A stretch of DNA of 64,000 nucleotides from contig CAWGXH010000003.1 in assembly GCA_963826525.1 (NCBI GenBank), positions 576,001 to 640,000 of the forward strand. Reading direction: 5' to 3'. The notes below the pieces were generated by a model. That model made no database searches. It was not told the origin of the DNA and worked only from the letters and a program-made list of their open reading frames with translations. The position numbers and the translations under genes are program-made. Origin of the DNA: an uncultured Methanomicrobiaceae archaeon. GTDB taxonomy: Archaea > Halobacteriota > Methanomicrobia > Methanomicrobiales > Methanoculleaceae. Shown piece by piece: positions 1-64,000 of the stretch (its first letter is position 1; each line of letters opens with the position of its first letter).

Positions 1-1815
1 GAACCGATCTGGCGAACCTGAGCGGCGATAACCCCGGCATCATCGGCATCGACATGCAGGGTACAGCTCTATGACGGTCTCTACTACATCTCCACCGTGC
101 CCGGCAACGCCGGTGTCTTCTACGCCGGCGGAGCCGAAGGCGTCATCTTCGCCCTGAACCAGAGCACGGGCGAAGTGGTCTGGAACTTCTCGACCCTGAA
201 TACTACCGATTACTGGGGCAACGCTTCGATCAATAGCGGAGGCGGGTGCTGGTTCCCGCCGGGCATCGACACCGCGACCGGCCTCGCCTTCTTCGGGATC
301 GCCAACCCCGCACCCTTCCCCGGCCAGCCGAAGGGACCCGGCATTTCCCAGGACTATCCCAACGGGATCAGCCGGCCCGGGCCGAACCTCTACACGAACA
401 GCATGATGGCCCTGGATTCCGCGAACGGCACGATGGCATGGTACAATCAGGTCTTGCCGCACGATATCTCCGACTACGATCTCCAGCAGGCGCCGATCCT
501 GACCACCGCCACGATCAACGGCTCGGACCAGGCGATCGTCCTGGGCGCCGGCAAGATGGGGCGGGTCTACGCCTTCAACAGGACGGACGGCACCCTCCTC
601 TGGGAAACAGCCGTCGGTGAGCACCAGAACGACACCTTAAAGGCCTTCCCGCTGAACGGGACCATTACCGTGATCCCCGGCGTCCTGGGCGGCGTGGAGT
701 CCCCAATGGCCTATGCCGACGGCGTGGTCTACGCGGCTGCCAACAACCTGGCGGTCGACATGACCAACGGGCTGACTTTCACGCTCCATCCCCTCGCTGA
801 AGCCACCGGCGACTTTGTGGCCATCGATGTGACTAATGGCAGCATCCTCTGGGATGCGAAGCTTGACTCCGGCCTCTTCGGCGGCGCCACCGTGGTGAAC
901 GACCTGGTCTTCACCGGCACCTTCGACGGCACGCTCTACGCCTTCAACCGGACGACCGGCGAGGAGGTCTGGACCTACACCGCCCCCGCAGCAGTGAACG
1001 CCTGGCCGGCGGTCACCGGCGATACCGTCGTCTGGCCGATCGCCGGGCCGGGAGGACCGACGTCGATCCTCGGGTTTGCGCTCGGAGCGACCGAGCCGAC
1101 TGTCACCATCATCAGTCCCGATGATAACGCATCGCTGCCGGCAGGAGCGATCACCGTGGATACAGTGGTGACCAACTTCAACGTGAGCGACCCGTCCGGC
1201 CAGGCGAACGCCACCGGTGCCGGGCATCTCGTCTACTACCTCGATATCACACCGCCCACCACCCCGGGCCAGTCGGCCATTCCATCCAACGGCACCACCT
1301 GGACGGCGACCAACGCCACCACGTATACGTTCGCCAACGTGACGTCCGGGACGCATACCCTCGCGGTCCAGCTGGTGACCGGTGACAATGCCACCCTGAG
1401 CACGCCGGCGGTGGAGACCGTCACCTTCAGCACGGACACCAACCCGCGGATCAACATCAGCCAGCCCACCAACGGGAAGATCGTCCGAACCGGCAACATC
1501 ACCGTCGACACCGAGGTGACCAACTTCAACCTGACCGACAAACTGGGTCAGCCGAACGTTCCCGGCGAGGGGCACATCCACTACTACATGGACTACCCGC
1601 CGCCGACAACACCGGGCGTCCCCGCTATTCCGCCTAACGGCACCGTCTGGGCCGCCACAGCGAACACCTCATATACCTTCACCGACGTCCCGGTGGGTAT
1701 CCACAACTTCTCTGTCGAACTGGTGAACAACGACCACACCCCGCTCGAACCTCCGGCGACCTCCAGCGTCCAGACGTTCGTGATCACCTACACGGGCGGC
1801 CTTGGAGGACAGTAG
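1..1815 (+). CDS. PQQ-binding-like beta-propeller protein (quinoprotein dehydrogenase-like) with two C-terminal His-motif Ig-like domains; 5' end outside window
   Basis: Trp-docking repeats (ALNQSTGEVVW, AFNRTDGTLLW, AFNRTTGEEVW) and motifs NLYTNSMMALD and PHDISDYD; coding frame continues upstream of 97 through apparent indels; many N-x-T/S sequons suggest a surface protein. Confidence 0.8.
1096..1785 (+). repeat. Tandem duplication of a ~115-aa Ig-like domain inside the PQQ-like gene
   Basis: ITVDTVVTNFNV..GHLVYYLDITPPTTPG..GTHTLAVQLV versus ITVDTEVTNFNL..GHIHYYMDYPPPTTPG..GIHNFSVELV. Confidence 0.85.
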
Positions 1816-1840
1816 CGGGAACCTCAAACCCACCACAACC

Positions 1841-1854
1841 TCTCTTTTTCTTTC
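1841..1854 (+). terminator. Probable archaeal oligo-T terminator
   Basis: tctctttttctttc about 25 bp after the stop codon at 1815. Confidence 0.45.
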
Positions 1855-2146
1855 GCTATTGCAGGCACCGGCGCGGGGGTACGTGTGCTTTCCCGGTTCC
1901 GGGAAGGCTGACCGCAGGTTATGAACGGCTCTTCCGCCCATCAGGTCGTGAAACTTCGGCTGCTCTTGAAGAACCGTTACACTCCGCTTACCTGGAGGGC
2001 AAGCATCGCACTAGGAAGTCCTCCGGGGGATATCGGGGGTGCCATAGCGGCGGGGGGGTCGGCGGCCCCTACTACCCCCTCTCCTTTGTTCGGGAACAGG
2101 CGCGGACACGAGTTGAGGAGGGAGGCGAAGAGGTCCCGCCCGCCCT

Positions 2147-3685
2147 CTAGAACTCGGGAATGAGGTAGTTCTTCGTGTCGGCCGCGTAATCCCTCGGGGC
2201 ATTTCCATCCCGCAGCGTCCCGGCGAACTTCTCGGTGTTCCCGATAAGCCTGCCCGACGCATAGGAGCCCACCAGTTTGATCAGCGGATTTCCGGAGACG
2301 ATTGTGTCCTGCATTGTACGGGCAAGGCGGACGTCGTGTTCCATGCAGGTGCCGATCAGGCGCCAGTGGAGCGGCGTCATCTTCTCCACCGTGAACGACT
2401 TCTCGCGGGAGAGGCTGGACTCGCCCATGGCCACGAAGTTCATCGGCACGATGAAGACCAGCATATCTTTCAGGTCGTCGACGAGGTCAAGCGTCTGGAG
2501 CACGTCGTCTTCGGTCTCTCCGGGCAGCCCCGTCACCAGCGTGCAGGCGAGGACCCACTTGTGGTCGGAGAGGTGACCGATGCTCTCCATCACCAGTTCG
2601 CGCCATTGATCGGGCTTTGCCGGGAGTGTCTTTCCGTGCATATACTGCTCCATGAGCCTGGAGCTCGCCGTCTCAATCCCCGTCTGGGCTCCGATGAACT
2701 GCTGCCCGGGAAGGGTCATGAGGAACTCGGAGAGCTGGTCGACGGGCTCGGGGTGGTGGTATGCCGTGGCCAGGGCGATATGGCTGCATGCCACTTCCGT
2801 CACCCCGTCGACGGCGCCGACCCGGGTGAAGAGCTTCATGACCTTCTCGGGATCGGCTCTGATGGTTTTCGAGCCGTACCGGAGTACATCCTCGGAATGC
2901 AGCAATACCGCCGTGTTTCCGGCCTGGACGTTCACCTGCACGTCGCCGACAATCTGGTCGATGGGCTTGTGGAGGACCTTCAGCATGCCGGGCGTGCAGA
3001 ACGCACATCCCCGCCCGCAGCCGCGTGATATCTCGACGAGCCCGTGGATGCTCGGCCTCCGGATAGGGGGGATGCGCTCGAGGGGAACGTCCTCGCCCTG
3101 AATGATGCGGGGAACCTCCTCGCCGTTGATGATCGCCCTGCATGCCCTGGGCATCGAGATCTCGCCCATCCCCAGGTGCACGTGGTCGATGCCCAGCCGC
3201 TCCATGACTCCCGGGTCGGAGACCTGCCACGCGCCCTTGCCGCCGACGATCGTGGTAACCTTCTTCAGGGCGGGATTCCGCATCAGTTCCAGGAACTTCA
3301 GCCGGTTATAGGGAGGGCCGGTCCGCGCGATGTCCACGAACGTGGAGGTTGGCGGATTGATCCCGAGGAGGTCGTGACCGCCTATCGCTACGATCTTCGT
3401 CTCCCTGCCGACCATCCGCCGCAGATCCCGCGGATGGACGACCGCTACCTCGTCTTCGGTAAACCCGTCGGCGAGGAGGGCTGCTTCCAGCGTCCGCAAA
3501 CCCAGGTCGGCAAACACCGCTCTCCCCTGCTTCCGCGGGACAGGAGGGGCAAATGCCAGAAAGAAGAGCCAGTCGGGAAGAATGCCGCGGGGGGCACAGG
3601 TGGCGAACCCGAGGAACATGCCGCCCCGGTAGTTGCTCATCATCGTCTCATCGGCGGTAAGGATGATCGTCGGCGATCGCGTCAT
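2147..3685 (-). CDS. Radical SAM protein with B12-binding-like N-terminal domain (possibly Grs/Gms lipid-modifying clan)
   Basis: CxxxCxxC in EISRGCGRGCAFC, GIETAS, GLPGETEDD; N-terminal IILTADETMMSNY..GFATCAP. Confidence 0.85.
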   Translation of the reverse strand: MTRSPTIILTADETMMSNYRGGMFLGFATCAPRGILPDWLFFLAFAPPVPRKQGRAVFADLGLRTLEAALLADGFTEDEVAVVHPRDLRRMVGRETKIVAIGGHDLLGINPPTSTFVDIARTGPPYNRLKFLELMRNPALKKVTTIVGGKGAWQVSDPGVMERLGIDHVHLGMGEISMPRACRAIINGEEVPRIIQGEDVPLERIPPIRRPSIHGLVEISRGCGRGCAFCTPGMLKVLHKPIDQIVGDVQVNVQAGNTAVLLHSEDVLRYGSKTIRADPEKVMKLFTRVGAVDGVTEVACSHIALATAYHHPEPVDQLSEFLMTLPGQQFIGAQTGIETASSRLMEQYMHGKTLPAKPDQWRELVMESIGHLSDHKWVLACTLVTGLPGETEDDVLQTLDLVDDLKDMLVFIVPMNFVAMGESSLSREKSFTVEKMTPLHWRLIGTCMEHDVRLARTMQDTIVSGNPLIKLVGSYASGRLIGNTEKFAGTLRDGNAPRDYAADTKNYLIPEF

Positions 3686-3840
3686 TCATTGCACCGGGCG
3701 GAATAATATGACGGGCACTTATTAACTTTTGCACCGGATAGATCCTCCGGTGCGCACTCGAAGATCCGGAGCCGGCTGGCCGAATCGCCGTCACCCGGAA
3801 GAGGGCGGTGCGATTGGAACGGCCCATGCAGCAGGAGATG

Positions 3841-4173
3841 CTACTCCTGCTCCAGGACTTCTTTGATCACCGCCGCATTGTTGTGCTCCTCATCCTTCGC
3901 CGCATACACGAGCGTCACCGGTCCCCTGCCCGCCCGTGTGCGGATCCTGCCGATCAGGTCGCTCTTCTCCCCGAGTTCCTCCCGGTACCGCTCCCGGAAC
4001 GCATCCCACCGCTCCGGGTCGTGGCCGAACCACTTCCGCAGGCCGTTGCTCGGGGCGATCTCCCTGCACCAGAAGTCGATCTTCGCCCGCTCTCGCGAGA
4101 CCCCGTGGGGCCAGAGCCGGTCGACGAGGATCCGGTAGCCGTCGTAGGCACGTTTGAGGTGGATCATTGCCAT
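3841..4173 (-). CDS. DUF488 (YeaO-like) protein
   Basis: [59 protein letters not shown]. Confidence 0.88.
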
Positions 4174-4291
4174 CCCTGCCGGTGTCGGGTCTCTGCACGG
4201 TGATACAAGATTTGGCCGCGCGGGAGCGAGACTTCGAAAAGAATCGTCGTTAACACTGGCTATAACTATGCGGTATGCCATACAGCAGACC

Positions 4292-5584
4292 ATGAACCGA
4301 AAACTGATCGGCATGCTGGTCCTGGCATCGTTCGTCGCACTCGGCAGTATCGCTGCCGGGTGCACCGATACGCCGGGCACGACGTCTGCAGACGCTGCTC
4401 CTCCTGCCGGGCAGGAGAACGGGTCGGCGGCGGACGGCATCGCCGGTGTCGCTATGGGAAACAGTCTGTTTGCCTGTGACCTCTACCGGCACCTCGCGAA
4501 CGATTCGGCATCAGAGAACCTCTTCTTCTCGCCGTACAGCATCTCGTCGGCTCTCGCGATCACCTACGAGGGCGCCCGCGGCACGACCGCCGACGAGATA
4601 GGGTCGGTGCTGCACCTCCCGGAGAACGATACCCTCCGGCGTGAGGGGTTTGCCGGGATCAACGCAGGGCTAAACAGCGGCGATGCGAATTATACCCTGC
4701 GGACGGCGAACGCACTCTGGGCGGAGGAGACGTATCCGTTCCTGCCGGAATACATTGATACGGCAGAGCGCTACTACGCCGCGAACGCGACGAACCTCGA
4801 CTTCGTGGGCGCTCCCGAGGAGTCGCGCCGGACGATCAACCGGTGGGTCGAGGAGCAGACCGAGGATAAGATCCGTGACCTGCTGCCGACCGGCTCGATC
4901 ACTCCGCTGACCCGGCTCGTCATCACGAACGCGATCTACTTCAAGGGAACGTGGGTCACACAGTTCGACGCGAATGAAACGACGGAGGATGATTTCGACG
5001 TTTCACAGAACGAGACTGTCCGCGTCCCGATGATGCAGCGGACCGACGAGGACGCCGTCTACCCGTATACGGAGACCGATACGCTCCAGGTGCTCGCAAT
5101 GCCGTATGCGCACGAGAGCGGACGAGAACTCTCGATGCTGGTCATCCTCCCGAAGGACGGGAACCTGACGGTCGCCGAAGAGGCTCTCGACGCGGAGAGG
5201 ATCTCAGGAATGCGCCTATCGCTGGCCTCGCAGCGTGTCGACGTCTACTTCCCGAAGTTCACCCTCGAGACGGAGTACAGCCTCCCGGAGACCCTCGCGG
5301 CGATGGGAATGCCGACGGCGTTTACCGGTGCGGCCGATCTCTCGGGGATGGACGGCACGAAGAACCTGTTCGTCAGCGATGTCGTCCATAAGGCGTTCGT
5401 CGACGTGAACGAGGAGGGCACCGAGGCCGCGGCGGCGACCGGGGTCGTCATCAGCCTGACCTCCGTCCGGGAAGACGCTACCCCCGTCTTTAAGGCCGAC
5501 CATCCGTTCGTCTTCCTCATTCAGGAGAACGAGACTGGAAACATTCTCTTCATGGGGCGGGTTATACGGCCGGTAACGGCCTGA
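4292..5584 (+). CDS. Lipoprotein serpin (serine protease inhibitor)
   Basis: Lipobox-like IAAGC after a hydrophobic signal; [18 protein letters not shown], hinge [18 protein letters not shown]; alternative start at 4268. Confidence 0.95.
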
Positions 5585-5978
5585 TCGCCCCCTTCTCCTC
5601 CGGGCAGGCAGCCTGTCGGCGTCGCGATTCCTGCCGTGGGTGAACTGTACCGTGAAGCATTCCGTACCCGGAACCGATCCGAATGCCTGCGACCAGCACA
5701 GTCAGGTATATATACTCTCTCCTCTATCACGCCGCGGCGTGGGAACCTCGATGCCGTGGCCCCTCTCGCCCGACACCGCCTACAGGCAGCTCGTCCCTTT
5801 TCAGTACGGTCGACGAGCGATCTGCGCATCCGGCGCAGCGGAGCTCTCCGGGAAGCGGGCATTCACACTATTCATCTGTCTGCCAGGGACTGCACATGCG
5901 ATCGTGGTCGCATGCAGAGGGCTCTCCTTCCGGCGGAGAGACGGAAAACCGGCCAACAGTTGAGTGAAGGTGAAACGT

Positions 5979-7168
5979 ATGAAAACCGTATCTTTCAGCG
6001 CGATGACCGCCGCCATCATCGTCATCGCCGTTATCTGCGCGACGGGACTCGCTTCGGCACAACCGTTCCCGACGCAGGAGGTCGGACCTCAGCAAAACCA
6101 GACCCCGCAGAACGACTCGGCAGGTGCCGGGATGCAGGTATCGAGCGGCCCGGGGGATAAGTTGTACCCGGCGATATCCGGGAACGGTATCGTCTGGATG
6201 GACAACGAGTCATTCTCGGTGCAGCTCTACAACAGTTCCTCGGGGAACGCCTCGACCATATCCGATGCTGCGTCGGTACCTCTTCCCATGCCCTACCAGC
6301 TTGCCGTCGACGGAAATAAGGTCGTGTGGCCGGGAATAAGCCAACAGACGGGAGATATACACCTCTTCCTCTACGATGCCGCTTCGGGCAGGCTGCAGCA
6401 GGTGACGAATGAATCCGGTATGTACGCGTACCCGGGCGTGTCGGGAGAGTACGTCATCTGGACGAATCTTACGAACGGGTCGAGCGACGTATACCTCTAC
6501 AATAGTGCAAGCGGGAGCATCGAGCCCGTGGTCACCGATCCGTATCTGCAGCTCTGGACCGACATCGGTGGAAACACGATGGCCTGGGCGGATAACGAGA
6601 CCGAGGGCGGGGATACCGATATCGCAATAGCATTCCTCGATCAGCCGGAGATAAGTCTCTGGGGCAGTTCGGGTGACGACCTCGTTCCCGACGTCTCGAG
6701 CGACGGTGAGCGTGTCGCCTGGATAAGCGTCTTCGATAACCGGACCGCCGTCTACCTCTATGACGTGGCGACGGACAACGCAACCCGAATAACCGGAGTA
6801 TCCGCACTCCCTGATGCCGTTGCGGTCGATGGGAACCTCGTGGTCTACTCGGATTGGCGGAACGGAAACTCCGACATCTATGCGTACGATTCAGTACCGG
6901 AACGGAGACGCCGGTCACCCGGGATGCGTACGACCAGGCCTACCCGGACGTCTCCAATGGCGAGATTGTCTGGATGGGCAACAACACCGGGCAGTGGGAG
7001 ATCTACCGCACCTCCGTCGGCGGCGGCCAGCAGGCACCGCAGGGGCAGAATCAGAGCGGGACGCCCGGTACGACCCCGTCGCCGACGGCGACATTCCCGG
7101 GCCCCACCCTTCCCAAACCGCTCCCGACCGGGACGATGCCGGGCAATGCCTCTCAGACGGGGGGATGA
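5979..7168 (+). CDS. Secreted beta-propeller repeat (TolB-like) cell-surface protein, frame break near 6895
   Basis: Signal peptide; repeats PAISGNGIVWMD, PGVSGEYVIWT, VDGNLVVYSDWRNGNSDIY, then PDVSNGEIVWM in the next frame; Pro/Thr tail. Confidence 0.8.
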
Positions 7169-7203
7169 ACCGGTAACCGGACGTATCCCGGGGGAGTCTG
7201 TCT

Positions 7204-8350
7204 ATGCGGGAGATGGGGTATCGAGCCTGTAAAGCGCTGTCCGTGAGTATCCTCGTCCTGCTGGTACTTGCCGCACCCGCGAGCGGCGTTGCCGGCACCG
7301 GGGAGCCGGAGCCCGTGGCGGTTGCCGCTAACGTAACCTACCTGGCGGCATGCCCGCTTGCGTTCTACAACACCCTCGTCAGCAGAGAGTGCCCCATGAT
7401 CACGTTCAATCTCTCGAACAACGGGAGTACTCCCCGGAACGTACGGGTCTTTTCGGAGTACCAGGGACTCAGTTACCAATCCGTCAACACCGGCACCGTC
7501 GATCCGGGTTCTTACGCGCTCGTCAACCAGACCCCGTCGCTGATCCGGAGCGCAGCGCACAATGTCTCGACCATTACGACGACGAGCCTCCACTACGGCG
7601 TCGAGGTCTCCGACACAAGTGGGTGGCGACTGCTCGAGGAGCAGACGGTGCCGGTCGACGTCTTCCCTGAAGATATCATGATCTGGGAGGCGATGGACTC
7701 CGAAGGCAACCGCATTCCCCTGTACGAGTTTATCGGCGTCTTTGTGACGCCAAACACCCCGGCCGTCCGCGAACTGCTCTCCACGGCAGGACGCTACGCC
7801 GACCCGGCGTACCGACCCCCGGTATGGCACCTACCTGCCGGAACACTCGCTCGAAGGCTACCAGTACCCGGGCGGCTCGGCCGAGGAGTACCGGAACTAC
7901 ACGGCGCTCCAGGTGAAGGCCGTCTATAATGCGCTGAAGTACGGCTACAACATCTCGTATGTCAGCACCGCAACCGCCGTCGGAGGGCCTGACGGGTACT
8001 ACCTCCAGCGGATAAATCCGCCCGACGAATCGATACACCTCGAGACGGCAAACTGCGCCGACGGGGCAGTCCTCATCGCCTCGGCGCTCGAGGCCATCGG
8101 CATCAGGCCCTATATCGTCACTTTTCCGGATCACGTCTTCGTGGCATGGAGCACCGACGACAGCGGGACGTATATCGATGCTCTCGAGACGACCCTGATC
8201 GGAACCGCTGAGTTTGAGGATGCGTACACGGTAGGAAATCAGGAGCTCCGGGAGAACTGGGAAGCGATCAACAACACCGCATTTGAGGACGGCTATCTCA
8301 TCGTCGATATAGGGGAGGTGCGGGAGCTCGGAGTCCTGCCGCTCCGGTAA
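7204..8350 (+). CDS. Secreted transglutaminase-like (Cys-His-Asp) protein, frame break near 7815
   Basis: Signal peptide in ORF 7204; C-terminal ORF 7913-8350 has ANCADGAVLIASALEAIG, DHVFVAW, DALETT. Confidence 0.65.
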
Positions 8351-8699
8351 GCCCGAAGATGCTGCCCGCACCGGTGCCGGTGATACGGATCTTGTATCGA
8401 GCAGATCCCGGACGTATCGGGAACGTCGTCGCAGAAGACCAATCCCGACCCGGATGATCTCCGAGGAGCATGGTCCCTCCCTGCAGCAATGCATGCCGAT
8501 GATCTTCTCCCGGAGATCCTCGCGACTGACCGATCGGGAGTCCCGGATGAGGTCTCTCCATACGCAGAATGCTCATCAAGCGGTATCCGGAGGTCGAATC
8601 TGCGTGAAGGGGCATCCCGGGCAGGGCGCGGCGTTCAGGATCACGCGGCAGCGGGGCGCCTGATAGTGAACCGGCATTCTCCCTCCGGGAGTTCCTGTT

Positions 8700-9003
8700 T
8701 TTTACTCATTTCCGGCAATATCGGCTCAGTACTTCAAAACTGTTTTATTACTGGCAGTATTGCCGGTACCGGGGAGATACTCAGGTATTTTGCGGGATGA
8801 ACCTGTCTTATCGGTGATTCATTTCTGGGGCTTATTTATGGAATTACGCCTTATAATTGTCGTATATTCCGATTTATGCTCATAAACGTCAGTAAATCAG
8901 AATGGAAAAGGATATGTACGAAAAAGAATTTAGAATAATAATATTCATATTCCCGGAATGTCCACGCATTCATAAGAACTTTTGAAATTTCAGATGAGGT
9001 GGC
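8700..9003 (+). promoter_or_regulatory. AT-rich promoter region with palindromes and an SD-like GAGGTG
   Basis: Sharp AT-rich island; inverted repeat CCGGCAATA 8712-8720 / TATTGCCGG 8758-8766; palindrome TTTATG-CT-CATAAA 8873-8886; GAGGTGG shortly before ATG 9009. Confidence 0.55.
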
Positions 9004-9008
9004 ATTTA

Positions 9009-9350
9009 ATGGGATCGTTAAAACAGGAAATTTACAACTTTATTGCATCTTCGGGCGACGTCTCCTTCGTAGAACTCCGTGACACCTTCGGGGAGCGGTT
9101 CGCCGGAGAATACACGATGTTCTCTTCTCCCACTTCCAAGATCGTCCTCTGGGACGAGATATCCGGGGAGTTCATCGGAGCGATCGGCGAACTCCTGGTC
9201 GAAGGGAAGATCGGGATCCAGTACGACTCCGAGATCTACTCGCTCTATGCGGAGCGTGGCGCATCGTTGCCCTACCCGCTCGCAAAAAATCCCACCCGCG
9301 ATGTGTATGCCGGTTTTCACTGGCTGCCGGTGATCATGAGCGCACGGTAG
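9009..9350 (+). CDS. 113-aa protein resembling SaPI Ppi / pathogenicity-island protein family
   Basis: LKQEIYNFI..VSFVEL..F..G..KIVLW..AIGELL.EGKI..Y..G..LPYPLAK..HWLPV; similarity recognised from memory only. Confidence 0.6.
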   Translation: MGSLKQEIYNFIASSGDVSFVELRDTFGERFAGEYTMFSSPTSKIVLWDEISGEFIGAIGELLVEGKIGIQYDSEIYSLYAERGASLPYPLAKNPTRDVYAGFHWLPVIMSAR

Positions 9351-9431
9351 ACCCGGCCGGCGGTACCAGTTCTCGCATTCTCGATACTGTCTTCTTCCGC
9401 ACCTCATCTCTTTTCAGGGAACGCCACCGCC

Positions 9432-11055
9432 TCACCGCCGTACCATATGAAAGATCGCCTCGGCATACGGCTGGCGGTCGCGTTCGGTGCGGTTGAGCAC
9501 GGGACGCCTGAACTCGTTGACGATCCTAAGCCCGCTCGCTTCGGCTATCGCCGGGTAGAGGTTGAATCTGTCGTTCGCGACGATGAAGAAGGTGCCGTCG
9601 TCCTTAACATACCGGCTGACATTCGCGAGAACCCGACCGACCCCGTCCACGTACTGCTGCCGCGCCGCACTCCCGGTGCCGGACGAGAGCGGCCCTATCT
9701 CCTCGGCGTCCCGGCGCCGAATCCCGAAGAGCTCGTAGGCGTAGGCGTGCTGCTCGTGGTAATCGATCTGGCCGACGTAGGGCGGCGAGGTGAAGACGCC
9801 GTCGATCTTTCCTTCCGCGATACGATCGGCAAAGGCAGGGTTCTCTGTACGGACCGCATCCGGGATATCGATCGTGCGTGAGTCGCCGTGCAGAACCGCG
9901 ACCTGCACGTCCTGTTTCAGCGCGGCAAACGCTTCGAGGCGGGCTATCGCGTCACGGGTGTTCTTTTTGAGGTGTTTGAGGATACTGCTTACCGGCGTGC
10001 AGAGCTTCTTGTGCTTATAGCAGTAGTAAGGCCCGCCCTGCCGCTCTTTCAGGGTTCCAAGGTCGTAATGGGTCGTCGCCCGGCACGACCGGGCGGTGCG
10101 GCTCAGGACGATCCGCATCAGCGTCCTGGCATCCTCGTCCGGGACTTCGTCTATCAGCCGGAGGTAGCAGGCCATCTCCTGCCGGATCCTCGTATTGAAC
10201 CACTCCGCGAGAAATCCCGTCATCCCGCCGTCGTCGATGAGGCGGGCGCCATCCCGCGTCCCGCTCTCCGCAAAGAACGAAGCGTTCTCGCGGAAGAACT
10301 CAAGCAGCCGCTCCTCTCCGTACGCCCGCTCCTCCTCCGGCTGTCCGTGAAATCTCCGTTTGAATGCAGGGCTCGGGAAGTGGGCTTTGTTGAATGCAGC
10401 AAGTCTCACCGTCGAGCTGCCGGTCATGCTCGTCGTCGAAGTTCCTGCGGGAGAAAGCCGTCGTCCCGGCAAGCGCCTTCTCGAGCGAGCGGTTGATCCG
10501 GGCGAGGTCGCCGTGCGTGAACTTCGAGCGGACGATCATGCAGTTGAATGCGGAGATATCGATCCCGACGGCATGCATCCCCATCTCCGCCGCCTGTATC
10601 AGGGTCGTCCCGCTCCCCATGAACGGGTCGAGGACGGTATCCCCCGTGCGGAAGAAGACGCCGGTCTTGAACGCATCCGTGTGGTCGTCGAGGAAGTACT
10701 CCACGAGCTGCGGGATGAACTTGCCCTTGTAGGGGTGCAGGCGGTGGACGTGTTTCGTGGTCTCGGACTCGCTGCAGCGGTCGAAGGATAGGTTCCAGTT
10801 CAGGTCGTGCCCGAGTCTCTCCCGCCACGCGTTCTCCCGCACCCGTTGCTGTTCGTAGTAGGCGGCAAGCTCGTCGAGGTCGATACGGGTGCCGCCTGTG
10901 GCGGCGTCCGTATGCTTCCGCACGTTGCCGTACTGGATCAGATAACCGATATTGGATCTGGTGATCGTCTTCTCCATATACGCGGAAGCCCACGCTGCAG
11001 CTTCCCCGAGGGTGACCAGGTGTTTTTGCATGACGTTGCGGGCGACCTCCGGCAC
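9432..11055 (-). CDS. Site-specific amino-DNA methyltransferase (probably m4C) with N-terminal HTH, frame break near 10408
   Basis: HRLHPYKGKFIPQL, motif I VLDPFMGSGTT, motif IV VFTSPPY; N-terminal LVTLGEAAAWAS..NIGYLIQYG HTH-like segment. Confidence 0.88.
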
Positions 11056-11177
11056 GGACGGTTGTCCTGAAGAGTATTCGGCGCTCTGCAGGGTTTATGA
11101 TTACGGTATGGTGCGGCCGCCGGAACCGGGGGGTGTATGCCCTCCTCGCCGGGTGACGGTCGCCGGTTCGCCTCCGG

Positions 11178-11197
11178 GAAAGGAACGTTATTTATAC
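11178..11197 (+). promoter_or_regulatory. BRE/TATA promoter of the Lon gene
   Basis: Purine-rich GAAAGGAACG followed by TTATTTATA about 40 bp before the start. Confidence 0.5.
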
Positions 11198-11235
11198 GCC
11201 GAAGGATATCGAGCCATACACCTGGAAGGAGGGTG

Positions 11236-13641
11236 ATGATTCGTATGCTTGAGCCGTTGCCTCTTGAACGTTACCGGAACGCATTCCGTCTCGATGATCT
11301 GGAGTGTGTCAGCACAGAAGAGATACGACCTCTTGAGAAGATTATCGGTCAGGACAGGGCGCTTCGGGCGCTCGGGTTCGGCCTTGAGATCCCGCAGAAG
11401 GGGTTCAACGTCTATGCTGCAGGGTTTCAGGGAACCGGGCGGCTCAAGGCCGTTCAGGGCTTCCTCGACGACCTTCGGAAAGAGAAGCCACGGGCGCCCG
11501 ACTGGATCTACGTCAACAACTTCGAAAACCCGTACGAGCCGAACGCGATCCGCATGTCCGCGGGGACGGGCAACCGGTTTAAGAAGGATATGGCAGACTT
11601 CATCAGCGGTGCACAGCGGGTTCTTCCCCAGGCCTTCCAGAGCGATGAGTACGCTTCCCGGAGAGAGAAGACGCTCGGATCCCTGCAGGAGAACCGGAAT
11701 GAACTCATCGACCGGATCAACCGGACTGCTCAGGAGAAGGGTTTCGTCATACAGCCGACCCCGGCCGGCGTCCTGCCCGTCCCGGCGGTGAACGGACAGC
11801 CGCTCTCCGAGGAGGCGTTCACCGCCCTCCCGGCCGAGAAGAGGGAGGAGATCCGGCAGCGGGGGGAGGAGCTTGATGCCGACGTCCGTGATCTCCTGCG
11901 GAAGATCCGGGATGTCGAGCGGCAGGGCGGCGAGGCGGTGGAGAACCTGAACCGGCAGGTTGCGCTCTACGCAATCGAACCCCTCGTGGCGGATCTCAAG
12001 GAGCGATATGGCGAGATAGACGAGATCTCGGCGTTTATCGATGCGGTGGAGAAGGACATCCTGGACAATTTCCAGTTGTTCATCGCCGGCCCGCAGCAGC
12101 AGCAGCAGCTCCGCCCCGAGCTGCAGGCCTTCATGCGAGAGGTTCCGTTACGGCGGTACGAGGTGAATGTGCTCGTGGACAACGGCGATGGAGAAGGGGC
12201 TCCGGTGATCTTCGAGCAGAACCCCTCCTACCAGAACCTCTTCGGAATAGTGGAGAGGGAGGTCCAGTTCGGCGCGTTAACAACCGATTTCACCATGATC
12301 CGGCCGGGCTCGATGCATAAGGCCAACGGCGGGTACCTCGTCCTCATGGTCGAAGACCTCTTCAAGGTTCCCTTCGCCTGGGACGGGCTGAAGACGGCTC
12401 TCAAGACGGGGGAGATCCGCATCGAAGAGCCCGGCGAGCGGATGGGCTTCATCACTGCAAAGACCGTCAAACCGGAGCCTATCCGGCTCGACGTAAAAGT
12501 GGCGCTGATCGGGAACCCGCAGATCTACCAGGCCCTGTATACCATGGACCCGGACTTCCGGGAGCTCTTCAAGGTGAAGGCCGACTTCGACACCGTCATG
12601 GACAGAAGCGACGAGAACGCAAAAAAATACGTGGAGTTCGTCTGCAGTCTGGTCGGAAACGACGGCCTCGGGCACCTGGACCGCGAAGCGCTCGCGAAAG
12701 TCATCGAGTACCGGCTCGCGGCTTGCCGAAGACCAGCAGAAACTCTCCACGCAGTTCGCCTCGGTAGCGGACCTCATCAGGGAGGCGAACTTCTATGCCG
12801 GAGAGGACGGGTCGGAGAGGATAACCGCAGGGCACATCAGAAAGGCAATTGAGGAGAAGATCTACCGCTCGAACCTCATCCAGGAGAAGATCCAGGAGTA
12901 CATGCGACGGGGCATCTTCATCATCGATACCGAGGGGAGCAGGGTAGGCCAGGTGAACGGCCTCTCGGTTCTGAGCACCGGCGATTTCGCCTTCGGCCGC
13001 CCGTCCCGCGTCACTGCGAGTATCGGCGTCGGCCGGGAGGGCATCGTGGATATCGAGCGCGAGGCGGCTCTTGGCGGCCCCATCCACACCAAAGGTGTCC
13101 TCATCTTAAGCGGCTACCTCAACGCCAAGTACGCTCCGGACAAGCCCCTGAGCCTCTCGGCACGGCTCGTCTTCGAGCAGAGTTACGATGGCGTGGACGG
13201 CGACTCCGCCTCGAGCACGGAGTCTACGCCCTGCTCTCCGCTCTTGCGGGGCTGCCCCTGAAGCAGTCCATCGCCGTCACCGGTTCGGTCGACCAGCGGG
13301 GAGAGGTCCAGGCCATCGGCGGGGTCAACGAGAAACTGGAAGGCTTCTTTGAGGTCTGCAAGGCAAAAGGCCTCACCGGCGACCAGGGCGCAATGATACC
13401 GGCGAGCAACGTCCAGAACCTGATGCTCAAAGAAGAGGTCGTGGAGGCTGCAAAGAAGGGGATGTTCCGGATCTACCCGGTTCGGACTATCGACGAGGGC
13501 ATCGAGTTCCTCACCGGCGTCCCCGCCGGAGAACAGAGATCGGACGGGACCTACGAGGAGGGGACGGTGAACTACCTGGTGAATCAGCGGCTCGCCGAGA
13601 TGGCGGAGAGGATGCGGGAGTACCAGATGCCCGTGCGGTGA
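11236..13641 (+). CDS. lon: Lon-family S16 protease (soluble LonC/AAA_32 type), frame breaks near 12710 and 13222
   Basis: IIGQDRA, WIYVNNF, GSMHKANGGYL, VGQVNGLSV, FEQSYDGVDGDSAS (catalytic Ser), IGGVNEK(L)EGFF (catalytic Lys). Confidence 0.9.
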
Positions 13642-13878
13642 GCGTCCGGCAGAGGAATCCCCCCTCCGTCACCGGGAATGCGGAAGAGAGCAGACGCTCT
13701 TCAGCCTCCAAAGCCCGCGCAGGGGGGATTCCCCCTCACCCGGGGAGATTTTGCCCGACCGCGGGACAAACCCGGGGATTTTCTTTCACGGCATCTCCTG
13801 TTGGCTCCGTCCTGCCCGTACGCCGCACTCCCGGCCGGGAAGGATCGCAGACTGACCGGCACTCCTGTCCGGGATCAA

Positions 13879-13886
13879 TTTATATA
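13879..13886 (+). promoter_or_regulatory. TATA box upstream of the histidine kinase
   Basis: TTTATATA about 90 bp before ATG 13977. Confidence 0.45.
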
Positions 13887-13976
13887 GGTTCTCCCTGCTT
13901 GAGTCTCCCAAGAGGGTATACGTGAGGATCTCGAGAGCATCGATCGTCACGATACGAACGGAGCGACAACGGAGAG

Positions 13977-16457
13977 ATGCACGTCAGTGAAGTAAGTGCG
14001 GAAACACGAGACGAACTATTCGCTATACTGAGCAGCGCGGAGGAGGGGACATGCATCGCCACTCCGGAGATGGAGGTGCTCTGGATCAATCCGGCCATGG
14101 AACGCCTCGCGGGCATCTCCGCTCAGGATGCCAGGGGAGACGACGTGCTGCAGTTCGTCGCTGCCCGGGTGCTGCCCGGGGCGGATGAAGCATGCACCGC
14201 CGCAATCCTCTCGTCGATCCGGAGCCGCACCGAAGAGCACGGGATCGAGTGCCGGATCGCCGGCCCGGCAGGCGAGGAGTGGTATGCCTACACGAGCAGG
14301 CAGATCGGAAGGGGCACTCTGGCAGGCGCCTGGCTCCTCCGGTTCGGTGAGATCACCCTGCAGAAAAAAGCGGAGAGAGAGCACGACCGGTGCTCCGGCG
14401 AGCTGGCGTTCCTCTCCGGAGCCGCGACCGGGCTTGCCGGACTGCCGCCGGATGCGGATATCTTCGCCGTCATCGGCAGGTACCTCCACGAGGTTATGCC
14501 CGGGGCTATCGTCATCGTCAGCGCCGCAGACGTCGGCGCCGACACCCTGATCCCGCGGGCGATCTTCGGGGACGAATCCCTCATGGTGGAGGCGTCGAAG
14601 CTGCTCGGCCGTGACATTACCGGCCTTGCGCTCTCCATCCCCCCGCACATCCACGACATCATGCAGCGGGGCAGGATCGAGGAGATCGAAGGGGGGCTCG
14701 AGGCGGTTGCACTGTGGCAACTCCCCGGGGGCATCTGCCGGCAACTCGAGGAGTTCGGCGGGCTCGGGCCGATGTACTGCATCCCGTTCACCTGGAAAGG
14801 AGAGATCTTCGGCACCGCCGTCATCCTGACCCGGCGGGGGAGCGAACCGATCGACCTCGCTGCGATCGAGACCTTCAAGAACCTGGCATCGATCGCTCTG
14901 CAGCGCCACCAGGCCGAGGCCGCGCTGCGCCGAAGCGAAGGGAGGTTCCGTGCACTCATCGAGAAGACCTCCGACTTCATCCTCATCATCGACAGCCGGA
15001 TGAAGATCCGGTTCGCAAGCCCGCCCATCGAGCGGATCGACGGAATACCGCCGGAAATGCTGGTGGGAAGGAGTGCATTCGATATGATGCTGCCCGAGGA
15101 GGTGCCCCGGGCACAGGAACTCATGGCGGGTCTTGCGGGGAAACCGGGGAGCAGTGCACCGCTCGAAGTCCGGTTCCAGGGGCCGCGGGGTCTGCACGTC
15201 GTCGAAGCGGTGATCACGAACCTCCTCGACGATCCGCAGGTCAGGGGCTTGGTGGTCAATGCCCGGGACATCACCGATCGGAAGCGGGCGGAAGAGGCGA
15301 TCCGGCACCGGAATACCCAGCTTGCCATGCTGAACCGGCTGATCAGCGTCTCGGCATCGGCGCTTACCCTCGACGACCTCCTTGAATCCGCGCTTACCAC
15401 CTCCCTTGCCCTCTTCAGCTTCGATGCAGGTGCCGTCTACCTGCTGGACCGGGAACTGGGCCGCGCAACGCTCGCGAGCCACCAGGGTATGGAGCAACTG
15501 CCCGGCCTCGAGACCATCGATGTACGCCACCCTCCCTTCAGGGATGTCTTCGGTGCCGGCAGGCCGCGGAGCATCTCTGCCGGGCCTGATACCGGTGCAG
15601 CGGAGACGGAGATCCTGGCTGCTTTTCATGTCTCCTCCCTCACATGGATTCCGCTCATGGCCGAGTCCAGGGTCATGGGAGCGCTGGCTCTCGGGAGCTT
15701 TACCGGCAGGGAGGTGCCCCCGGACGTCCAATGGCTCACGGAGGCGATCAGCAGGGAGATCGGGGCCGGCGTTCTGCGCGGGATGCTCTACAAAAGGCTG
15801 GAGGCCGCAAACCAGGAGGCAAACCTGTACCTGGACATTCTCACGCACGACATCCGGAACGTCAACAGCGTCGCCATCCTGTATACCGACCTGCTGGCGG
15901 ATGTCCTGGAGGGCGAACCCGGTACCTACGTCCGGAAGATGAAGAGCAGCATCGATAAAAGCACGGAGATCCTGGCGAATGTTGCAACGATCCGTAAGAT
16001 TCATGTGGAACATGCGCCGTTGAAACCGATCGACCTTCACGGCGTGATCATCGGTGAGTGGAAGAACTTCCCCGAAACGGCGATACGGTACGCGGGGTTT
16101 CCCCGCACGGTCTGGGCGGACGACCTGCTCCCCGAAGTCTTCAACAACCTCATCGGGAATGCCGTCAAGTTCGGAGGACCTGATGTCGTCGTTACCATAT
16201 CGGTCGAGCACCACGAGGACAGCGTCGTCGTCACCGTGGCCGACACCGGCCCCGGCGTCCCCGATGACCTGAAGGAGGCGATCTTCCACCGGTTCGAGCG
16301 AGGGCAGACCCGGGCGCAGGGGGAGGGGCTCGGCCTCTACATCTGCCGCAAACTCCTGGAGCGTTACGGTGGAAGCATCTGGGTCGAGGACCGGGTGCCC
16401 GGCCGCCCGGAGCAGGGCGCGGCGTTCCGGTTTACGCTCAAAGAGGTCGGAGAGTAA
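13977..16457 (+). CDS. Soluble PAS/GAF sensor histidine kinase
   Basis: H-box LDILTHDIRN, N-box NLIGNAVKF, G1 DTGPGV, G2 GEGLGL; PAS and GAF domains upstream. Confidence 0.95.
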   Translation: MHVSEVSAETRDELFAILSSAEEGTCIATPEMEVLWINPAMERLAGISAQDARGDDVLQFVAARVLPGADEACTAAILSSIRSRTEEHGIECRIAGPAGEEWYAYTSRQIGRGTLAGAWLLRFGEITLQKKAEREHDRCSGELAFLSGAATGLAGLPPDADIFAVIGRYLHEVMPGAIVIVSAADVGADTLIPRAIFGDESLMVEASKLLGRDITGLALSIPPHIHDIMQRGRIEEIEGGLEAVALWQLPGGICRQLEEFGGLGPMYCIPFTWKGEIFGTAVILTRRGSEPIDLAAIETFKNLASIALQRHQAEAALRRSEGRFRALIEKTSDFILIIDSRMKIRFASPPIERIDGIPPEMLVGRSAFDMMLPEEVPRAQELMAGLAGKPGSSAPLEVRFQGPRGLHVVEAVITNLLDDPQVRGLVVNARDITDRKRAEEAIRHRNTQLAMLNRLISVSASALTLDDLLESALTTSLALFSFDAGAVYLLDRELGRATLASHQGMEQLPGLETIDVRHPPFRDVFGAGRPRSISAGPDTGAAETEILAAFHVSSLTWIPLMAESRVMGALALGSFTGREVPPDVQWLTEAISREIGAGVLRGMLYKRLEAANQEANLYLDILTHDIRNVNSVAILYTDLLADVLEGEPGTYVRKMKSSIDKSTEILANVATIRKIHVEHAPLKPIDLHGVIIGEWKNFPETAIRYAGFPRTVWADDLLPEVFNNLIGNAVKFGGPDVVVTISVEHHEDSVVVTVADTGPGVPDDLKEAIFHRFERGQTRAQGEGLGLYICRKLLERYGGSIWVEDRVPGRPEQGAAFRFTLKEVGE

Positions 16458-16518
16458 TCGACAGCAGTCGATCGGAGATGAGCATGTACAGCAATCTGAC
16501 TCACAGTTACACGAAACA

Positions 16519-19059
16519 ATGACTTCCATACAACAGATCGAAGAACAGCGTATGTTCACGGCCCTTGACGGGGAAGCCGACGGGATCCTCGTGCTGGACG
16601 GGGACCGAAGGGTGGTCTGGCTCAACAGGACGCTTCGCGAGCTCCTGGACGTGCGTCCGGAGGATGTCGGAGGAGAGAGCGTTTCGGCCTTCATCCAGAG
16701 GCACGTGGCGCCGCTGTCGCCGGATCCTGCATCCGTGCAGGAGGTCGCTGTAGGACTGCAGGGCGACAGGAGTGTCCGTCGGTTTTCGGTGCCGGTTCGG
16801 GCACGCACCGGGAATCTTCGCTGGTTCTCGATCGCGGATGACCGGAGTGCGATATATACGGGGACCGACCGTACGATCCTCCGTTTCCACGACAGCACCG
16901 GAGATGTAACCGCCCGGTTCTTCCGGGTAGCCATCGACCACTCGCCGGTCGTCGTCTTCGCCCAGGACAGGGATCTGCGGTACCTCTGGTCGTACAATCA
17001 GCAGTCCGGGATATCCGATGCAGAGATCGTCGGAAAGACGGACAACGACCTCTATTCGCCCGCCGACGCCGCCCGACTGACGTCGCTGAAGGCCCGGGTG
17101 CTCGCGGCCGGCGACGTGGTCCGGGAGGAGGTGGCTGTCACCGTCGACGGAACGGAGCATGTCAGGGACATGACGCTGGAACCCCTCCGGGATGCCGGGG
17201 GGAGGATCGTCGGGGTCTCGGGCACGTCGTTCGATATCACCGGCAGGGTGCGGGCCGAGGAGCGGTACCGGTCGAGCACGGAGAAACTGAACCTCCTGCT
17301 GCGCAATGCCCGCGACATCATCTACCGCATCGACCTCGTCCCGGAACGTCGGTACTCCTACGTCAGCCCTGCCGTAGCGGCAATCACCGGCTACACCCCC
17401 GAAGAGCACTACAGAGATCCCGATCTCGGCATGAAGATCGTCCACCCCGACGACCGGCTGCTCCTGGAAGCGGTTAACAGGGGAGAGATCCCGCTGGACC
17501 AGCCGCTCGCCCTCCGGTGGATCCGCAAAGACGGGACGATGATCTGGATGGAGTTGAAGAACGTCCCCGTCTACGATGAGGACGGGACGCTGATTGCCAT
17601 CGAAGGCATTGCCCGGGATGTCACGGAGCGGAAACGGATGGAGGAGGCGCTGCGGGAGAGCGAGGAGCGGTACCGTCTCTTCCTTCAGAACTTCCAGGGG
17701 ATCGCGTTCCGTGCCGACCTTGACTTCGTCCCCATTTTTTTCTACGGTGCGGTGGAGTCCATCACCGGGTATGCGGAGGAGGATTTCCTCCGGGACCGCC
17801 GGCTCTGGTTCCGGATGATCCACCCCGACGATCGCCCACAGATCGCCGAGACCTCGAAGACCGTGTGCGCCACTCCCGGTTATGCGACCGAGCGGGAGTA
17901 CCGGATCATCAGGAAGGACGGGGAGGTCCGCTGGGTCCGCGAGATGATCCAGAACGTACCCGAAAACCAGGGAATCCCGGCTCACGTGCAGGGGGCGATC
18001 TACGATATCACCGGGCAGAAGCGGGTGGAGCAGGAACTCCGCGAGAGCGAGGAGCGGTTCCGGCGCATCTTCGAAGAGTCGGGGATCGGCATACTGCTCG
18101 TCGACCAAAGCGGCCGGATCGCCAGGAGCAATCCGGCCTTCCAGCGGATGCTGGGGTACAGTGAGGACGAGCTTGACGGCATGAACATCCGCGATATCAC
18201 CTACCCGGAAGATCTGCCGGCGACCCTTGCGCTCTACGAGAAGATGGCCGAGGGAGGAACCGGCAGCGGGAAGCTGGAGAAACGATATATCACGAAGGAC
18301 GGCCGGATCATCTGGGGCAGAAAGACCGTCACCCACCTTCGAGACCAGAAAGGAAAACCCCTGCGCGCCATCAGCCTCGTGGAGGATATCACCGGACGAA
18401 AGCTGATTGAAGAGGCGTTGCAGGAGAGCGAGGAGCGCTTTCGGAGTATCTTTGAGGAATCTCCCATCGGCATCGAGTACTATGATCCCGATGGACGCCT
18501 GATCGACGTCAACCCCGCCGCGCTTCGCATCTTCGGCGTGCAGGACATCCAGGATGTCAGGGGATTCGATCTCTTTGCCGACCCCAATCTTCCCGAAGAA
18601 GAACGTCGTAAACTGAGGCAGGGAGAGGCAGTGCACTTCACAACGCAGTTTGACTTCGATCTGGTCAAAACGCACGGTCTCTACGAGACATCGCGAACCG
18701 GTCGGCGGTACCTGGACATCCTCGTCACCGGAATACCGCGGGCAGGTGAGAACCGCCTGGGCGGGTATATCGTGCTGGTTTCGGACACCACCGACCGGAT
18801 GCTGGCCGAGAACCTGCGGAAGAAAGCGTATGACCAGATCGAGCAGAACATCGAGCAGTTCGCAATTCTGGGAGACCACGTCCGCCAGCCCCTGCAGGTG
18901 ATCCTCGGCATGGTCGACCTGGAGAGCAATGGAAAAAAGGAGATGGAGATCATCCGCAGTCAGGTCAACCGGATCAACGCTATCGTCCGGCAGCTCGACG
19001 AGGGTTGGATCGAGTCGAGGAAGATCAGGGAATTCCTCCGCCGGCACGAACTGACATGA
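16519..19059 (+). CDS. Multi-PAS protein (about 6 PAS domains) with C-terminal DHp-like tail and no HATPase
   Basis: Repeated DITG/DVTE..LRESEERFR linkers; ends EQNIEQFAILGDHVRQPL..LDEGWIESRKIREFLRRH. Confidence 0.9.
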   Translation: MTSIQQIEEQRMFTALDGEADGILVLDGDRRVVWLNRTLRELLDVRPEDVGGESVSAFIQRHVAPLSPDPASVQEVAVGLQGDRSVRRFSVPVRARTGNLRWFSIADDRSAIYTGTDRTILRFHDSTGDVTARFFRVAIDHSPVVVFAQDRDLRYLWSYNQQSGISDAEIVGKTDNDLYSPADAARLTSLKARVLAAGDVVREEVAVTVDGTEHVRDMTLEPLRDAGGRIVGVSGTSFDITGRVRAEERYRSSTEKLNLLLRNARDIIYRIDLVPERRYSYVSPAVAAITGYTPEEHYRDPDLGMKIVHPDDRLLLEAVNRGEIPLDQPLALRWIRKDGTMIWMELKNVPVYDEDGTLIAIEGIARDVTERKRMEEALRESEERYRLFLQNFQGIAFRADLDFVPIFFYGAVESITGYAEEDFLRDRRLWFRMIHPDDRPQIAETSKTVCATPGYATEREYRIIRKDGEVRWVREMIQNVPENQGIPAHVQGAIYDITGQKRVEQELRESEERFRRIFEESGIGILLVDQSGRIARSNPAFQRMLGYSEDELDGMNIRDITYPEDLPATLALYEKMAEGGTGSGKLEKRYITKDGRIIWGRKTVTHLRDQKGKPLRAISLVEDITGRKLIEEALQESEERFRSIFEESPIGIEYYDPDGRLIDVNPAALRIFGVQDIQDVRGFDLFADPNLPEEERRKLRQGEAVHFTTQFDFDLVKTHGLYETSRTGRRYLDILVTGIPRAGENRLGGYIVLVSDTTDRMLAENLRKKAYDQIEQNIEQFAILGDHVRQPLQVILGMVDLESNGKKEMEIIRSQVNRINAIVRQLDEGWIESRKIREFLRRHELT

Positions 19060-19113
19060 GCCCATAGCCCGGCTAACATGTCAGCACCACCGGTGCGGAT
19101 GATCGGCGGCTCG

Positions 19114-20911
19114 CTATCTCCGGCCGATCCCCTTCCCGGCAGCGTGCTTCTCGATGGCGTCGAGGAACTTCTGCCCGTACCGCTGCAGTTTCCCCTCGGA
19201 GACGCCGTATATCTTCAGGAACTCCGCGTCCGTGCGGGGATGGGACGCCGCCATCTCCCGGAGGCTCTTATCCTGAAAGACGACGTAGGGCGGCACCCGC
19301 TCGAGGTCGGCGAGCATCTTCCGGAGTTGCCGGAGCTTGAAGAAGAGCTCGGCATCGTGAGCCTTCTCGCCCCCGGCGATCCCCTCCTCTCTCGGCTCGG
19401 TGAGCGGGACGGCCGTTTTACCACCGAGAACCTTCCTGCTCGTCCCGTTCAGGGTGAGCACCGGATAGCGGCCGCCGGTGGAGGTGACGATCCCCTTCCT
19501 CACCATCTCCTGCAGAAAGGTCTGCCACTGGTCCCGGGTATACCCGGCTCCCGACCCGTATGCAGGCAGGGCATCGTGTCCGTTCTCGATGATTCGTGCG
19601 CTCTTCGAGCCGCAGATCACGTCTGCGACGTACGAGGCTCCGAACCGCTCGCCGGTCTGCCGGATGCATTCGATGATCGTCTTTGAAGCCTCGGTGCCGT
19701 CGAAATCCTGCACGGGCTTCTCGCAGCGGTCGCAGTTGCCGCAGCGCTCCTCCGGGTAGGCCTCGCCGAAGTAGCCGAGGAGGAACTTTCTCCGGCACTC
19801 GGTGGTCTCGCAGTAGTCGAGCATCTTCCCGGCCTTCCGGTAGGCCACGTCTTTCTGCGCCGGATCGCCGCACTCCTTCTCGATGAGGTACTTGATCGTC
19901 CGGTAGTCGCCCCGGCTGTAGAAGAGGATGCAGTCGCTCGCTTCGCCGTCTCTCCCTGCCCTGCCGGTTTCCTGGTAGTAGGACTCGATATCCTTCGGCA
20001 GGTCGGCGTGGATCACGAACCGCACGTCGGGTTTGTCGATCCCCATCCCGAAGGCGACGGTGGCGCAGACGATCGCGACATCGCCCCGGGTGAACTGCTC
20101 CTGGTGCTTGGCCCTGAGGCTATCCGGGAGCCCGGCATGGTAGGGCACCGCCCGGTAGCCCTTTGCCTGCAGTCTCTCCGCGAGTTCTTCCGTCGATCGC
20201 TGGGAGAAGCAGTAGATGATCCCGGCGTCCTCGCGGTGACTCTGCGAGGTACTTCTGCAGGGTGGGAAAGAAATTCGTCTTCGGGAGGATGCGGTAGTGG
20301 AGGTTTTTCCGGTTGAAACTCCCGGTGAACTCGGCGGGGGCGGATAGCCGGAGCTGCTTTACGATATCCTCTGCAACGGTGGGCGTGGCGGTCGCGGTGA
20401 GCGCGACGACGGGGATGCGCGGAAACTGCTCGCGAAGTGTCCGAAGCTTTCGATACTCGGGACGGAAGTTATGCCCCCACATCGATATGCAGTGCGCCTC
20501 GTCGACGGCGATGAGCCGGAGGTCGGAGCGCTTCAGCAGCGAGAGGAACCCGGGCGTCACCGCCCGCTCGGGGGAGACGTAGAGCAGCCGGAGTTTGCCG
20601 CCGAAGATCGCCCGTTCGGCGGCGGTCCGTTCGGCGTAGGTCAGGGTGCTGTTTAACGTGGCGGCGGGAATGCCGTTCGCCGTAAGGGCGTCCACCTGGT
20701 CTTTCATCAGGGCGATGAGGGGCGATACCACGACCGTCAGGCCGCCGAGCAGCAGGGCGGGGAGCTGGTAGCAGAGCGACTTTCCTCCCCCGGTCGCCAT
20801 GACGGCGACGACGTCCTTCCCGGCGAGGACGGCGTCGATGATCTCCTCCTGGAGGGGGCGAAACGTCGTGTAGCCAAAATATCTCTCGAGCATCTCGGTT
20901 TTTGTATTCAT
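19114..20911 (-). CDS. recQ: ATP-dependent DNA helicase RecQ, frame break near 20240
   Basis: MATGGGKSLCYQ, VDEAHCIS, ALTATA, VAFGMGIDKPDVR, QETGRAGRDG, Zn-binding CRR..CGNCD.C, RQC and HRDC (PPYVVF). Confidence 0.95.
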
Positions 20912-21031
20912 CGCAGGTTCCCGCTCCGGGCAATCGTGAATTGAAGGGTTGCACCGACGGACTGAAAGCATTTGCTTTTCTTGGCGGGGGGGATCGACAG
21001 GCATATCCGACATGGGGTCCCTGCACTGGGT

Positions 21032-21214
21032 ATGAAGAACATCGAGATGTCGGTCGAGGGGAACGTTCTTAGCATCCGCGTCGATCTTGCAAAGGAGTTC
21101 GGCATTTCAAAGAGCGGCAAGTCGATCACGATAGCGTCCACGGAAGGCAACATATCGGTTCCCGATCATGAAGAGATCAAGATCGGGCTGAATATCTACC
21201 GGAAGAAGGAGTGA
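21032..21214 (+). CDS. Conserved-looking 60-aa hypothetical protein
   Basis: MKNIEMSVEGNVLSIRVDLAKEFGISKSGKSITIASTEGN..KIGLNIY; typical codon usage. Confidence 0.8.
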   Translation: MKNIEMSVEGNVLSIRVDLAKEFGISKSGKSITIASTEGNISVPDHEEIKIGLNIYRKKE

Positions 21215-21544
21215 TCGTCCTCCTCCTCGAGGTCCTCGTGCAGCGCCCGGTGAGATCTCGCCTTCCGCATACCACCGTTCTATCAGATTTCGGGCTTCTT
21301 CCCGTGACCCGGCCCCGCCGCGCCGCTCCGTCCGGCGGACGACCCGGCACGGGAAGAAGAACAGAAATCCGATCATCGGGATGGCGACGGGGAAGAACCA
21401 GTAGAACCCTCGCATTCCCCGTGCGTTCGCATCGCGGCAGACCAGCATCCCGAGGACCAGGAGCACCGCCCACCCGGCGAGGAGCACCGTCGACGCGAAC
21501 GAAAGGATCTCAGGGCTGCCGAACGTGGCGCCTGGCATGGTCAC
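21215..21544 (-). CDS. Small membrane protein with SHOCT-like C-terminus (3' end uncertain)
   Basis: Two hydrophobic helices, RDANARGM..YW, then ARNLIERWYAEGEIS. Confidence 0.55.
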
Positions 21545-21583
21545 GAGTGAGGGGGTGCCGGTACTAATTCCTTTCCGTCCGGC

Positions 21584-23231
21584 TCACCACTCGCCCCGTG
21601 CGATCGGCATCCTCCAGCCGGTCCCGAATGCACGGTCGGTCACCTTCAGCCCCGGCGGAGCCTGCTTCCGCTTGAACTCGGCAGTCCTGACCATGCGGAG
21701 CACCGTGCGGACGAGGGCTTCCGGAAACCCCGCTTCGATGATCTCGGCCGCCGACTCGTGAAGGTCGATGTGGCGGAAGAGGATGGCGTCGAGGATCTCG
21801 TAGGGCGGCAGGGTATCCCGGTCGGTCTGGCCGGGGCGGAGCTCCGCCGAGGGCTCCTTTTCGATGATCGCCTCGGGGATGACGGGGCGGCCTTCGCGCT
21901 CGCTTAGCCAGCAGGCGATACGGTAGACCATCCCCTTCGGCACGTCGGCTATCACCGCAAGGCCGCCGGCCATATCGCCGTAGATGGTGGTGTACCCCAC
22001 CGAGATCTCGGATTTGTTCCCGGTGGAGAGGAGCAGGGAGCCGAATTTGTTGGCGATGCCCATCAGGATCACCGCCCGGATCCGTGCCTGCATATTCTCC
22101 TCGGTGATGTCCGGGGGAAGACCGGCGAAGACATCCGCCAGAATATCGTCGAACGCCACCATCGGCTCCCGGATGGGGAGGAGGGCGGTGCGGATCCCGA
22201 GGTTCGCCGCCAGCGCCTTCGCATCCTCGATGCTCCCGCCGCTCGAGTAGGGCGAGGGCATCATGACGCCGAGGACGTTCTCCGCCCCCACCGCTTCGGC
22301 GGCGACGGCGGCCACCAGGGACGAGTCGATGCCGCCCGAGAGCCCGAGGTGGACGGAGGTAAACCCGGTCTTCCTGGCATAGTCCCGGGTGCCGAGCACC
22401 AGCGCCCGCCAGATCTCCGATTCGGGTGCGAAATCGTCGGCGGCGATAGCGCCCGGGGCAGGACGGGCGAGATCGACCGTCGCCAGATCCTCGGCGAACC
22501 CCGCCGCCCGTGCGATCAGCCTTCCGGAGGCGTCGAATGCGGAGTCTCCTGCCGTCGAAGACCAGATCGTCGTTGCCGCCGACCTGGTTGACGTACACCA
22601 GGGGGATGCTGTTTTCCCTCGCGATACGGGAGAGCATCCTCTCCCTGACCGCCTGCTTTCCAGCGGTGAACGGCGAGGCGGATATGTTGACGATACACTC
22701 CGCCCCGGCGGTGGCGAGCTCGGCGATGGGGTCGGTATGGTAGCGCCGCCGGTTCCTGAAGTCACGGTTGTTCCAGATATCCTCGCAGATCGAGATACCG
22801 AGCCGCCGGTCGCCGAGCCTGAGGATCTGCGCTCCCCGGGCGGGCTCGAAGTAGCGGTCTTCGTCGAAGACGTCGTAGGTCGGAAGCAGCGTCTTGTGAA
22901 ATGTCTCGCGGACCCTGCCGCCGTGCAGGAGGGCAGCCGCATTAAATAAAGGACGGCCGGCGGCCTCCGGGTTCTGCTCCGGGAAGCCGACCAGGACCGG
23001 CGGAGCGTCGGCGAGCCGCTCGGCAAGCCCGTCCAGCACCTCGCAGGCCCGTGCCACGAACCGGTCTACCAGGAGGAGGTCGCGGGGGGGATACCCGGAG
23101 AGCGCGAGCTCCGGGGTGACGATGAGATCGGGTCTCTGCACGCACGCTTTCCGGACGGCCGCTTCGATCCTCTCGGCGTTGCCGTCGAGATCGCCGACGG
23201 TCGTGTTGATCTGGAGAAGTGTCAGTCTCAT
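21584..23231 (-). CDS. nadE: Glutamine-dependent NAD+ synthetase, frame break near 22547
   Basis: Nitrilase domain (PELALSGYPP, K..LPTYDVFDE, ICEDIW) plus LSGGIDS, ENMQARIR, TGNKSE, PSAELRPGQTD, EFKRKQ. Confidence 0.95.
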
Positions 23232-23526
23232 GGAGGCTCTGGCTCCCGTGAGGATACCGGAGACGGGGTATCCTCGCTGTACTGATCGATGTCTCGGGGA
23301 GACTGCTTATGCCTTTGCATCTCTCGGGCGGGAGCGTCCGGCCGTTCCTCTCTGCGCGGGATGGTGCCCGCGCCTGAGGTGGAGCCGTGCCGGGACGCGA
23401 TAGTGGCCCAAAGTCGCTCTGGTGCCGTGAATTTGGTTTTCCCGCCGGTGATATGACTATATACGAGCCACACCGAGATCGTACGCGAGAAGGCGAAGAG
23501 CAGTTGTTTAGCCCGGAGTCACGACT

Positions 23527-25514
23527 ATGGATCTTGATATTCTCACCCTCGTAACGGCCATCCTCTTAGTATCCATCTCCGTACTCTTCGTCTGCCAGCG
23601 GTTCAACATCCCGAGCATCGTCGGTTTTCTCCTCATCGGAATGGTGTCGGGACCTTTCGGGCTCGGCCTGATCAGCGATATCGAACAGGTCCAGGTGCTG
23701 GCGGAAGGCGGCATCATCCTCCTGCTCTTCACCATCGGCCTTGAGTTCTCCTTTGAAAAGCTCCTCAAAAGCCAGACGGACGATTGTGGTCGGCGGCCTC
23801 CTCCAGGTCCTGATCACCATCGGCGTCGTTGCGGTCGGCTCGTCGGTTCTGGGCCTCTCCTCGGGTGAATCGGTCTTCCTCGGGTTCCTCGTCGCACTCT
23901 CGAGCACCGCCATCGTCATGAAGGTCTTCCAGGAGCGGGGCGAGCTCGAGAGCCTTCCCGGGCAGGGCGGCCCTCGGGATTCTGATCTTCCAGGACCTCG
24001 TCATCATCCCGATGATGCTCGTAACCCCGTTCCTCGCAGGAGCCGGAGCCGCCGACTCCGGAGGGCTTCTGCAGATGGCGGTCTACGGCGTGCTCGTCCT
24101 TCTGGTGATCTTCGTCGGCGCCCGCCGGTTCGTCCCGAAGGTTCTCTTCCATGCCGCCCGCCGGTCGAGCCGCGAGCTCTTCCTCTTTACCGTGGCGGCG
24201 ACGGTCTTCTCGATCGCCTGGCTCACCTCGAGCGCCGGCCTCTCGCTCGCCCTCGGTGCGTTCTTCGCAGGACTGATCGTCGGCGAGTCGGAGTACCACA
24301 TCGAGGCGCTGAGCAGCATCGTCCCGTTCCGCGACGTGCTGACGGGGCTCTTCTTCATCTCAATCGGAATGCTGCTCAATACCGTTCAGGTGCTCACCCA
24401 TCCTGTCGAGGTGCTGCTCGTCGTCGCGGCCATCTTCGGCGTCAAAGCACTCTGCACCTCGCTCTCGGCGATCGTCCTCGGCCTTCCGATGCGGGCGGTG
24501 GTCGTGGTGGGCCTTGCACTCAGCCAGATCGGGGAGTTCTCGTTCATCCTCGCCGAGACCGGTATTCAGGCCGGCGTCATCGGCAGCCGGATCCACCAGG
24601 TCTTCCTTGCTGCTGCCATCATCACCATGACGGCGACACCGTTCCTGATCGGCGCCGCCCCGTGGGTAGGGGACATGCTGCAGGAGCGGGTTCCCGGTGC
24701 ACTCCGCGCCGGGAAACCGCATGCCGAACCGGAGCAGAAACGGCGGTCCGACCACCTGGTCCTCGTGGGCTTCGGCCTGACCGGGCGGAGCGTCGCCCAG
24801 GCGGCGAGTGTTGCCGGTATACCCTACACCGTCATCGAGTGCAATCCGGCCACGGTTCGGGAGGAGAAACTCCGTAATGTCGATATCCTCTACGGCGACG
24901 CTACGAGCCGCGAGGTTCTCGAGCATGCCGATCTCGGGCAGGCACGCGTGCTGGTCGTGGCCGTCTCCGACCGGTCGGCGATCGGCAGGGTGATCCGCAC
25001 CGCACGGGTGCTGAACCCGTCGATCTACGTCATCGCCAGGACCCGGTTCATGGCCGAGGTGACGCCGCTGATCGATCTCGGTGCCGATGAGGTGATCAGC
25101 GAGGAGTACGAGACCTCCATCGAGATCTTCGCCCGGGTGCTCGCCAAGTACTTCATCCCCCACGACGAGATCGAGCATCTCGTCGCAGAACTCCGGGGGA
25201 GCGGATACAAGATGCTTCGCCGCCCGTCCTCCTTCGAGCGGTCGCTCGACGACCTGAAGATCTGCGCTCCCGAACTCGCCATCTACACCGTCCGGGTCGC
25301 GCCGGGTTCCGTGATGGCGGGAAAGACCCTCGCCGAACTGAACCTGCGGCGAAACTACGGCGTGACCGTTCTTGTCATTCGCAGGGAGAGCAATGTGGTC
25401 GCCATACCCGGAGGAGAGGTTCCCATTGGCGAGGGCGACCTGCTCGTCATTCTTGCATCGGCAGGCGCCATGGACGCGATCGTCCCGCTCTTCAGGCCGT
25501 CTCCGGGGACGTGA
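23527..25514 (+). CDS. CPA2/Kef-type cation:proton antiporter with TrkA-N and TrkA-C domains, frame breaks near 23770 and 23960
   Basis: LLLFTIGLEFS, ALSSTAIV, FQDL, QIGEFSFIL, GFGLTG, YGDAT, GKTLAELNLR. Confidence 0.92.
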
Positions 25515-25640
25515 CCGATAAGACTCCGCCCGCCCGTTCTCGCCGTTGACCGCACTCTGTTTGAGGATGACGCGGAAAGAACTGCTTTAAACCTCGCATT
25601 CTGCCGGGATCGGGTTTTCCCACCTCATTTTTTGGTATCG

Positions 25641-25695
25641 TCAGATAATTATATATGTTTCTGATACCACGCTGTGGGCGGTCACCGGTTTGACC
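25641..25695 (+). promoter_or_regulatory. TATA element flanked by imperfect inverted repeats upstream of the HdrC/B-like gene
   Basis: TCAGA-taattatatatgtt-TCTGA and GGTCA-ccggtt-TGACC. Confidence 0.4.
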
Positions 25696-25841
25696 AAAGG
25701 GGGGGTACTATACCGCAGATTCATTCTTCGAAGCTGGTTGAAATGCCGGGCATCCGCGGCATCGATACGAAAGATAGGCACTACCGCATCCGGTGCAGGT
25801 TCCGCTCCTGCAGGCAACCGTCTCCGGCAGCATGATGGGTT

Positions 25842-27291
25842 ATGCTTGGCGATATCCTGCCTGCTCCCGATCTCCTCCGCCTTCGCGATGCCGTCGACCG
25901 CGGTTTTACCGAGCACCTTCTGCAGCACCGCGACCCAAGGCTTGCCAATTACCGGGCATGCAACTCCTGCGGTGCCTGCACGCCTTTCTGTCCCGCCCTG
26001 TATAACAGCCGTGCAGAACCCGGAAAACCCCTCTTTCTCCCGAGGATGGTGCCGAAAGCACTTCAGGCCGGAAAGAATCCCGACCTCGATCTGCACGACT
26101 GCATCCAGTGCTCTACCTGCGAGGTTCTCTGCCCGAACGGGATCAGCGTCGGGGGTATCGTCAATGCGTTCTACGAAGAGCGGCAGGAGCGGTCGTTCTT
26201 TCGGAGTATGCTCCGCACATGGGGTCAGCTGCCCGCATGGGCGTTCCTCCCGATCTATATGGAGCGGGGAAAGATCGGGCCGTTTGTCAGAAAGACCATG
26301 ACCAACCAGCACTCGGTGCATCCCCGGGCAATAGGGGAGGTAAGCGAGCTCCTCGGCAAGCCTTGCTCAACATCGTCGTTCTCTCCGAACATGTCGGCGG
26401 TGAGCGCAGCCTCCCGCAGGCAGGATCGATACGGTCTTCCACCTCAGATCCTGCTGCGCGTTCAACTTCCCGGGCGCCGATCGCGCTCAAAAGGGCATCT
26501 TCGAGGCGCTCGGCATCGGGTACGTCACCTCGGACGAGCAGACCTGCTGCGGCGGCGCGCCCTACTACATGGGCGGGGTGAGCTACGCCGCAAAAGCGCT
26601 CCTGACCGCACGGAACCTCACGGTCATCCACGACGCCCTGGAGGGCGGTGCCGAGGCGTATATCACCGGCATCTGCCCGACCTGCAGCGACTCGTACACC
26701 GGATGCCTCGATATCCTCGCCGATCGCGGCAACCGGGAGGTCATGAACGGTTCTCTCCGTGATATCGACCGGAGGATCGACCCCGGGATGCAGTTCCGGG
26801 TTGCGAACATCCTCGATCTCCTGCCGCCGTACCAGAGCGACCTGTCATCGCTGATCGAGGTGCCCTTCTCCGGTCTCTCCGCCGGCGTGCACGTCAGCTG
26901 CCACTATAAGAAACTCTCCGGCAGTATCCGGCAGTCCGGGAAGCTCTCCGATCTGGTCGGGATAACCGGTGCGAAGGTTGTGCGGAGCGATATGGAGAAC
27001 TACTGCTGCGGCGGCGTCAAGAACCTCTTCGACCGGTACCTCGGCGGTGAGAAGAGTATCCTCCCGGAGCTGAACCGGGCGGTCAAACGCGATGTGGGCG
27101 AGCGGGGGATCGACCTCATGATCGTCGACTGCCCCGGCTGCGAACTCGTCTACGATCATATGGGCGTGCCGGTTCTGCACCTTGCCGAATTCCTCGCGCT
27201 CGCGATGGGTGCCGACCCGGAAGAGACGGTCTGTCTGCAGCATCATATCACGCCGGTACTGCCGGTGCTGCAGAAGGCCGATATCCTGTAG
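25842..27291 (+). CDS. HdrC-like 2x[4Fe-4S] domain fused to HdrB-like CCG domains, frame break(s) near 26360-26420
   Basis: CNSCGACTPFCP and CIQCSTCEVLCP; then RSCC, QTCCGG, CPTC, HVSCH, YCCGG, DCPGC, PVLHLAEFLALAMG. Confidence 0.8.
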
Positions 27292-27455
27292 ACGGATTTT
27301 TCCTTCCGTTTCGGCGATTTTTACCGACAGAGCCGAATCCGGTCAGACGGCCCTGCTGCCTGAAGAGAATCCCGGTTGCGCAGCCCGTGGCAATAACCAC
27401 AGCACTTTTTAGCAATGAGGATTATGCCTCTTCCCGAGGAAGCCCTGGTATCCCT

Positions 27456-29630
27456 ATGGCGCCGGAGATGACAGACCGAGACGAGACGGAGATCCCGACG
27501 TTCGGGATGTTCAAAGGCGTGCTGGTACCCACGCTCCTGACGATCCTCGGGGTTATCATGTACCTGCGCCTCGGCTGGGTCGTCGGAAACGTCGGCCTGC
27601 TCGGCGCCTGGTCGATCATCCTCATCGCGTTCGGGATCACAACCGCCACGGCGCTCTCGATGTCGTCGATCGTCAGCAACGTCCGGATCGGTGCGGGAGG
27701 AGCGTATGCGATCATCTCGCGGTCGCTCGGGCTTGAGATCGGCGGCAGCGTCGGGGTGCCGCTCTACCTCTCGCTCGCCCTCTCGATGGCGCTGTATATC
27801 TTCGGGTTCCGGGAGGGGCTGCAGTATCTCTTTCCGCAGACATCGGCGCTCGTCATCGATTTTGCCGTTTTTGCGATCCTCTTCGTCATCGTCTTCGTCA
27901 GCACCGACGTTGCGTTCCGCATCCAGTACGTGATCCTCGCCGTCATCATCGCCTCGCTCATCTCGGTCTTCGCCGCCGGGCTGCTTGCGCCGCCGCCGCT
28001 GACGTTCACCGAGCCCGCCCCTCCCCTCTCCTACTGGGTCGTCTTTGCCGTCTTCTTCCCGGCGGCGACAGGGATCATGGCAGGCGTGAACATCTCGGGA
28101 GAGCTGAAAGATCCGCGGCGGAGCATCCCGGTGGGAACGCTCGCGGCGATCGCCGTCAGCCTCGCCGTGTACCTCGGGCTTGCCTTCTGGCTGGCCGGTT
28201 CCGCGACACCGGAAGCCCTGGTATCCGACTTCACCATCCTGATCCAGACGTCGGCGTTCGGCCTGCTCGTCCTGGCCGGGCTCCTCGCCGCGACCTTCTC
28301 CTCCGCCTTAAACTCGCTCGTCGGGGCTTCCCGCGTCCTCCAGGCCATGGGAGAGCACAACATCCTTCCCGGGAGCAGATGGATCACCCGGCGCTCTGCC
28401 GGCGGGGTTCCGAGAAATGCCCTCCTGCTGACCGGGCTGATCGTGGTTCTGGGGCTCCTGCTCCGCGACCTCAACGCGATCGCCCCGCTGATCACGCTGT
28501 TCTTCCTGATCACCTACGCTATGATCAATATCGTCATCCTGGTGGAGCAGAACCTGGGCCTGGTGAGTTTCCGCCCGCGCCTTACCATCCCGCGTGCCGT
28601 TCCGCTCGCCGGAACAGCCGGCTGCCTCTTTGCTATGTTCATCATCAACCCGCTCTTCAGCCTCTTTGCGATCATCCTGGTAGGAGCCTTTTACTACATC
28701 CTGATGCAGCGCCATCTGAACGGCACGACGCCATATGGCGACGTCAGGAGCAGCCTCTTCGTGGCACTGGCGGAATGGGCGGCAAAAAAGGCACAGACGC
28801 TCCCCGCATCCCAGGAACGGGCGTGGATGCCGAACCTGCTCGTCCCGGTCGACAATTCGGCGGAACTACGGGGAACCTCGGAGTTTATCCGCGACATAGC
28901 CTATCCCGGCGGCTCGGTCGGTATCCTCGGGGTGGACCATGGGCGCCAGGAGCTGCGCCTCGAGATGCATATCCCGTACCTTGCAGAAGACTTCCGGAGG
29001 GACGGCATCTTTACGACCTGGACGGTCGTCCGGGCTCCGACGTTTGCCGACGGGGTGGTGATCAGCATGCAGGCGCTCAAAAGGACAATATTCCCGCCGA
29101 ACATCGTCTTCCTCCGGATGCCGGGATCACCGGAGCGGGAGGGGGAGACCGCGACGATCATCCGGAGAGCCGCCGAGAGCCGGATGGGTGCCGTCCTCTA
29201 CGCCGCCCATCCGAAGGCCGGGCTCGGGCGCCGCAGGAGGATCAACCTCTGGATGCCGGAGGCGTGCATGGAGTGGACGCCCGGAACGGTACTGCCGAAC
29301 TGCGACCTTGCCATCCTGCTCGCCTACAAACTCGTGATCAACTGGAACGCAGCCGTCACCATCATCGCGGCGGTCGAAGACCCCGGGAGAGTCTCCGCCG
29401 TGCGTGAGAGCCTTTCGGCGCTTCTGGAGCAGGCACGCATCCCGCACGCCGAACTGCTGGTGGTGAACGACCGGTTTGACGACTACCTCGGCAGCGAACC
29501 GCAGGCGGATCTGAATATCTTCAGCCTCTCACCGGAGCCTGATTTTACAGCGATCCGGACGATCGTGGAGAGGACCCGTTCCACCTGCCTTTTCTGCCGC
29601 GATTCGACGAGCGAGAGCGCGTTGGTATGA
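27456..29630 (+). CDS. Cation-chloride cotransporter-like (SLC12/APC) permease
   Basis: GVLVPTLLTILGVIMYLRLGWVVG, GGAYAIISRSLGLEIGGSVG, FFPAATGIMAG..SGELKDP; cytoplasmic C-terminal domain. Confidence 0.9.
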   Translation: MAPEMTDRDETEIPTFGMFKGVLVPTLLTILGVIMYLRLGWVVGNVGLLGAWSIILIAFGITTATALSMSSIVSNVRIGAGGAYAIISRSLGLEIGGSVGVPLYLSLALSMALYIFGFREGLQYLFPQTSALVIDFAVFAILFVIVFVSTDVAFRIQYVILAVIIASLISVFAAGLLAPPPLTFTEPAPPLSYWVVFAVFFPAATGIMAGVNISGELKDPRRSIPVGTLAAIAVSLAVYLGLAFWLAGSATPEALVSDFTILIQTSAFGLLVLAGLLAATFSSALNSLVGASRVLQAMGEHNILPGSRWITRRSAGGVPRNALLLTGLIVVLGLLLRDLNAIAPLITLFFLITYAMINIVILVEQNLGLVSFRPRLTIPRAVPLAGTAGCLFAMFIINPLFSLFAIILVGAFYYILMQRHLNGTTPYGDVRSSLFVALAEWAAKKAQTLPASQERAWMPNLLVPVDNSAELRGTSEFIRDIAYPGGSVGILGVDHGRQELRLEMHIPYLAEDFRRDGIFTTWTVVRAPTFADGVVISMQALKRTIFPPNIVFLRMPGSPEREGETATIIRRAAESRMGAVLYAAHPKAGLGRRRRINLWMPEACMEWTPGTVLPNCDLAILLAYKLVINWNAAVTIIAAVEDPGRVSAVRESLSALLEQARIPHAELLVVNDRFDDYLGSEPQADLNIFSLSPEPDFTAIRTIVERTRSTCLFCRDSTSESALV

Positions 29631-29641
29631 CGCCGCCCGGC

Positions 29642-29827
29642 TCACAGCAGGAAAGCCCAGGCAGAGTAGGAGACGATCACCATCACGACGATGACCACGA
29701 CGAAGACCTTGTACAGACAGCGGGTGCAGATACCGAGTACTCCGCTGCATTCCTCGCAGCAGGGTTCCGAACAGATCTTGCAGGTCGATGAAGCTTCGTT
29801 ATCGGGGTGACGCGAGCATGATGCCAT
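29642..29827 (-). CDS. Small B-box-like zinc-finger protein with C-terminal TM helix
   Basis: CSRHP..CKIC..CCEEC..CTRC followed by a hydrophobic helix. Confidence 0.7.
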   Translation of the reverse strand: MASCSRHPDNEASSTCKICSEPCCEECSGVLGICTRCLYKVFVVVIVVMVIVSYSAWAFLL

Positions 29828-30153
29828 TGCTGATTGTTGGACCGGGGGATGCTATGAATCTATTGAATGAACCGCGCATCTCCACCTCCTGCACTGCAAA
29901 CTGCTCGCAAACGGGAACGAACGGTCATCCGCCGGTACATGAGTGCCGGAGAAGTGTATCGCGGATCTCTCCCGGGAGGCAGTAGATCCCGGAAAAGGCG
30001 TGACAGCCCCGGAGATTCCCTGCAGGAACTGCAATTATTCCGGTAAACACCCTGCGCGCCTGATAACCATAATTCTCTTATCGGATGCAATATTATTTAA
30101 TTACAGCAATATAACTAGGTGAATAATTGAAATACGGGGGGTTAGCCGATACC

Positions 30154-32528
30154 GTGAACAATACTGATAATCTTGCTTTCGATCCTCTGCAGGCCTTCTC
30201 CATCCCTGGTGAGCCGAGCATCGGCATCCTCGTGCTGGACCGTGACCGGAACGTGCTCTGGTGCAACGATGCCGTGCAGGAGATCATCGGAATTCCTCCC
30301 GATGCCGCCGTCGGCATGAATGCCGTGCAGATCATCGACACCTACCTGCTGCCGCGATTGCAGGACCCTTCATGTGCTCACTGCCTGCGAAACCTTCTCC
30401 ACGCCGAGACGGCGCCCCCGCCGTGCGGGTGCCTGATCCGTACGGATTCCGGCGAAACCTGCCTCCTCTCGTGCTCCTGCCAGTACATCGCGACCGGACC
30501 GTTTCAGGATATGATCGTCATCCGGTTCCGGGATATATGCCGGCCGGAGAGACTTGCCGGGGCTTATGCTCAGCAGAGCCATCTCACGCTTCTCGCCGAG
30601 ATGTCCCAACTCTTCGAGACCGCCGGCCTCTCTCCGGGCGAGATATTCACGGCGATCGCCGGGCTGCTGCCGCTCGCTCTCCACTATCCCGACCAGGCAT
30701 ACGCCAGAGTGGTGATCGACGATACGGTGTACAGGCCGGGACGTTCCTGAAACACCCTCTCGACTGACGGCCGATCTCATCATTCACGGCAGCCGGCATG
30801 GGATGGTCGAGGTAGGCTACACCACGCGACCTTCCGAAAGGGAGGGTGAGGCATTCAGCCGGGAAGAGTCGGTCTTCCTGCACCTGGTTGCCGGGATGAT
30901 CGGGCGGGCGCTCGGTCGGCTGCAGGCCGAAGAGGCGCTCGAACGGCAGGCTGCCCTGCTCGATCTCACGCACGATGCCGTTACCGTCTGGGGCATGGAT
31001 GGGCGTATCACCTTCTGGAACCGGGCTGCCGAAGAGGAGTATGGCTGGAGCGGCGACGAAGCACTGGGGCAGGTGACGCACGATCTCCTACAGACGCATT
31101 TTCCGGCCTCGCTTGAATCCAGTATCGCCGAACTCGTCCGTACGGGACACTGGGAGGGTGAACTGGTAAAGTTCCGCCGCGACGGATCACGCGCCGTCGT
31201 TGCGAGCAGATGGGCGCTCCAGCGAGGGAGCGATGGAAAACCGGTCTCAATCCTCGAGATCAATAGCGACATCACCGGAAGAAAGTGTGCAGAAGCGGAG
31301 ATACGGATGCGGAATAGCCATCTCGCCGTACTCAATCAGATCATCACGGTCTCAGCCTCGGCACTCTCGTTCGACGAGCTTATGGAGGCGTCGCTCTCAA
31401 AGACCATGGAACTCCTGGACTTCGATCTCGGCGTTGTGTACCTGCTCGACAGCGATCGCACCCGGGCGCTCCCAAAATATCGCCGGGGAACGCCTGCATC
31501 CCTGCACCATCGCCAGCGCTTTGTCAGTATCCACAACTGGCCGTATAACTTCGTCTTCATCGCCGGCCAGGCACGATACTTCGAGCAGGAGGAGAATCCG
31601 GGCTTGATGGAGGCGGAGCTCCTCCACGATTACGGCGTCAGTGCTCTTGCCGCCATCCCGCTCGTTGCCGAGTCGGTCGTCGTCGGGGCGATCTTTGTCG
31701 GGAGCAGAGAGAAGACATCGCTCTCACTCTCCGAAAAGAGCCTGCTCGAAGCGATAGGCAAGGAGATTGGTGCCGGTGTACTGCGGAGCATGCTGCACAG
31801 AAAACTTGAGGTCGCAAACCGCGAGGCGAATCTCTATCTTGATATTCTGACCCACGACATCAGGAACGCCGAGAACGTCGCCAGCCTGTACTCCGATCTC
31901 CTCTTCGAGATGCTCGACGGTGTCGCTGCCGAGTACGTCGACAAGGTGCGGGCGAGCATCATGAAGGGAACCGAGATGATCAAGTTTGTCTCGACGATCA
32001 GGAATATACATCAGGAACCGATTCTCCTCCGCCCGATCCACCTCGACTCCGTCATCAGGGATGAACTCCGGGATACTCCGAACGTTACGCTCACCTCCTG
32101 CGAGTCGGTTCCCGAGGTCTGGGCGGACGAGTTCGTCGGGGAGACTTTTAAAAAGTCTCATTGGAAACAGCTTGAAATTCGCCGGCCCCGACGCTGCGAT
32201 CGTCGTGAGGGTGGAGGAGTCTTCGGACGAAGTTATCGTCTCGGTGGAGGATTTCGGGCCGGGCGTGCCGGATGACGCGAAAGAAAAGATATTTTACCGG
32301 TTTGAACCGGAGAAGAGCCAGGGTACCGGCACGGGTCTTGAGCTCTACGTTGCGCGGTTGATCGTCGAGCGTTACGACGGTCGAATCTGGGTGGAAGACC
32401 GGGTCGAAGGGTGTCCCGAGCTCGGGGCGGCATTTAAGTTCACGATGAGGACCGTCCTTCCGGAGGACCTGAACCTGCCGGGGTATGAAGAAACCCTGCA
32501 CCGAGGAGCAGAATCCCGTGATGTATGA
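30154..32528 (+). CDS. PAS/GAF sensor histidine kinase (paralogue of 13977-16457), frame breaks near 30745 and 32150
   Basis: LEVANREANLYLDILTHDIRN, LIGNSLKF, EDFGPGV, GTGLEL, IWVEDRV. Confidence 0.9.
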
Positions 32529-33828
32529 GAACGCGGAGCGGCTGGTCCGGTTCGGAGGCGGCAGCGGGGACCAGGCGGCAGGTGACGATGCCCCGGTGCT
32601 CCGTGTCGCCGGAGACGGCGAAGTACTCGAGGCAAACGAGGCGAGTCTCCCGCTCCTTGCCTACTGGAATCTCCTTATCGGGGATCGGCTCCCCGGCCCA
32701 TGGCTCGGGGCGATCGAGGCCGTTCTCACGACCGGGGAGGAGGAGCGGGTCGATCTCTCGACGGAGACGAACGCCTACTCGCTTACGTTCACCCCCGCCG
32801 GCGACGGGGAGTGCGTCATCCTCTCCGTTCGGGAAGCTGCCGAAAGCAGAGGGAGCGACCTTGGATGCCTGGAGTTCCTCTGCGGCATGCAGAGCGGCGT
32901 CGCCATCTTCAGTGCGTGCGATAACGGAAGATCCTTCCTTGTCACCTCTCTCAATCCCGCCGCAGAGCAGAGGGGCGGTGTCGGGATTGCGGGTTTCGTC
33001 GGGAGACGGATAACCGATCCTTCAGGCGGTGCGGAGTCGCCCGGGATCATCGATGCACTCCGTCGGGTCTGGAAGACGGGCAGTCCCGAATATCTCCCGT
33101 TGCAGTTCTACCGGGACGGACGTCTTGCCCTCTGGTGCGAGATCCATCTCTGCCGCCTCCCTTCAGGAGAAGTTGTCGCCGTCGTTGATGACAAAACCGA
33201 ACAGAAGCGGATGGAAACCTCCCTCATCGAGAGCGAAGAGAAGTTTCGGGGCATCGCTCAGCGCAGTTTCGATCTGATCTTCATGTCCGACCGCGACGGG
33301 GCGATTACGTACGCCTCGCCTGCGGTGCAGCGGGTGCTCGGATGCGCACCTGATGCGATCACCGGCAGGAGGTTCCGGGAGTATGTCGCTCACCACAACC
33401 GTTCTGTATTCCTCCGGGCATCGCGACGGCTGCTTGCAGGGCAGGATGTGGAAGGCCTGATCCTCGAATGTGTGCGGAACGACGGCTCGCCCGTCTTCGT
33501 GGAGATCAACGCGTCCCCCATCGTCAGGAACGGCGTTGTCACGGGGATCCAGGGGGTCGGCAGGGATGTCACCGGGCGGATCTCTGCGGAACACCAGAAA
33601 AAGCAGGCATACGATCAGATCAGCCGCAATATCGAGCAGTTTGCTATTCTCGGGGATCACATCCGCCAGCCGCTCCAGGTGATCCTCGGGACTGCCGATA
33701 TCATCGGCGACGAGAGGAGCGACACGCTGGTCCAGCAGGTCAGACGGATCAACAATATCATCAGGCAGCTCGACCAGGGATGGATCGAGTCGCGCAAAGT
33801 ACAGGAGTTTCTTCGACGGTACGAGTAA
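32521..33828 (+). CDS. PAS protein with DHp-like tail and no HATPase
   Basis: PAS domains; ends NIEQFAILGDHIRQPL..LDQGWIESRKVQEFLRRYE; ATG overlaps the kinase stop. Confidence 0.88.
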   Translation: MYENAERLVRFGGGSGDQAAGDDAPVLRVAGDGEVLEANEASLPLLAYWNLLIGDRLPGPWLGAIEAVLTTGEEERVDLSTETNAYSLTFTPAGDGECVILSVREAAESRGSDLGCLEFLCGMQSGVAIFSACDNGRSFLVTSLNPAAEQRGGVGIAGFVGRRITDPSGGAESPGIIDALRRVWKTGSPEYLPLQFYRDGRLALWCEIHLCRLPSGEVVAVVDDKTEQKRMETSLIESEEKFRGIAQRSFDLIFMSDRDGAITYASPAVQRVLGCAPDAITGRRFREYVAHHNRSVFLRASRRLLAGQDVEGLILECVRNDGSPVFVEINASPIVRNGVVTGIQGVGRDVTGRISAEHQKKQAYDQISRNIEQFAILGDHIRQPLQVILGTADIIGDERSDTLVQQVRRINNIIRQLDQGWIESRKVQEFLRRYE

Positions 33829-33910
33829 CGGGCGTGCCATCAGGCGCGTTGCCGGGTTTTTCTCCATCGACAAAAACCTATATCTCATCTCCTGCACATC
33901 TCATGCCCGT

Positions 33911-34287
33911 ATGGCGACCCGGAGACAGATTGAGGCTACGCGTGAGAACCTGAAACGAGCCCAGAAATCCTGGCATGAGATGAATCGCCGCGAGCACTCA
34001 CCGGAGACGCCGGAGGATGATGAGAGCGTTCACCCCGGGGACGAACGATCGGCAGCGGACGACCGGTTTCTGGCATGGTCGCGGATGATCATGACGGAAC
34101 CTGACCGGCTCACACCGGCACAGCGCCGGGCACGGCAGGAGAATATCAAGAAGGCTCAGAGAGCCCGCAGTTATGAGTCCTGGACGAAGAAGGAGCTCTA
34201 CGAGCGGGCGACACAGACTCGGTATCCATGGCCGTTCGCAGATGGCGAAAAGCGAGCCTGATCGAGGCGCTGCGGGCGAAACAGTAG
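33911..34287 (+). CDS. Small basic protein with C-terminal Rho-N-like (HEH) domain, frame breaks near 34213-34257
   Basis: TKKELYERA..LGIHGRSQMAKS..LIEALR read across indels; internal repeat RENLKRAQ / QENIKKAQ. Confidence 0.65.
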
Positions 34288-34349
34288 AGCCGCCTCTCCG
34301 AGGGTCGCCGCCAGCCCGCCGGGAGTGTTCTTCCCCCGCTTCACGTCAT

Positions 34350-34973
34350 CTATCCGGCCTTCCGGAACACTGCCTCAATCTCGACCCTCGGGTAGTCTTT
34401 TCCCCTGATCCGCATCTGCCACCGGTGGGTCTGCACGCGGACGGGAGTCAGCATGGAGAAGAGGTCGGCGGTCTCTTCAGCGGTGAAGTAGTGGGTGAGA
34501 ATGGCATCGCCGCGCCGGTAGGTCCGCTCCTCGACCTCTGTTCCCTTTCCCGCCCGCATATCCTCCGTGGAGAAAGCCCGGAAGAAGAGGAGGCCTCTGT
34601 CCCGCAGAACGCGGGAGGTCTCGGCTGCAATGCGGGCTCGGCCGTCTGCGAGCAGATGACCGGCGATGTGGAAGAGGAATACGGCGTCGAAGCAGCCGTC
34701 CCGGAGAGGAAGCGAGCAGGCGTCGGCGACAAGCAGGCGGGTGCCGGACGCTCCGAACCGCGTGCGGCTCATACCGACGGCGCTCGGCGAGATGTCGAGC
34801 GCCGTTATGACCCAGCGCTGCTCTGCCATTGCCGCGAGTGTCTTGCCGTCCCCGCACCCGAGCTCGAGGACGGACGAGCCCGGCGGCAGCTCCGGAAGGC
34901 GCTGGGTGACGCCGCCCCAGAGCCTGCCCCGGCGTGCGTAGTCGTTCTCCCACGGTGCAAAGCCTGTATCCAC
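34350..34973 (-). CDS. Class I SAM-dependent methyltransferase
   Basis: VLELGCGDGK, ALDISPSAV, ADACSLP..FDAV. Confidence 0.88.
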   Translation of the reverse strand: MDTGFAPWENDYARRGRLWGGVTQRLPELPPGSSVLELGCGDGKTLAAMAEQRWVITALDISPSAVGMSRTRFGASGTRLLVADACSLPLRDGCFDAVFLFHIAGHLLADGRARIAAETSRVLRDRGLLFFRAFSTEDMRAGKGTEVEERTYRRGDAILTHYFTAEETADLFSMLTPVRVQTHRWQMRIRGKDYPRVEIEAVFRKAG

Positions 34974-34999
34974 GGATCTATGGTTGCACGGAATGCAGG

Positions 35000-35480
35000 T
35001 TAAATGGTTCGCGTGTCGGGCACGAACTGCAGGGATGCCGAGTTCATGCAGTATCGCTTGTGCGTCGGCGGCGGGCCGTCGTCGAAGACGTGGCCGAGGT
35101 GCGCGTCGCACCGCCGGCAGAGCGCTTCGGTCCGGGTCATGAACAGACTCTTATCGCTCTTCGTGGCGACGTTCAGATCCGAGACCGGTTCAAAGAAACT
35201 CGGCCACCCCGTTCCCGACTCGAACTTCGCCTCGGACCGAAAGAGGTCGGTCGAGCAGCAGACGCACTGGTAGATTCCCTTCTCTTTGCAGTCCCAGTAG
35301 CGCCCGGTGAACGCGGTCTCGGTGCCTGCCTTCCGGGCGACGTAGAACTGTTGCGGCGTCGAGCTGTTTTTGCCATTCTTCGTCCGTCTTTCGGACCTTC
35401 TCGACCAGTTCCACCGAATCGGTTTCGGCATTATAGATCCTGACGAGCTCCTGCTCGCCTGCGGATACTGTAGGTTCCAT
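35000..35480 (-). CDS. msrB: Peptide-methionine (R)-S-oxide reductase, frame break near 35366
   Basis: KTDEEW, GTE.AF, KFESGTGWPSF, RTEALC..CDAHLGHVFDDGP, RYCMNS. Confidence 0.95.
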
Positions 35481-35566
35481 TGTTACTCCTCCCGTGCACG
35501 AAGCAGACTTGTCGAAGGTATATAAAATAGTCTCCTCCCGGCATCCGCACCGGGAGGCAGCGTGCA

Positions 35567-36616
35567 TTAACTCTGATTGTAATGCTTCCGGAGGAACCGT
35601 CGCACCTTCTCGGACTCCACCCAGCCCCGGTCGAGCCGGTCGACGATGCCGTTGATGACCGCTGCCTGCTCGAGGATCTTCCCCGAGTAGGGCGTCTCCT
35701 CGATCCCGGCGAGGCCGACGATAACGGCCAGCGGGTTCCGGATATGATCGCCGAGCACGGCAAACTGCTCGATGTTCTGCTCGATCTGCTCGAAGGACTT
35801 CTTTCGGATCTCTTCGGTGCGCTTCCGTTCGGATATATCTCGCGAGATCGACAGAACGGTCGGTCGTCCCTGCAGAAGGAACCGGATGGCGTTTATCTCG
35901 ACGGGTATCCGCTCGCCGTCTTTCGTGACATGCTCCATCTCGAGGAGGATCCGGTCGGTCACCCTGAACTGTTTCAGAACTGCCGAGATCTCTCCGATCT
36001 TCTCCGGGGGGGTGATATCGAGCGGCGATAGACGAAGCAGCTCGTCCCGGGTATACCCGAGCCTTCTCGCGGCGACCTCGTTTACCTCGATGAACCGCAC
36101 CGGCATGGCGTCCGGCGAGAGCTCGAAGACGAGGACGGCATCGTTCCCCTTGTTAAAGAGCATCCGGTATCGTTCTTCACTCTCGGAAAGCCGCCGCTCG
36201 GTCGTCTTCCACCGGGTTATCTTCCGGTAGATGTCGAGCCGGTGCTGCAGCATCGGGTAGATCTTGAGCATCCGGCTGGTGTACTCGAGCCAGAACTCCT
36301 GCCCTTCCGGGGTGACGGCGTGGAGTTCGAGGTTATGGACGTTCTGCTGCTCCCTGTTTGCGGAGAGGACGGCGTCCGATACCTCCTCCGCACGCTCGAG
36401 AGTCGGGGCGATGATTGTCCGGAAGAACTCCTCGCCCTGCATCCCGGCGACCTCCCGGTCACGGAGGCTGAAGAACCTCCTCATTGCGGCATTCACCCAC
36501 CTGATCCTTCCGTCCCGTCCGACGAGGACGACGCCGTCTTCGAGTTCGTTCAGTACATGGAAGATGGTGAAGAGGAAGAACATCGACATATCCGCATTTT
36601 TCTCAACGTGCATCAT
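35567..36616 (-). CDS. Two-PAS protein with DHp-like tail and no HATPase
   Basis: Ends EQNIEQFAVLGDHIRNPL..LDRGWVESEKVRRFLRKH. Confidence 0.88.
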   Translation of the reverse strand: MMHVEKNADMSMFFLFTIFHVLNELEDGVVLVGRDGRIRWVNAAMRRFFSLRDREVAGMQGEEFFRTIIAPTLERAEEVSDAVLSANREQQNVHNLELHAVTPEGQEFWLEYTSRMLKIYPMLQHRLDIYRKITRWKTTERRLSESEERYRMLFNKGNDAVLVFELSPDAMPVRFIEVNEVAARRLGYTRDELLRLSPLDITPPEKIGEISAVLKQFRVTDRILLEMEHVTKDGERIPVEINAIRFLLQGRPTVLSISRDISERKRTEEIRKKSFEQIEQNIEQFAVLGDHIRNPLAVIVGLAGIEETPYSGKILEQAAVINGIVDRLDRGWVESEKVRRFLRKHYNQS

Positions 36617-36820
36617 GCTGAATCACCCTATAGTCCATTCGGTTTTCCTATCGCCGTAGGAAGTACATTTCCATGATTGTTTTATAAACATTGTGAAAGT
36701 ACTCTGCTCTCTCAGCATTCCATTCACGGATTATACCGGTTATGACCTGCCCGCAGGAGAAGCATGGATGGTGTGCGATGCAATTCGGATCGGTTAAATC
36801 CCGTCCCACCCCTGAGAAGA

Positions 36821-37261
36821 ATGATGAGAAAACCCGGCATGGTATGTCTCCTTCTGGTCTTCTGTCTTGCATGCATCCCCGGTTGCATGACGCAGCCGGG
36901 AGAGCCCGCATCTCCTGCGGCGACGCCCGTCGAGACCCCCGGTCCTGCAGCGGAACTCTCGGCAGGGCCGCACCCCTCGTTCGACTCCTCGGTCGTGAGC
37001 CTGCAGAAACACTACCGGACCGATGGTTCCTGTTACTGGGTGGCCACGGCAAAGGTCACCAATACCGGTGACGTCGCCGGAAGCGGTGTCGTTGTCAGAT
37101 TTAAACTGGTGGACGACGAGAGCGGCAGCATCCGCTCGACCGGAACCGAGTTTCTCTCCCGGTTCGGTGCGCGGGATACGAAACAGTTCACCCGGGAACT
37201 GAACGGCGAGTGCGATCGGTCGTATCACCTCGAGATCGAGACGCTCTACGATATCTCCTGA
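36821..37261 (+). CDS. Predicted lipoprotein with Ig-like (FxLYD-like) domain
   Basis: Signal peptide with IPGC lipobox, Pro/Thr linker, VTNTGD..VRFKLVD. Confidence 0.7.
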   Translation: MMRKPGMVCLLLVFCLACIPGCMTQPGEPASPAATPVETPGPAAELSAGPHPSFDSSVVSLQKHYRTDGSCYWVATAKVTNTGDVAGSGVVVRFKLVDDESGSIRSTGTEFLSRFGARDTKQFTRELNGECDRSYHLEIETLYDIS

Positions 37262-37327
37262 CCCGGCCGGTGCGGCAGCAAGAGAGAAGAATTATTTCGG
37301 TCTGTGCCGAGTAGCGGGAGGAGACTT

Positions 37328-38023
37328 ATGAGAATACTTGGGATTAACGGGAGCCCACGCGGGTCGAAGAGCCAGACGCTGCGGCTGCTGAGCGCGGTGC
37401 TCGACGGTGCCCGCTCGGCCGGGGCGGAGGTTGAGATGGTGGATGTCTGCAAACTCCGGATCGAGTACTGCAACGGATGCACCGTCTGCTACGAGCGTGG
37501 CGAGTGCGTCCGGAAAGACGACTTTACCGGGCTGTATCAAAAGATGCTCGAGAGTGACGGCATCGTCTTTTCCTCCCCGAACTACATCAACTCCGTTACG
37601 GGGCAGGTGAAGACGATCCTCGACCGGATGGCGGACGCCATCCACTGCCAGATCTTCACCGGCAAGTACGGCTGCGCCGTCTCCACCGCCGGGGGTTCCG
37701 GGGCGGACGAGGTTGCCGACTACTTAAACAGCGTCCTGCAGGTTCTCGGGGCGAACACGGTCGGCAAAGTCGGCGTCGTCCTCGGCCCTGACCCGGAGGC
37801 GATCATCCCGGCGGAGCGGCATGCCTACGAACTCGGAAGAGCCCTTGTCGACGCTATTCTGAACCGGACGACCTACCCGGAGCAGGAGGAACTGCACGCG
37901 GCAATGACCGACCGCATGCGGCGTCTCGTCATCGCGAACAAAGATCGCTGGCACCACGAGTACGAGCACTGGAGCAGGATCGGTACGGTGGCGGAGCGGC
38001 TTGAAGAGGGGAGGCCGGAATAA
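37328..38023 (+). CDS. Iron-sulfur flavoprotein (Isf/flavodoxin family)
   Basis: ILGINGSPR, CNGCTVCYERGEC, DGIVFSSPNY. Confidence 0.9.
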   Translation: MRILGINGSPRGSKSQTLRLLSAVLDGARSAGAEVEMVDVCKLRIEYCNGCTVCYERGECVRKDDFTGLYQKMLESDGIVFSSPNYINSVTGQVKTILDRMADAIHCQIFTGKYGCAVSTAGGSGADEVADYLNSVLQVLGANTVGKVGVVLGPDPEAIIPAERHAYELGRALVDAILNRTTYPEQEELHAAMTDRMRRLVIANKDRWHHEYEHWSRIGTVAERLEEGRPE

Positions 38024-38038
38024 TCCTCTCTCCCGTGC

Positions 38039-41000
38039 TCATTCATCCGTCTCCCGGAGGATGCGCCGGATCGTCTCTGCGAGCTCCGGTTCTGCAGTGG
38101 CGAGATACTCGGTGAGGTAACTGCGTGCCGTCTCGCCCATCTCGATGAGGGCACGCTCCGCACGCCGCCTGACGGCAAAATGATCGTCCCGGAGCGCCCG
38201 GAGGAGCGGTGCTGCCGCATCCGTTCCCCCGATCCGCGCGATCGTCTTCACGGCGCTTATCCGGACATCGGCAGAGAGATTGTCGAGCTCTTCTGCGAGT
38301 GTCTCGATGGCGACCGCTCCCATCCGTTCGACCTCGGCCCAGCGCTCTCTTGCTAGTAAGTAGTAGACCTGTTCCGCCTCTGTTCCGGGCGTCCAGCCGA
38401 GGCTCTCGAGTGCCTCCGCAACCCCGAGCTTCAGCTCCCGGTCACCGTGCCTGAGGGCGTCGAGGAGGTGGTCATGCACCACCCCGTTCGGGTCTTTCAG
38501 CGCCTCGAGCGCGGCATGGCGGACGCGGTCATCCACATCGTTGAGCGCATGGATCAGGGGTTCGATGGCGCGCCTATCACCGATATACCCGAGAGACCGC
38601 GCCGCGGCAATCTGTACGGTCTCGTCGCGGTCGCGGAGAGCAAGCGTGAGAGGCTCTATGGCCTGTTTCTTCCCCATGTAGCCGAGCGCCTCGGCTATAA
38701 CCGCCCGGACTTCGGAGTCCCGCTCGCGGTGCAGTGCAGCGATGAGCGTCTCGATAGACCGATCGTTTCCGATCTTTCCAAGGTTTCTCGCCGCAACAAT
38801 CCGTATTCTGCCGTCGTCGTCCGAAAGAGCATCCATGAGCGGTTCGACGGCGACCTCCCGCATCTCCCCGAGAACGCCGGCAGCGGCCGTCTGGATATCG
38901 GGGTCTTCATCCCTGAGAGCCCGGATCAGGCCTTCTGCGGCGGGCCTGCCCATCATGATCAGACGGGTTGCCGCCCCGAGCTGGGACGTCCAGGTCTTCT
39001 CCCGGAGCGCCTTGATGAGATTTCCAATCTCCTTCTCTCCGTGCTCGGTAAACGCCTTCGTATCTTCCTCAGTGATGCTCTTTGCTTTCTTCTTCCTCTT
39101 CGGCGCCGAGGACGCCGCCTCTACCTGCTCCCCGAGGGCTCTCCTCCAGACGTCGAGAACCTCGCGCTTCTTCAGCGCCTGCGATGCCTTCTCTCTCACG
39201 TCGGCATCGTCGTCGTGCAGTGCTCCGAGCAGCGCTTCCGTCGCCCGGTCGTCGACGATCTTCCAGAGTGCATCGATCGCCGCGAGGCGTTCGATCTTCG
39301 AGCCGCCTTTTAGCACCAGCGAGAGTGCGGCGATGGCCGGTGCGCCGATATCGCCGAGTGCCTGGGCAGCGCTCCACCGCACCTCCTGTCCCGGGTCGTT
39401 CAGACAGTCTATGAGTGGTGGAACCGCCCGCGGATCCTTCATGATCCCGAGCGCTCGTGCGGCGGCGACCCTGACTATCGTTGCCGGGTCGGCCAGAGCC
39501 GCGAGGAGGGCGTCGAGCGCCTCCTCGCCGATCGCCGCGAGGGCATCCGCAGCAGCGTGCCGGACGCCGACGTACGGGTCGCTGCAGAGATCCCGGAGCG
39601 GCCTGACCGCCCGCCGGTCGCGGAGCCTCCCGAGCGCTGCTGCGGCGGCGATCCTGACGTCCTGGTCGGTGTCGCCGAGCACTCCGGCGAGCGGCTCGAC
39701 GGCTCGCGTACCCCCCATATCGCCGAGCGCTTCCGCCGCAGCGATCCGGACGACGTAACTCTTGTCCCGGAGCGCTCCGATAAGGGCGTCGATTGCAGGC
39801 TCACCCATACCCCGCAGTGCTTCGATCGCAGCGGCCCGGACTTCCTCGCTATCGTCCTGCAATGCCTTGAGGTAGCGTTCGAGCGGGGTGAGCACGGTCT
39901 CATCCGTTTCTCCCTCCGGCTCTTCCGGCGGCTTTACCGGATCCGGAAGATCGAAGGTGGTGAGCGTCTCGTCCCGCTCGTCCTTCTGGAGCAGAGATGC
40001 ATCCTCATCATCGGGGAGTGCTTCGAAGATCTCCTCTTCAAACTCCGGCGGCAGCAGGTGATCCAGGGATAGCGCCGGTGCCTGCTCCACGGCCGCTTCC
40101 CGAAGACCCTCCTTCGCCTTCGTCCATGCCTGCATCGCCCGCCGGTTCTCCTCAATCAACTGCGAAAGGCTGACTTCGGGTTTTTTCGGCTGAACGGGGG
40201 CGGGCGTTCCCGATGCGGCACCCGGTGACGACGGCTTTTGGGAGGGCGGGGGCTTTGGTTCATTGCCGGCGGGCTTCTTTGCCTGGAAGGTCGGTCTGCC
40301 GTAGCGGTCTTCAAACCTCTTCTGGACGCCGAGCCCCTCTTTGAGCTCGCGTTCGTACCTGTCCGACTGCTCGACAACCGGCCGGGCACGCACCTCCGCT
40401 TCGTTCCATTGCCTGATGACCGCAATGGCGCGGACTGCCGCCTTCTGCTGAACGGGGTCTTTGCTCCTGCATTCCCGGGCGAGCGCTTCGAGAGCCGGTA
40501 CCCCGATCTTCTTGAGCGCTTCCGTCGCGCCCGACCGGACGCCGGAATGATCCTCCTTCAGTGCACGGATCAGCGGTTCGATGGCCGGCCGCCCCATCCC
40601 GACTAGCGCGTTCCACTGCTCTTTCGCTATCAGGTACTGCACCTTCTGGAGTGCGCTCTCCGGTTTCCAGCCAAGTCTGTCGAGTGCCCAGGCCGCCTCC
40701 ATCTGCACCTGGTGACAGTCCTTCTCCAGAGTCCTGAGAAGGGGGGGTCGCGCCCGGGAGTCACGGATCTCTCCGAGAGCCTCAACCGCCGCGGTTCGCA
40801 CCAGAATATCCGGGTCGTCGAGTGCTCGTATCAGGGCAGGGAGTGCCGGAGCCTCGTTGAGCCTTCCGAGCGTTCGTGCCGAATCCCTTCTGACCCGGGG
40901 ATCTTTATCGGTAAGCCCCTGGAGGAGAGCGGGTGCTGCGCCTCTCTTGAGTTTGACGAGCTCAGCATAGTCGCCCCGGAGAAAGTGATACTTCGCCGCA

Positions 41001-41522
41001 TCGTCCTGTTCGGACGGTTTCCATTTCAGCCGTGCAAGCGAACGGGCTGCCGCACGGGCCACCCGCCGGTCGGGATCGCCGAGCGCCTCCCTGAGCGGCG
41101 GGATACCCTGCGGACCGGTTCCCGAGAGAGCGATCGCCGCTCCCTGCCGTATGGCCGGCCGGGTATGGTGAAGTGCCGGAATAAAAGTATCAAGAGCAGA
41201 CTGTTCCGGTCCCGGCCAGTGCATCGGCCATGTTCTCCTGTGCATCTTCCGGGATCTGGATGAGAAGAGCGAGGAACAGCGGAAATACAGGCGCACCGGC
41301 GGAGAGAAGTCCTTCCGAGATCCACGCTCGATCGCCCGGGCTGCTTTGCTCAAGCCTCGCAACCAGCACGGGAACGGCAGCCGCACCGAGGCTGTAGAGT
41401 GCGACTGCGGCCTCTCTCCGAAGCGATGCATCCCCGGCCGCCAGCGCCTCTATCAGACCGTCGATATTCTTCTGCTCTTTTAATCGTCCGATATTCGGCC
41501 TGAATCTGTCAAAGATTGCCAT
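38039..41522 (-). CDS. Large PBS-lyase HEAT-repeat protein (about 1160 aa), frame break near 41205
   Basis: Many L..AL.D.D..VR.AAA.ALG repeats; N-terminus MAIFDRFRPNIGRLKEQKNIDGLIEAL. Confidence 0.9.
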
Positions 41523-41730
41523 GGTCGGTGCACGTCGTCCTGCCGCTCTGAAAACCCGAAAGGGCATCCCGGTTCTCCAAAGGGTGAATCCCGGCAGATA
41601 TACGTGGTAATTTCTCTTGCGAACCAATAAATGTTCCATTCTGTCTTTGGCGATCCGTCGGGATGTGTTATGGCCGCGAAACAAGGTGATGCCAATCTTT
41701 ATCGCAGAGAAGAGCGGTATACCGAAATCT

Positions 41731-42787
41731 ATGGTGGCGCTTGATATTACCCGGCTCCCTGCCGTAGTGCATACGCTCAACCCGGAAAAAGCTGCACTGT
41801 TTGCACGGATCTACTCATACTACAGCGAGACGGGACATCTTGTCCTGCCCGAGCAGATGCAGGACTGGGTGCACGAGAAGTACGGCGAGATCGAACGTCA
41901 GCAGATCGTCCGTGTGGTCAACACCCGGACGAACGAGAGCACGCTCTTTAATTCCGTCAGGGCACGGCGGCCGGTGATAACGATGCGGGCGGATGAGGCT
42001 CTCGTACTGCCCGAGTCGGGCGGCAAAGGGCCGTTCGCCGTTCCTCTCACGGAGACTCCCGAGGATACGTTCGGCAGAATCCACGGGGAACACTGGGTGA
42101 CGGCGAGCAACATCGCCAAGTACGATTACCTCCATGCCCTTATCATCTCACAGGAGAGCGAACCGTTCACGACCGACGAGGCCCGTCTCCTCGATCTCCT
42201 CAATGTCGCCGTCCGCTGGTGCCAGGAGGCGAACCGGGTTAATCCTTCGGCCGTGTATCCGTTCCTTATCTGGAATGTGCTCTGGCGGGCGGGAGCAAGC
42301 GTCGTCCACTGTCATGCGCAGATACTCCTAACGCATATGCCCTACAGCACGCCTGCCTGGATGGCACGGGTGCGGGACGAGTACCGGCGTGAGTACGGGA
42401 GCGAGTACTACGAAGATCTCTTTGCCGTCCATACCGAGCTCGGTCTCGGCTTCTCCTGCGGCGGTGCATCGGTGATGGCGTATCTCACCCCGAAGAAAGA
42501 GCATGAAGTGGTGCTGTTTGCAAAGACGCCGCACGATCTCGTCCCGGCGCTCTCGAGAGTTCTGCTCTGCTACCGGCGGATGGGTATCCGGAGACTTCAA
42601 CGTCGGCCTCTTTATGCCGCGTCTCGAAGAAGAGGACTATTACCTTGCCCGTATCGTCGACCGGGGGGATATTGCCGCACGCACCTCGGATATCGGCGGC
42701 ATGGAACTGTATGCCGGAACGCCCATCGTCGCTTCCGATCCGTTCCTGCTCATGGAGCATCTCTCAGCAGCAATAAACCCTGACTAG
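41731..42787 (+). CDS. GalT/HIT-superfamily nucleotidyltransferase-like protein, frame break near 42590
   Basis: TASNIAKYD..H, WNVLWRAGASVVHCHAQ (HxHxQ), SDIGGMELY..SDPF. Confidence 0.75.
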
Positions 42788-42825
42788 AGCGAATAAGCGT
42801 GCGCAGGTGGTTTTTCCACCACCTT

Positions 42826-43980
42826 TTAGCAGGATAGATGCTCTTCCTGAGCGGTATTCCGGTACGTCTTGGTAAGTCTCTCCGCGACGGTCTCCCACCG
42901 GAACTGCTGCTCTACTTTCTCCCGCCCCTGCCTTCCCATTGCGGCGATGCGGGCCGGGCTGTCGGTTATCGAGAGGAGCCCCTCGGCGATGCTCTCGGGC
43001 TTTGGGAGCACCTTGACGCCGTCCGTACCATGCTCGATATTCTCGCCGAGACCGCCGACGTCCGATGCGACGACGCACCGTTCGGCGCTCCATGCTTCGA
43101 GGAGCACGAGGCCGAAGGGCTCGTTCCTGCTCGGAATGACGACGACATCCGCCGCGTTCAGGAGGCGGAGATGATCGGTGTCGGCGAGGTGGCCGAGGAA
43201 CCGAACCGGAAGTTTCTCTGAGCGTTCTTCGAGCTTCCGGCGCATATCGCCGTCCCCGACGAAGAGGATCTTTCCGTTCTGCTGCTGCTGCAGAAGTGTC
43301 GGCACCGCATCGACGAGTATATCCGGCCCTTTCTGCCAGGCGAGCCTTCCCACAAAGAGCAGAAGGGGTTCGTCCGGGGCGAGGCCGTGCTCCCGTTTCA
43401 CATCGTCCGGGTTTACGTCCCTTTTGTACTCCTGCGGCACCACGCCGTTCGGGACGACGTCGATCTTCCATTCCGGAACATTATAGAGCTGCATGGCCTC
43501 GCTCCGAAGTGTCGAGGAGACTGCCGTGACCCTCTTTGCTATCAGCCCTCCATACCACTCTTTCCCCGATATCTCCCGGTATGCCCATCCGTCTCCGACG
43601 GTGTTGCCGCACCGTCCATACTCCGTCGAATGATACGTAAAAACGGTCTCCCGCTCCTGCAGGTGGTGCATCGCCTCGACGACGTGCCAGTCGTGGAAGT
43701 GGAGGATATCGAAGGGCGTTTTATCCTGCCGCCTGAACTGGTCGACCATGCTGTGGCTCATCCGGCCGCAGTAGTCGATGATGTCGGTCCCCGTGGGCTG
43801 GCAGTAATGGTAGCGGACTCCGTTGATCTCCTCGCCGTCTCCCTTTCCCCTCGTGAAAAAGTGTATCTCATGGGTACGGGCGAGCGTCTCGGCGAGGTTG
43901 GTTGCCGCGTTGGCCAGTCCCCCGACCCGTTCGGCATGGAGGGACTCCCAGCAGAAAAATGCAATCTTCAGGCTCTCCAT
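42826..43980 (-). CDS. Glycosyltransferase family 4 (glycogen synthase-like)
   Basis: VGGLA, HFHDWH, FVGRLAWQKG, PSRNEPFGLVLLEAW. Confidence 0.92.
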   Translation of the reverse strand: MESLKIAFFCWESLHAERVGGLANAATNLAETLARTHEIHFFTRGKGDGEEINGVRYHYCQPTGTDIIDYCGRMSHSMVDQFRRQDKTPFDILHFHDWHVVEAMHHLQERETVFTYHSTEYGRCGNTVGDGWAYREISGKEWYGGLIAKRVTAVSSTLRSEAMQLYNVPEWKIDVVPNGVVPQEYKRDVNPDDVKREHGLAPDEPLLLFVGRLAWQKGPDILVDAVPTLLQQQQNGKILFVGDGDMRRKLEERSEKLPVRFLGHLADTDHLRLLNAADVVVIPSRNEPFGLVLLEAWSAERCVVASDVGGLGENIEHGTDGVKVLPKPESIAEGLLSITDSPARIAAMGRQGREKVEQQFRWETVAERLTKTYRNTAQEEHLSC

Positions 43981-44434
43981 CGGTCTCCTCTTCGTGTTTT
44001 TGTCGATAGGTTATTCATTTTTCAGGATCCGCACATCTGCTGACTGCCGCCGCATCTACGGGCGGCTCTCCCCCGTCCGGTACGACAGACCGGATATGAA
44101 TCATCGCTTCTTCGAGCAGCCATCCGCGACTCTCCGTATAGATCGGGGTCTCCGGGTGCCGTCTTCTCACCAGTACAAACCGACGAATGTTTGAACCCCT
44201 CTCTGCACAAGGCCGGTATACTGCTGCTCTTTGCAGGTTCCGACGACTAGGATAACCCTGATAGAAATGCCCGGGGCTTAGAACCTGGGCAGTCAGCGCC
44301 CTCCGTATACTCTCGAAGGAGATAATAGTTTGCAGGGGACAGCGCCAGAACACATCAGGCGGGACAGAACGGCACCCGGCATCCGGGGAACGCACGTTTG
44401 TCGGATGCGTGGTGCAGAACGGACAGCATGACCA

Positions 44435-44938
44435 TCAGGGGGTGGATACGTCCCGGAGCCTTCTTATAAGGTGCTCGCCGTGCGACCCCATCCAGTAGAG
44501 TTTTTTGCACCCGGCACACCAGAAGAAATCCGTATCGATGCACCCCTCCGGAGCGTAGGGCGTCTCTCTGACCTCCCTCTCCGTCGCAGGGCGGAGACGG
44601 GCGTTGCAGACGGAGCAGCGGCTCATCCGGATCTCCGGCCGGACAAGCCCTAGATCGACAAGCTGCCTGACCTGTTCGAGGACATCTTCCGAACGGATGT
44701 AGACGGCCGCATCGCCGCCCCTGCGGGCAAGTTCCCGGTCGCGGGTGAGCAGAATCCGGTTACTCTCCGTCGCGATCTCAAGGAGGACGGTATCTTCACG
44801 GGTATTGCCCCGGGTGAGCGAACTCGCGCTCATCGTATCGTAGCCCATGAAGCGGAGGTACCGGGTCAGCGTCCCGAGCATCCGGTCGGCGAGGAACCGC
44901 ACCTCGCCTCCGGTTTTTTCAGTCGATCTTCGAGACAT
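44435..44938 (-). CDS. Mut7-C (PIN-like) RNase domain protein with Zn ribbon
   Basis: RFLADRMLGTLTRYLRFMGYDT, LLTRDREL, SRCSVCN, WCAGCKKLYWMGSH. Confidence 0.9.
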   Translation of the reverse strand: MSRRSTEKTGGEVRFLADRMLGTLTRYLRFMGYDTMSASSLTRGNTREDTVLLEIATESNRILLTRDRELARRGGDAAVYIRSEDVLEQVRQLVDLGLVRPEIRMSRCSVCNARLRPATEREVRETPYAPEGCIDTDFFWCAGCKKLYWMGSHGEHLIRRLRDVSTP

Positions 44939-45932
44939 ATGCAATACTGCCGCCGCAGGCCGTACACCGGTGGTCTTCAACTCCCACGAGCCTGCTCGTG
45001 AACCCCGTCCGCTCGATCGCGACCGCCCCGCACTCCGGACAGTAGGTGTTCTCGTAGGGATGGTTCATGACATTGCCGAGGTACGGGTAGTTGATACCGA
45101 GGCTTTTAGCGTGTTCGTAGATCTTCTCGAGCTGCGCAACGCTGGTCGGGCTTTTATCCTGCATCTTGTAATCGGGGTGGAACCGGGTGAAGTGCATCGG
45201 AGTATCGGGGCCGAGGTGCTCGAGCACCCACCGGATCAGCGAGTCCATCTCCTCGATGGAGTCGTTCAGCCCCGGAATGACAAGCGTCACGGTCTCGACG
45301 TGCATCCCGAGCTCGTGGGCGAGTATCGTGGCGTCGAGGACGGGGTCGAGCTTTCCGCCGCAGACCTTTTTGTAAAAGGTATCCGAGAAGGTCTTGATAT
45401 CCACGCGGAAGGCGTTCAGCATGGTCGCGACCTCGCGGAGCCCCTCCTCGGTTATGTAGCCGTTCGTGACGTATACCGTGCCGAGCCCCTGCCGGCGGGC
45501 GAGCGTCCCCATATCGAGAGGATACTCGTGCCAGATCGTCGGTTCGTTGTAGGTCCAGGCGATGCTCGCAGAGCCGGTCTCTTTCGCGCGGCGAACGCCC
45601 TCTTCGGGACTCAGGTCACGGAGCATCTGCTGCTCGAGGGTTGCCTGTGAGATATGCCAGTTCTGGCAGTGGCCGCAGTGGAAGTTGCAGCCGATGGTGC
45701 CGAGCGAGTAACAGAGGCTGCCCGGGAGGAAGTGGAAGAGCGGTTTTTTCTCGATGGGGTCGACCGCCTCGGCACTTATCTTGCCGTAGGTGGCGGCATA
45801 CAGTGTTCCCCCGCGATTGATTCGAACGCCGCAGACTCCCTGCTTCCCGTCGCGGATGGTGCAGCGATGCGGGCAGAGCGAGCAGTGCACCGTCTCGCCT
45901 TCGAGTTTCTGGTACAGTCGTGCTTCATGCAT
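44919..45932 (-). CDS. amrS: AmmeMemoRadiSam system radical SAM enzyme
   Basis: CSLCPHRC, DPIEKKPLFHFLPG, GCNFHCGHCQNW, TYNEP, RFHPDY, YLGNV. Confidence 0.92.
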   Translation of the reverse strand: MHEARLYQKLEGETVHCSLCPHRCTIRDGKQGVCGVRINRGGTLYAATYGKISAEAVDPIEKKPLFHFLPGSLCYSLGTIGCNFHCGHCQNWHISQATLEQQMLRDLSPEEGVRRAKETGSASIAWTYNEPTIWHEYPLDMGTLARRQGLGTVYVTNGYITEEGLREVATMLNAFRVDIKTFSDTFYKKVCGGKLDPVLDATILAHELGMHVETVTLVIPGLNDSIEEMDSLIRWVLEHLGPDTPMHFTRFHPDYKMQDKSPTSVAQLEKIYEHAKSLGINYPYLGNVMNHPYENTYCPECGAVAIERTGFTSRLVGVEDHRCTACGGSIAYVSKID

Positions 45933-46137
45933 GCGGACCACATACGTGGATGAGACAGTCCCCGGTATATAGGTAATGCCGGCATCACCGTCTGGCCGCC
46001 GCGGTATCTGCACCGCCCGTATGCGTATCTCGCGCATTCCCGCAGGCGACGGTGTATACATCCGTGTTTTTACAGAAAGGGCAGGGCACCATCTTCAACA
46101 GGTATATGAGTGATCTGCAGGAAAAGTATACGGTGGA

Positions 46138-46842
46138 ATGAAAAGGATAGTCATCTCACTCGGCGGCTCGGTTCTGGTACCAACTCTTGAGTCGAACAAT
46201 ATAGAACGATACGTTGCCGTTCTCAAAAAGATAGCCGAAAAATGCCGGATTTTTGTAGTGGTCGGCGGCGGCGGAGAGGCACGCCGTTATATAGGGGCGG
46301 CGCGATCCGTCGGCATCGACGAAGCGACGGCGGACGAACTCGGTATCATGGTTACGCGCCTGAACGCACGCCTGCTCGTCGGCGGACTCGGGTCGGCCGC
46401 ATACCCGCGGGTGGCCGAGAACTACACGGAGGCGAAGGAGTATGCCGAGACGGCGAAGATCGTCGTCATGGGCGGGGTCACTCCGGCGCAGACGACCGAT
46501 GCCGTCTCTGCGGTGCTCGCCGAGAGTGTCGGTGCCGACCTCCTCATCAACGCCACATCGGTTAACGGGATCTACAGCGCCGATCCGAAGAAGCACGCGG
46601 GCGCAGTCAGGCACGAGCGGCTGACGCCCGGCCAGCTCCTGGAGATCATCGCCCATGGGAGACTCAGTGCCGGAGCAAATACTGTCCTTGATATCGTCGC
46701 CGGGAAGGTTGTCGAACGGAGCGGCATCCCGCTCCTGGTGCTGGACGGCCGCGACCCCGAGAACCTCGCAAGAGCGATCGTCGAGGGTGAGTTCGTCGGG
46801 ACGATCGTCGGTGAAGAGGGCTCCTGCCCGCTGCCGGTCTGA
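46138..46842 (+). CDS. pyrH: UMP kinase (archaeal type)
   Basis: IVISLGGSV, VVGGGGEAR.YI, TTDAVSA, VNGIYSADP. Confidence 0.95.
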   Translation: MKRIVISLGGSVLVPTLESNNIERYVAVLKKIAEKCRIFVVVGGGGEARRYIGAARSVGIDEATADELGIMVTRLNARLLVGGLGSAAYPRVAENYTEAKEYAETAKIVVMGGVTPAQTTDAVSAVLAESVGADLLINATSVNGIYSADPKKHAGAVRHERLTPGQLLEIIAHGRLSAGANTVLDIVAGKVVERSGIPLLVLDGRDPENLARAIVEGEFVGTIVGEEGSCPLPV

Positions 46843-46900
46843 TCGGTCTCCTCTTCATCGGCAACTATTTTTGCTCGCTCCGCCTATGTATTCAGGCACA

Positions 46901-46975
46901 GGGGTAGTAGGGTAGCCTGGTCCATCCTAGAGCGTTTGGGACGCTTTGACGGCAGTTCGAATCTGCCCTACCCCA
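46901..46975 (+). tRNA. tRNA-Pro (anticodon UGG)
   Basis: Acceptor GGGGTAG/CTACCCC+A, anticodon arm GAGCG-TTTGGGA-CGCTT, T-arm GGCAG-TTCGAAT-CTGCC; no intron, CCA not encoded. Confidence 0.95.
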
Positions 46976-46981
46976 TCTGTT

Positions 46982-47638
46982 ATGGATCCGGATACGGCAT
47001 ATGCAATCTATCGGCGTCTTCTTCTGCACTATCCTATCGTCGAAGGCCGTACCAACTTTATTCCGTTCGATAGTCCGTTTGAGTCTCTTATTCTGACCAT
47101 TCTCTCAGCCCAGACCACCGATAGGTCGGTTACTGCCGTACGCGAACCGCTCTTCTCGCGGTATCCGACCCCGGAGGCGCTTGCCGCCGCCTCGCCCGAG
47201 GAGGTCGAGCCGATCATCAGGACACTCGGGTTTCACCACGCGAAAGCCGAGTATATCGTCGGGACAGCCCGGAAGATCGTCGAGTCGTTCGGCGGCGAGG
47301 TTCCGCGAACGATGAACGAACTCCGATCGCTGCCCGGCGTCGGCAGAAAGACCGCGAATATCGTTCTCTCCCATGCCTTCGGGATCAACACCGGCATAGC
47401 CGTCGACACGCATGTCCGGCGGGTCTCGCACCGGCTCGGGATGACCGAGAGCAGAAACCCCGATATCATCGAACGCGACCTGATGGCGCTCCTGCCGGAG
47501 GAGACCTGGGGTGAGGTGAACTATCTCCTTATCCGGCACGGACGGGAGATCTGCACGGCCAGAAACCCGAAGCACGAGGAGTGTTTTCTCCGCGATCTCT
47601 GCCGCTACTACCGGGAAGAGGTGAAAAGGGCTCTCTAG
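46982..47638 (+). CDS. nth: Endonuclease III
   Basis: ILSAQTTD, HhH LPGVGRKTAN, AVDTHV.R, C-terminal Fe-S loop. Confidence 0.95.
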   Translation: MDPDTAYAIYRRLLLHYPIVEGRTNFIPFDSPFESLILTILSAQTTDRSVTAVREPLFSRYPTPEALAAASPEEVEPIIRTLGFHHAKAEYIVGTARKIVESFGGEVPRTMNELRSLPGVGRKTANIVLSHAFGINTGIAVDTHVRRVSHRLGMTESRNPDIIERDLMALLPEETWGEVNYLLIRHGREICTARNPKHEECFLRDLCRYYREEVKRAL

Positions 47639-47793
47639 AAACTCTTCACATCGACATATCCTTGCCGCTCTTTTTCGAGACCATCCTCCTACCGTCGATC
47701 TGCCAAGGTCATGGACGTCATGGTGAAGATGGAGCACCAATGACCCACAGGAGTCTTTCAGGAATGCTGTAAAAAAAGTGTCCTGATCCCGGT

Positions 47794-48969
47794 TCACAGC
47801 CAGATTGCCTGATAGACCAGAAAACAGAGCCCGGCAACGATCGCGGCTGCCGGGATAGTCAGGATCCATGCGGCGACGATCTCACGGACGATACCCCATT
47901 TTACCGCGGAGTAGCCGCGGGTTGCACCGACACCCATGATCGCGCCGGTCGTGGCGTGGGTCGTCGAGACCGGCACACCGAAGGCGGTCATGAGCGAGAG
48001 GACGGCACCGGCGGCCGTCGAGGCGCAGAAACCCTGATACGGCCGTATCTTGGTGATCTTGTTCGCCATCTTATCGATGACGCGCCACCCGCCGAGGAGG
48101 GTTCCGAGCGAGATAGCGAGTGACGAGGCGAGGATGACCCAGAGGGGAACGGAAAATTCGGTGAGCATCCCTCCGGCGAGGAGCAGCGCCGTGATGATAC
48201 CCATCGCGTTCTGGGCGTCGTTGCTGCCGTGGCCGATCGCCTGGAACGAGCCTGAAAAGATCTGGAGGTTGCGGAAGATACCGTTCAGCCGCCGGGGTGG
48301 GTAGTTCCTGACGGTGCGGACGACGATGAGCGCGAACGCGAATGCCGATATGAGCCCGAGCATCGGTGAGATGACGATGAAGACGAGGACCGCGAGGATG
48401 CCGCTGATCTTGATGATACCCGCTATGATGAGCACCGGAAAGGTCAGCGTCACCCCGATCAGGGCGCCGAGGGCGACGTACTGCGATACGGGCTCTTTGT
48501 GGCGAAGGGCGAGGGCTGCAAGCGCGACCATGCCGATCACCGCGCCAATGAGCCCATAGATCACTACGAGTTCGACGATCTCCGGTGCCGGCCAGAGTAT
48601 CGCCGAAACACCCGCGCCGGCAATACCTGCACCGAGCAACCCGCCGATGAGCGCGTGGCTGCTCGAGACGGGAATGCCGAGGTACGAGGTGACGAGCACC
48701 CAGAGGACGGCGCCGATGAGGCCGACCAGAACAAGCGGGGGGGTGAGAAACGTGGGATCGACGATCCCTTTTCCGATAGTCTGTGCAATGGCGGTCGTGA
48801 AGAGCAGCGGGCCGACGAGGTTGAAGATGCCGGCGAGTGCCACTGCCTGAAGCGGGGTGAGCGCCTTTGTGGCGATGATGGTGGCGATGGAGTTTGCGGC
48901 GTCGTTGAGCCCGTTTGCGAAGTTGAAGAGCAGCGCAAGACCGACTCCGACGAGGATTATGAGGTCCAT
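47794..48969 (-). CDS. PiT-family inorganic phosphate transporter
   Basis: GLNDAANSIAT, PVSSSH, HGSNDAQN, PVSTTH. Confidence 0.95.
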   Translation of the reverse strand: MDLIILVGVGLALLFNFANGLNDAANSIATIIATKALTPLQAVALAGIFNLVGPLLFTTAIAQTIGKGIVDPTFLTPPLVLVGLIGAVLWVLVTSYLGIPVSSSHALIGGLLGAGIAGAGVSAILWPAPEIVELVVIYGLIGAVIGMVALAALALRHKEPVSQYVALGALIGVTLTFPVLIIAGIIKISGILAVLVFIVISPMLGLISAFAFALIVVRTVRNYPPRRLNGIFRNLQIFSGSFQAIGHGSNDAQNAMGIITALLLAGGMLTEFSVPLWVILASSLAISLGTLLGGWRVIDKMANKITKIRPYQGFCASTAAGAVLSLMTAFGVPVSTTHATTGAIMGVGATRGYSAVKWGIVREIVAAWILTIPAAAIVAGLCFLVYQAIWL

Positions 48970-48974
48970 AGCGA

Positions 48975-49613
48975 TCAGGAGTGTCTGATGGCGATATCGC
49001 TCAGGATGTTGGCGGCATCCTCGCACTTATCGGTAGCGAGCTCGAGGTTCTCGTAGATATCCTTGAGTTTGATGATGGTAATGGCATCGTCCGTCGTGAA
49101 GAGGTTCCGGATGGCTCTCCCGAGCACCCCGTCGGCGATGTTTTCGAGCCGGTTCACCTCGATGCACCGCTCTTCGATGTTCTTCGGATCTCTGATGGTC
49201 CTGATGCCCTTGACCGCGCCCTCTATCTCGACGACGCTGACCTGGATCAGTTTCGCAAGCTCGACCATGGCGTCGTCCGTCTCTTTGATGCAGTAACTGT
49301 GCATCTGCTGGGCGCTGCCGTCGATGTAGTCCAGAATGTCGTCGAGTGCCGATGCAAGACGGGAGATCTCCTCGGGTTCGAGCGGCGTGATGAACGTCCG
49401 GTTCAGCTGCTCGTAGATCTCGTGCGTGATATCGTCGCCCTCGTGTTCGATATCCTTCATCCGCTGGACTTTCTCTTTAACATTCGTGTAGTCCTCGACA
49501 AGCTCTACCAGGAGATCGGCCCCTTTGACCACCGTCTCCGCCTGTTTTTCCAGAAGATCGAAGAATATCCGATCCTGCGGTACAACCCACTCCTTAATTC
49601 TCACGCTGATCAT
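48975..49613 (-). CDS. DUF47 (PhoU-like) PiT accessory protein
   Basis: IEHEGDDITH..TFITPLE..LDDILD, LENIAD, ELATDKCED; directly upstream of the PiT gene. Confidence 0.92.
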   Translation of the reverse strand: MISVRIKEWVVPQDRIFFDLLEKQAETVVKGADLLVELVEDYTNVKEKVQRMKDIEHEGDDITHEIYEQLNRTFITPLEPEEISRLASALDDILDYIDGSAQQMHSYCIKETDDAMVELAKLIQVSVVEIEGAVKGIRTIRDPKNIEERCIEVNRLENIADGVLGRAIRNLFTTDDAITIIKLKDIYENLELATDKCEDAANILSDIAIRHS

Positions 49614-49669
49614 GTACTGTTTTGTTCGACCGATTAAAAACAGTTCGATGTTCCTGTCGGGAAGAGCGG

Positions 49670-49768
49670 TAAGAGACGGTTGAGTCAGGGCCGGAGGAGG
49701 AAGGGGATAAAAAAAAAAGATATAGAAATAAAAAAAAAAGGAAAGGTGAGTAAAAGAATAAGAGACGG
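49670..49768. repeat. 10-bp direct repeat enclosing two A10 tracts
   Basis: TAAGAGACGG at 49670-49679 and 49759-49768; A10 at 49709-49718 and 49730-49739. Confidence 0.8.
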
Positions 49769-49843
49769 CTCCGGTGGCCGGGTTCAGTGCACACTCGCAG
49801 TCGGAGGCAATGTCTATCACCCCGGAAGGTGTTGCAGTTCTCC

Positions 49844-50333
49844 ATGCACGGGCATGTACTCGGAGAGAAGGATCTCGAGCAGCGGGTCGTCGATTTTCTG
49901 GCGACGGAAGGAATGTGCGTCCTCGCCACCTGTTCAGAGAACGTCCCGCGGGCGTCCGCCGTCGAGTTCTTCGAAGATGGTACGACGCTCTATATCCTGA
50001 CCGAGGGAGGCCGGAAGGTAGAGAACATCAGCCAAAACCCGGCGGTCTCGGTGGCGATTCACACGCAGTTCATCGGGTGGGAGAAGATCAAGGGTATTCA
50101 GACTGACCGGCATCGCAGAGATAGGCAGGCACGGTTCGGCGATATTTCGCGCGGGCGAGGAGGCGTATCGGAGAAGAAAAGGGCAGGACGCCCATAGCAT
50201 TCCGGAGATGCTCTCCGTGATCCGGATCACGCCGCTGCGGATCGAGTTTCTTGATATGACGCGGAAAGCCGAGGGGCTCTCGCCGAAGCAGGAGATTGAG
50301 TACCCGGTGGATGCCGGCCGCGTCAGGCTCTGA
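49844..50333 (+). CDS. Pyridoxamine 5'-phosphate oxidase-like (FMN split barrel) protein, frame break near 50102
   Basis: CVLAT..PRASAV..LYILT..RKVENISQNPAVSVAI..KGIQ, then VIRITPLRIEFLD. Confidence 0.8.
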
Positions 50334-50337
50334 CCAA

Positions 50338-51126
50338 TCACCCGGTCTCCGCAAGGCTCCGCCGAATCTGCCGCCGGGTCTGCCACTCCACCACGCGGCC
50401 GATCGCGTCGTAGACCGGGTTGACCGGCACGTCGACGAAGTAGCGCTTTCCGGGCTCGAGCCAGCCCATCTCGTTCCAGTAGGCGTAATCAGCCGGAGCG
50501 TGTTTGCGGAGCTCGTCGAACGCTCCCCGCTGGGCGCGGAAGACGATGACGTCCCGAAGATGCGGCGATCGGCGCGTCTTTCGGTTCAGGGTGTCCGCGA
50601 AGGCTTTTGCAGCCTGCATGAGTTTCTGCTCGTTCTCCTGCATCTGCCGTGCGGAGATGCCCGGAGGCGTGACGATCCCGACGCGGCCGGCGACCTCGAA
50701 TCCCCAGATACCGGCGACAAGACTGAGATAGTCGAGGACGTCCTTCTCCCCGAGCGCACCGGTGGTCACGAGGAGGAGCGCTTTTTTGTCGAAGAACCGG
50801 GGGCGGTGGAAGATGTAACTCAACCGGTCGATGAAGACCTTCATCAGCCCAGAGACGTTCATCCCGTAGACCGGGGAGGCGAAGATCACGCCGTCGGCCT
50901 CGTGCATCTTCTGCTCGATCGACGGGGCATCGTCTTTGCGGGGGCAGTGCTCCTCGCCCTTCTCAAAACAGAGGAAACAGCCCAGGCACTGCGCGAGGTC
51001 GGCGTCCTTCAGCATTAGGTACTCGAACTCGACATCCCCGAGCGACTGCATCGCCTCTCTGATCCGCTCCGCCGCCCGGTAGGTGTTGCCCTTCCGCGGA
51101 CTGCCCATAACGACAAGGATCTTCAT
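50338..51126 (-). CDS. Iron-sulfur flavoprotein / flavodoxin family
   Basis: VMGSPRKGNT, CLGCFLCF..HC, ADGVIFASPVY..KVFIDR. Confidence 0.88.
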   Translation of the reverse strand: MKILVVMGSPRKGNTYRAAERIREAMQSLGDVEFEYLMLKDADLAQCLGCFLCFEKGEEHCPRKDDAPSIEQKMHEADGVIFASPVYGMNVSGLMKVFIDRLSYIFHRPRFFDKKALLLVTTGALGEKDVLDYLSLVAGIWGFEVAGRVGIVTPPGISARQMQENEQKLMQAAKAFADTLNRKTRRSPHLRDVIVFRAQRGAFDELRKHAPADYAYWNEMGWLEPGKRYFVDVPVNPVYDAIGRVVEWQTRRQIRRSLAETG

Positions 51127-51190
51127 GATGTCGTATACCGACTGCGATACTATCAATCAGTAGGCCCGGTGCGGTCGACCCCTCTCTCTG

Positions 51191-51499
51191 CTATGCCGAC
51201 CGTTTCGGAAGGTTGGCACGCAGGTACGCGAAATCCTCCTCGGTTGCATCGATCTCGTAGAGCACCGTTCCATACCCCGGACAGATCTTCGTGAAGGGGA
51301 GCAGGATCTTCTGCCTTCTGATCTGCATGCCGACGAGCATCGGCGCTTTGAGCAGCATCCGGATCTCCCGAAAGACAAAGTCCGGGTAGAGTTCATACTG
51401 CTCTTTTGAGTGCTTCGCAACGTACCGGTTCACTTCGTCGGGCGTCGCGTCCGTTAAGAGCACCTTGCCGCCGAGGTTGTTGATACACCGGGAAGGCAT
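51191..51499 (-). CDS. DUF1894 family protein
   Basis: CINNL..VLL..ILLPFTKICPGYGTVLYEI. Confidence 0.8.
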   Translation of the reverse strand: MPSRCINNLGGKVLLTDATPDEVNRYVAKHSKEQYELYPDFVFREIRMLLKAPMLVGMQIRRQKILLPFTKICPGYGTVLYEIDATEEDFAYLRANLPKRSA

Positions 51500-51590
51500 A
51501 TGTTCGTCTATGTACGAACCTCCTTGTATACTTACCGGAGGAACACCACAGGAAACTATACTACCCCGATTGCCCATACTTCGGAGTAGT

Positions 51591-52166
51591 ATGTATGTTG
51601 TCGCATTCAACGGAAGCCCGCGGGCCGGTGGGAACACCGAACGGCTGATCCGCCATGCCCTCGCCGTCCTCGAGGAGGAGGGGATCGAGACCGAACTTGT
51701 CCAGATCGGAGGAAAACCGGTCCACGGCTGCACGGCATGCCAGAAATGCTTCGAGAACCAGGATAAGCGCTGTATCATCGGGAAGGACTCCGTCAACCTC
51801 TGCATCGAAAAGATGGTCGCAGCGGACGGGATCATCATCGGCTCTCCCACCTACTTCGCCGACCTCTCACCCGAGACCAAAACACTCATCGACCGGGCAG
51901 GTTTCGTAGGGATCGCAAACGGCGGGCTGTATGCCCGAAAGGTGGGTGCGGCGGTCGTTGCCGCCCGTCGCGGCGGAGCAATCCATGCCTTCGACTCGAT
52001 CAATCACTTCTTCGGCATCAGCAATATGTTCACGGTGGGCTCGTCCTACTGGAACATCGGTATCGGCCTTGAAGCCGGGGACGTCGAGGATGATGCCGAA
52101 GGAATAGCGACGATGCAGAACCTGGGGCGGAATATGGCATGGCTGCTGAAGAAGATAGCCTCGTGA
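51591..52166 (+). CDS. Iron-sulfur flavoprotein (Isf family)
   Basis: FNGSPRAGGNT, CTACQKC..RC, GSPTYF, ARRGGA, GSSYWN. Confidence 0.92.
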   Translation: MYVVAFNGSPRAGGNTERLIRHALAVLEEEGIETELVQIGGKPVHGCTACQKCFENQDKRCIIGKDSVNLCIEKMVAADGIIIGSPTYFADLSPETKTLIDRAGFVGIANGGLYARKVGAAVVAARRGGAIHAFDSINHFFGISNMFTVGSSYWNIGIGLEAGDVEDDAEGIATMQNLGRNMAWLLKKIAS

Positions 52167-52254
52167 CGGCGCAGAGAGGATACGGACTTCGAAAGAACTA
52201 AGGGACAACTGCTCAACTCTGTAGAGTGGGCATGTAGGCCGGGACTGGTGGATC

Positions 52255-53142
52255 TTGAAAGAGCTCGACGATTTCCTCGAACCGTTGCACCGGGGCGTCT
52301 GGGAGGTTGCGGTACCAAAGGAGTCGGTGAAAGAATCGCTCGGCCCGGGGTGGGAGAAGTCTGCGCTGAACCTCCCCACCCCCGGGACGATCGCCAGTTA
52401 CCGGAAAGGGCAGTATCACGTGCACGAGACGGCGACGGAATGGCGGGTGCACCTCGACCGGTACGATCCGAAGGAGCACCCCCTGCTCCACCTGGTCGAC
52501 GATGCCCCGCTCGTCTTCATGATCAGCGGCACGCTCCTCGCCCTCATCATGGATACGAAGAGCGCCCTTCGCAGGGAGACCTCATCCCTTGTGGAGGAGC
52601 AGAAGGTGGCCTGGCAGCTCCTGATCGTCGCCGGGTTCTGCATGATGCTGATCGGCGTGCTGATCGGTGTAAACCCACTCTCCTCCTTCGAGAGGATTCT
52701 CATTCTCGCCGTCCGCCTGAGTGTTATCGGCCTTGCTCTGGTCGTTATCGGGAGAGGGCTGCACCATGACCCGCTCCGGGTCGTATCCAGGGGGCGGGTC
52801 CTCCTCGGCCTCGGCATCCTTGCGATCGGACTCGTCTCGTTCTCCCTCGAACTTGAGTGGGTGGCCTCGGTTTTTATCCTGATCCTGGCGCTGTGGGCCT
52901 TCGCCAGCGCCGCCGTCTCGCTGAAGCGCACCGTCAGGGGCCGCCTCGCCGTTCCGGAGGGTTTTTACAAGCGCCTCGGCATCGGCATCGCCTCGCTCCT
53001 CTTTGCACTCTTCATCCTCGTCGCCCCGGACGCAATCGAGGAGCTGCTCGTGTACGTCGTGAGCGCAATCGGCCTGCTCTTCGGCTTTCTGCTGGTGCTC
53101 GATGGACTGAGCTTCCGAAGACGGATGAGGACGGGTGCGTGA
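52255..53142 (+). CDS. Hypothetical membrane protein (soluble N-terminus plus about 6 TM helices)
   Basis: HVHE..VHLDRYDP..HLVDD followed by hydrophobic helices; TTG start. Confidence 0.75.
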   Translation: MKELDDFLEPLHRGVWEVAVPKESVKESLGPGWEKSALNLPTPGTIASYRKGQYHVHETATEWRVHLDRYDPKEHPLLHLVDDAPLVFMISGTLLALIMDTKSALRRETSSLVEEQKVAWQLLIVAGFCMMLIGVLIGVNPLSSFERILILAVRLSVIGLALVVIGRGLHHDPLRVVSRGRVLLGLGILAIGLVSFSLELEWVASVFILILALWAFASAAVSLKRTVRGRLAVPEGFYKRLGIGIASLLFALFILVAPDAIEELLVYVVSAIGLLFGFLLVLDGLSFRRRMRTGA

Positions 53143-53252
53143 AGGAGCGCCTCTCCCGCGGGTGCGCATCTTCAGGTCGGCCGGGGCTCCGGCGTCCACC
53201 GTCTCAATCACCGTTCCACTTATTGTCTGGTACAGCGTACCTTTTTAATGAA

Positions 53253-55887
53253 ATGCGCGAACCGGCCGTCAAGAAAGATCTCTACTGGTGCGATACCTGC
53301 AACGTCCCCCTCATCGGGCGACGATGCGGCTGCGGAGCGGAGGGAAGGCAGATCCCTCTCCTGCAGCCCTACGATCTCCGCCCGGCACTGAGAGCGGATG
53401 CCGACCTCATCAGGAGGCTCGTGCACGAGCGATTCGGCGCGGTTCCCCTGCCGAAGATCATCCTCCTGAACAAGACCGGGGGCACCGATCGTGCCGACCT
53501 CGTGATCATGCACGGGGACCGGTTCGGCTGGCTTACGTTCGATCCGGTGGAGCGGAAGTTCAGTCTCGATATCGCACCCGAGGCGCTCCCCTATATCATA
53601 CCCTACGCAACACGCGGCATCGTCGCTCTCGAGGAGCACCTCGACCCCGGCAGGGGAAAGATCCGTATCGGCGGCAAACGGTTTCCCTTAACGACCCCGG
53701 TGCCCGAAGGTATGGCGATCGTGACCTACCGGGGCAGACACGGTACCGGGATCGTCCGCGAGGGGCATATCAAGGTGAAAGAACTCTCGCCGGTGACCCC
53801 CCGGGAGTGCAGCGACCCTGACTGGAATATCGCTATCGAGCGGAACCGCTACCACCTCAAAAACCTCGAGCGGGCCGCCGTCCGCACCATCCGGCAGCAT
53901 ATGCACGACCGGCCTACGGCGAACGTATCCTTCTCCGGCGGCAAGGACAGCGCCGCCGTCCTCCACCTCGCCCGGAAAGCCGGTGTTACGAAGGCCTTCT
54001 TCATCGATACCGGGATAGAGCTCCCGGAGACGATCGAGTACGTCGCATCGCAGGACGTCGAGATCGTCCGGAAAGCCGGAGACTTCTACCAGGCGGTCGA
54101 GAAGGTCGGGCCGCCCGGGAAAGATCACCGCTGGTGCTGCAAGCTCTTAAAGCTCCACCCGCTCAAGATCTACCTCGCCGAGATAGGCCCCTCCGTCACG
54201 ATGCAGGGGAACCGGTGGTATGAGTCCTGGAACCGTGCCAATCTCGATGAGACGAGCCAGAACCCGGCAAACCCCCTGCAGCTCAACGTATCCCCGATAC
54301 GGAGCTGGCGGGCGCTCGAGGTCTTCCTCTACCTCTGGTGGCAGAACGTTCCTATAAACCCGCTCTACGAGAAGGGCCTCGAGCGGATTGGGTGCTTCCT
54401 CTGTCCGGCCATGCTCGAGAGCGAGTACCGAAGCGCTCCGGGTCATGCACCCCGACCTCACCCGGCGCTGGGATGAGTTCCTCGAGAAGTGGGCGGCGAA
54501 GTCAGGGATGCCCGACGCCTACTGCACGTGGGGGCTCTGGCGGTGGCGGGCGCTGCCGCCGAAGATGCGCGAACTCTGCAGAGACAGGGGTATTCCCGTC
54601 AACGAGGACTACACGCTGCGTCCCCTGCCGGAAGAGGAGCGGCGGATTCCGGTCGAAACACGGGCTCCGCCTGCCGAGCCGGTCGGGAGCGTTGAGGCCG
54701 ACGTGTTCGCCGTCGATGCCGTCAGGAAGGACTTCCCGATCCTCGGGGATTTCGTCTACCTCGACTCCGCGGCGATGAGTTTCTCACCGGAACCGGTCGT
54801 AGCGGCGCACATCGAGTTCGAACACCGCTACCGGGCCAACGTCGGACGGGGCGTGCACCGGTTCACCCGGATCGCCACCCAGCGCTACTGGCATGCCCAC
54901 GAGAAGGTGGCGCGGTTCATCGGCGGCGATGCGGGCGTTACGGTCTTTACGAAGAACACGACCGAGGCGATCAACATGGTCGCGCAGGGGCTCTGCTGGA
55001 AGCCGGGAGACCGGGTGATCACCACGATCCTCGAGCACCACTCGAACCTGCTGCCGTGGCGGGCGCTTGCGCGGCAGGGCGTCGCGCTCGACGTCATCGG
55101 CATCAATGAGGACTACTCGCTCGACCTTGCCGCGCTCGAGGGAGCCATCACCGATGCGACCCGGCTCGTCGCCGTCACCCATGCCTCGAACGCCCTCGGC
55201 GTCGTCACCCCCATCGAGGAGATCGCCCGGATCTGCCGTGACCGCGGTGTTCTCCTGCTCGTCGATGCTGCGCAGTCCCTCCCGCATATGCCCGTCGATA
55301 TCGCACGGCTCGGGTGCGACTTTGTCTGCTTCTCCGGGCAGAAGATGCTCGGACCGACCGGCACCGGCGTCCTCTGGATGAGAGAGCCGATCATCGAGCC
55401 GTCCATGCTCGGCGGGGGGATGATCGAGACCGTGACAGAAGACGCCTATGTTCCGGCCGAAGGCTACGGACGCTACGAAGCCGGGACGCCGAACATTGCC
55501 GGAGGGATTGGCCTCGGGGTTGCGGTGGACTACCTTGCAGCGATCGGCATGGAGAATATCCGCCGACATGAAGAGCGCCTGACCGCACGGCTCATCGAAG
55601 GGCTCTCCGCGATCGACGGTGTCCGGGTCTATGCACCGGAAGATCCGGCATCCCGCATCGGTGTCGTCTCCTTCACCGTCAAAGATCTCCACCCGCACGA
55701 GGTCGCGCAGCATCTCGACGAGGAGGCGGAGATCCTCGTCCGGTCCGGCCACCACTGCTGCCAGCCGCTCATGGAGTACCTCGGTCTGCCCGATGGGACG
55801 GTGCGGGCGAGTCTTGCACTCTACACCACCGAACAGGAGATCGATCTCCTCATCGCCGCCGTCGGGGATATTGCCCGGGGCGCGTAA
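53253..55887 (+). CDS. PAPS-reductase-family Fe-S domain fused to SufS-type cysteine desulfurase, frame break near 54429
   Basis: WCDTCNVP..CGC, SFSGGKDS, RWCC..K, ERIGCFLCP; then GLWRW..YLDSAA, EHHSN, DAAQS, FSGQKMLGP, RSGHHCCQPL. Confidence 0.88.
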
Positions 55888-55902
55888 AATCTCCCCGGGG
55901 TT

Positions 55903-56646
55903 TTACCCCCGGCGTCCCGCTACCCGCTCTTCGTGCGTGTATACGAGCATCTCCGTCTCCCGGAGGCACCCGATGAGGCAGAGCCCCGTCTCTTCTGCTA
56001 TCTCGATTGCAAGAGCACTGCTGCTTGCGGTCGATACGAGGATGGGGATATTTGCGGCGAGGCACTTTCGCACCATCTCCGAGGTTATTCTCCCCGTCGT
56101 GACGGCGAAGGTCTCTGAAAAATCGATCCCTTTCCGGAGTCCGGAGCCGATGATCCGGTCGAGGGCGTTATGGCGATCGATATCGGCAAAACACGCGATC
56201 ACGCCGCCGGAACCGGCGAGGACGACCGTTTCGAGATCGCCTGGGGGGAGAGAGCTCCGTGCGGCCTCAGCGATGACCGGGACGGAGACGGAGAAGTCGG
56301 ATTGGATCTTCGGGAGTTTCTCCGCATCGATGTAGGAGACGGCTCCCCCGCACCCGGAGAGGATGGTCTTTTTCCGCCCGGTCGTCTTGAACGGGTCTTT
56401 CGTAAGGACGCTGATACGATTCTCCTCGGTCCGGATCGATTCGATATCGCCCGGGCTTTTGATGATCTGCTCGGTATAGAGGTAGCCCGTGACGAGCTCG
56501 TCAAACTGCCCCGGGCTCGCAAGCACGGTCACGGCATGGCGGCCGTTGACGAATATCGCCACCGGTACCTCTTCGACGACCTCCTCGGCCGACTCTTCAC
56601 GCGATATCCCGTCGATACGGATACAGGGGATCTTCTTTGCTGCCAT
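55903..56646 (-). CDS. fdhD: Formate dehydrogenase accessory sulfurtransferase FdhD
   Basis: VVEEVP.AIFVNG, GYLYTE, DIDRHNALD, TTGRITSEMVRK. Confidence 0.9.
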   Translation of the reverse strand: MAAKKIPCIRIDGISREESAEEVVEEVPVAIFVNGRHAVTVLASPGQFDELVTGYLYTEQIIKSPGDIESIRTEENRISVLTKDPFKTTGRKKTILSGCGGAVSYIDAEKLPKIQSDFSVSVPVIAEAARSSLPPGDLETVVLAGSGGVIACFADIDRHNALDRIIGSGLRKGIDFSETFAVTTGRITSEMVRKCLAANIPILVSTASSSALAIEIAEETGLCLIGCLRETEMLVYTHEERVAGRRG

Positions 56647-56889
56647 TCTCATTGCACGCTCCACAAAGCCGTTCCGTGAGGGTATTCCCGGCGGGCTTTT
56701 GCAAGATATAAATGTGTGTGTCGTGAACGTCGGCTCCGACGGACAGTGTCACCCGCATCGTCGTCTGCGGGTCTTCGGATCGGCACGGCCCCGGAGTCGT
56801 TCTGCCAATACAGGATGCGTTGAATGATACATATTACTACCTGGCAGCGGCCGGACAAAACAGACCTTCCGGAACCGGCAGCAGGGATC

Positions 56890-57066
56890 CTACTTTCCTG
56901 CGGTCTTTGCTCCCGCAAGAACTATGATATTCCCTGCCGCCCCGCCGCCGAGGATGGGGATGAGCGGACTGAAATAGTCCGTTCCGGCAAGCAGGAACGT
57001 CGTGGCGACGATAGTTCCCGCCCAGATGATCGCCGTTCCGATAATCGCTGCATTCCATGCCTTCAT
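56890..57066 (-). CDS. Small two-TM membrane protein
   Basis: MKAWNAAIIGTAIIWAGTIVATT..ILGGGAA. Confidence 0.6.
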   Translation of the reverse strand: MKAWNAAIIGTAIIWAGTIVATTFLLAGTDYFSPLIPILGGGAAGNIIVLAGAKTAGK

Positions 57067-57208
57067 TGACAATACCCTGTACTGGAAGCGGCGGATATCC
57101 TGATATACCTTCCCGGACCGAGGCGGCCTCTATCTCGTTTTTATGCCGGAATGCCGGAGCAGCCGGAGAGGGGGAAAAGGTTTACCTTGAGCAGAGAGAT
57201 TCCATTCC

Positions 57209-57763
57209 ATGGCACCACGTGATAGGCGGTGCAACCCCTATTGGCACCTGTTCCTTATGGCGGCGTTTCTCCTCACGCTTTCGGCCGTTCCGCACGCCGC
57301 GTCGGCATCCACCCCGCCACTGCTCCCGGAGCTCGGCCTCTCGGTATCGAACGACACACTCCTCACCGAAGGAGAATTGGCGATCGCCGTGACGTGGGAC
57401 CGGGACGAAAGCGCCTATCTGCCTCCCGAGGCCGTTCAGGTAGCGCTTTACAGCGTCTCTGAAGAGAAACTCATCAAAACATACCGTATTCCGGCAGACG
57501 GAACCGAAGAATCCGGTGATGCTATCCGGCACTTCAGCGGCGCGATACGCGCATCGGAACTGCCCGGAGGGGAGGTGTTCCTCACCGCACGTGATCCGAT
57601 CTCCGGCGCCGAACGGCGTACGTCGATCTTCCTCGAGGAGACAGGCGCCGAGTACGACGATCTGCAGAACCGGGGCTTCGCCGAGAGCGTTTTCGCCGGC
57701 GTTGCGCTCCTGCTCGCCTTCGGGTTGATCGTCGTCCTCAGTATTCTTGTACGGCGAGGGTGA
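57209..57763 (+). CDS. Secreted protein with C-terminal membrane anchor
   Basis: N-terminal signal-like helix; C-terminal TM followed by RRG. Confidence 0.65.
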   Translation: MAPRDRRCNPYWHLFLMAAFLLTLSAVPHAASASTPPLLPELGLSVSNDTLLTEGELAIAVTWDRDESAYLPPEAVQVALYSVSEEKLIKTYRIPADGTEESGDAIRHFSGAIRASELPGGEVFLTARDPISGAERRTSIFLEETGAEYDDLQNRGFAESVFAGVALLLAFGLIVVLSILVRRG

Positions 57764-57909
57764 CCGGAGATGGGCCTGCCGTCCCCGTGGAGCAGAGATG
57801 CCGCCCGGATAAGAATACCGTCCGCAACCGGAGCGTTGAGGGAATCAAAGACCGCACAGCACTGTTCACGACTGCAAAAAAAGAGTTGATCTCCGGGCTC
57901 ACCATGGGA

Positions 57910-58164
57910 TCACTGTACTTTAATTGCTTCTTCGATCGACATCGCCGGTGCGACATGCGCCACGCCGTAGGAACTGAACGGTGCGGTGATCCTCAGGATG
58001 GACTTCTCGTCGTCGGCCTCGAAGATTGCGACCGACATGTGCCTCCCGATCAGGATATACCGGTGATGCACCTTCACGTCCGACGGAAACTGGAAATGTT
58101 TCCAGAGTTCCAAGACCCGGTGCGTATGCTCCGGCTCGAACTGATACCACAGGACAAACAGCAT
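57910..58164 (-). CDS. DUF3303-like small protein
   Basis: MLFVLWYQF..VKV..AIFEADDEKSI..VAPAM. Confidence 0.7.
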   Translation of the reverse strand: MLFVLWYQFEPEHTHRVLELWKHFQFPSDVKVHHRYILIGRHMSVAIFEADDEKSILRITAPFSSYGVAHVAPAMSIEEAIKVQ

Positions 58165-58376
58165 TGTTCCACCTCGCCCCTTTCCCTGCCGCATGGCATA
58201 TATACCTTGCCCATGCATGGTATCCGTGCGATTCCGCCAGAGGCCATCATCTCGTCTCCGGGTGCCGAAGAGGAAAAGAAGACTTCCTGCCGGAGTTCTG
58301 CACTTCCGGCCGGTTCCGGAAGAGCGATCAAGTTATGTGCAGGACAAGCCGGATGGTACCGGGCTGAAGAAGTTGT

Positions 58377-59090
58377 TCACCAGTCTTTCTTCATCGCCTC
58401 TCCCTTCAGATCCTTCGGCATCAGTTCGACGGCATACCGCAGCGCCGTCCGGGGCATATTCCTCTTGTTCTGCATGACGTAGGCGAAGACCTCGTCCGTG
58501 TGCTTTCGGCTCGCCTCTTTTAAGAGCCACCCGTAGCCTTTCTGCACCATATCGTCCGTATCGGTCAGGAGCAGGTCGGCAATTGCAAAGATCTCTGAGA
58601 GGAATCTGCCGCGCTTCGCCGGCACAATCAGCGAGACCGCCGCCGCCCGCCGCATCCAGCGGTTCTCCGATTGTGTCCAGCGTTTCAGTTCCTCGATCTG
58701 CTCCGGGTACCGCACGATGAAATCCCCGACGGCGTGGTTGCAGAACCCGTCGCAGGCAGCCCAGTTGGTGATGTAGGTGTCGATCCAGCGGCGGAAGACG
58801 GCGATGTCCTCCGGTTCGTAGCGGTCGGCGAGCCGCGGGACCCATGTCGATACGACAAATGCCTCCTCCATCAGCCCCGATGTATAGAGCTCTTCGCAGA
58901 GCCGGAAGATCTCCTGCTTCTCCCGGTCTTTGACTTCCTTCCAGTACCTCTTTGCAACCGCGGTTACGGTCGCGGTCTTTATCCCGTAACACCGGACGTC
59001 TTCCTTGAAGAACCGCTGCGACGTCTTCCGGATCTCGGGGTCGGCGTGCGCCGTGAGCTCCTGCCGTATCGCTTCGATGACCGGGTCCAT
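58377..59090 (-). CDS. AlkD-like DNA alkylation repair protein
   Basis: ITNWAACD, WTQSENRWMRRAA, DMVQKGYGWLLKE, MPRTALRYAVE. Confidence 0.9.
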   Translation of the reverse strand: MDPVIEAIRQELTAHADPEIRKTSQRFFKEDVRCYGIKTATVTAVAKRYWKEVKDREKQEIFRLCEELYTSGLMEEAFVVSTWVPRLADRYEPEDIAVFRRWIDTYITNWAACDGFCNHAVGDFIVRYPEQIEELKRWTQSENRWMRRAAAVSLIVPAKRGRFLSEIFAIADLLLTDTDDMVQKGYGWLLKEASRKHTDEVFAYVMQNKRNMPRTALRYAVELMPKDLKGEAMKKDW

Positions 59091-60031
59091 TATTCAGGTG
59101 TACGAAGGGAGGGATGATAAGGGATGCGGCACGCCGAGTTGTACGATCGTACGTGGCGGTTCATTTTCCCGAGGTATCGCTCGATATGTGTCTTCTGTAT
59201 CCCCATCCCGAGCAGGCGTCCGAAGACCTCCTCCCGGCCGAAGATCGCGACCTCGCTCTTCGCCTGCCGCAGCGCCTCGATCTCGTCGCGGTATGGGATC
59301 GCACCCTGCCCCTCCGTCAGCTGCCGGAGCCCGGCCGGGTCGCAGCCGCTGGCGGTCGCCCCGGCAAAACCCCTCTCCCGGTGCACCTCGATACGGCACG
59401 TCCCGGCGGCGGAGACCGCGACGTACTCGATCCGCCGCCACCCCTGCTGCCAGTCGATCACCGCGTAGGAGAACGGGGAGCAGTCGAGGGAGATGTATGC
59501 CTTTCCGGCGATCTCGCCGACCATCATTCCGTAGTGGCCGGTGATGATGCACGCTGCCGGAAGATCGAAGAGCCACGTCCGATTTGCATACGGGGCGTGG
59601 GCTACCGTGACATCGACCACTTCACGGGTCGATTCGGCCATCCTCCGCTCGCTCCCGGTCGGGACGCCGAGGAAGCGTATGCCGCAGACGGCCTGCATCT
59701 CCGACGAGATCTCGTGGAGGTACGGACTCGCCTCCGCCGCATCCCGGACGCGGCCGTAGGTGCCGAGTGAATCGTCGTTGTTCCCCTCGACGACGATGCA
59801 GTGTCGCCCTGCCGATACGAGGTGGCGGAGGAGGCCGACGAACCGGTCGGTTTCGCTCGGTTCCGCTCGTGAACACCGGTCGTAGGCGGCATCGCCGGCG
59901 AAGACGACGATTGCAGGATCCTTATCGGCGACCAGGCGGAGGAACGAGGAAGCGTCGATTCTCCGGCTGCCGGACGAGCCCCGTTCTCTCGCTCCCCACG
60001 CAAGATCGCTGAACGCCAGTATCCTCGGCAT
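59090..60031 (-). CDS. Calcineurin-like metallophosphoesterase (degenerate motifs)
   Basis: ILAFSD, FAGD, EGNND, VAHAP, ITGH; 1-bp overlap with the AlkD-like start. Confidence 0.7.
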   Translation of the reverse strand: MPRILAFSDLAWGARERGSSGSRRIDASSFLRLVADKDPAIVVFAGDAAYDRCSRAEPSETDRFVGLLRHLVSAGRHCIVVEGNNDDSLGTYGRVRDAAEASPYLHEISSEMQAVCGIRFLGVPTGSERRMAESTREVVDVTVAHAPYANRTWLFDLPAACIITGHYGMMVGEIAGKAYISLDCSPFSYAVIDWQQGWRRIEYVAVSAAGTCRIEVHRERGFAGATASGCDPAGLRQLTEGQGAIPYRDEIEALRQAKSEVAIFGREEVFGRLLGMGIQKTHIERYLGKMNRHVRSYNSACRIPYHPSLRTPE

Positions 60032-60600
60032 GGCCGGGAGGTAGTGCTATAGGAGGTGATAGGTGTCGCGGTGGTGCCGAGGGTATTTGTTTTGTTCCTG
60101 CAAATTGGTGCACCTCTACCGATCGTCCGGCGAGATCCGTGTTGCAGTATCGCCAAATACCTGCCGGGTCGTTTAACAACAGTAATAGAGCACCGGTGAC
60201 CTCTTGATCGATTCTTTTGATCAACAAGTCCGGGATGATCGTAACGCCATACGCACTCCTGGTTCCTCTGCCGGATCTCCGGACGTATCGTCTCCGAACG
60301 CCGGCAGGAAAATCAGAGAAATGATGAATCGCCCTCCACGCATGAATCGCTGAATGTCGGTATCCTTGTCATACCCGGCATAGTCTGGAACACTCTTCGG
60401 GGCACGGATAGCGGAAACGCTCGATGAGACCGGTTTTTGAGGTGTTTCCGGGGGGTATCGGGAGGAGCATCGAGTCGGACGACCGGGTGCTATCCCGGGA
60501 GAGGGAACACAAACGGAGTCTCTGCCGGTGGGCGACGGAAGGAGAAGGTCTCGCAATGCGAGGGCGCTGTATCCTGCGAATGCATCGTGGGGCGACGACG

Positions 60601-62969
60601 TTACCGTTTGCCGCCGGACCGATACACGCCCTCCGGCACCAGGATCTCAAACCGGGCTCCGCTTCCCGGCACCCCGGTCTCCCTGATGGAAAGCCCGGTG
60701 ATGGCGAGGACCTCCCGGGCGAGGAATAATCCGAAACCGGTGTTTTTGAAATACTTTCGCTCGAAAATATTTTCTTTCTCGCTCTCGGGAACACCTATTC
60801 CGTCGTCTTCGCAGACAATTATCGAGCAATCATCGGAAACACGCGCAGAAAATCCGATTCTTGTGAGTTTTTCCCCATGCCTCAGCGCATTCTCCGTCAG
60901 GTTGTAGAAGACCTTCTCAAGGAGCGGATCGGCGAAAATTTCGATCTTTTCAAGATTTACCGACAGCTGTACCGGTCCCAGGGCCAGGTTTTCCGTCGCC
61001 CGTATGATTGTCTTTTCAACATCCTGCCATTGCGGCAGCCGGACGCCGATCTCCTGGTACTCCCCGGGTGAAGGTTATCTGGCGGTGGACTATCTCCGCT
61101 GCCGTGTCCATCTTCCCGAGATAATCGAGGAGGATCGGATCGGATGTCGATTCTTCGGCCAGATGGAGAAAGCCTATGACCACGGTGAGCTGGTTGAGGA
61201 CGTCGTGCCGGGTAATGCTCGAGAGGAGATTCAACTTTCGGTTTGCCAGCCTGATTGCTTCCTCTGTTTTTTTGCGCCGGGTGATATCGCGTGCAATGCC
61301 TACCGTTCCGATAACCTTTTCGGAGGTGTCCAGGATGGGGGATCGCACCGTTTCGAGGATGAACCCGCTTCCTTTCGCATCTCTGAAACTCTCCTCGGCG
61401 ATCATCTGTTCTCTGCTTGCCATCACCTTCCGATCGTCTTCTTCGAACCTTGCTGCCGTTTCTGCCCCGAAACAGATCTCACAGGTATGATCGACCAGAT
61501 GCTCCGGGTCCATTCCCACCGCATTGCCGAATGCCCGGTTTACTGCAATAAAACGAGAGTCGAGATCCATCAGCCAGGCCATGTCCGGGATATTGTTTAT
61601 GAAGGATTTCAGCTTCGGTATTCTTCTTCTGCAGCGACTCCTCTATCCGCTTGCGTTCGGTGATATCCTGGTTCGCCCCGAAAACTTTCACGGGTCTTCC
61701 CGAAGAATCTTTCACCGACTTTATCCTGACGACGATGTGCCGGATTTCGCCGTTGCGTCGCACGATCCGGTGCTCTACCTGCTGGTAATCAGGAGCAGTT
61801 CCTTCCAGCGTTCCGGCAATTACACCGGCAACGAGTTGCATATCGTCGGGGTGCACAAATTCCCTGGCATAGACCTCGAAGGGCATCAGGTTCCCGCCCT
61901 CCCGAGCCGCGCTCGTGCCGTACAGGGAGTAAAACCGGTCGTCGAACGTGAATACACCGGATGCAACATCCGCTTCCCACTTCACCATCCGGGCAAGGTC
62001 CATCGCATTTGCCAGTCGGATCTCGCTCCGGCGCAGGGCGTCTTCAGCATTCTTCCGTTCCGTGATATCCGTTAAGGAGGCAACGCTCTTTGTCGTGCCG
62101 GGGATCATGTCGATGTTGAGGAGGATATCATGGATTTCACCGGAACGTGAAATAAACCGGAATTCATACCGTGTCAGAGCCGTTTCCCGTTTCTTTCGCC
62201 GGAGCCGGTGCTGCTCTTCCATCCTCGCGAGATCTTCGGGCACGACAAACTCGATCCAGCGCTTCTGCCCCTCGATCTCGGATCTCGGATAGCCGGCAAG
62301 CCGTTCAAACTGCGTGTTTGCAAGGCTGATCGTGGTATCGGCCTCAAGGATTACGGTTGCGGTGCCGGTATTTTCAAAGACTGTCCGATACCGCTCCTCA
62401 CTCTCGCATAATGCTTCTTCCGCCCGTTTGCGCTCGGTGATATCCATGACCGAAGCGATGCTCTGTTTTGTCCCCGGGAAGAGCACGACGTTTACGACGA
62501 TGTCGAGCACCTTCCCTTCCTTTGTGATGGCCTTTGCTTCATAGTCGCGGGGTACGGTCGGGTCGCCCCGACATCTCCGCCGGTGGTAATCAAGCAGCAT
62601 CTCCGTATAGCTCTCGTCGATGAAATCGGCAAACTTCTTCCGATTCTCGACCTCCCCGCGTGAATACCCGAAAAGCTTCTCGAAGAATGAATTGGCAAGG
62701 GATACCGTGCCGTCATCTTCGATAACGGCCATGGCGGTGCCCGTATACTCGAAGAGTGTCTGGTACCTCTGGATGAGGTCGTCCGAGGTCTTTTTGAGGA
62801 GTGCGTGAACGGCGGCACGGCCCTGGATCGCAAGGTCGTAATGTGCCGTAAGACGGGCTATGCCGTTATCGACCCTGCCGAATGCCGCGGTAATGGTATT
62901 CCGTTCTTCTGCGGAAAGTCCGCCGAGCAGAGGCTCGAGTGTCTCCCAGAGCAGTTCCAGTTGCTTCAT
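60601..62969 (-). CDS. Multi-PAS histidine kinase, frame breaks near 61600 and 61060
   Basis: Four PAS domains, H-box LSSITRHDVLNQL; C-terminal frame EDDGIGV..NTGFGLFL..GARFEI ending TAA at 60601. Confidence 0.88.
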
Positions 62970-64000
62970 TTCGGATCATGGGTAAAGTCGATCAGGGCAA
63001 CGCAGAGCGTTTCGTTGTAGAAATCGCAGGCACCACTCCTGTTGCATCCGATCTCCCCGTAGGTGAAGAGGCCGATCACCGGGACGCTCCAGAGGTCGGC
63101 TGCAGCCCGTATCTCGTTGGCTACCATCGAACCGGCGGCATTGTATCGTGCAACGCAGGAGAAGAGCAGGACGAGATCGGCTTTCCGATCTCCTGCATGG
63201 AAATCCTGGAGTTCCCGGATCGATTTCTCGATGGTCTCATACCCGAACGAGCTGGAGAACCGCACCTTCGCCCCCTGCGGAACAGAACCCGCAAAAAAGA
63301 GAGTTCTTTGTTCGTATCGACAGCAAGGAATGCGCGGAGGACTTCAGTGCCGTCGGGCCTGGTAACGAGGAGCGGAAATGTCACCCCGACCTTCTGGAGT
63401 GTTTCGTCGCTTAAATTCAGATACTCCTTGAAAAGCCGGGCGGCAGGACGGTCATTGATGGTGTAGACGATATTCTCCTCGGATGAGGTGATCACCATCT
63501 CCGTGCCGACTCCGACCCAGCCGCTGCAGGCAATGCCGTCGATCTGCACCTTCGAACGATCGAATACGATGACGACAGCCCCGTCCGTAGAATAACCTTG
63601 ATGGGAAAAGACATAGGTCTCCGCAAAATTGCCGTCGTCACCTGCAATACCGCCGAAGAGAGGGGTATTCGGCGGACAGACTGCCCCGATTCCCTTGACG
63701 ATTGCCTCTCCGTCGTTTTTCAGGCCGGATATCGCAATAATGAACGCAGGGTTTTTGAAGGTCTCTGTTCCCCAGTTCCCTATCCGGCTTCCGAATTTAA
63801 CAGCCGATTCGTTGGCCCTCTCAAAGAGAGCAACGGAATACTGCGAGGGGTCGGGATCTGCGAGCCAGCAAACGGCCGACTGTTCGGTGATCGGGAGATC
63901 ATCCGAAACCAGTATCTCCCCTGCGGTAGAACAGCCGAAGATTGGGATACCCAGCAATGAGACGGCAGTGGACATTTCCGGAATGTTGAGTGCTGTCGAA
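62966..64000 (-). CDS. FIST-N/FIST-C sensor protein (5' end outside window), frame break near 63300
   Basis: IFGCSTAGEI, LFGGIAGDD, INDRPA, FSCVAR, GLFTYGEI..FYNET; ATGA overlap with the kinase. Confidence 0.9.

What the first reader, a model, noticed from the sequence alone, without database searches (positions are those of the whole stretch)
53253..55887. PAPS-reductase-like/cysteine desulfurase fusion: DndC+DndA chemistry in one protein
Seen: Zn-ribbon, PP-loop SGGKDS, CC..CxxC Fe-S ligands, then SufS with the catalytic Cys. The fusion does not depend on the indel, because the tail of the first domain (WDEFL..GLWRW) is in frame with SufS. The PLP motif is SGQK rather than SGHK. Knowledge: DNA phosphorothioation uses a desulfurase (DndA/SspA) plus a PAPS-reductase-family adenylating Fe-S protein (DndC/SspD); archaeal homologues of this family often carry RNA-binding PUA domains. 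No sat, cysC or dndBDE genes are nearby. Inference: a self-contained sulfur-insertion enzyme for RNA/DNA (backbone or base thiolation) or a cofactor, not a sulfate-assimilation enzyme.
Basis: partly seen in the sequence, partly recalled or inferred. Interest (0 to 1): 0.75.

Follow-up and report, generated by a model that had tools for sequence, protein, structure and literature searches.

The report
PUA/PAPS-reductase-like enzyme fused to SufS
This is a real two-enzyme fusion conserved across one order of methanogens, probably a sulfur-inserting enzyme with its own sulfur supply, but the fusion is already in print, its target is unknown, and the break in this copy looks like an assembly error.

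Summary
The motifs are all present at 53253-55887. The gene is split by one extra C at 54428/54429. In 23 of 30 relatives the same gene is one open frame of about 870-1080 aa. In this window 9 of 34 genes are frame-split against a same-genus genome, and dN/dS is 0.12-0.17. So the break is most likely an assembly error.

Layout, N to C:
- Zn ribbon
- Nip7-like pre-PUA/PUA fold
- canonical PP-loop (SGGKDS) domain of the PAPS-reductase superfamily, with CC...CxxC cysteines
- helical extension and disordered linker
- SufS-type cysteine desulfurase

It belongs to the archaeal PRK13795-type family. Other members carry a ferredoxin tail where this one carries SufS.

It is not CysH and not DndC by curated models. 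Its nearest defence-system relative is BrxP. The genome has no ATP sulfurylase match.

Added here: an FdhD sulfurtransferase gene lies beside the fusion in 20 of 24 genomes. A SufS-FdhD complex model passes its controls. One cysteine (Cys442) is specific to the fused clade.

Two papers already note the fusion and read it as CysH or a putative (P)APS reductase. The best reading is a thiolation enzyme, probably acting on RNA, whose SufS also serves FdhD. The substrate is unknown.

The parts
53253..54428 (+). First reading frame of the fusion gene (residues 1-392): Zn ribbon, pre-PUA/PUA-like module and PP-loop domain up to ...CPAMLESEY
   Evidence: Translation. 94.6% identical to the intact G001 ortholog over 392 aa. 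PF01507 at 126.5 bits.
53286..53336 (+). Zn ribbon, CxxC...CxC (C13, C16, C25, C27)
   Evidence: C25 and C27 are invariant and C13 and C16 are at least 90% conserved in the 57-row alignment A2. The AF2 model shows short beta strands here.
53370..53792 (+). Nip7-like pre-PUA plus PUA-like module (residues about 40-180). Basic: pI 9.06 for residues 1-190.
   Evidence: VIA-align matches: 2p38_B Z 8.3 (121 aligned, rmsd 3.1), 1q7h_A Z 7.9, 2cx1_A Z 6.8. No Pfam PUA hit in this protein at E<=0.01. The paralog and wider family do carry PF01472. pI.
53823..54416 (+). PP-loop ATP-pyrophosphatase-type domain of the PAPS-reductase superfamily. SGGKDS at 53934-53951, CC at 54135-54140, CxxC at 54393-54404.
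   Evidence: Pfam. Fold matches 8rom_A Z 19.1, 4bwv_B Z 18.2, 1zun_A Z 18.2, 7lhr_A Z 17.1. In A1 (89 rows) S228, G229, G230, S233 and C295 are invariant; K231, D232, C296, C381 and C384 are at least 90% conserved.
54428..54429 (+). One extra C (CC where two same-genus genomes have C). It shifts the frame by +1.
   Evidence: DNA alignment with L002 and L003. In the same window 9 of 34 G001 ORFs with a hit are frame-split.
54430..54654 (+). Helical C-terminal extension of the first module (HPDL...WDEFL...GLWRW...PPKMRELCR), in the SufS frame. Cys442 is the TGC codon inside 54568-54585.
   Evidence: Matches PRK13795.1-1 model positions 451-512. Helices 389-467 have high pLDDT. Cys442 is present in 8 of 8 fused rows plus L031. 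It is absent at that column in 5 of 5 other unfused rows and 4 of 4 ferredoxin-type rows.
54655..54717 (+). Acidic, Pro-rich disordered linker
   Evidence: pLDDT is below 50 for residues 468-486 of the full-length model. Length varies among orthologs, and G016 carries a TPESR(A/T) repeat expansion here.
54718..55887 (+). SufS-type (class V, type II-like) cysteine desulfurase domain. PLP lysine in FSGQKM at 55330-55347, catalytic cysteine loop SGHHCCQP at 55744-55767, stop codon at 55885-55887.
   Evidence: PF00266 at 413.8 bits. TIGR01979 at 420.4 bits, below the 475.1 cut-off. PDB cysteine desulfurases 5b7s_A E 1.2e-106 and SufS 5xt5_A E 1.8e-100, found with the G001 ortholog.
55903..56664 (-). 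FdhD/NarQ-family sulfurtransferase gene, convergent with the fusion gene. A conserved neighbour and a predicted partner of the SufS domain.
   Evidence: PF02634 at 188 bits. The SGCGG cysteine loop is invariant in 6 of 6 aligned. Adjacent in 20 of 24 genomes. Complex model score 0.62 against a best control of 0.00.

Best explanation
With the single-base assembly error discounted, the locus encodes a protein of about 877 aa. This protein is conserved across most of the order Methanomicrobiales.

Proposed mechanism, all inferred:
1. The SufS domain uses PLP to strip sulfur from L-cysteine onto its loop cysteine (HHCCQP), forming a persulfide.
2. A flexible linker lets that loop reach the N-terminal module. 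There the sulfur passes to the [4Fe-4S] site ligated by CC...CxxC, possibly by way of the fused-clade-specific Cys442.
3. The canonical PP-loop (SGGKDS) uses ATP to adenylate an oxygen of the substrate. Sulfur then replaces that oxygen.
4. The basic Zn-ribbon/Nip7-like PUA module holds the substrate. This makes an RNA (tRNA or rRNA) the most likely target. The change could be at a base or at the backbone.
5. The same SufS domain probably also hands sulfur to the FdhD encoded next door, for sulfuration of Mo/W-pterin cofactors.

Shown here: the architecture, its conservation, the motifs, the folds, the gene linkage and purifying selection. Inferred: every chemical step and the substrate.
For: Conservation:
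- 23 of 30 relatives have a single open frame of 867-1082 aa.
- Fused orthologs carry names from Methanoculleus, Methanoregula and Methanocalculus.
- dN/dS is 0.12-0.17 in both halves.
- The fused clade is monophyletic in a quick tree (SH-aLRT 100).

ATP-dependent chemistry:
- In 89 family members, S228, G229, G230 and S233 of SGGKDS are invariant, and K231 and D232 are at least 90% conserved.
- The true APS reductases aligned have degenerate loops instead (SGAEDV, SNMADA).

Fe-S site: C295 is invariant, and C296, C381 and C384 are at least 90% conserved. They align with the CC...CxxC of APS reductases.

Sulfur supply: the SufS domain has its PLP lysine and catalytic cysteine. Cys442 is present in 8 of 8 fused rows plus the secondarily split L031. 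It is absent at that column in 9 of 9 other rows.

Nucleic-acid hint:
- The N-terminal module has a Nip7/PUA fold (Z 8.3, 7.9, 6.8).
- Pfam PUA is found in the paralog (64.6 bits) and in most Atlas family clusters.
- pI is about 9.0 for the N-terminal modules against 5.26 for SufS.

Kinship with a proven sulfur inserter:
- PADLOC BrxP scores 131 bits, against SspD 44 and DndC 19.
- BrxP plus BrxC plus a SufS make phosphorothioate DNA (PMC12914056, passages).
- BrxP also has an alpha+beta domain followed by a ferredoxin-like Cys region (PMC12839542, section 34). The ferredoxin-type members of this family have the same arrangement.

Not sulfate assimilation: there is no ATP sulfurylase match and no credible APS kinase.

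FdhD link:
- FdhD is adjacent in 20 of 24 genomes, covering 8 of 10 genera, in three different orientations.
- G030 has a free SufS (61% identical) directly upstream of FdhD.
- The four genomes checked that lack the SufS ortholog have only distant FdhD: 31-38% identical in G025, G021 and G006, and G020 holds a single FdhD-family match.
- The SufS-domain/FdhD complex model scores 0.62. The best of 3 controls scores 0.00. That mark was reached by 58 of 80 solved complexes and 2 of 110 mismatched pairs. The counts hold only roughly because my own alignments were used. The runs agree in at least 96% of contacts, and the partner's pLDDT is at least 83.
Against: - No substrate is identified, and no experiment bears on it.
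- Pfam PUA does not hit this protein itself. Z values of about 8 are borderline by the tool's own note. From memory, PUA folds also occur in non-RNA enzymes such as glutamate 5-kinase and ATP sulfurylase.
- The known tRNA thiolases ThiI and an NcsA/TtuA-like protein are present in the genome. No known thio-modification is therefore left without an enzyme.
- The literature reads the family as putative APS/PAPS reductases, citing assays of M. jannaschii homologs (PMC6286981). I could not see those assays.
- Unfused orthologs have no SufS nearby. Four genomes lack a SufS ortholog altogether. So the first module does not strictly need SufS, and the fusion could be a by-product of SufS-FdhD neighbourhood.
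- The full-length AF2 model gives pTM 0.73 with a disordered linker. No fixed docking of the two halves is shown.
- The named SufS-FdhD interface (SufS 528-550; FdhD 37-41, 74-77, 84-91) includes neither catalytic cysteine.
Confidence: 0.5

Rival explanations
1. The operative unit is SufS-FdhD, a persulfide supply for sulfuration of the Mo/W-bis-pterin cofactor of formate or formylmethanofuran dehydrogenases. On this reading the PUA/PAPS-reductase-like module was fused onto SufS by neighbourhood. It either works independently of SufS or acts somewhere in the same cofactor pathway.
For: - FdhD is adjacent in 20 of 24 genomes with the fusion.
- G030 has a free SufS-FdhD operon, with the first module encoded 2.5 Mb away.
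- SufS and the close FdhD paralog are present or absent together in the six genomes checked.
- G021, nested inside the fused clade, lost the SufS domain and has no close FdhD.
- The complex model passes at 0.62 against 0.00.
- The same genome holds another open frame that joins molybdopterin-oxidoreductase domains to a class-V desulfurase domain.
- Precedents recalled from memory and not read here: E. coli IscS-FdhD, and eukaryotic Moco sulfurase (a NifS-like domain fused to a Moco-binding domain).
Against: - The fusion has been kept under purifying selection across at least five families.
- A cysteine was gained specifically in the fused clade, next to the linker. This argues that the tether is used.
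- In G030 the free SufS-FdhD pair also sits beside another PP-loop thiolase gene (TtuA/NcsA-like). So SufS serving PP-loop enzymes is a recurring theme.
- No known step of Mo/W cofactor synthesis needs a PP-loop/[4Fe-4S] enzyme of this family (recalled).
Confidence: 0.2
2. It is an assimilatory APS or PAPS reductase that makes sulfite (for example for coenzyme M), as the literature annotates this archaeal family. The SufS domain would be an accessory.
For: - PF01507 fold. CC...CxxC and the following Lys align with APS reductase. Fold matches to APS/PAPS reductases reach Z 16-18.
- PMC6286981 places archaeal homologs, including ones with a C-terminal cysteine desulfurylase domain, with M. jannaschii proteins reported to reduce APS or PAPS (passage).
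- PMC11237513 calls it CysH-SufS (passage).
Against: - Curated models fall far below their cut-offs: PRK02090 66 vs 154, TIGR02055 56.5 vs 235.3, TIGR00434 37.6 vs 165.1, TIGR02057 29.3 vs 254.2.
- The PP-loop is canonical SGGKDS, where the reductases aligned have degenerate loops.
- No conserved cysteine follows the CxxC across the family to act as the sulfo-enzyme nucleophile.
- The genome has no ATP sulfurylase match, and only a 20.9-bit P-loop hit to APS kinase.
- A PUA-type module and a cysteine desulfurase have no role in sulfate reduction.
Confidence: 0.12
3. It is a DNA phosphorothioation enzyme of a Dnd/Ssp/BREX-type-4-like defence system.
For: - BrxP 131 bits, SspA 190 bits, DndA 185 bits.
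- The pairing of a cysteine desulfurase with a PAPS-reductase-like protein is the hallmark of these systems (PMC12914056).
Against: - DndC scores 18.4 bits against 290.4.
- No DndD is found: 19 bits against 245.85.
- No P-loop NTPase, PglZ, BrxL or DUF4007 appears in the protein or among the seven neighbours scanned.
- It is a single-copy gene inherited vertically, with 63-76% identity across the order and ordinary neighbours. This is unlike patchy defence islands.
Confidence: 0.04
4. In this genome the gene is a true frameshifted pseudogene, or is read by programmed frameshifting.
For: One extra C splits the frame. No public run holding the stretch could be found to check reads (best share of words 0.10).
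Against: - 9 of 34 compared genes in this 64-kb window are frame-split against G001, with 12 frame changes in all.
- ThiI and an IscS-like gene elsewhere in the genome are also split.
- The genome scores 87.6% complete with 5.3% contamination in only 16 contigs.
- dN/dS is 0.12-0.14 against G001 on both sides of the break.
- No relative has the extra base.
Confidence: 0.05

Closest known systems
Archaeal PRK13795-type 'PUA-PAPS reductase-like' proteins (NCBIfam NF010366-NF010369, named 'hypothetical protein')
   Same: These are the best-scoring curated models: 305, 259, 232 and 201 bits for the first frame alone. The Zn ribbon, PUA-type module, invariant SGGKDS, CC...CxxC and the GLWRW helical extension are shared.
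   Different: Those proteins are about 580-670 aa and end in an alpha+beta domain plus a 2x[4Fe-4S] ferredoxin-like domain. Here that tail is replaced by SufS. The PUA module no longer hits Pfam PUA. Scores stay below the curated cut-offs (456-1086). Those searches that returned papers turned up no experimentally established function for the family.
BrxP (BREX type 4) and SspD with SspA/DndA/SufS: DNA phosphorothioation
   Same: The PP-loop PAPS-reductase-like domain and its extension match PADLOC BrxP (131 bits, residues 192-447 against model positions 100-381). Both work with a cysteine desulfurase. BrxP also carries an alpha+beta domain and a ferredoxin-like Cys region (PMC12839542).
   Different: There is no DUF4007, BrxC/SspC ATPase, PglZ or BrxL. 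This is a housekeeping-type, vertically inherited gene. It has a PUA-type module instead of DNA-system partners, and the desulfurase is covalently fused.
[4Fe-4S]-dependent PP-loop tRNA thiolases (TtuA, NcsA, TtcA) and ThiI with IscS
   Same: They share the PP-loop fold (NcsA 6scy_A Z 12.5, TtuA 5mko_A Z 11.2, ThiI 4kr6_A Z 9.0). They also share an Fe-S cluster beside the ATP site, a sulfur supply from a cysteine desulfurase, and an RNA-binding accessory domain.
   Different: They belong to a different PP-loop subfamily (PF01171 or PF02568, not PF01507). The cluster here has four Cys ligands in the APS-reductase pattern. From memory, the thiolases use three. ThiI and an NcsA/TtuA-like protein are separately present in this genome.
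Assimilatory APS/PAPS reductase (CysH)
   Same: Same superfamily fold (Z 16-18). The CC...CxxC pattern matches the Fe-S type APS reductases.
   Different: This protein has a canonical ATP-binding PP-loop and no conserved C-terminal nucleophile cysteine. Curated models fall far below their cut-offs. The genome has no sulfate activation genes. The PUA and SufS modules are extra.
IscS-FdhD sulfur relay of E. coli and eukaryotic Moco sulfurase (recalled, not read here)
   Same: A cysteine desulfurase paired with FdhD, through conserved adjacency and a passing complex model. A desulfurase tethered to a partner module.
   Different: The desulfurase here is SufS-type rather than IscS-type. The tethered module is a PP-loop Fe-S enzyme, not a Moco-binding domain.

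Membership tests
Assimilatory APS/PAPS reductase (CysH) | Reaches the curated family score | tested here: not met
   PRK02090 66 vs 154; TIGR02055 56.5 vs 235.3; TIGR00434 37.6 vs 165.1; TIGR02057 29.3 vs 254.2.
Assimilatory APS/PAPS reductase (CysH) | Conserved C-terminal catalytic cysteine (the ECGLH-type motif; the motif is recalled from memory) | tested here: not met
   No invariant or 90%-conserved Cys follows C384 in 89 family rows. The only Cys in the extension (C442) is confined to the fused clade.
Assimilatory APS/PAPS reductase (CysH) | PAPS_reduct fold with CC...CxxC cluster ligands (Fe-S subtype) | tested here: met
   PF01507 at 126.5 bits. Z 16-18 to APS/PAPS reductases. The cysteines align with those of 7lhr and 2goy.
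Assimilatory APS/PAPS reductase (CysH) | Genome can make APS or PAPS | tested here: not met
   PF01747 gives no match. PF01583 gives only 20.9 bits over model positions 2-48. The genome is 87.6% complete, so absence is not proven.
Assimilatory APS/PAPS reductase (CysH) | Reduces APS or PAPS to sulfite | not testable with these tools
   Assays of M. jannaschii homologs are only cited second-hand in PMC6286981.
DndC | Reaches the TIGR03183 cut-off | tested here: not met
   18.4 bits vs 290.4. PADLOC DndC models score 19.4 and 16.4 bits.
DndC | Partner DndD (and dndB/E) in the locus or genome | tested here: not met
   TIGR03185 best 19 bits vs 245.85 over the whole genome. None was found among seven neighbours. 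dndB and dndE were not searched by their own models.
BrxP / SspD (BREX type 4, Ssp) | PAPS-reductase-like domain of the BrxP type | tested here: inconclusive
   PADLOC BrxP 131 bits, E 1.2e-38, covering model positions 100-381 of 779. SspD 44 bits. This library gives no curated cut-off.
BrxP / SspD (BREX type 4, Ssp) | DUF4007 module and BrxC/PglZ/BrxL (or SspB/SspC) neighbours | tested here: not met
   No further Pfam family was found in either frame at E<=0.01. The neighbours are FMN reductases, a membrane protein, FdhD, DUF3303 and a DNA alkylation repair protein.
SufS-type cysteine desulfurase | Class-V fold, PLP lysine, catalytic cysteine loop | tested here: met
   PF00266 at 413.8 bits. 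The lysine in FSGQKM and the cysteines in SGHHCCQP are conserved in all orthologs that cover those columns; L007 ends before the loop. PDB cysteine desulfurase 5b7s_A E 1.2e-106 and SufS 5xt5_A E 1.8e-100.
SufS-type cysteine desulfurase | Reaches the TIGR01979 cut-off | tested here: not met
   420.4 bits vs 475.1. It is the best of 75 models but lies below the curated score.
SufS-type cysteine desulfurase | Dedicated sulfur acceptor (SufE or SufU) | not tested
   Not searched here. PMC8351635 Table 1 lists SufE in 0 of 32 Methanomicrobiales genomes (passage). Candidate acceptors here are Cys442 and FdhD Cys104 (inference).
PRK13795-type archaeal PUA-PAPS reductase-like family | Zn ribbon, PUA-type module, SGGKDS, CC...CxxC and GLWRW extension | tested here: met
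PRK13795-type archaeal PUA-PAPS reductase-like family | C-terminal ferredoxin-like 2x[4Fe-4S] domain, and the curated score | tested here: not met
   The tail is replaced by SufS. Scores 305, 259, 232 and 201 bits against cut-offs 745, 456, 588 and 1086.
PUA domain | Pfam PF01472 match | tested here: not met
   No hit at E<=0.01 in this protein. The paralog in the same genome scores 64.6 bits.
PUA domain | PUA fold | tested here: inconclusive
   2p38_B Z 8.3, 1q7h_A Z 7.9, 2cx1_A Z 6.8 over model residues 38-180. The tool notes that Z under 8 may reflect only a common arrangement. Sequence homology to PUA-bearing family members supports the fold.
FdhD/NarQ (the neighbour gene) | PF02634 over its cut-off, and a conserved cysteine loop | tested here: met
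   188 bits vs 27.2. SGCGG is invariant in 6 of 6 aligned.

The most novel reading that the evidence does not exclude
The widespread archaeal PUA/PAPS-reductase-like family is a housekeeping cousin of BrxP. On this reading it puts sulfur into RNA: either a phosphorothioate in the backbone of tRNA or rRNA, or a thio-base at a position with no known enzyme. The Methanomicrobiales SufS fusion would then be the 'Rosetta stone' that reveals the sulfur chemistry of the whole family. The FdhD paralog next door would be a third member of the relay.
Probability: 0.12. Interest if true: 0.9.

Novelty: new variant of a known kind. Interest (0 to 1): 0.5.

Why it matters
A large archaeal protein family is annotated as 'PAPS reductase' or 'hypothetical'. 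It occurs in organisms that often cannot make APS or PAPS. The covalent fusion to a cysteine desulfurase, the canonical ATP-binding loop and the kinship with BrxP together argue that the family inserts sulfur rather than reducing sulfate. If that is confirmed, thousands of genes would be re-annotated. It could also expose an unknown RNA modification.

The conserved SufS-FdhD linkage also offers a testable route for sulfuration of Mo/W-pterin cofactors in methanogens. Their formate and formylmethanofuran dehydrogenases depend on that cofactor.

For this window alone the result is more modest. The gene is an ordinary member of an order-wide ortholog group, and its break is most likely an assembly error.

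Tried and rejected
- Programmed frameshift or pseudogene: rejected as the main reading, because the window is full of frame breaks and selection is purifying.
- Read-level check of the extra C: the look-up of sequencing runs found no run with more than 0.10 of the sampled words. I did not lay reads, so the base is not checked against raw data.
- Solved structure of the family: sequence search of the PDB with the first frame gave only weak APS/PAPS reductase and CysD hits (best E 1e-06).
- Gene context of the unfused orthologs: the conserved neighbours are purH and grpE-dnaK-dnaJ. These gave no functional lead.
- Docking of the two halves: the full-length AF2 model gave pTM 0.73 with a disordered linker. 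I could not read distances from the model, so it neither supports nor opposes a fixed docking.
- Replacement of ThiI or NcsA: rejected, because both are present.
- Literature:
  - 'MJ0066' returned 0 papers.
  - 'PUA domain' with 'PAPS reductase' returned 3 papers, none on this family.
  - 'PAPS reductase' with PUA, tRNA and archaea returned 4 papers, none on this family.
  - Lee 2011 and Cho 2013 were not in the library. I know them only through PMC6286981.
  - Supplementary tables of PMC6286981 and PMC11237513 (protein lists, cluster 536) were not opened. They may list this very ortholog group.
- Tree: the careful tree did not finish. Only the quick tree (SH-aLRT, 51 rows that I chose from the 150 listed hits plus loci) is reported.
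- Frame-split count: of 56 G001 ORFs of at least 150 aa, 34 had a window hit at 55% identity or more. The other 22 were left out of the count.

Full report
WHAT IS THERE.

Between 53253 and 55887 on the + strand lie two overlapping open frames, 52857-54476 and 54388-55887. The first, read from the ATG at 53253, has these features:
- a CxxC...CxC zinc ribbon at 53286-53336;
- SGGKDS at 53934-53951;
- WCCK at 54132-54143;
- GCFLCP at 54390-54407.

The second frame starts with the tail of the same module (EALRVMHPDL...WDEFL...GLWRW). It runs on into a class-V aminotransferase domain with FSGQKM at 55330-55347 and SGHHCCQP at 55744-55767. Pfam gives PAPS_reduct at 126.5 bits and Aminotran_5 at 413.8 bits.

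THE FRAME BREAK.

Two same-genus genomes have GAGTACGAAGCG where the window has GAGTACCGAAGCG, so there is one extra C at 54428/54429. The evidence points to an assembly error:
- The best hit in 23 of 30 relatives lies in a single open frame of 867-1082 aa.
- I fetched the syntenic 85 kb of the same-genus genome G001 and laid its 56 long ORFs on the window.
  - 34 of them had a hit at 55% identity or more.
  - 22 of those were single full-length matches.
  - 9, including this gene, were split between frames, with 12 frame changes in all.
- ThiI and an IscS-like gene elsewhere in the genome are split in the same way.
- The genome scores only 87.6% complete with 5.3% contamination, although it has just 16 contigs.
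- dN/dS against G001 is 0.124 upstream and 0.138 downstream of the break. These values match those between the two intact relatives.

No public run held the stretch, so raw reads could not be consulted. The stretch after the break still matches positions 451-512 of the PRK13795.1-1 model, and it is in frame with SufS.

ARCHITECTURE.

I used the unaltered intact ortholog of G001 (P0003, 880 aa). An AlphaFold2 model of residues 1-470, built from an 89-row alignment, has mean pLDDT 95.8 and pTM 0.93.

An all-against-representatives structural search gave two groups of matches:
- Residues about 198-395 match the PAPS-reductase/PP-loop fold.
  - human FAD synthase PAPS domain, Z 19.1
  - a plant APS reductase, Z 18.2
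  - CysD, Z 18.2
  - M. tuberculosis APS reductase, Z 17.1
  - NcsA, Z 12.5
  - TtuA, Z 11.2
- Residues about 40-180 match two-lobed pre-PUA/PUA proteins.
  - a Nip7 homologue, Z 8.3 with 121 residues aligned
  - 1q7h, Z 7.9
  - 2cx1, Z 6.8

Pfam PUA does not hit this protein. It does hit the 468-aa paralog in the same genome (64.6 bits) and most clusters of the wider family.

Conservation across the 89 family rows:
- Invariant: S228, G229, G230, S233, R293, C295, K300, R321, E324, S325, P348 and W352.
- At least 90% conserved: K231, D232, C296, C381 and C384.

The N-terminal modules are basic (pI 9.06 and 8.96). The SufS domain is acidic (pI 5.26). In the full-length model, residues 468-486 are disordered and pTM is 0.73. 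One Methanoculleus-group ortholog carries a long TPESR(A/T) repeat in this linker. So the two halves are tethered, and no fixed contact between them is shown.

FAMILY PLACEMENT.

The best curated models are the archaeal PRK13795 'hypothetical protein' set (305, 259, 232 and 201 bits). All fall below their cut-offs. The reason is that those proteins, about 580-670 aa long, end in an alpha+beta domain and a 2x[4Fe-4S] ferredoxin-like domain. The Methanomicrobiales protein has SufS in that place.

Other models score as follows:
- CysH-type models: 29-66 bits against cut-offs of 154-254.
- DndC: 18.4 bits against 290.4.
- PADLOC defence models: BrxP 131 bits over residues 192-447, SspD 44, DndC 19. 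The SufS half scores 190 with SspA and 185 with DndA.

BrxP, together with BrxC and a SufS, makes phosphorothioate DNA (PMC12914056, passages). BrxP is also described as a PAPS-reductase domain followed by an alpha+beta domain and a ferredoxin-like cysteine region (PMC12839542, section 34). The ferredoxin-type members of the present family have the same order of parts.

A quick maximum-likelihood tree (51 rows of my choosing, SH-aLRT only, careful search unfinished) shows three things:
- The fused proteins form one clade (support 100).
- That clade is nested among unfused Methanomicrobiales orthologs.
- One 'unfused' protein (G021) sits inside the fused clade, which indicates a secondary loss of SufS.

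WHY NOT A SULFATE-REDUCING ENZYME.

- The true APS reductases aligned have degenerate loops (SGAEDV, SNMADA) where this family has the canonical ATP-binding SGGKDS.
- No cysteine after the CxxC is conserved across the family to act as a sulfo-enzyme nucleophile.
- The genome has no ATP sulfurylase match, and only a 20.9-bit P-loop hit to APS kinase.

Against this, Yu et al. 2018 (PMC6286981, passages) group these archaeal proteins with M. jannaschii proteins reported to reduce APS or PAPS. They explicitly include homologs with a C-terminal cysteine desulfurylase domain. I could not see those assays, so this rival keeps some weight.

THE NEIGHBOUR.

The convergent gene at 55903-56664 is an FdhD/NarQ-family protein (188 bits) with an invariant SGCGG loop.

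Adjacency. I combined the positions. An FdhD match lies within about 1 kb of the fusion gene in 20 of the 24 genomes that have the fusion. The exceptions are G010 and G012 (FdhD on other contigs), G019 (11 kb away) and G027 (15 kb away). This covers 8 of 10 genera and three different orientations. These genomes are kin, so the count overstates independence.

Unfused orthologs. None of five loci with an unfused ortholog has FdhD within 8 kb.

Co-occurrence:
- G030 has a free SufS (61% identical) immediately upstream of FdhD. Beside them lie a TtuA/NcsA-like PP-loop gene and a PALP enzyme.
- G020, G021, G025 and G006 lack a SufS ortholog. The best class-V hits there are 32-34% identical.
- FdhD in G025, G021 and G006 is only 31-38% identical. 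G020 holds a single FdhD-family match.

Complex model. The SufS domain (residues 485-880) was modelled with FdhD:
- The score was 0.62, and the best of 3 controls scored 0.00.
- The mark was reached by 58 of 80 solved complexes and 2 of 110 mismatched pairs. The counts hold only roughly because my own alignments were used.
- The runs agree in at least 96% of contacts, and the partner's pLDDT is at least 83.
- The confident contacts join SufS 528-550 to invariant FdhD residues (VNGR 38-41, E74, S75, S84). They include neither catalytic cysteine.

The model supports binding but does not show it.

A CLADE-SPECIFIC CYSTEINE.

The motif PPKMRE-L/I-C-R lies just before the linker. Its cysteine (Cys442) is present in all 8 fused rows examined and in the secondarily split G021 protein. 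The same column is A or L in 5 of 5 other unfused orthologs and A or E in 4 of 4 ferredoxin-type proteins. The PUA paralog does not align there. A cysteine gained together with the SufS tether is what a persulfide relay would need. This is an inference.

MOST LIKELY MECHANISM.

1. SufS makes a persulfide from cysteine.
2. The tether delivers it, perhaps through Cys442, to the [4Fe-4S]/PP-loop site.
3. ATP adenylates an oxygen of the substrate.
4. Sulfur replaces that oxygen.

The PUA-type module and the basic charge point to RNA as the substrate. The same SufS very likely also serves the neighbouring FdhD. I put about 0.5 on this combined reading.

Rivals:
- SufS-FdhD is the real unit and the fusion is incidental: 0.2.
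- A true (P)APS reductase: 0.12.
- DNA phosphorothioation: 0.04.
- The break being real, which is a separate question: 0.05.

NOVELTY.

The fusion is already in print. PMC11237513 describes 'cluster 536', found exclusively in Methanomicrobiales, as CysH fused with SufS (passage). PMC6286981 mentions the desulfurylase-bearing homologs. Databases name the protein 'aminotransferase class V-fold PLP-dependent enzyme', 'phosphoadenosine phosphosulfate reductase' or 'cysteine desulfurase/selenocysteine lyase'.

None of the papers I opened mentions the following. None of my literature searches was aimed at them.
- the Nip7/PUA-type fold of the N-terminus;
- the kinship with BrxP;
- the swap of ferredoxin for SufS at the same position;
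- the FdhD linkage and complex model;
- the clade-specific cysteine.

This is a new variant of a known kind of system: a PP-loop Fe-S sulfur inserter paired with a cysteine desulfurase. It is of moderate interest until a substrate is found.

Noticed in passing
window 5967-7144, 7204-8347, 19120-21195, 21587-23231, 23527-25511, 30127-32519, 38045-41522, 41674-43033: Eight further genes in the window are split between reading frames relative to intact ORFs of the same-genus genome G001. Three of them are split twice. The assembly appears indel-prone, so any 'frameshift' finding in this window needs caution.
   Followed up: partly
L015:190-2652 (G000:C4, about 1264821-1267283): One 821-aa open frame joins the C-terminal part of a molybdopterin oxidoreductase (PF00384, PF01568) to a NifS/IscS-like class-V domain (PF00266, 281.8 bits). 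This may be a second case in this genome of a cysteine desulfurase tethered to Mo/W-pterin biology. It may also be an artefact of the indel-prone assembly.
   Followed up: partly
L016:1492-2644 and 2571-3047 (G000:C4, about 312 kb): An IscS/NifS-like gene next to an IscU-like gene is also frame-split, and the break falls at the PLP-lysine motif. ThiI at G000:C4:1660500-1661082 is split as well.
   Followed up: no
L007 (G016:C3:183770-187951), linker of the fusion ortholog: The inter-domain linker carries a long tandem repeat of TPESR(A/T) units, about 70 extra residues. The linker therefore tolerates large length changes.
   Followed up: no
L041:6044-13638 (G030:C1, about 220-228 kb): A sulfur gene cluster in a genome with an unfused ortholog. 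It holds a class-V enzyme, a free SufS, FdhD, a TtuA/NcsA-like PP-loop thiolase with an N-terminal LIM-type zinc finger, and a PALP (cysteine-synthase-like) enzyme.
   Followed up: partly
L032:6426-13042, and syntenic parts of L033, L035 and L036: Unfused orthologs of the first module sit in a conserved block between purH (divergent) and grpE-dnaK-dnaJ (downstream) in four genomes.
   Followed up: partly
window 50338-51153 (-) and 51597-52163 (+): Two divergent NADPH-dependent FMN reductase/flavodoxin-fold genes and a 295-aa membrane protein with no Pfam family lie just upstream of the fusion gene. All three are syntenic in G001.
   Followed up: no
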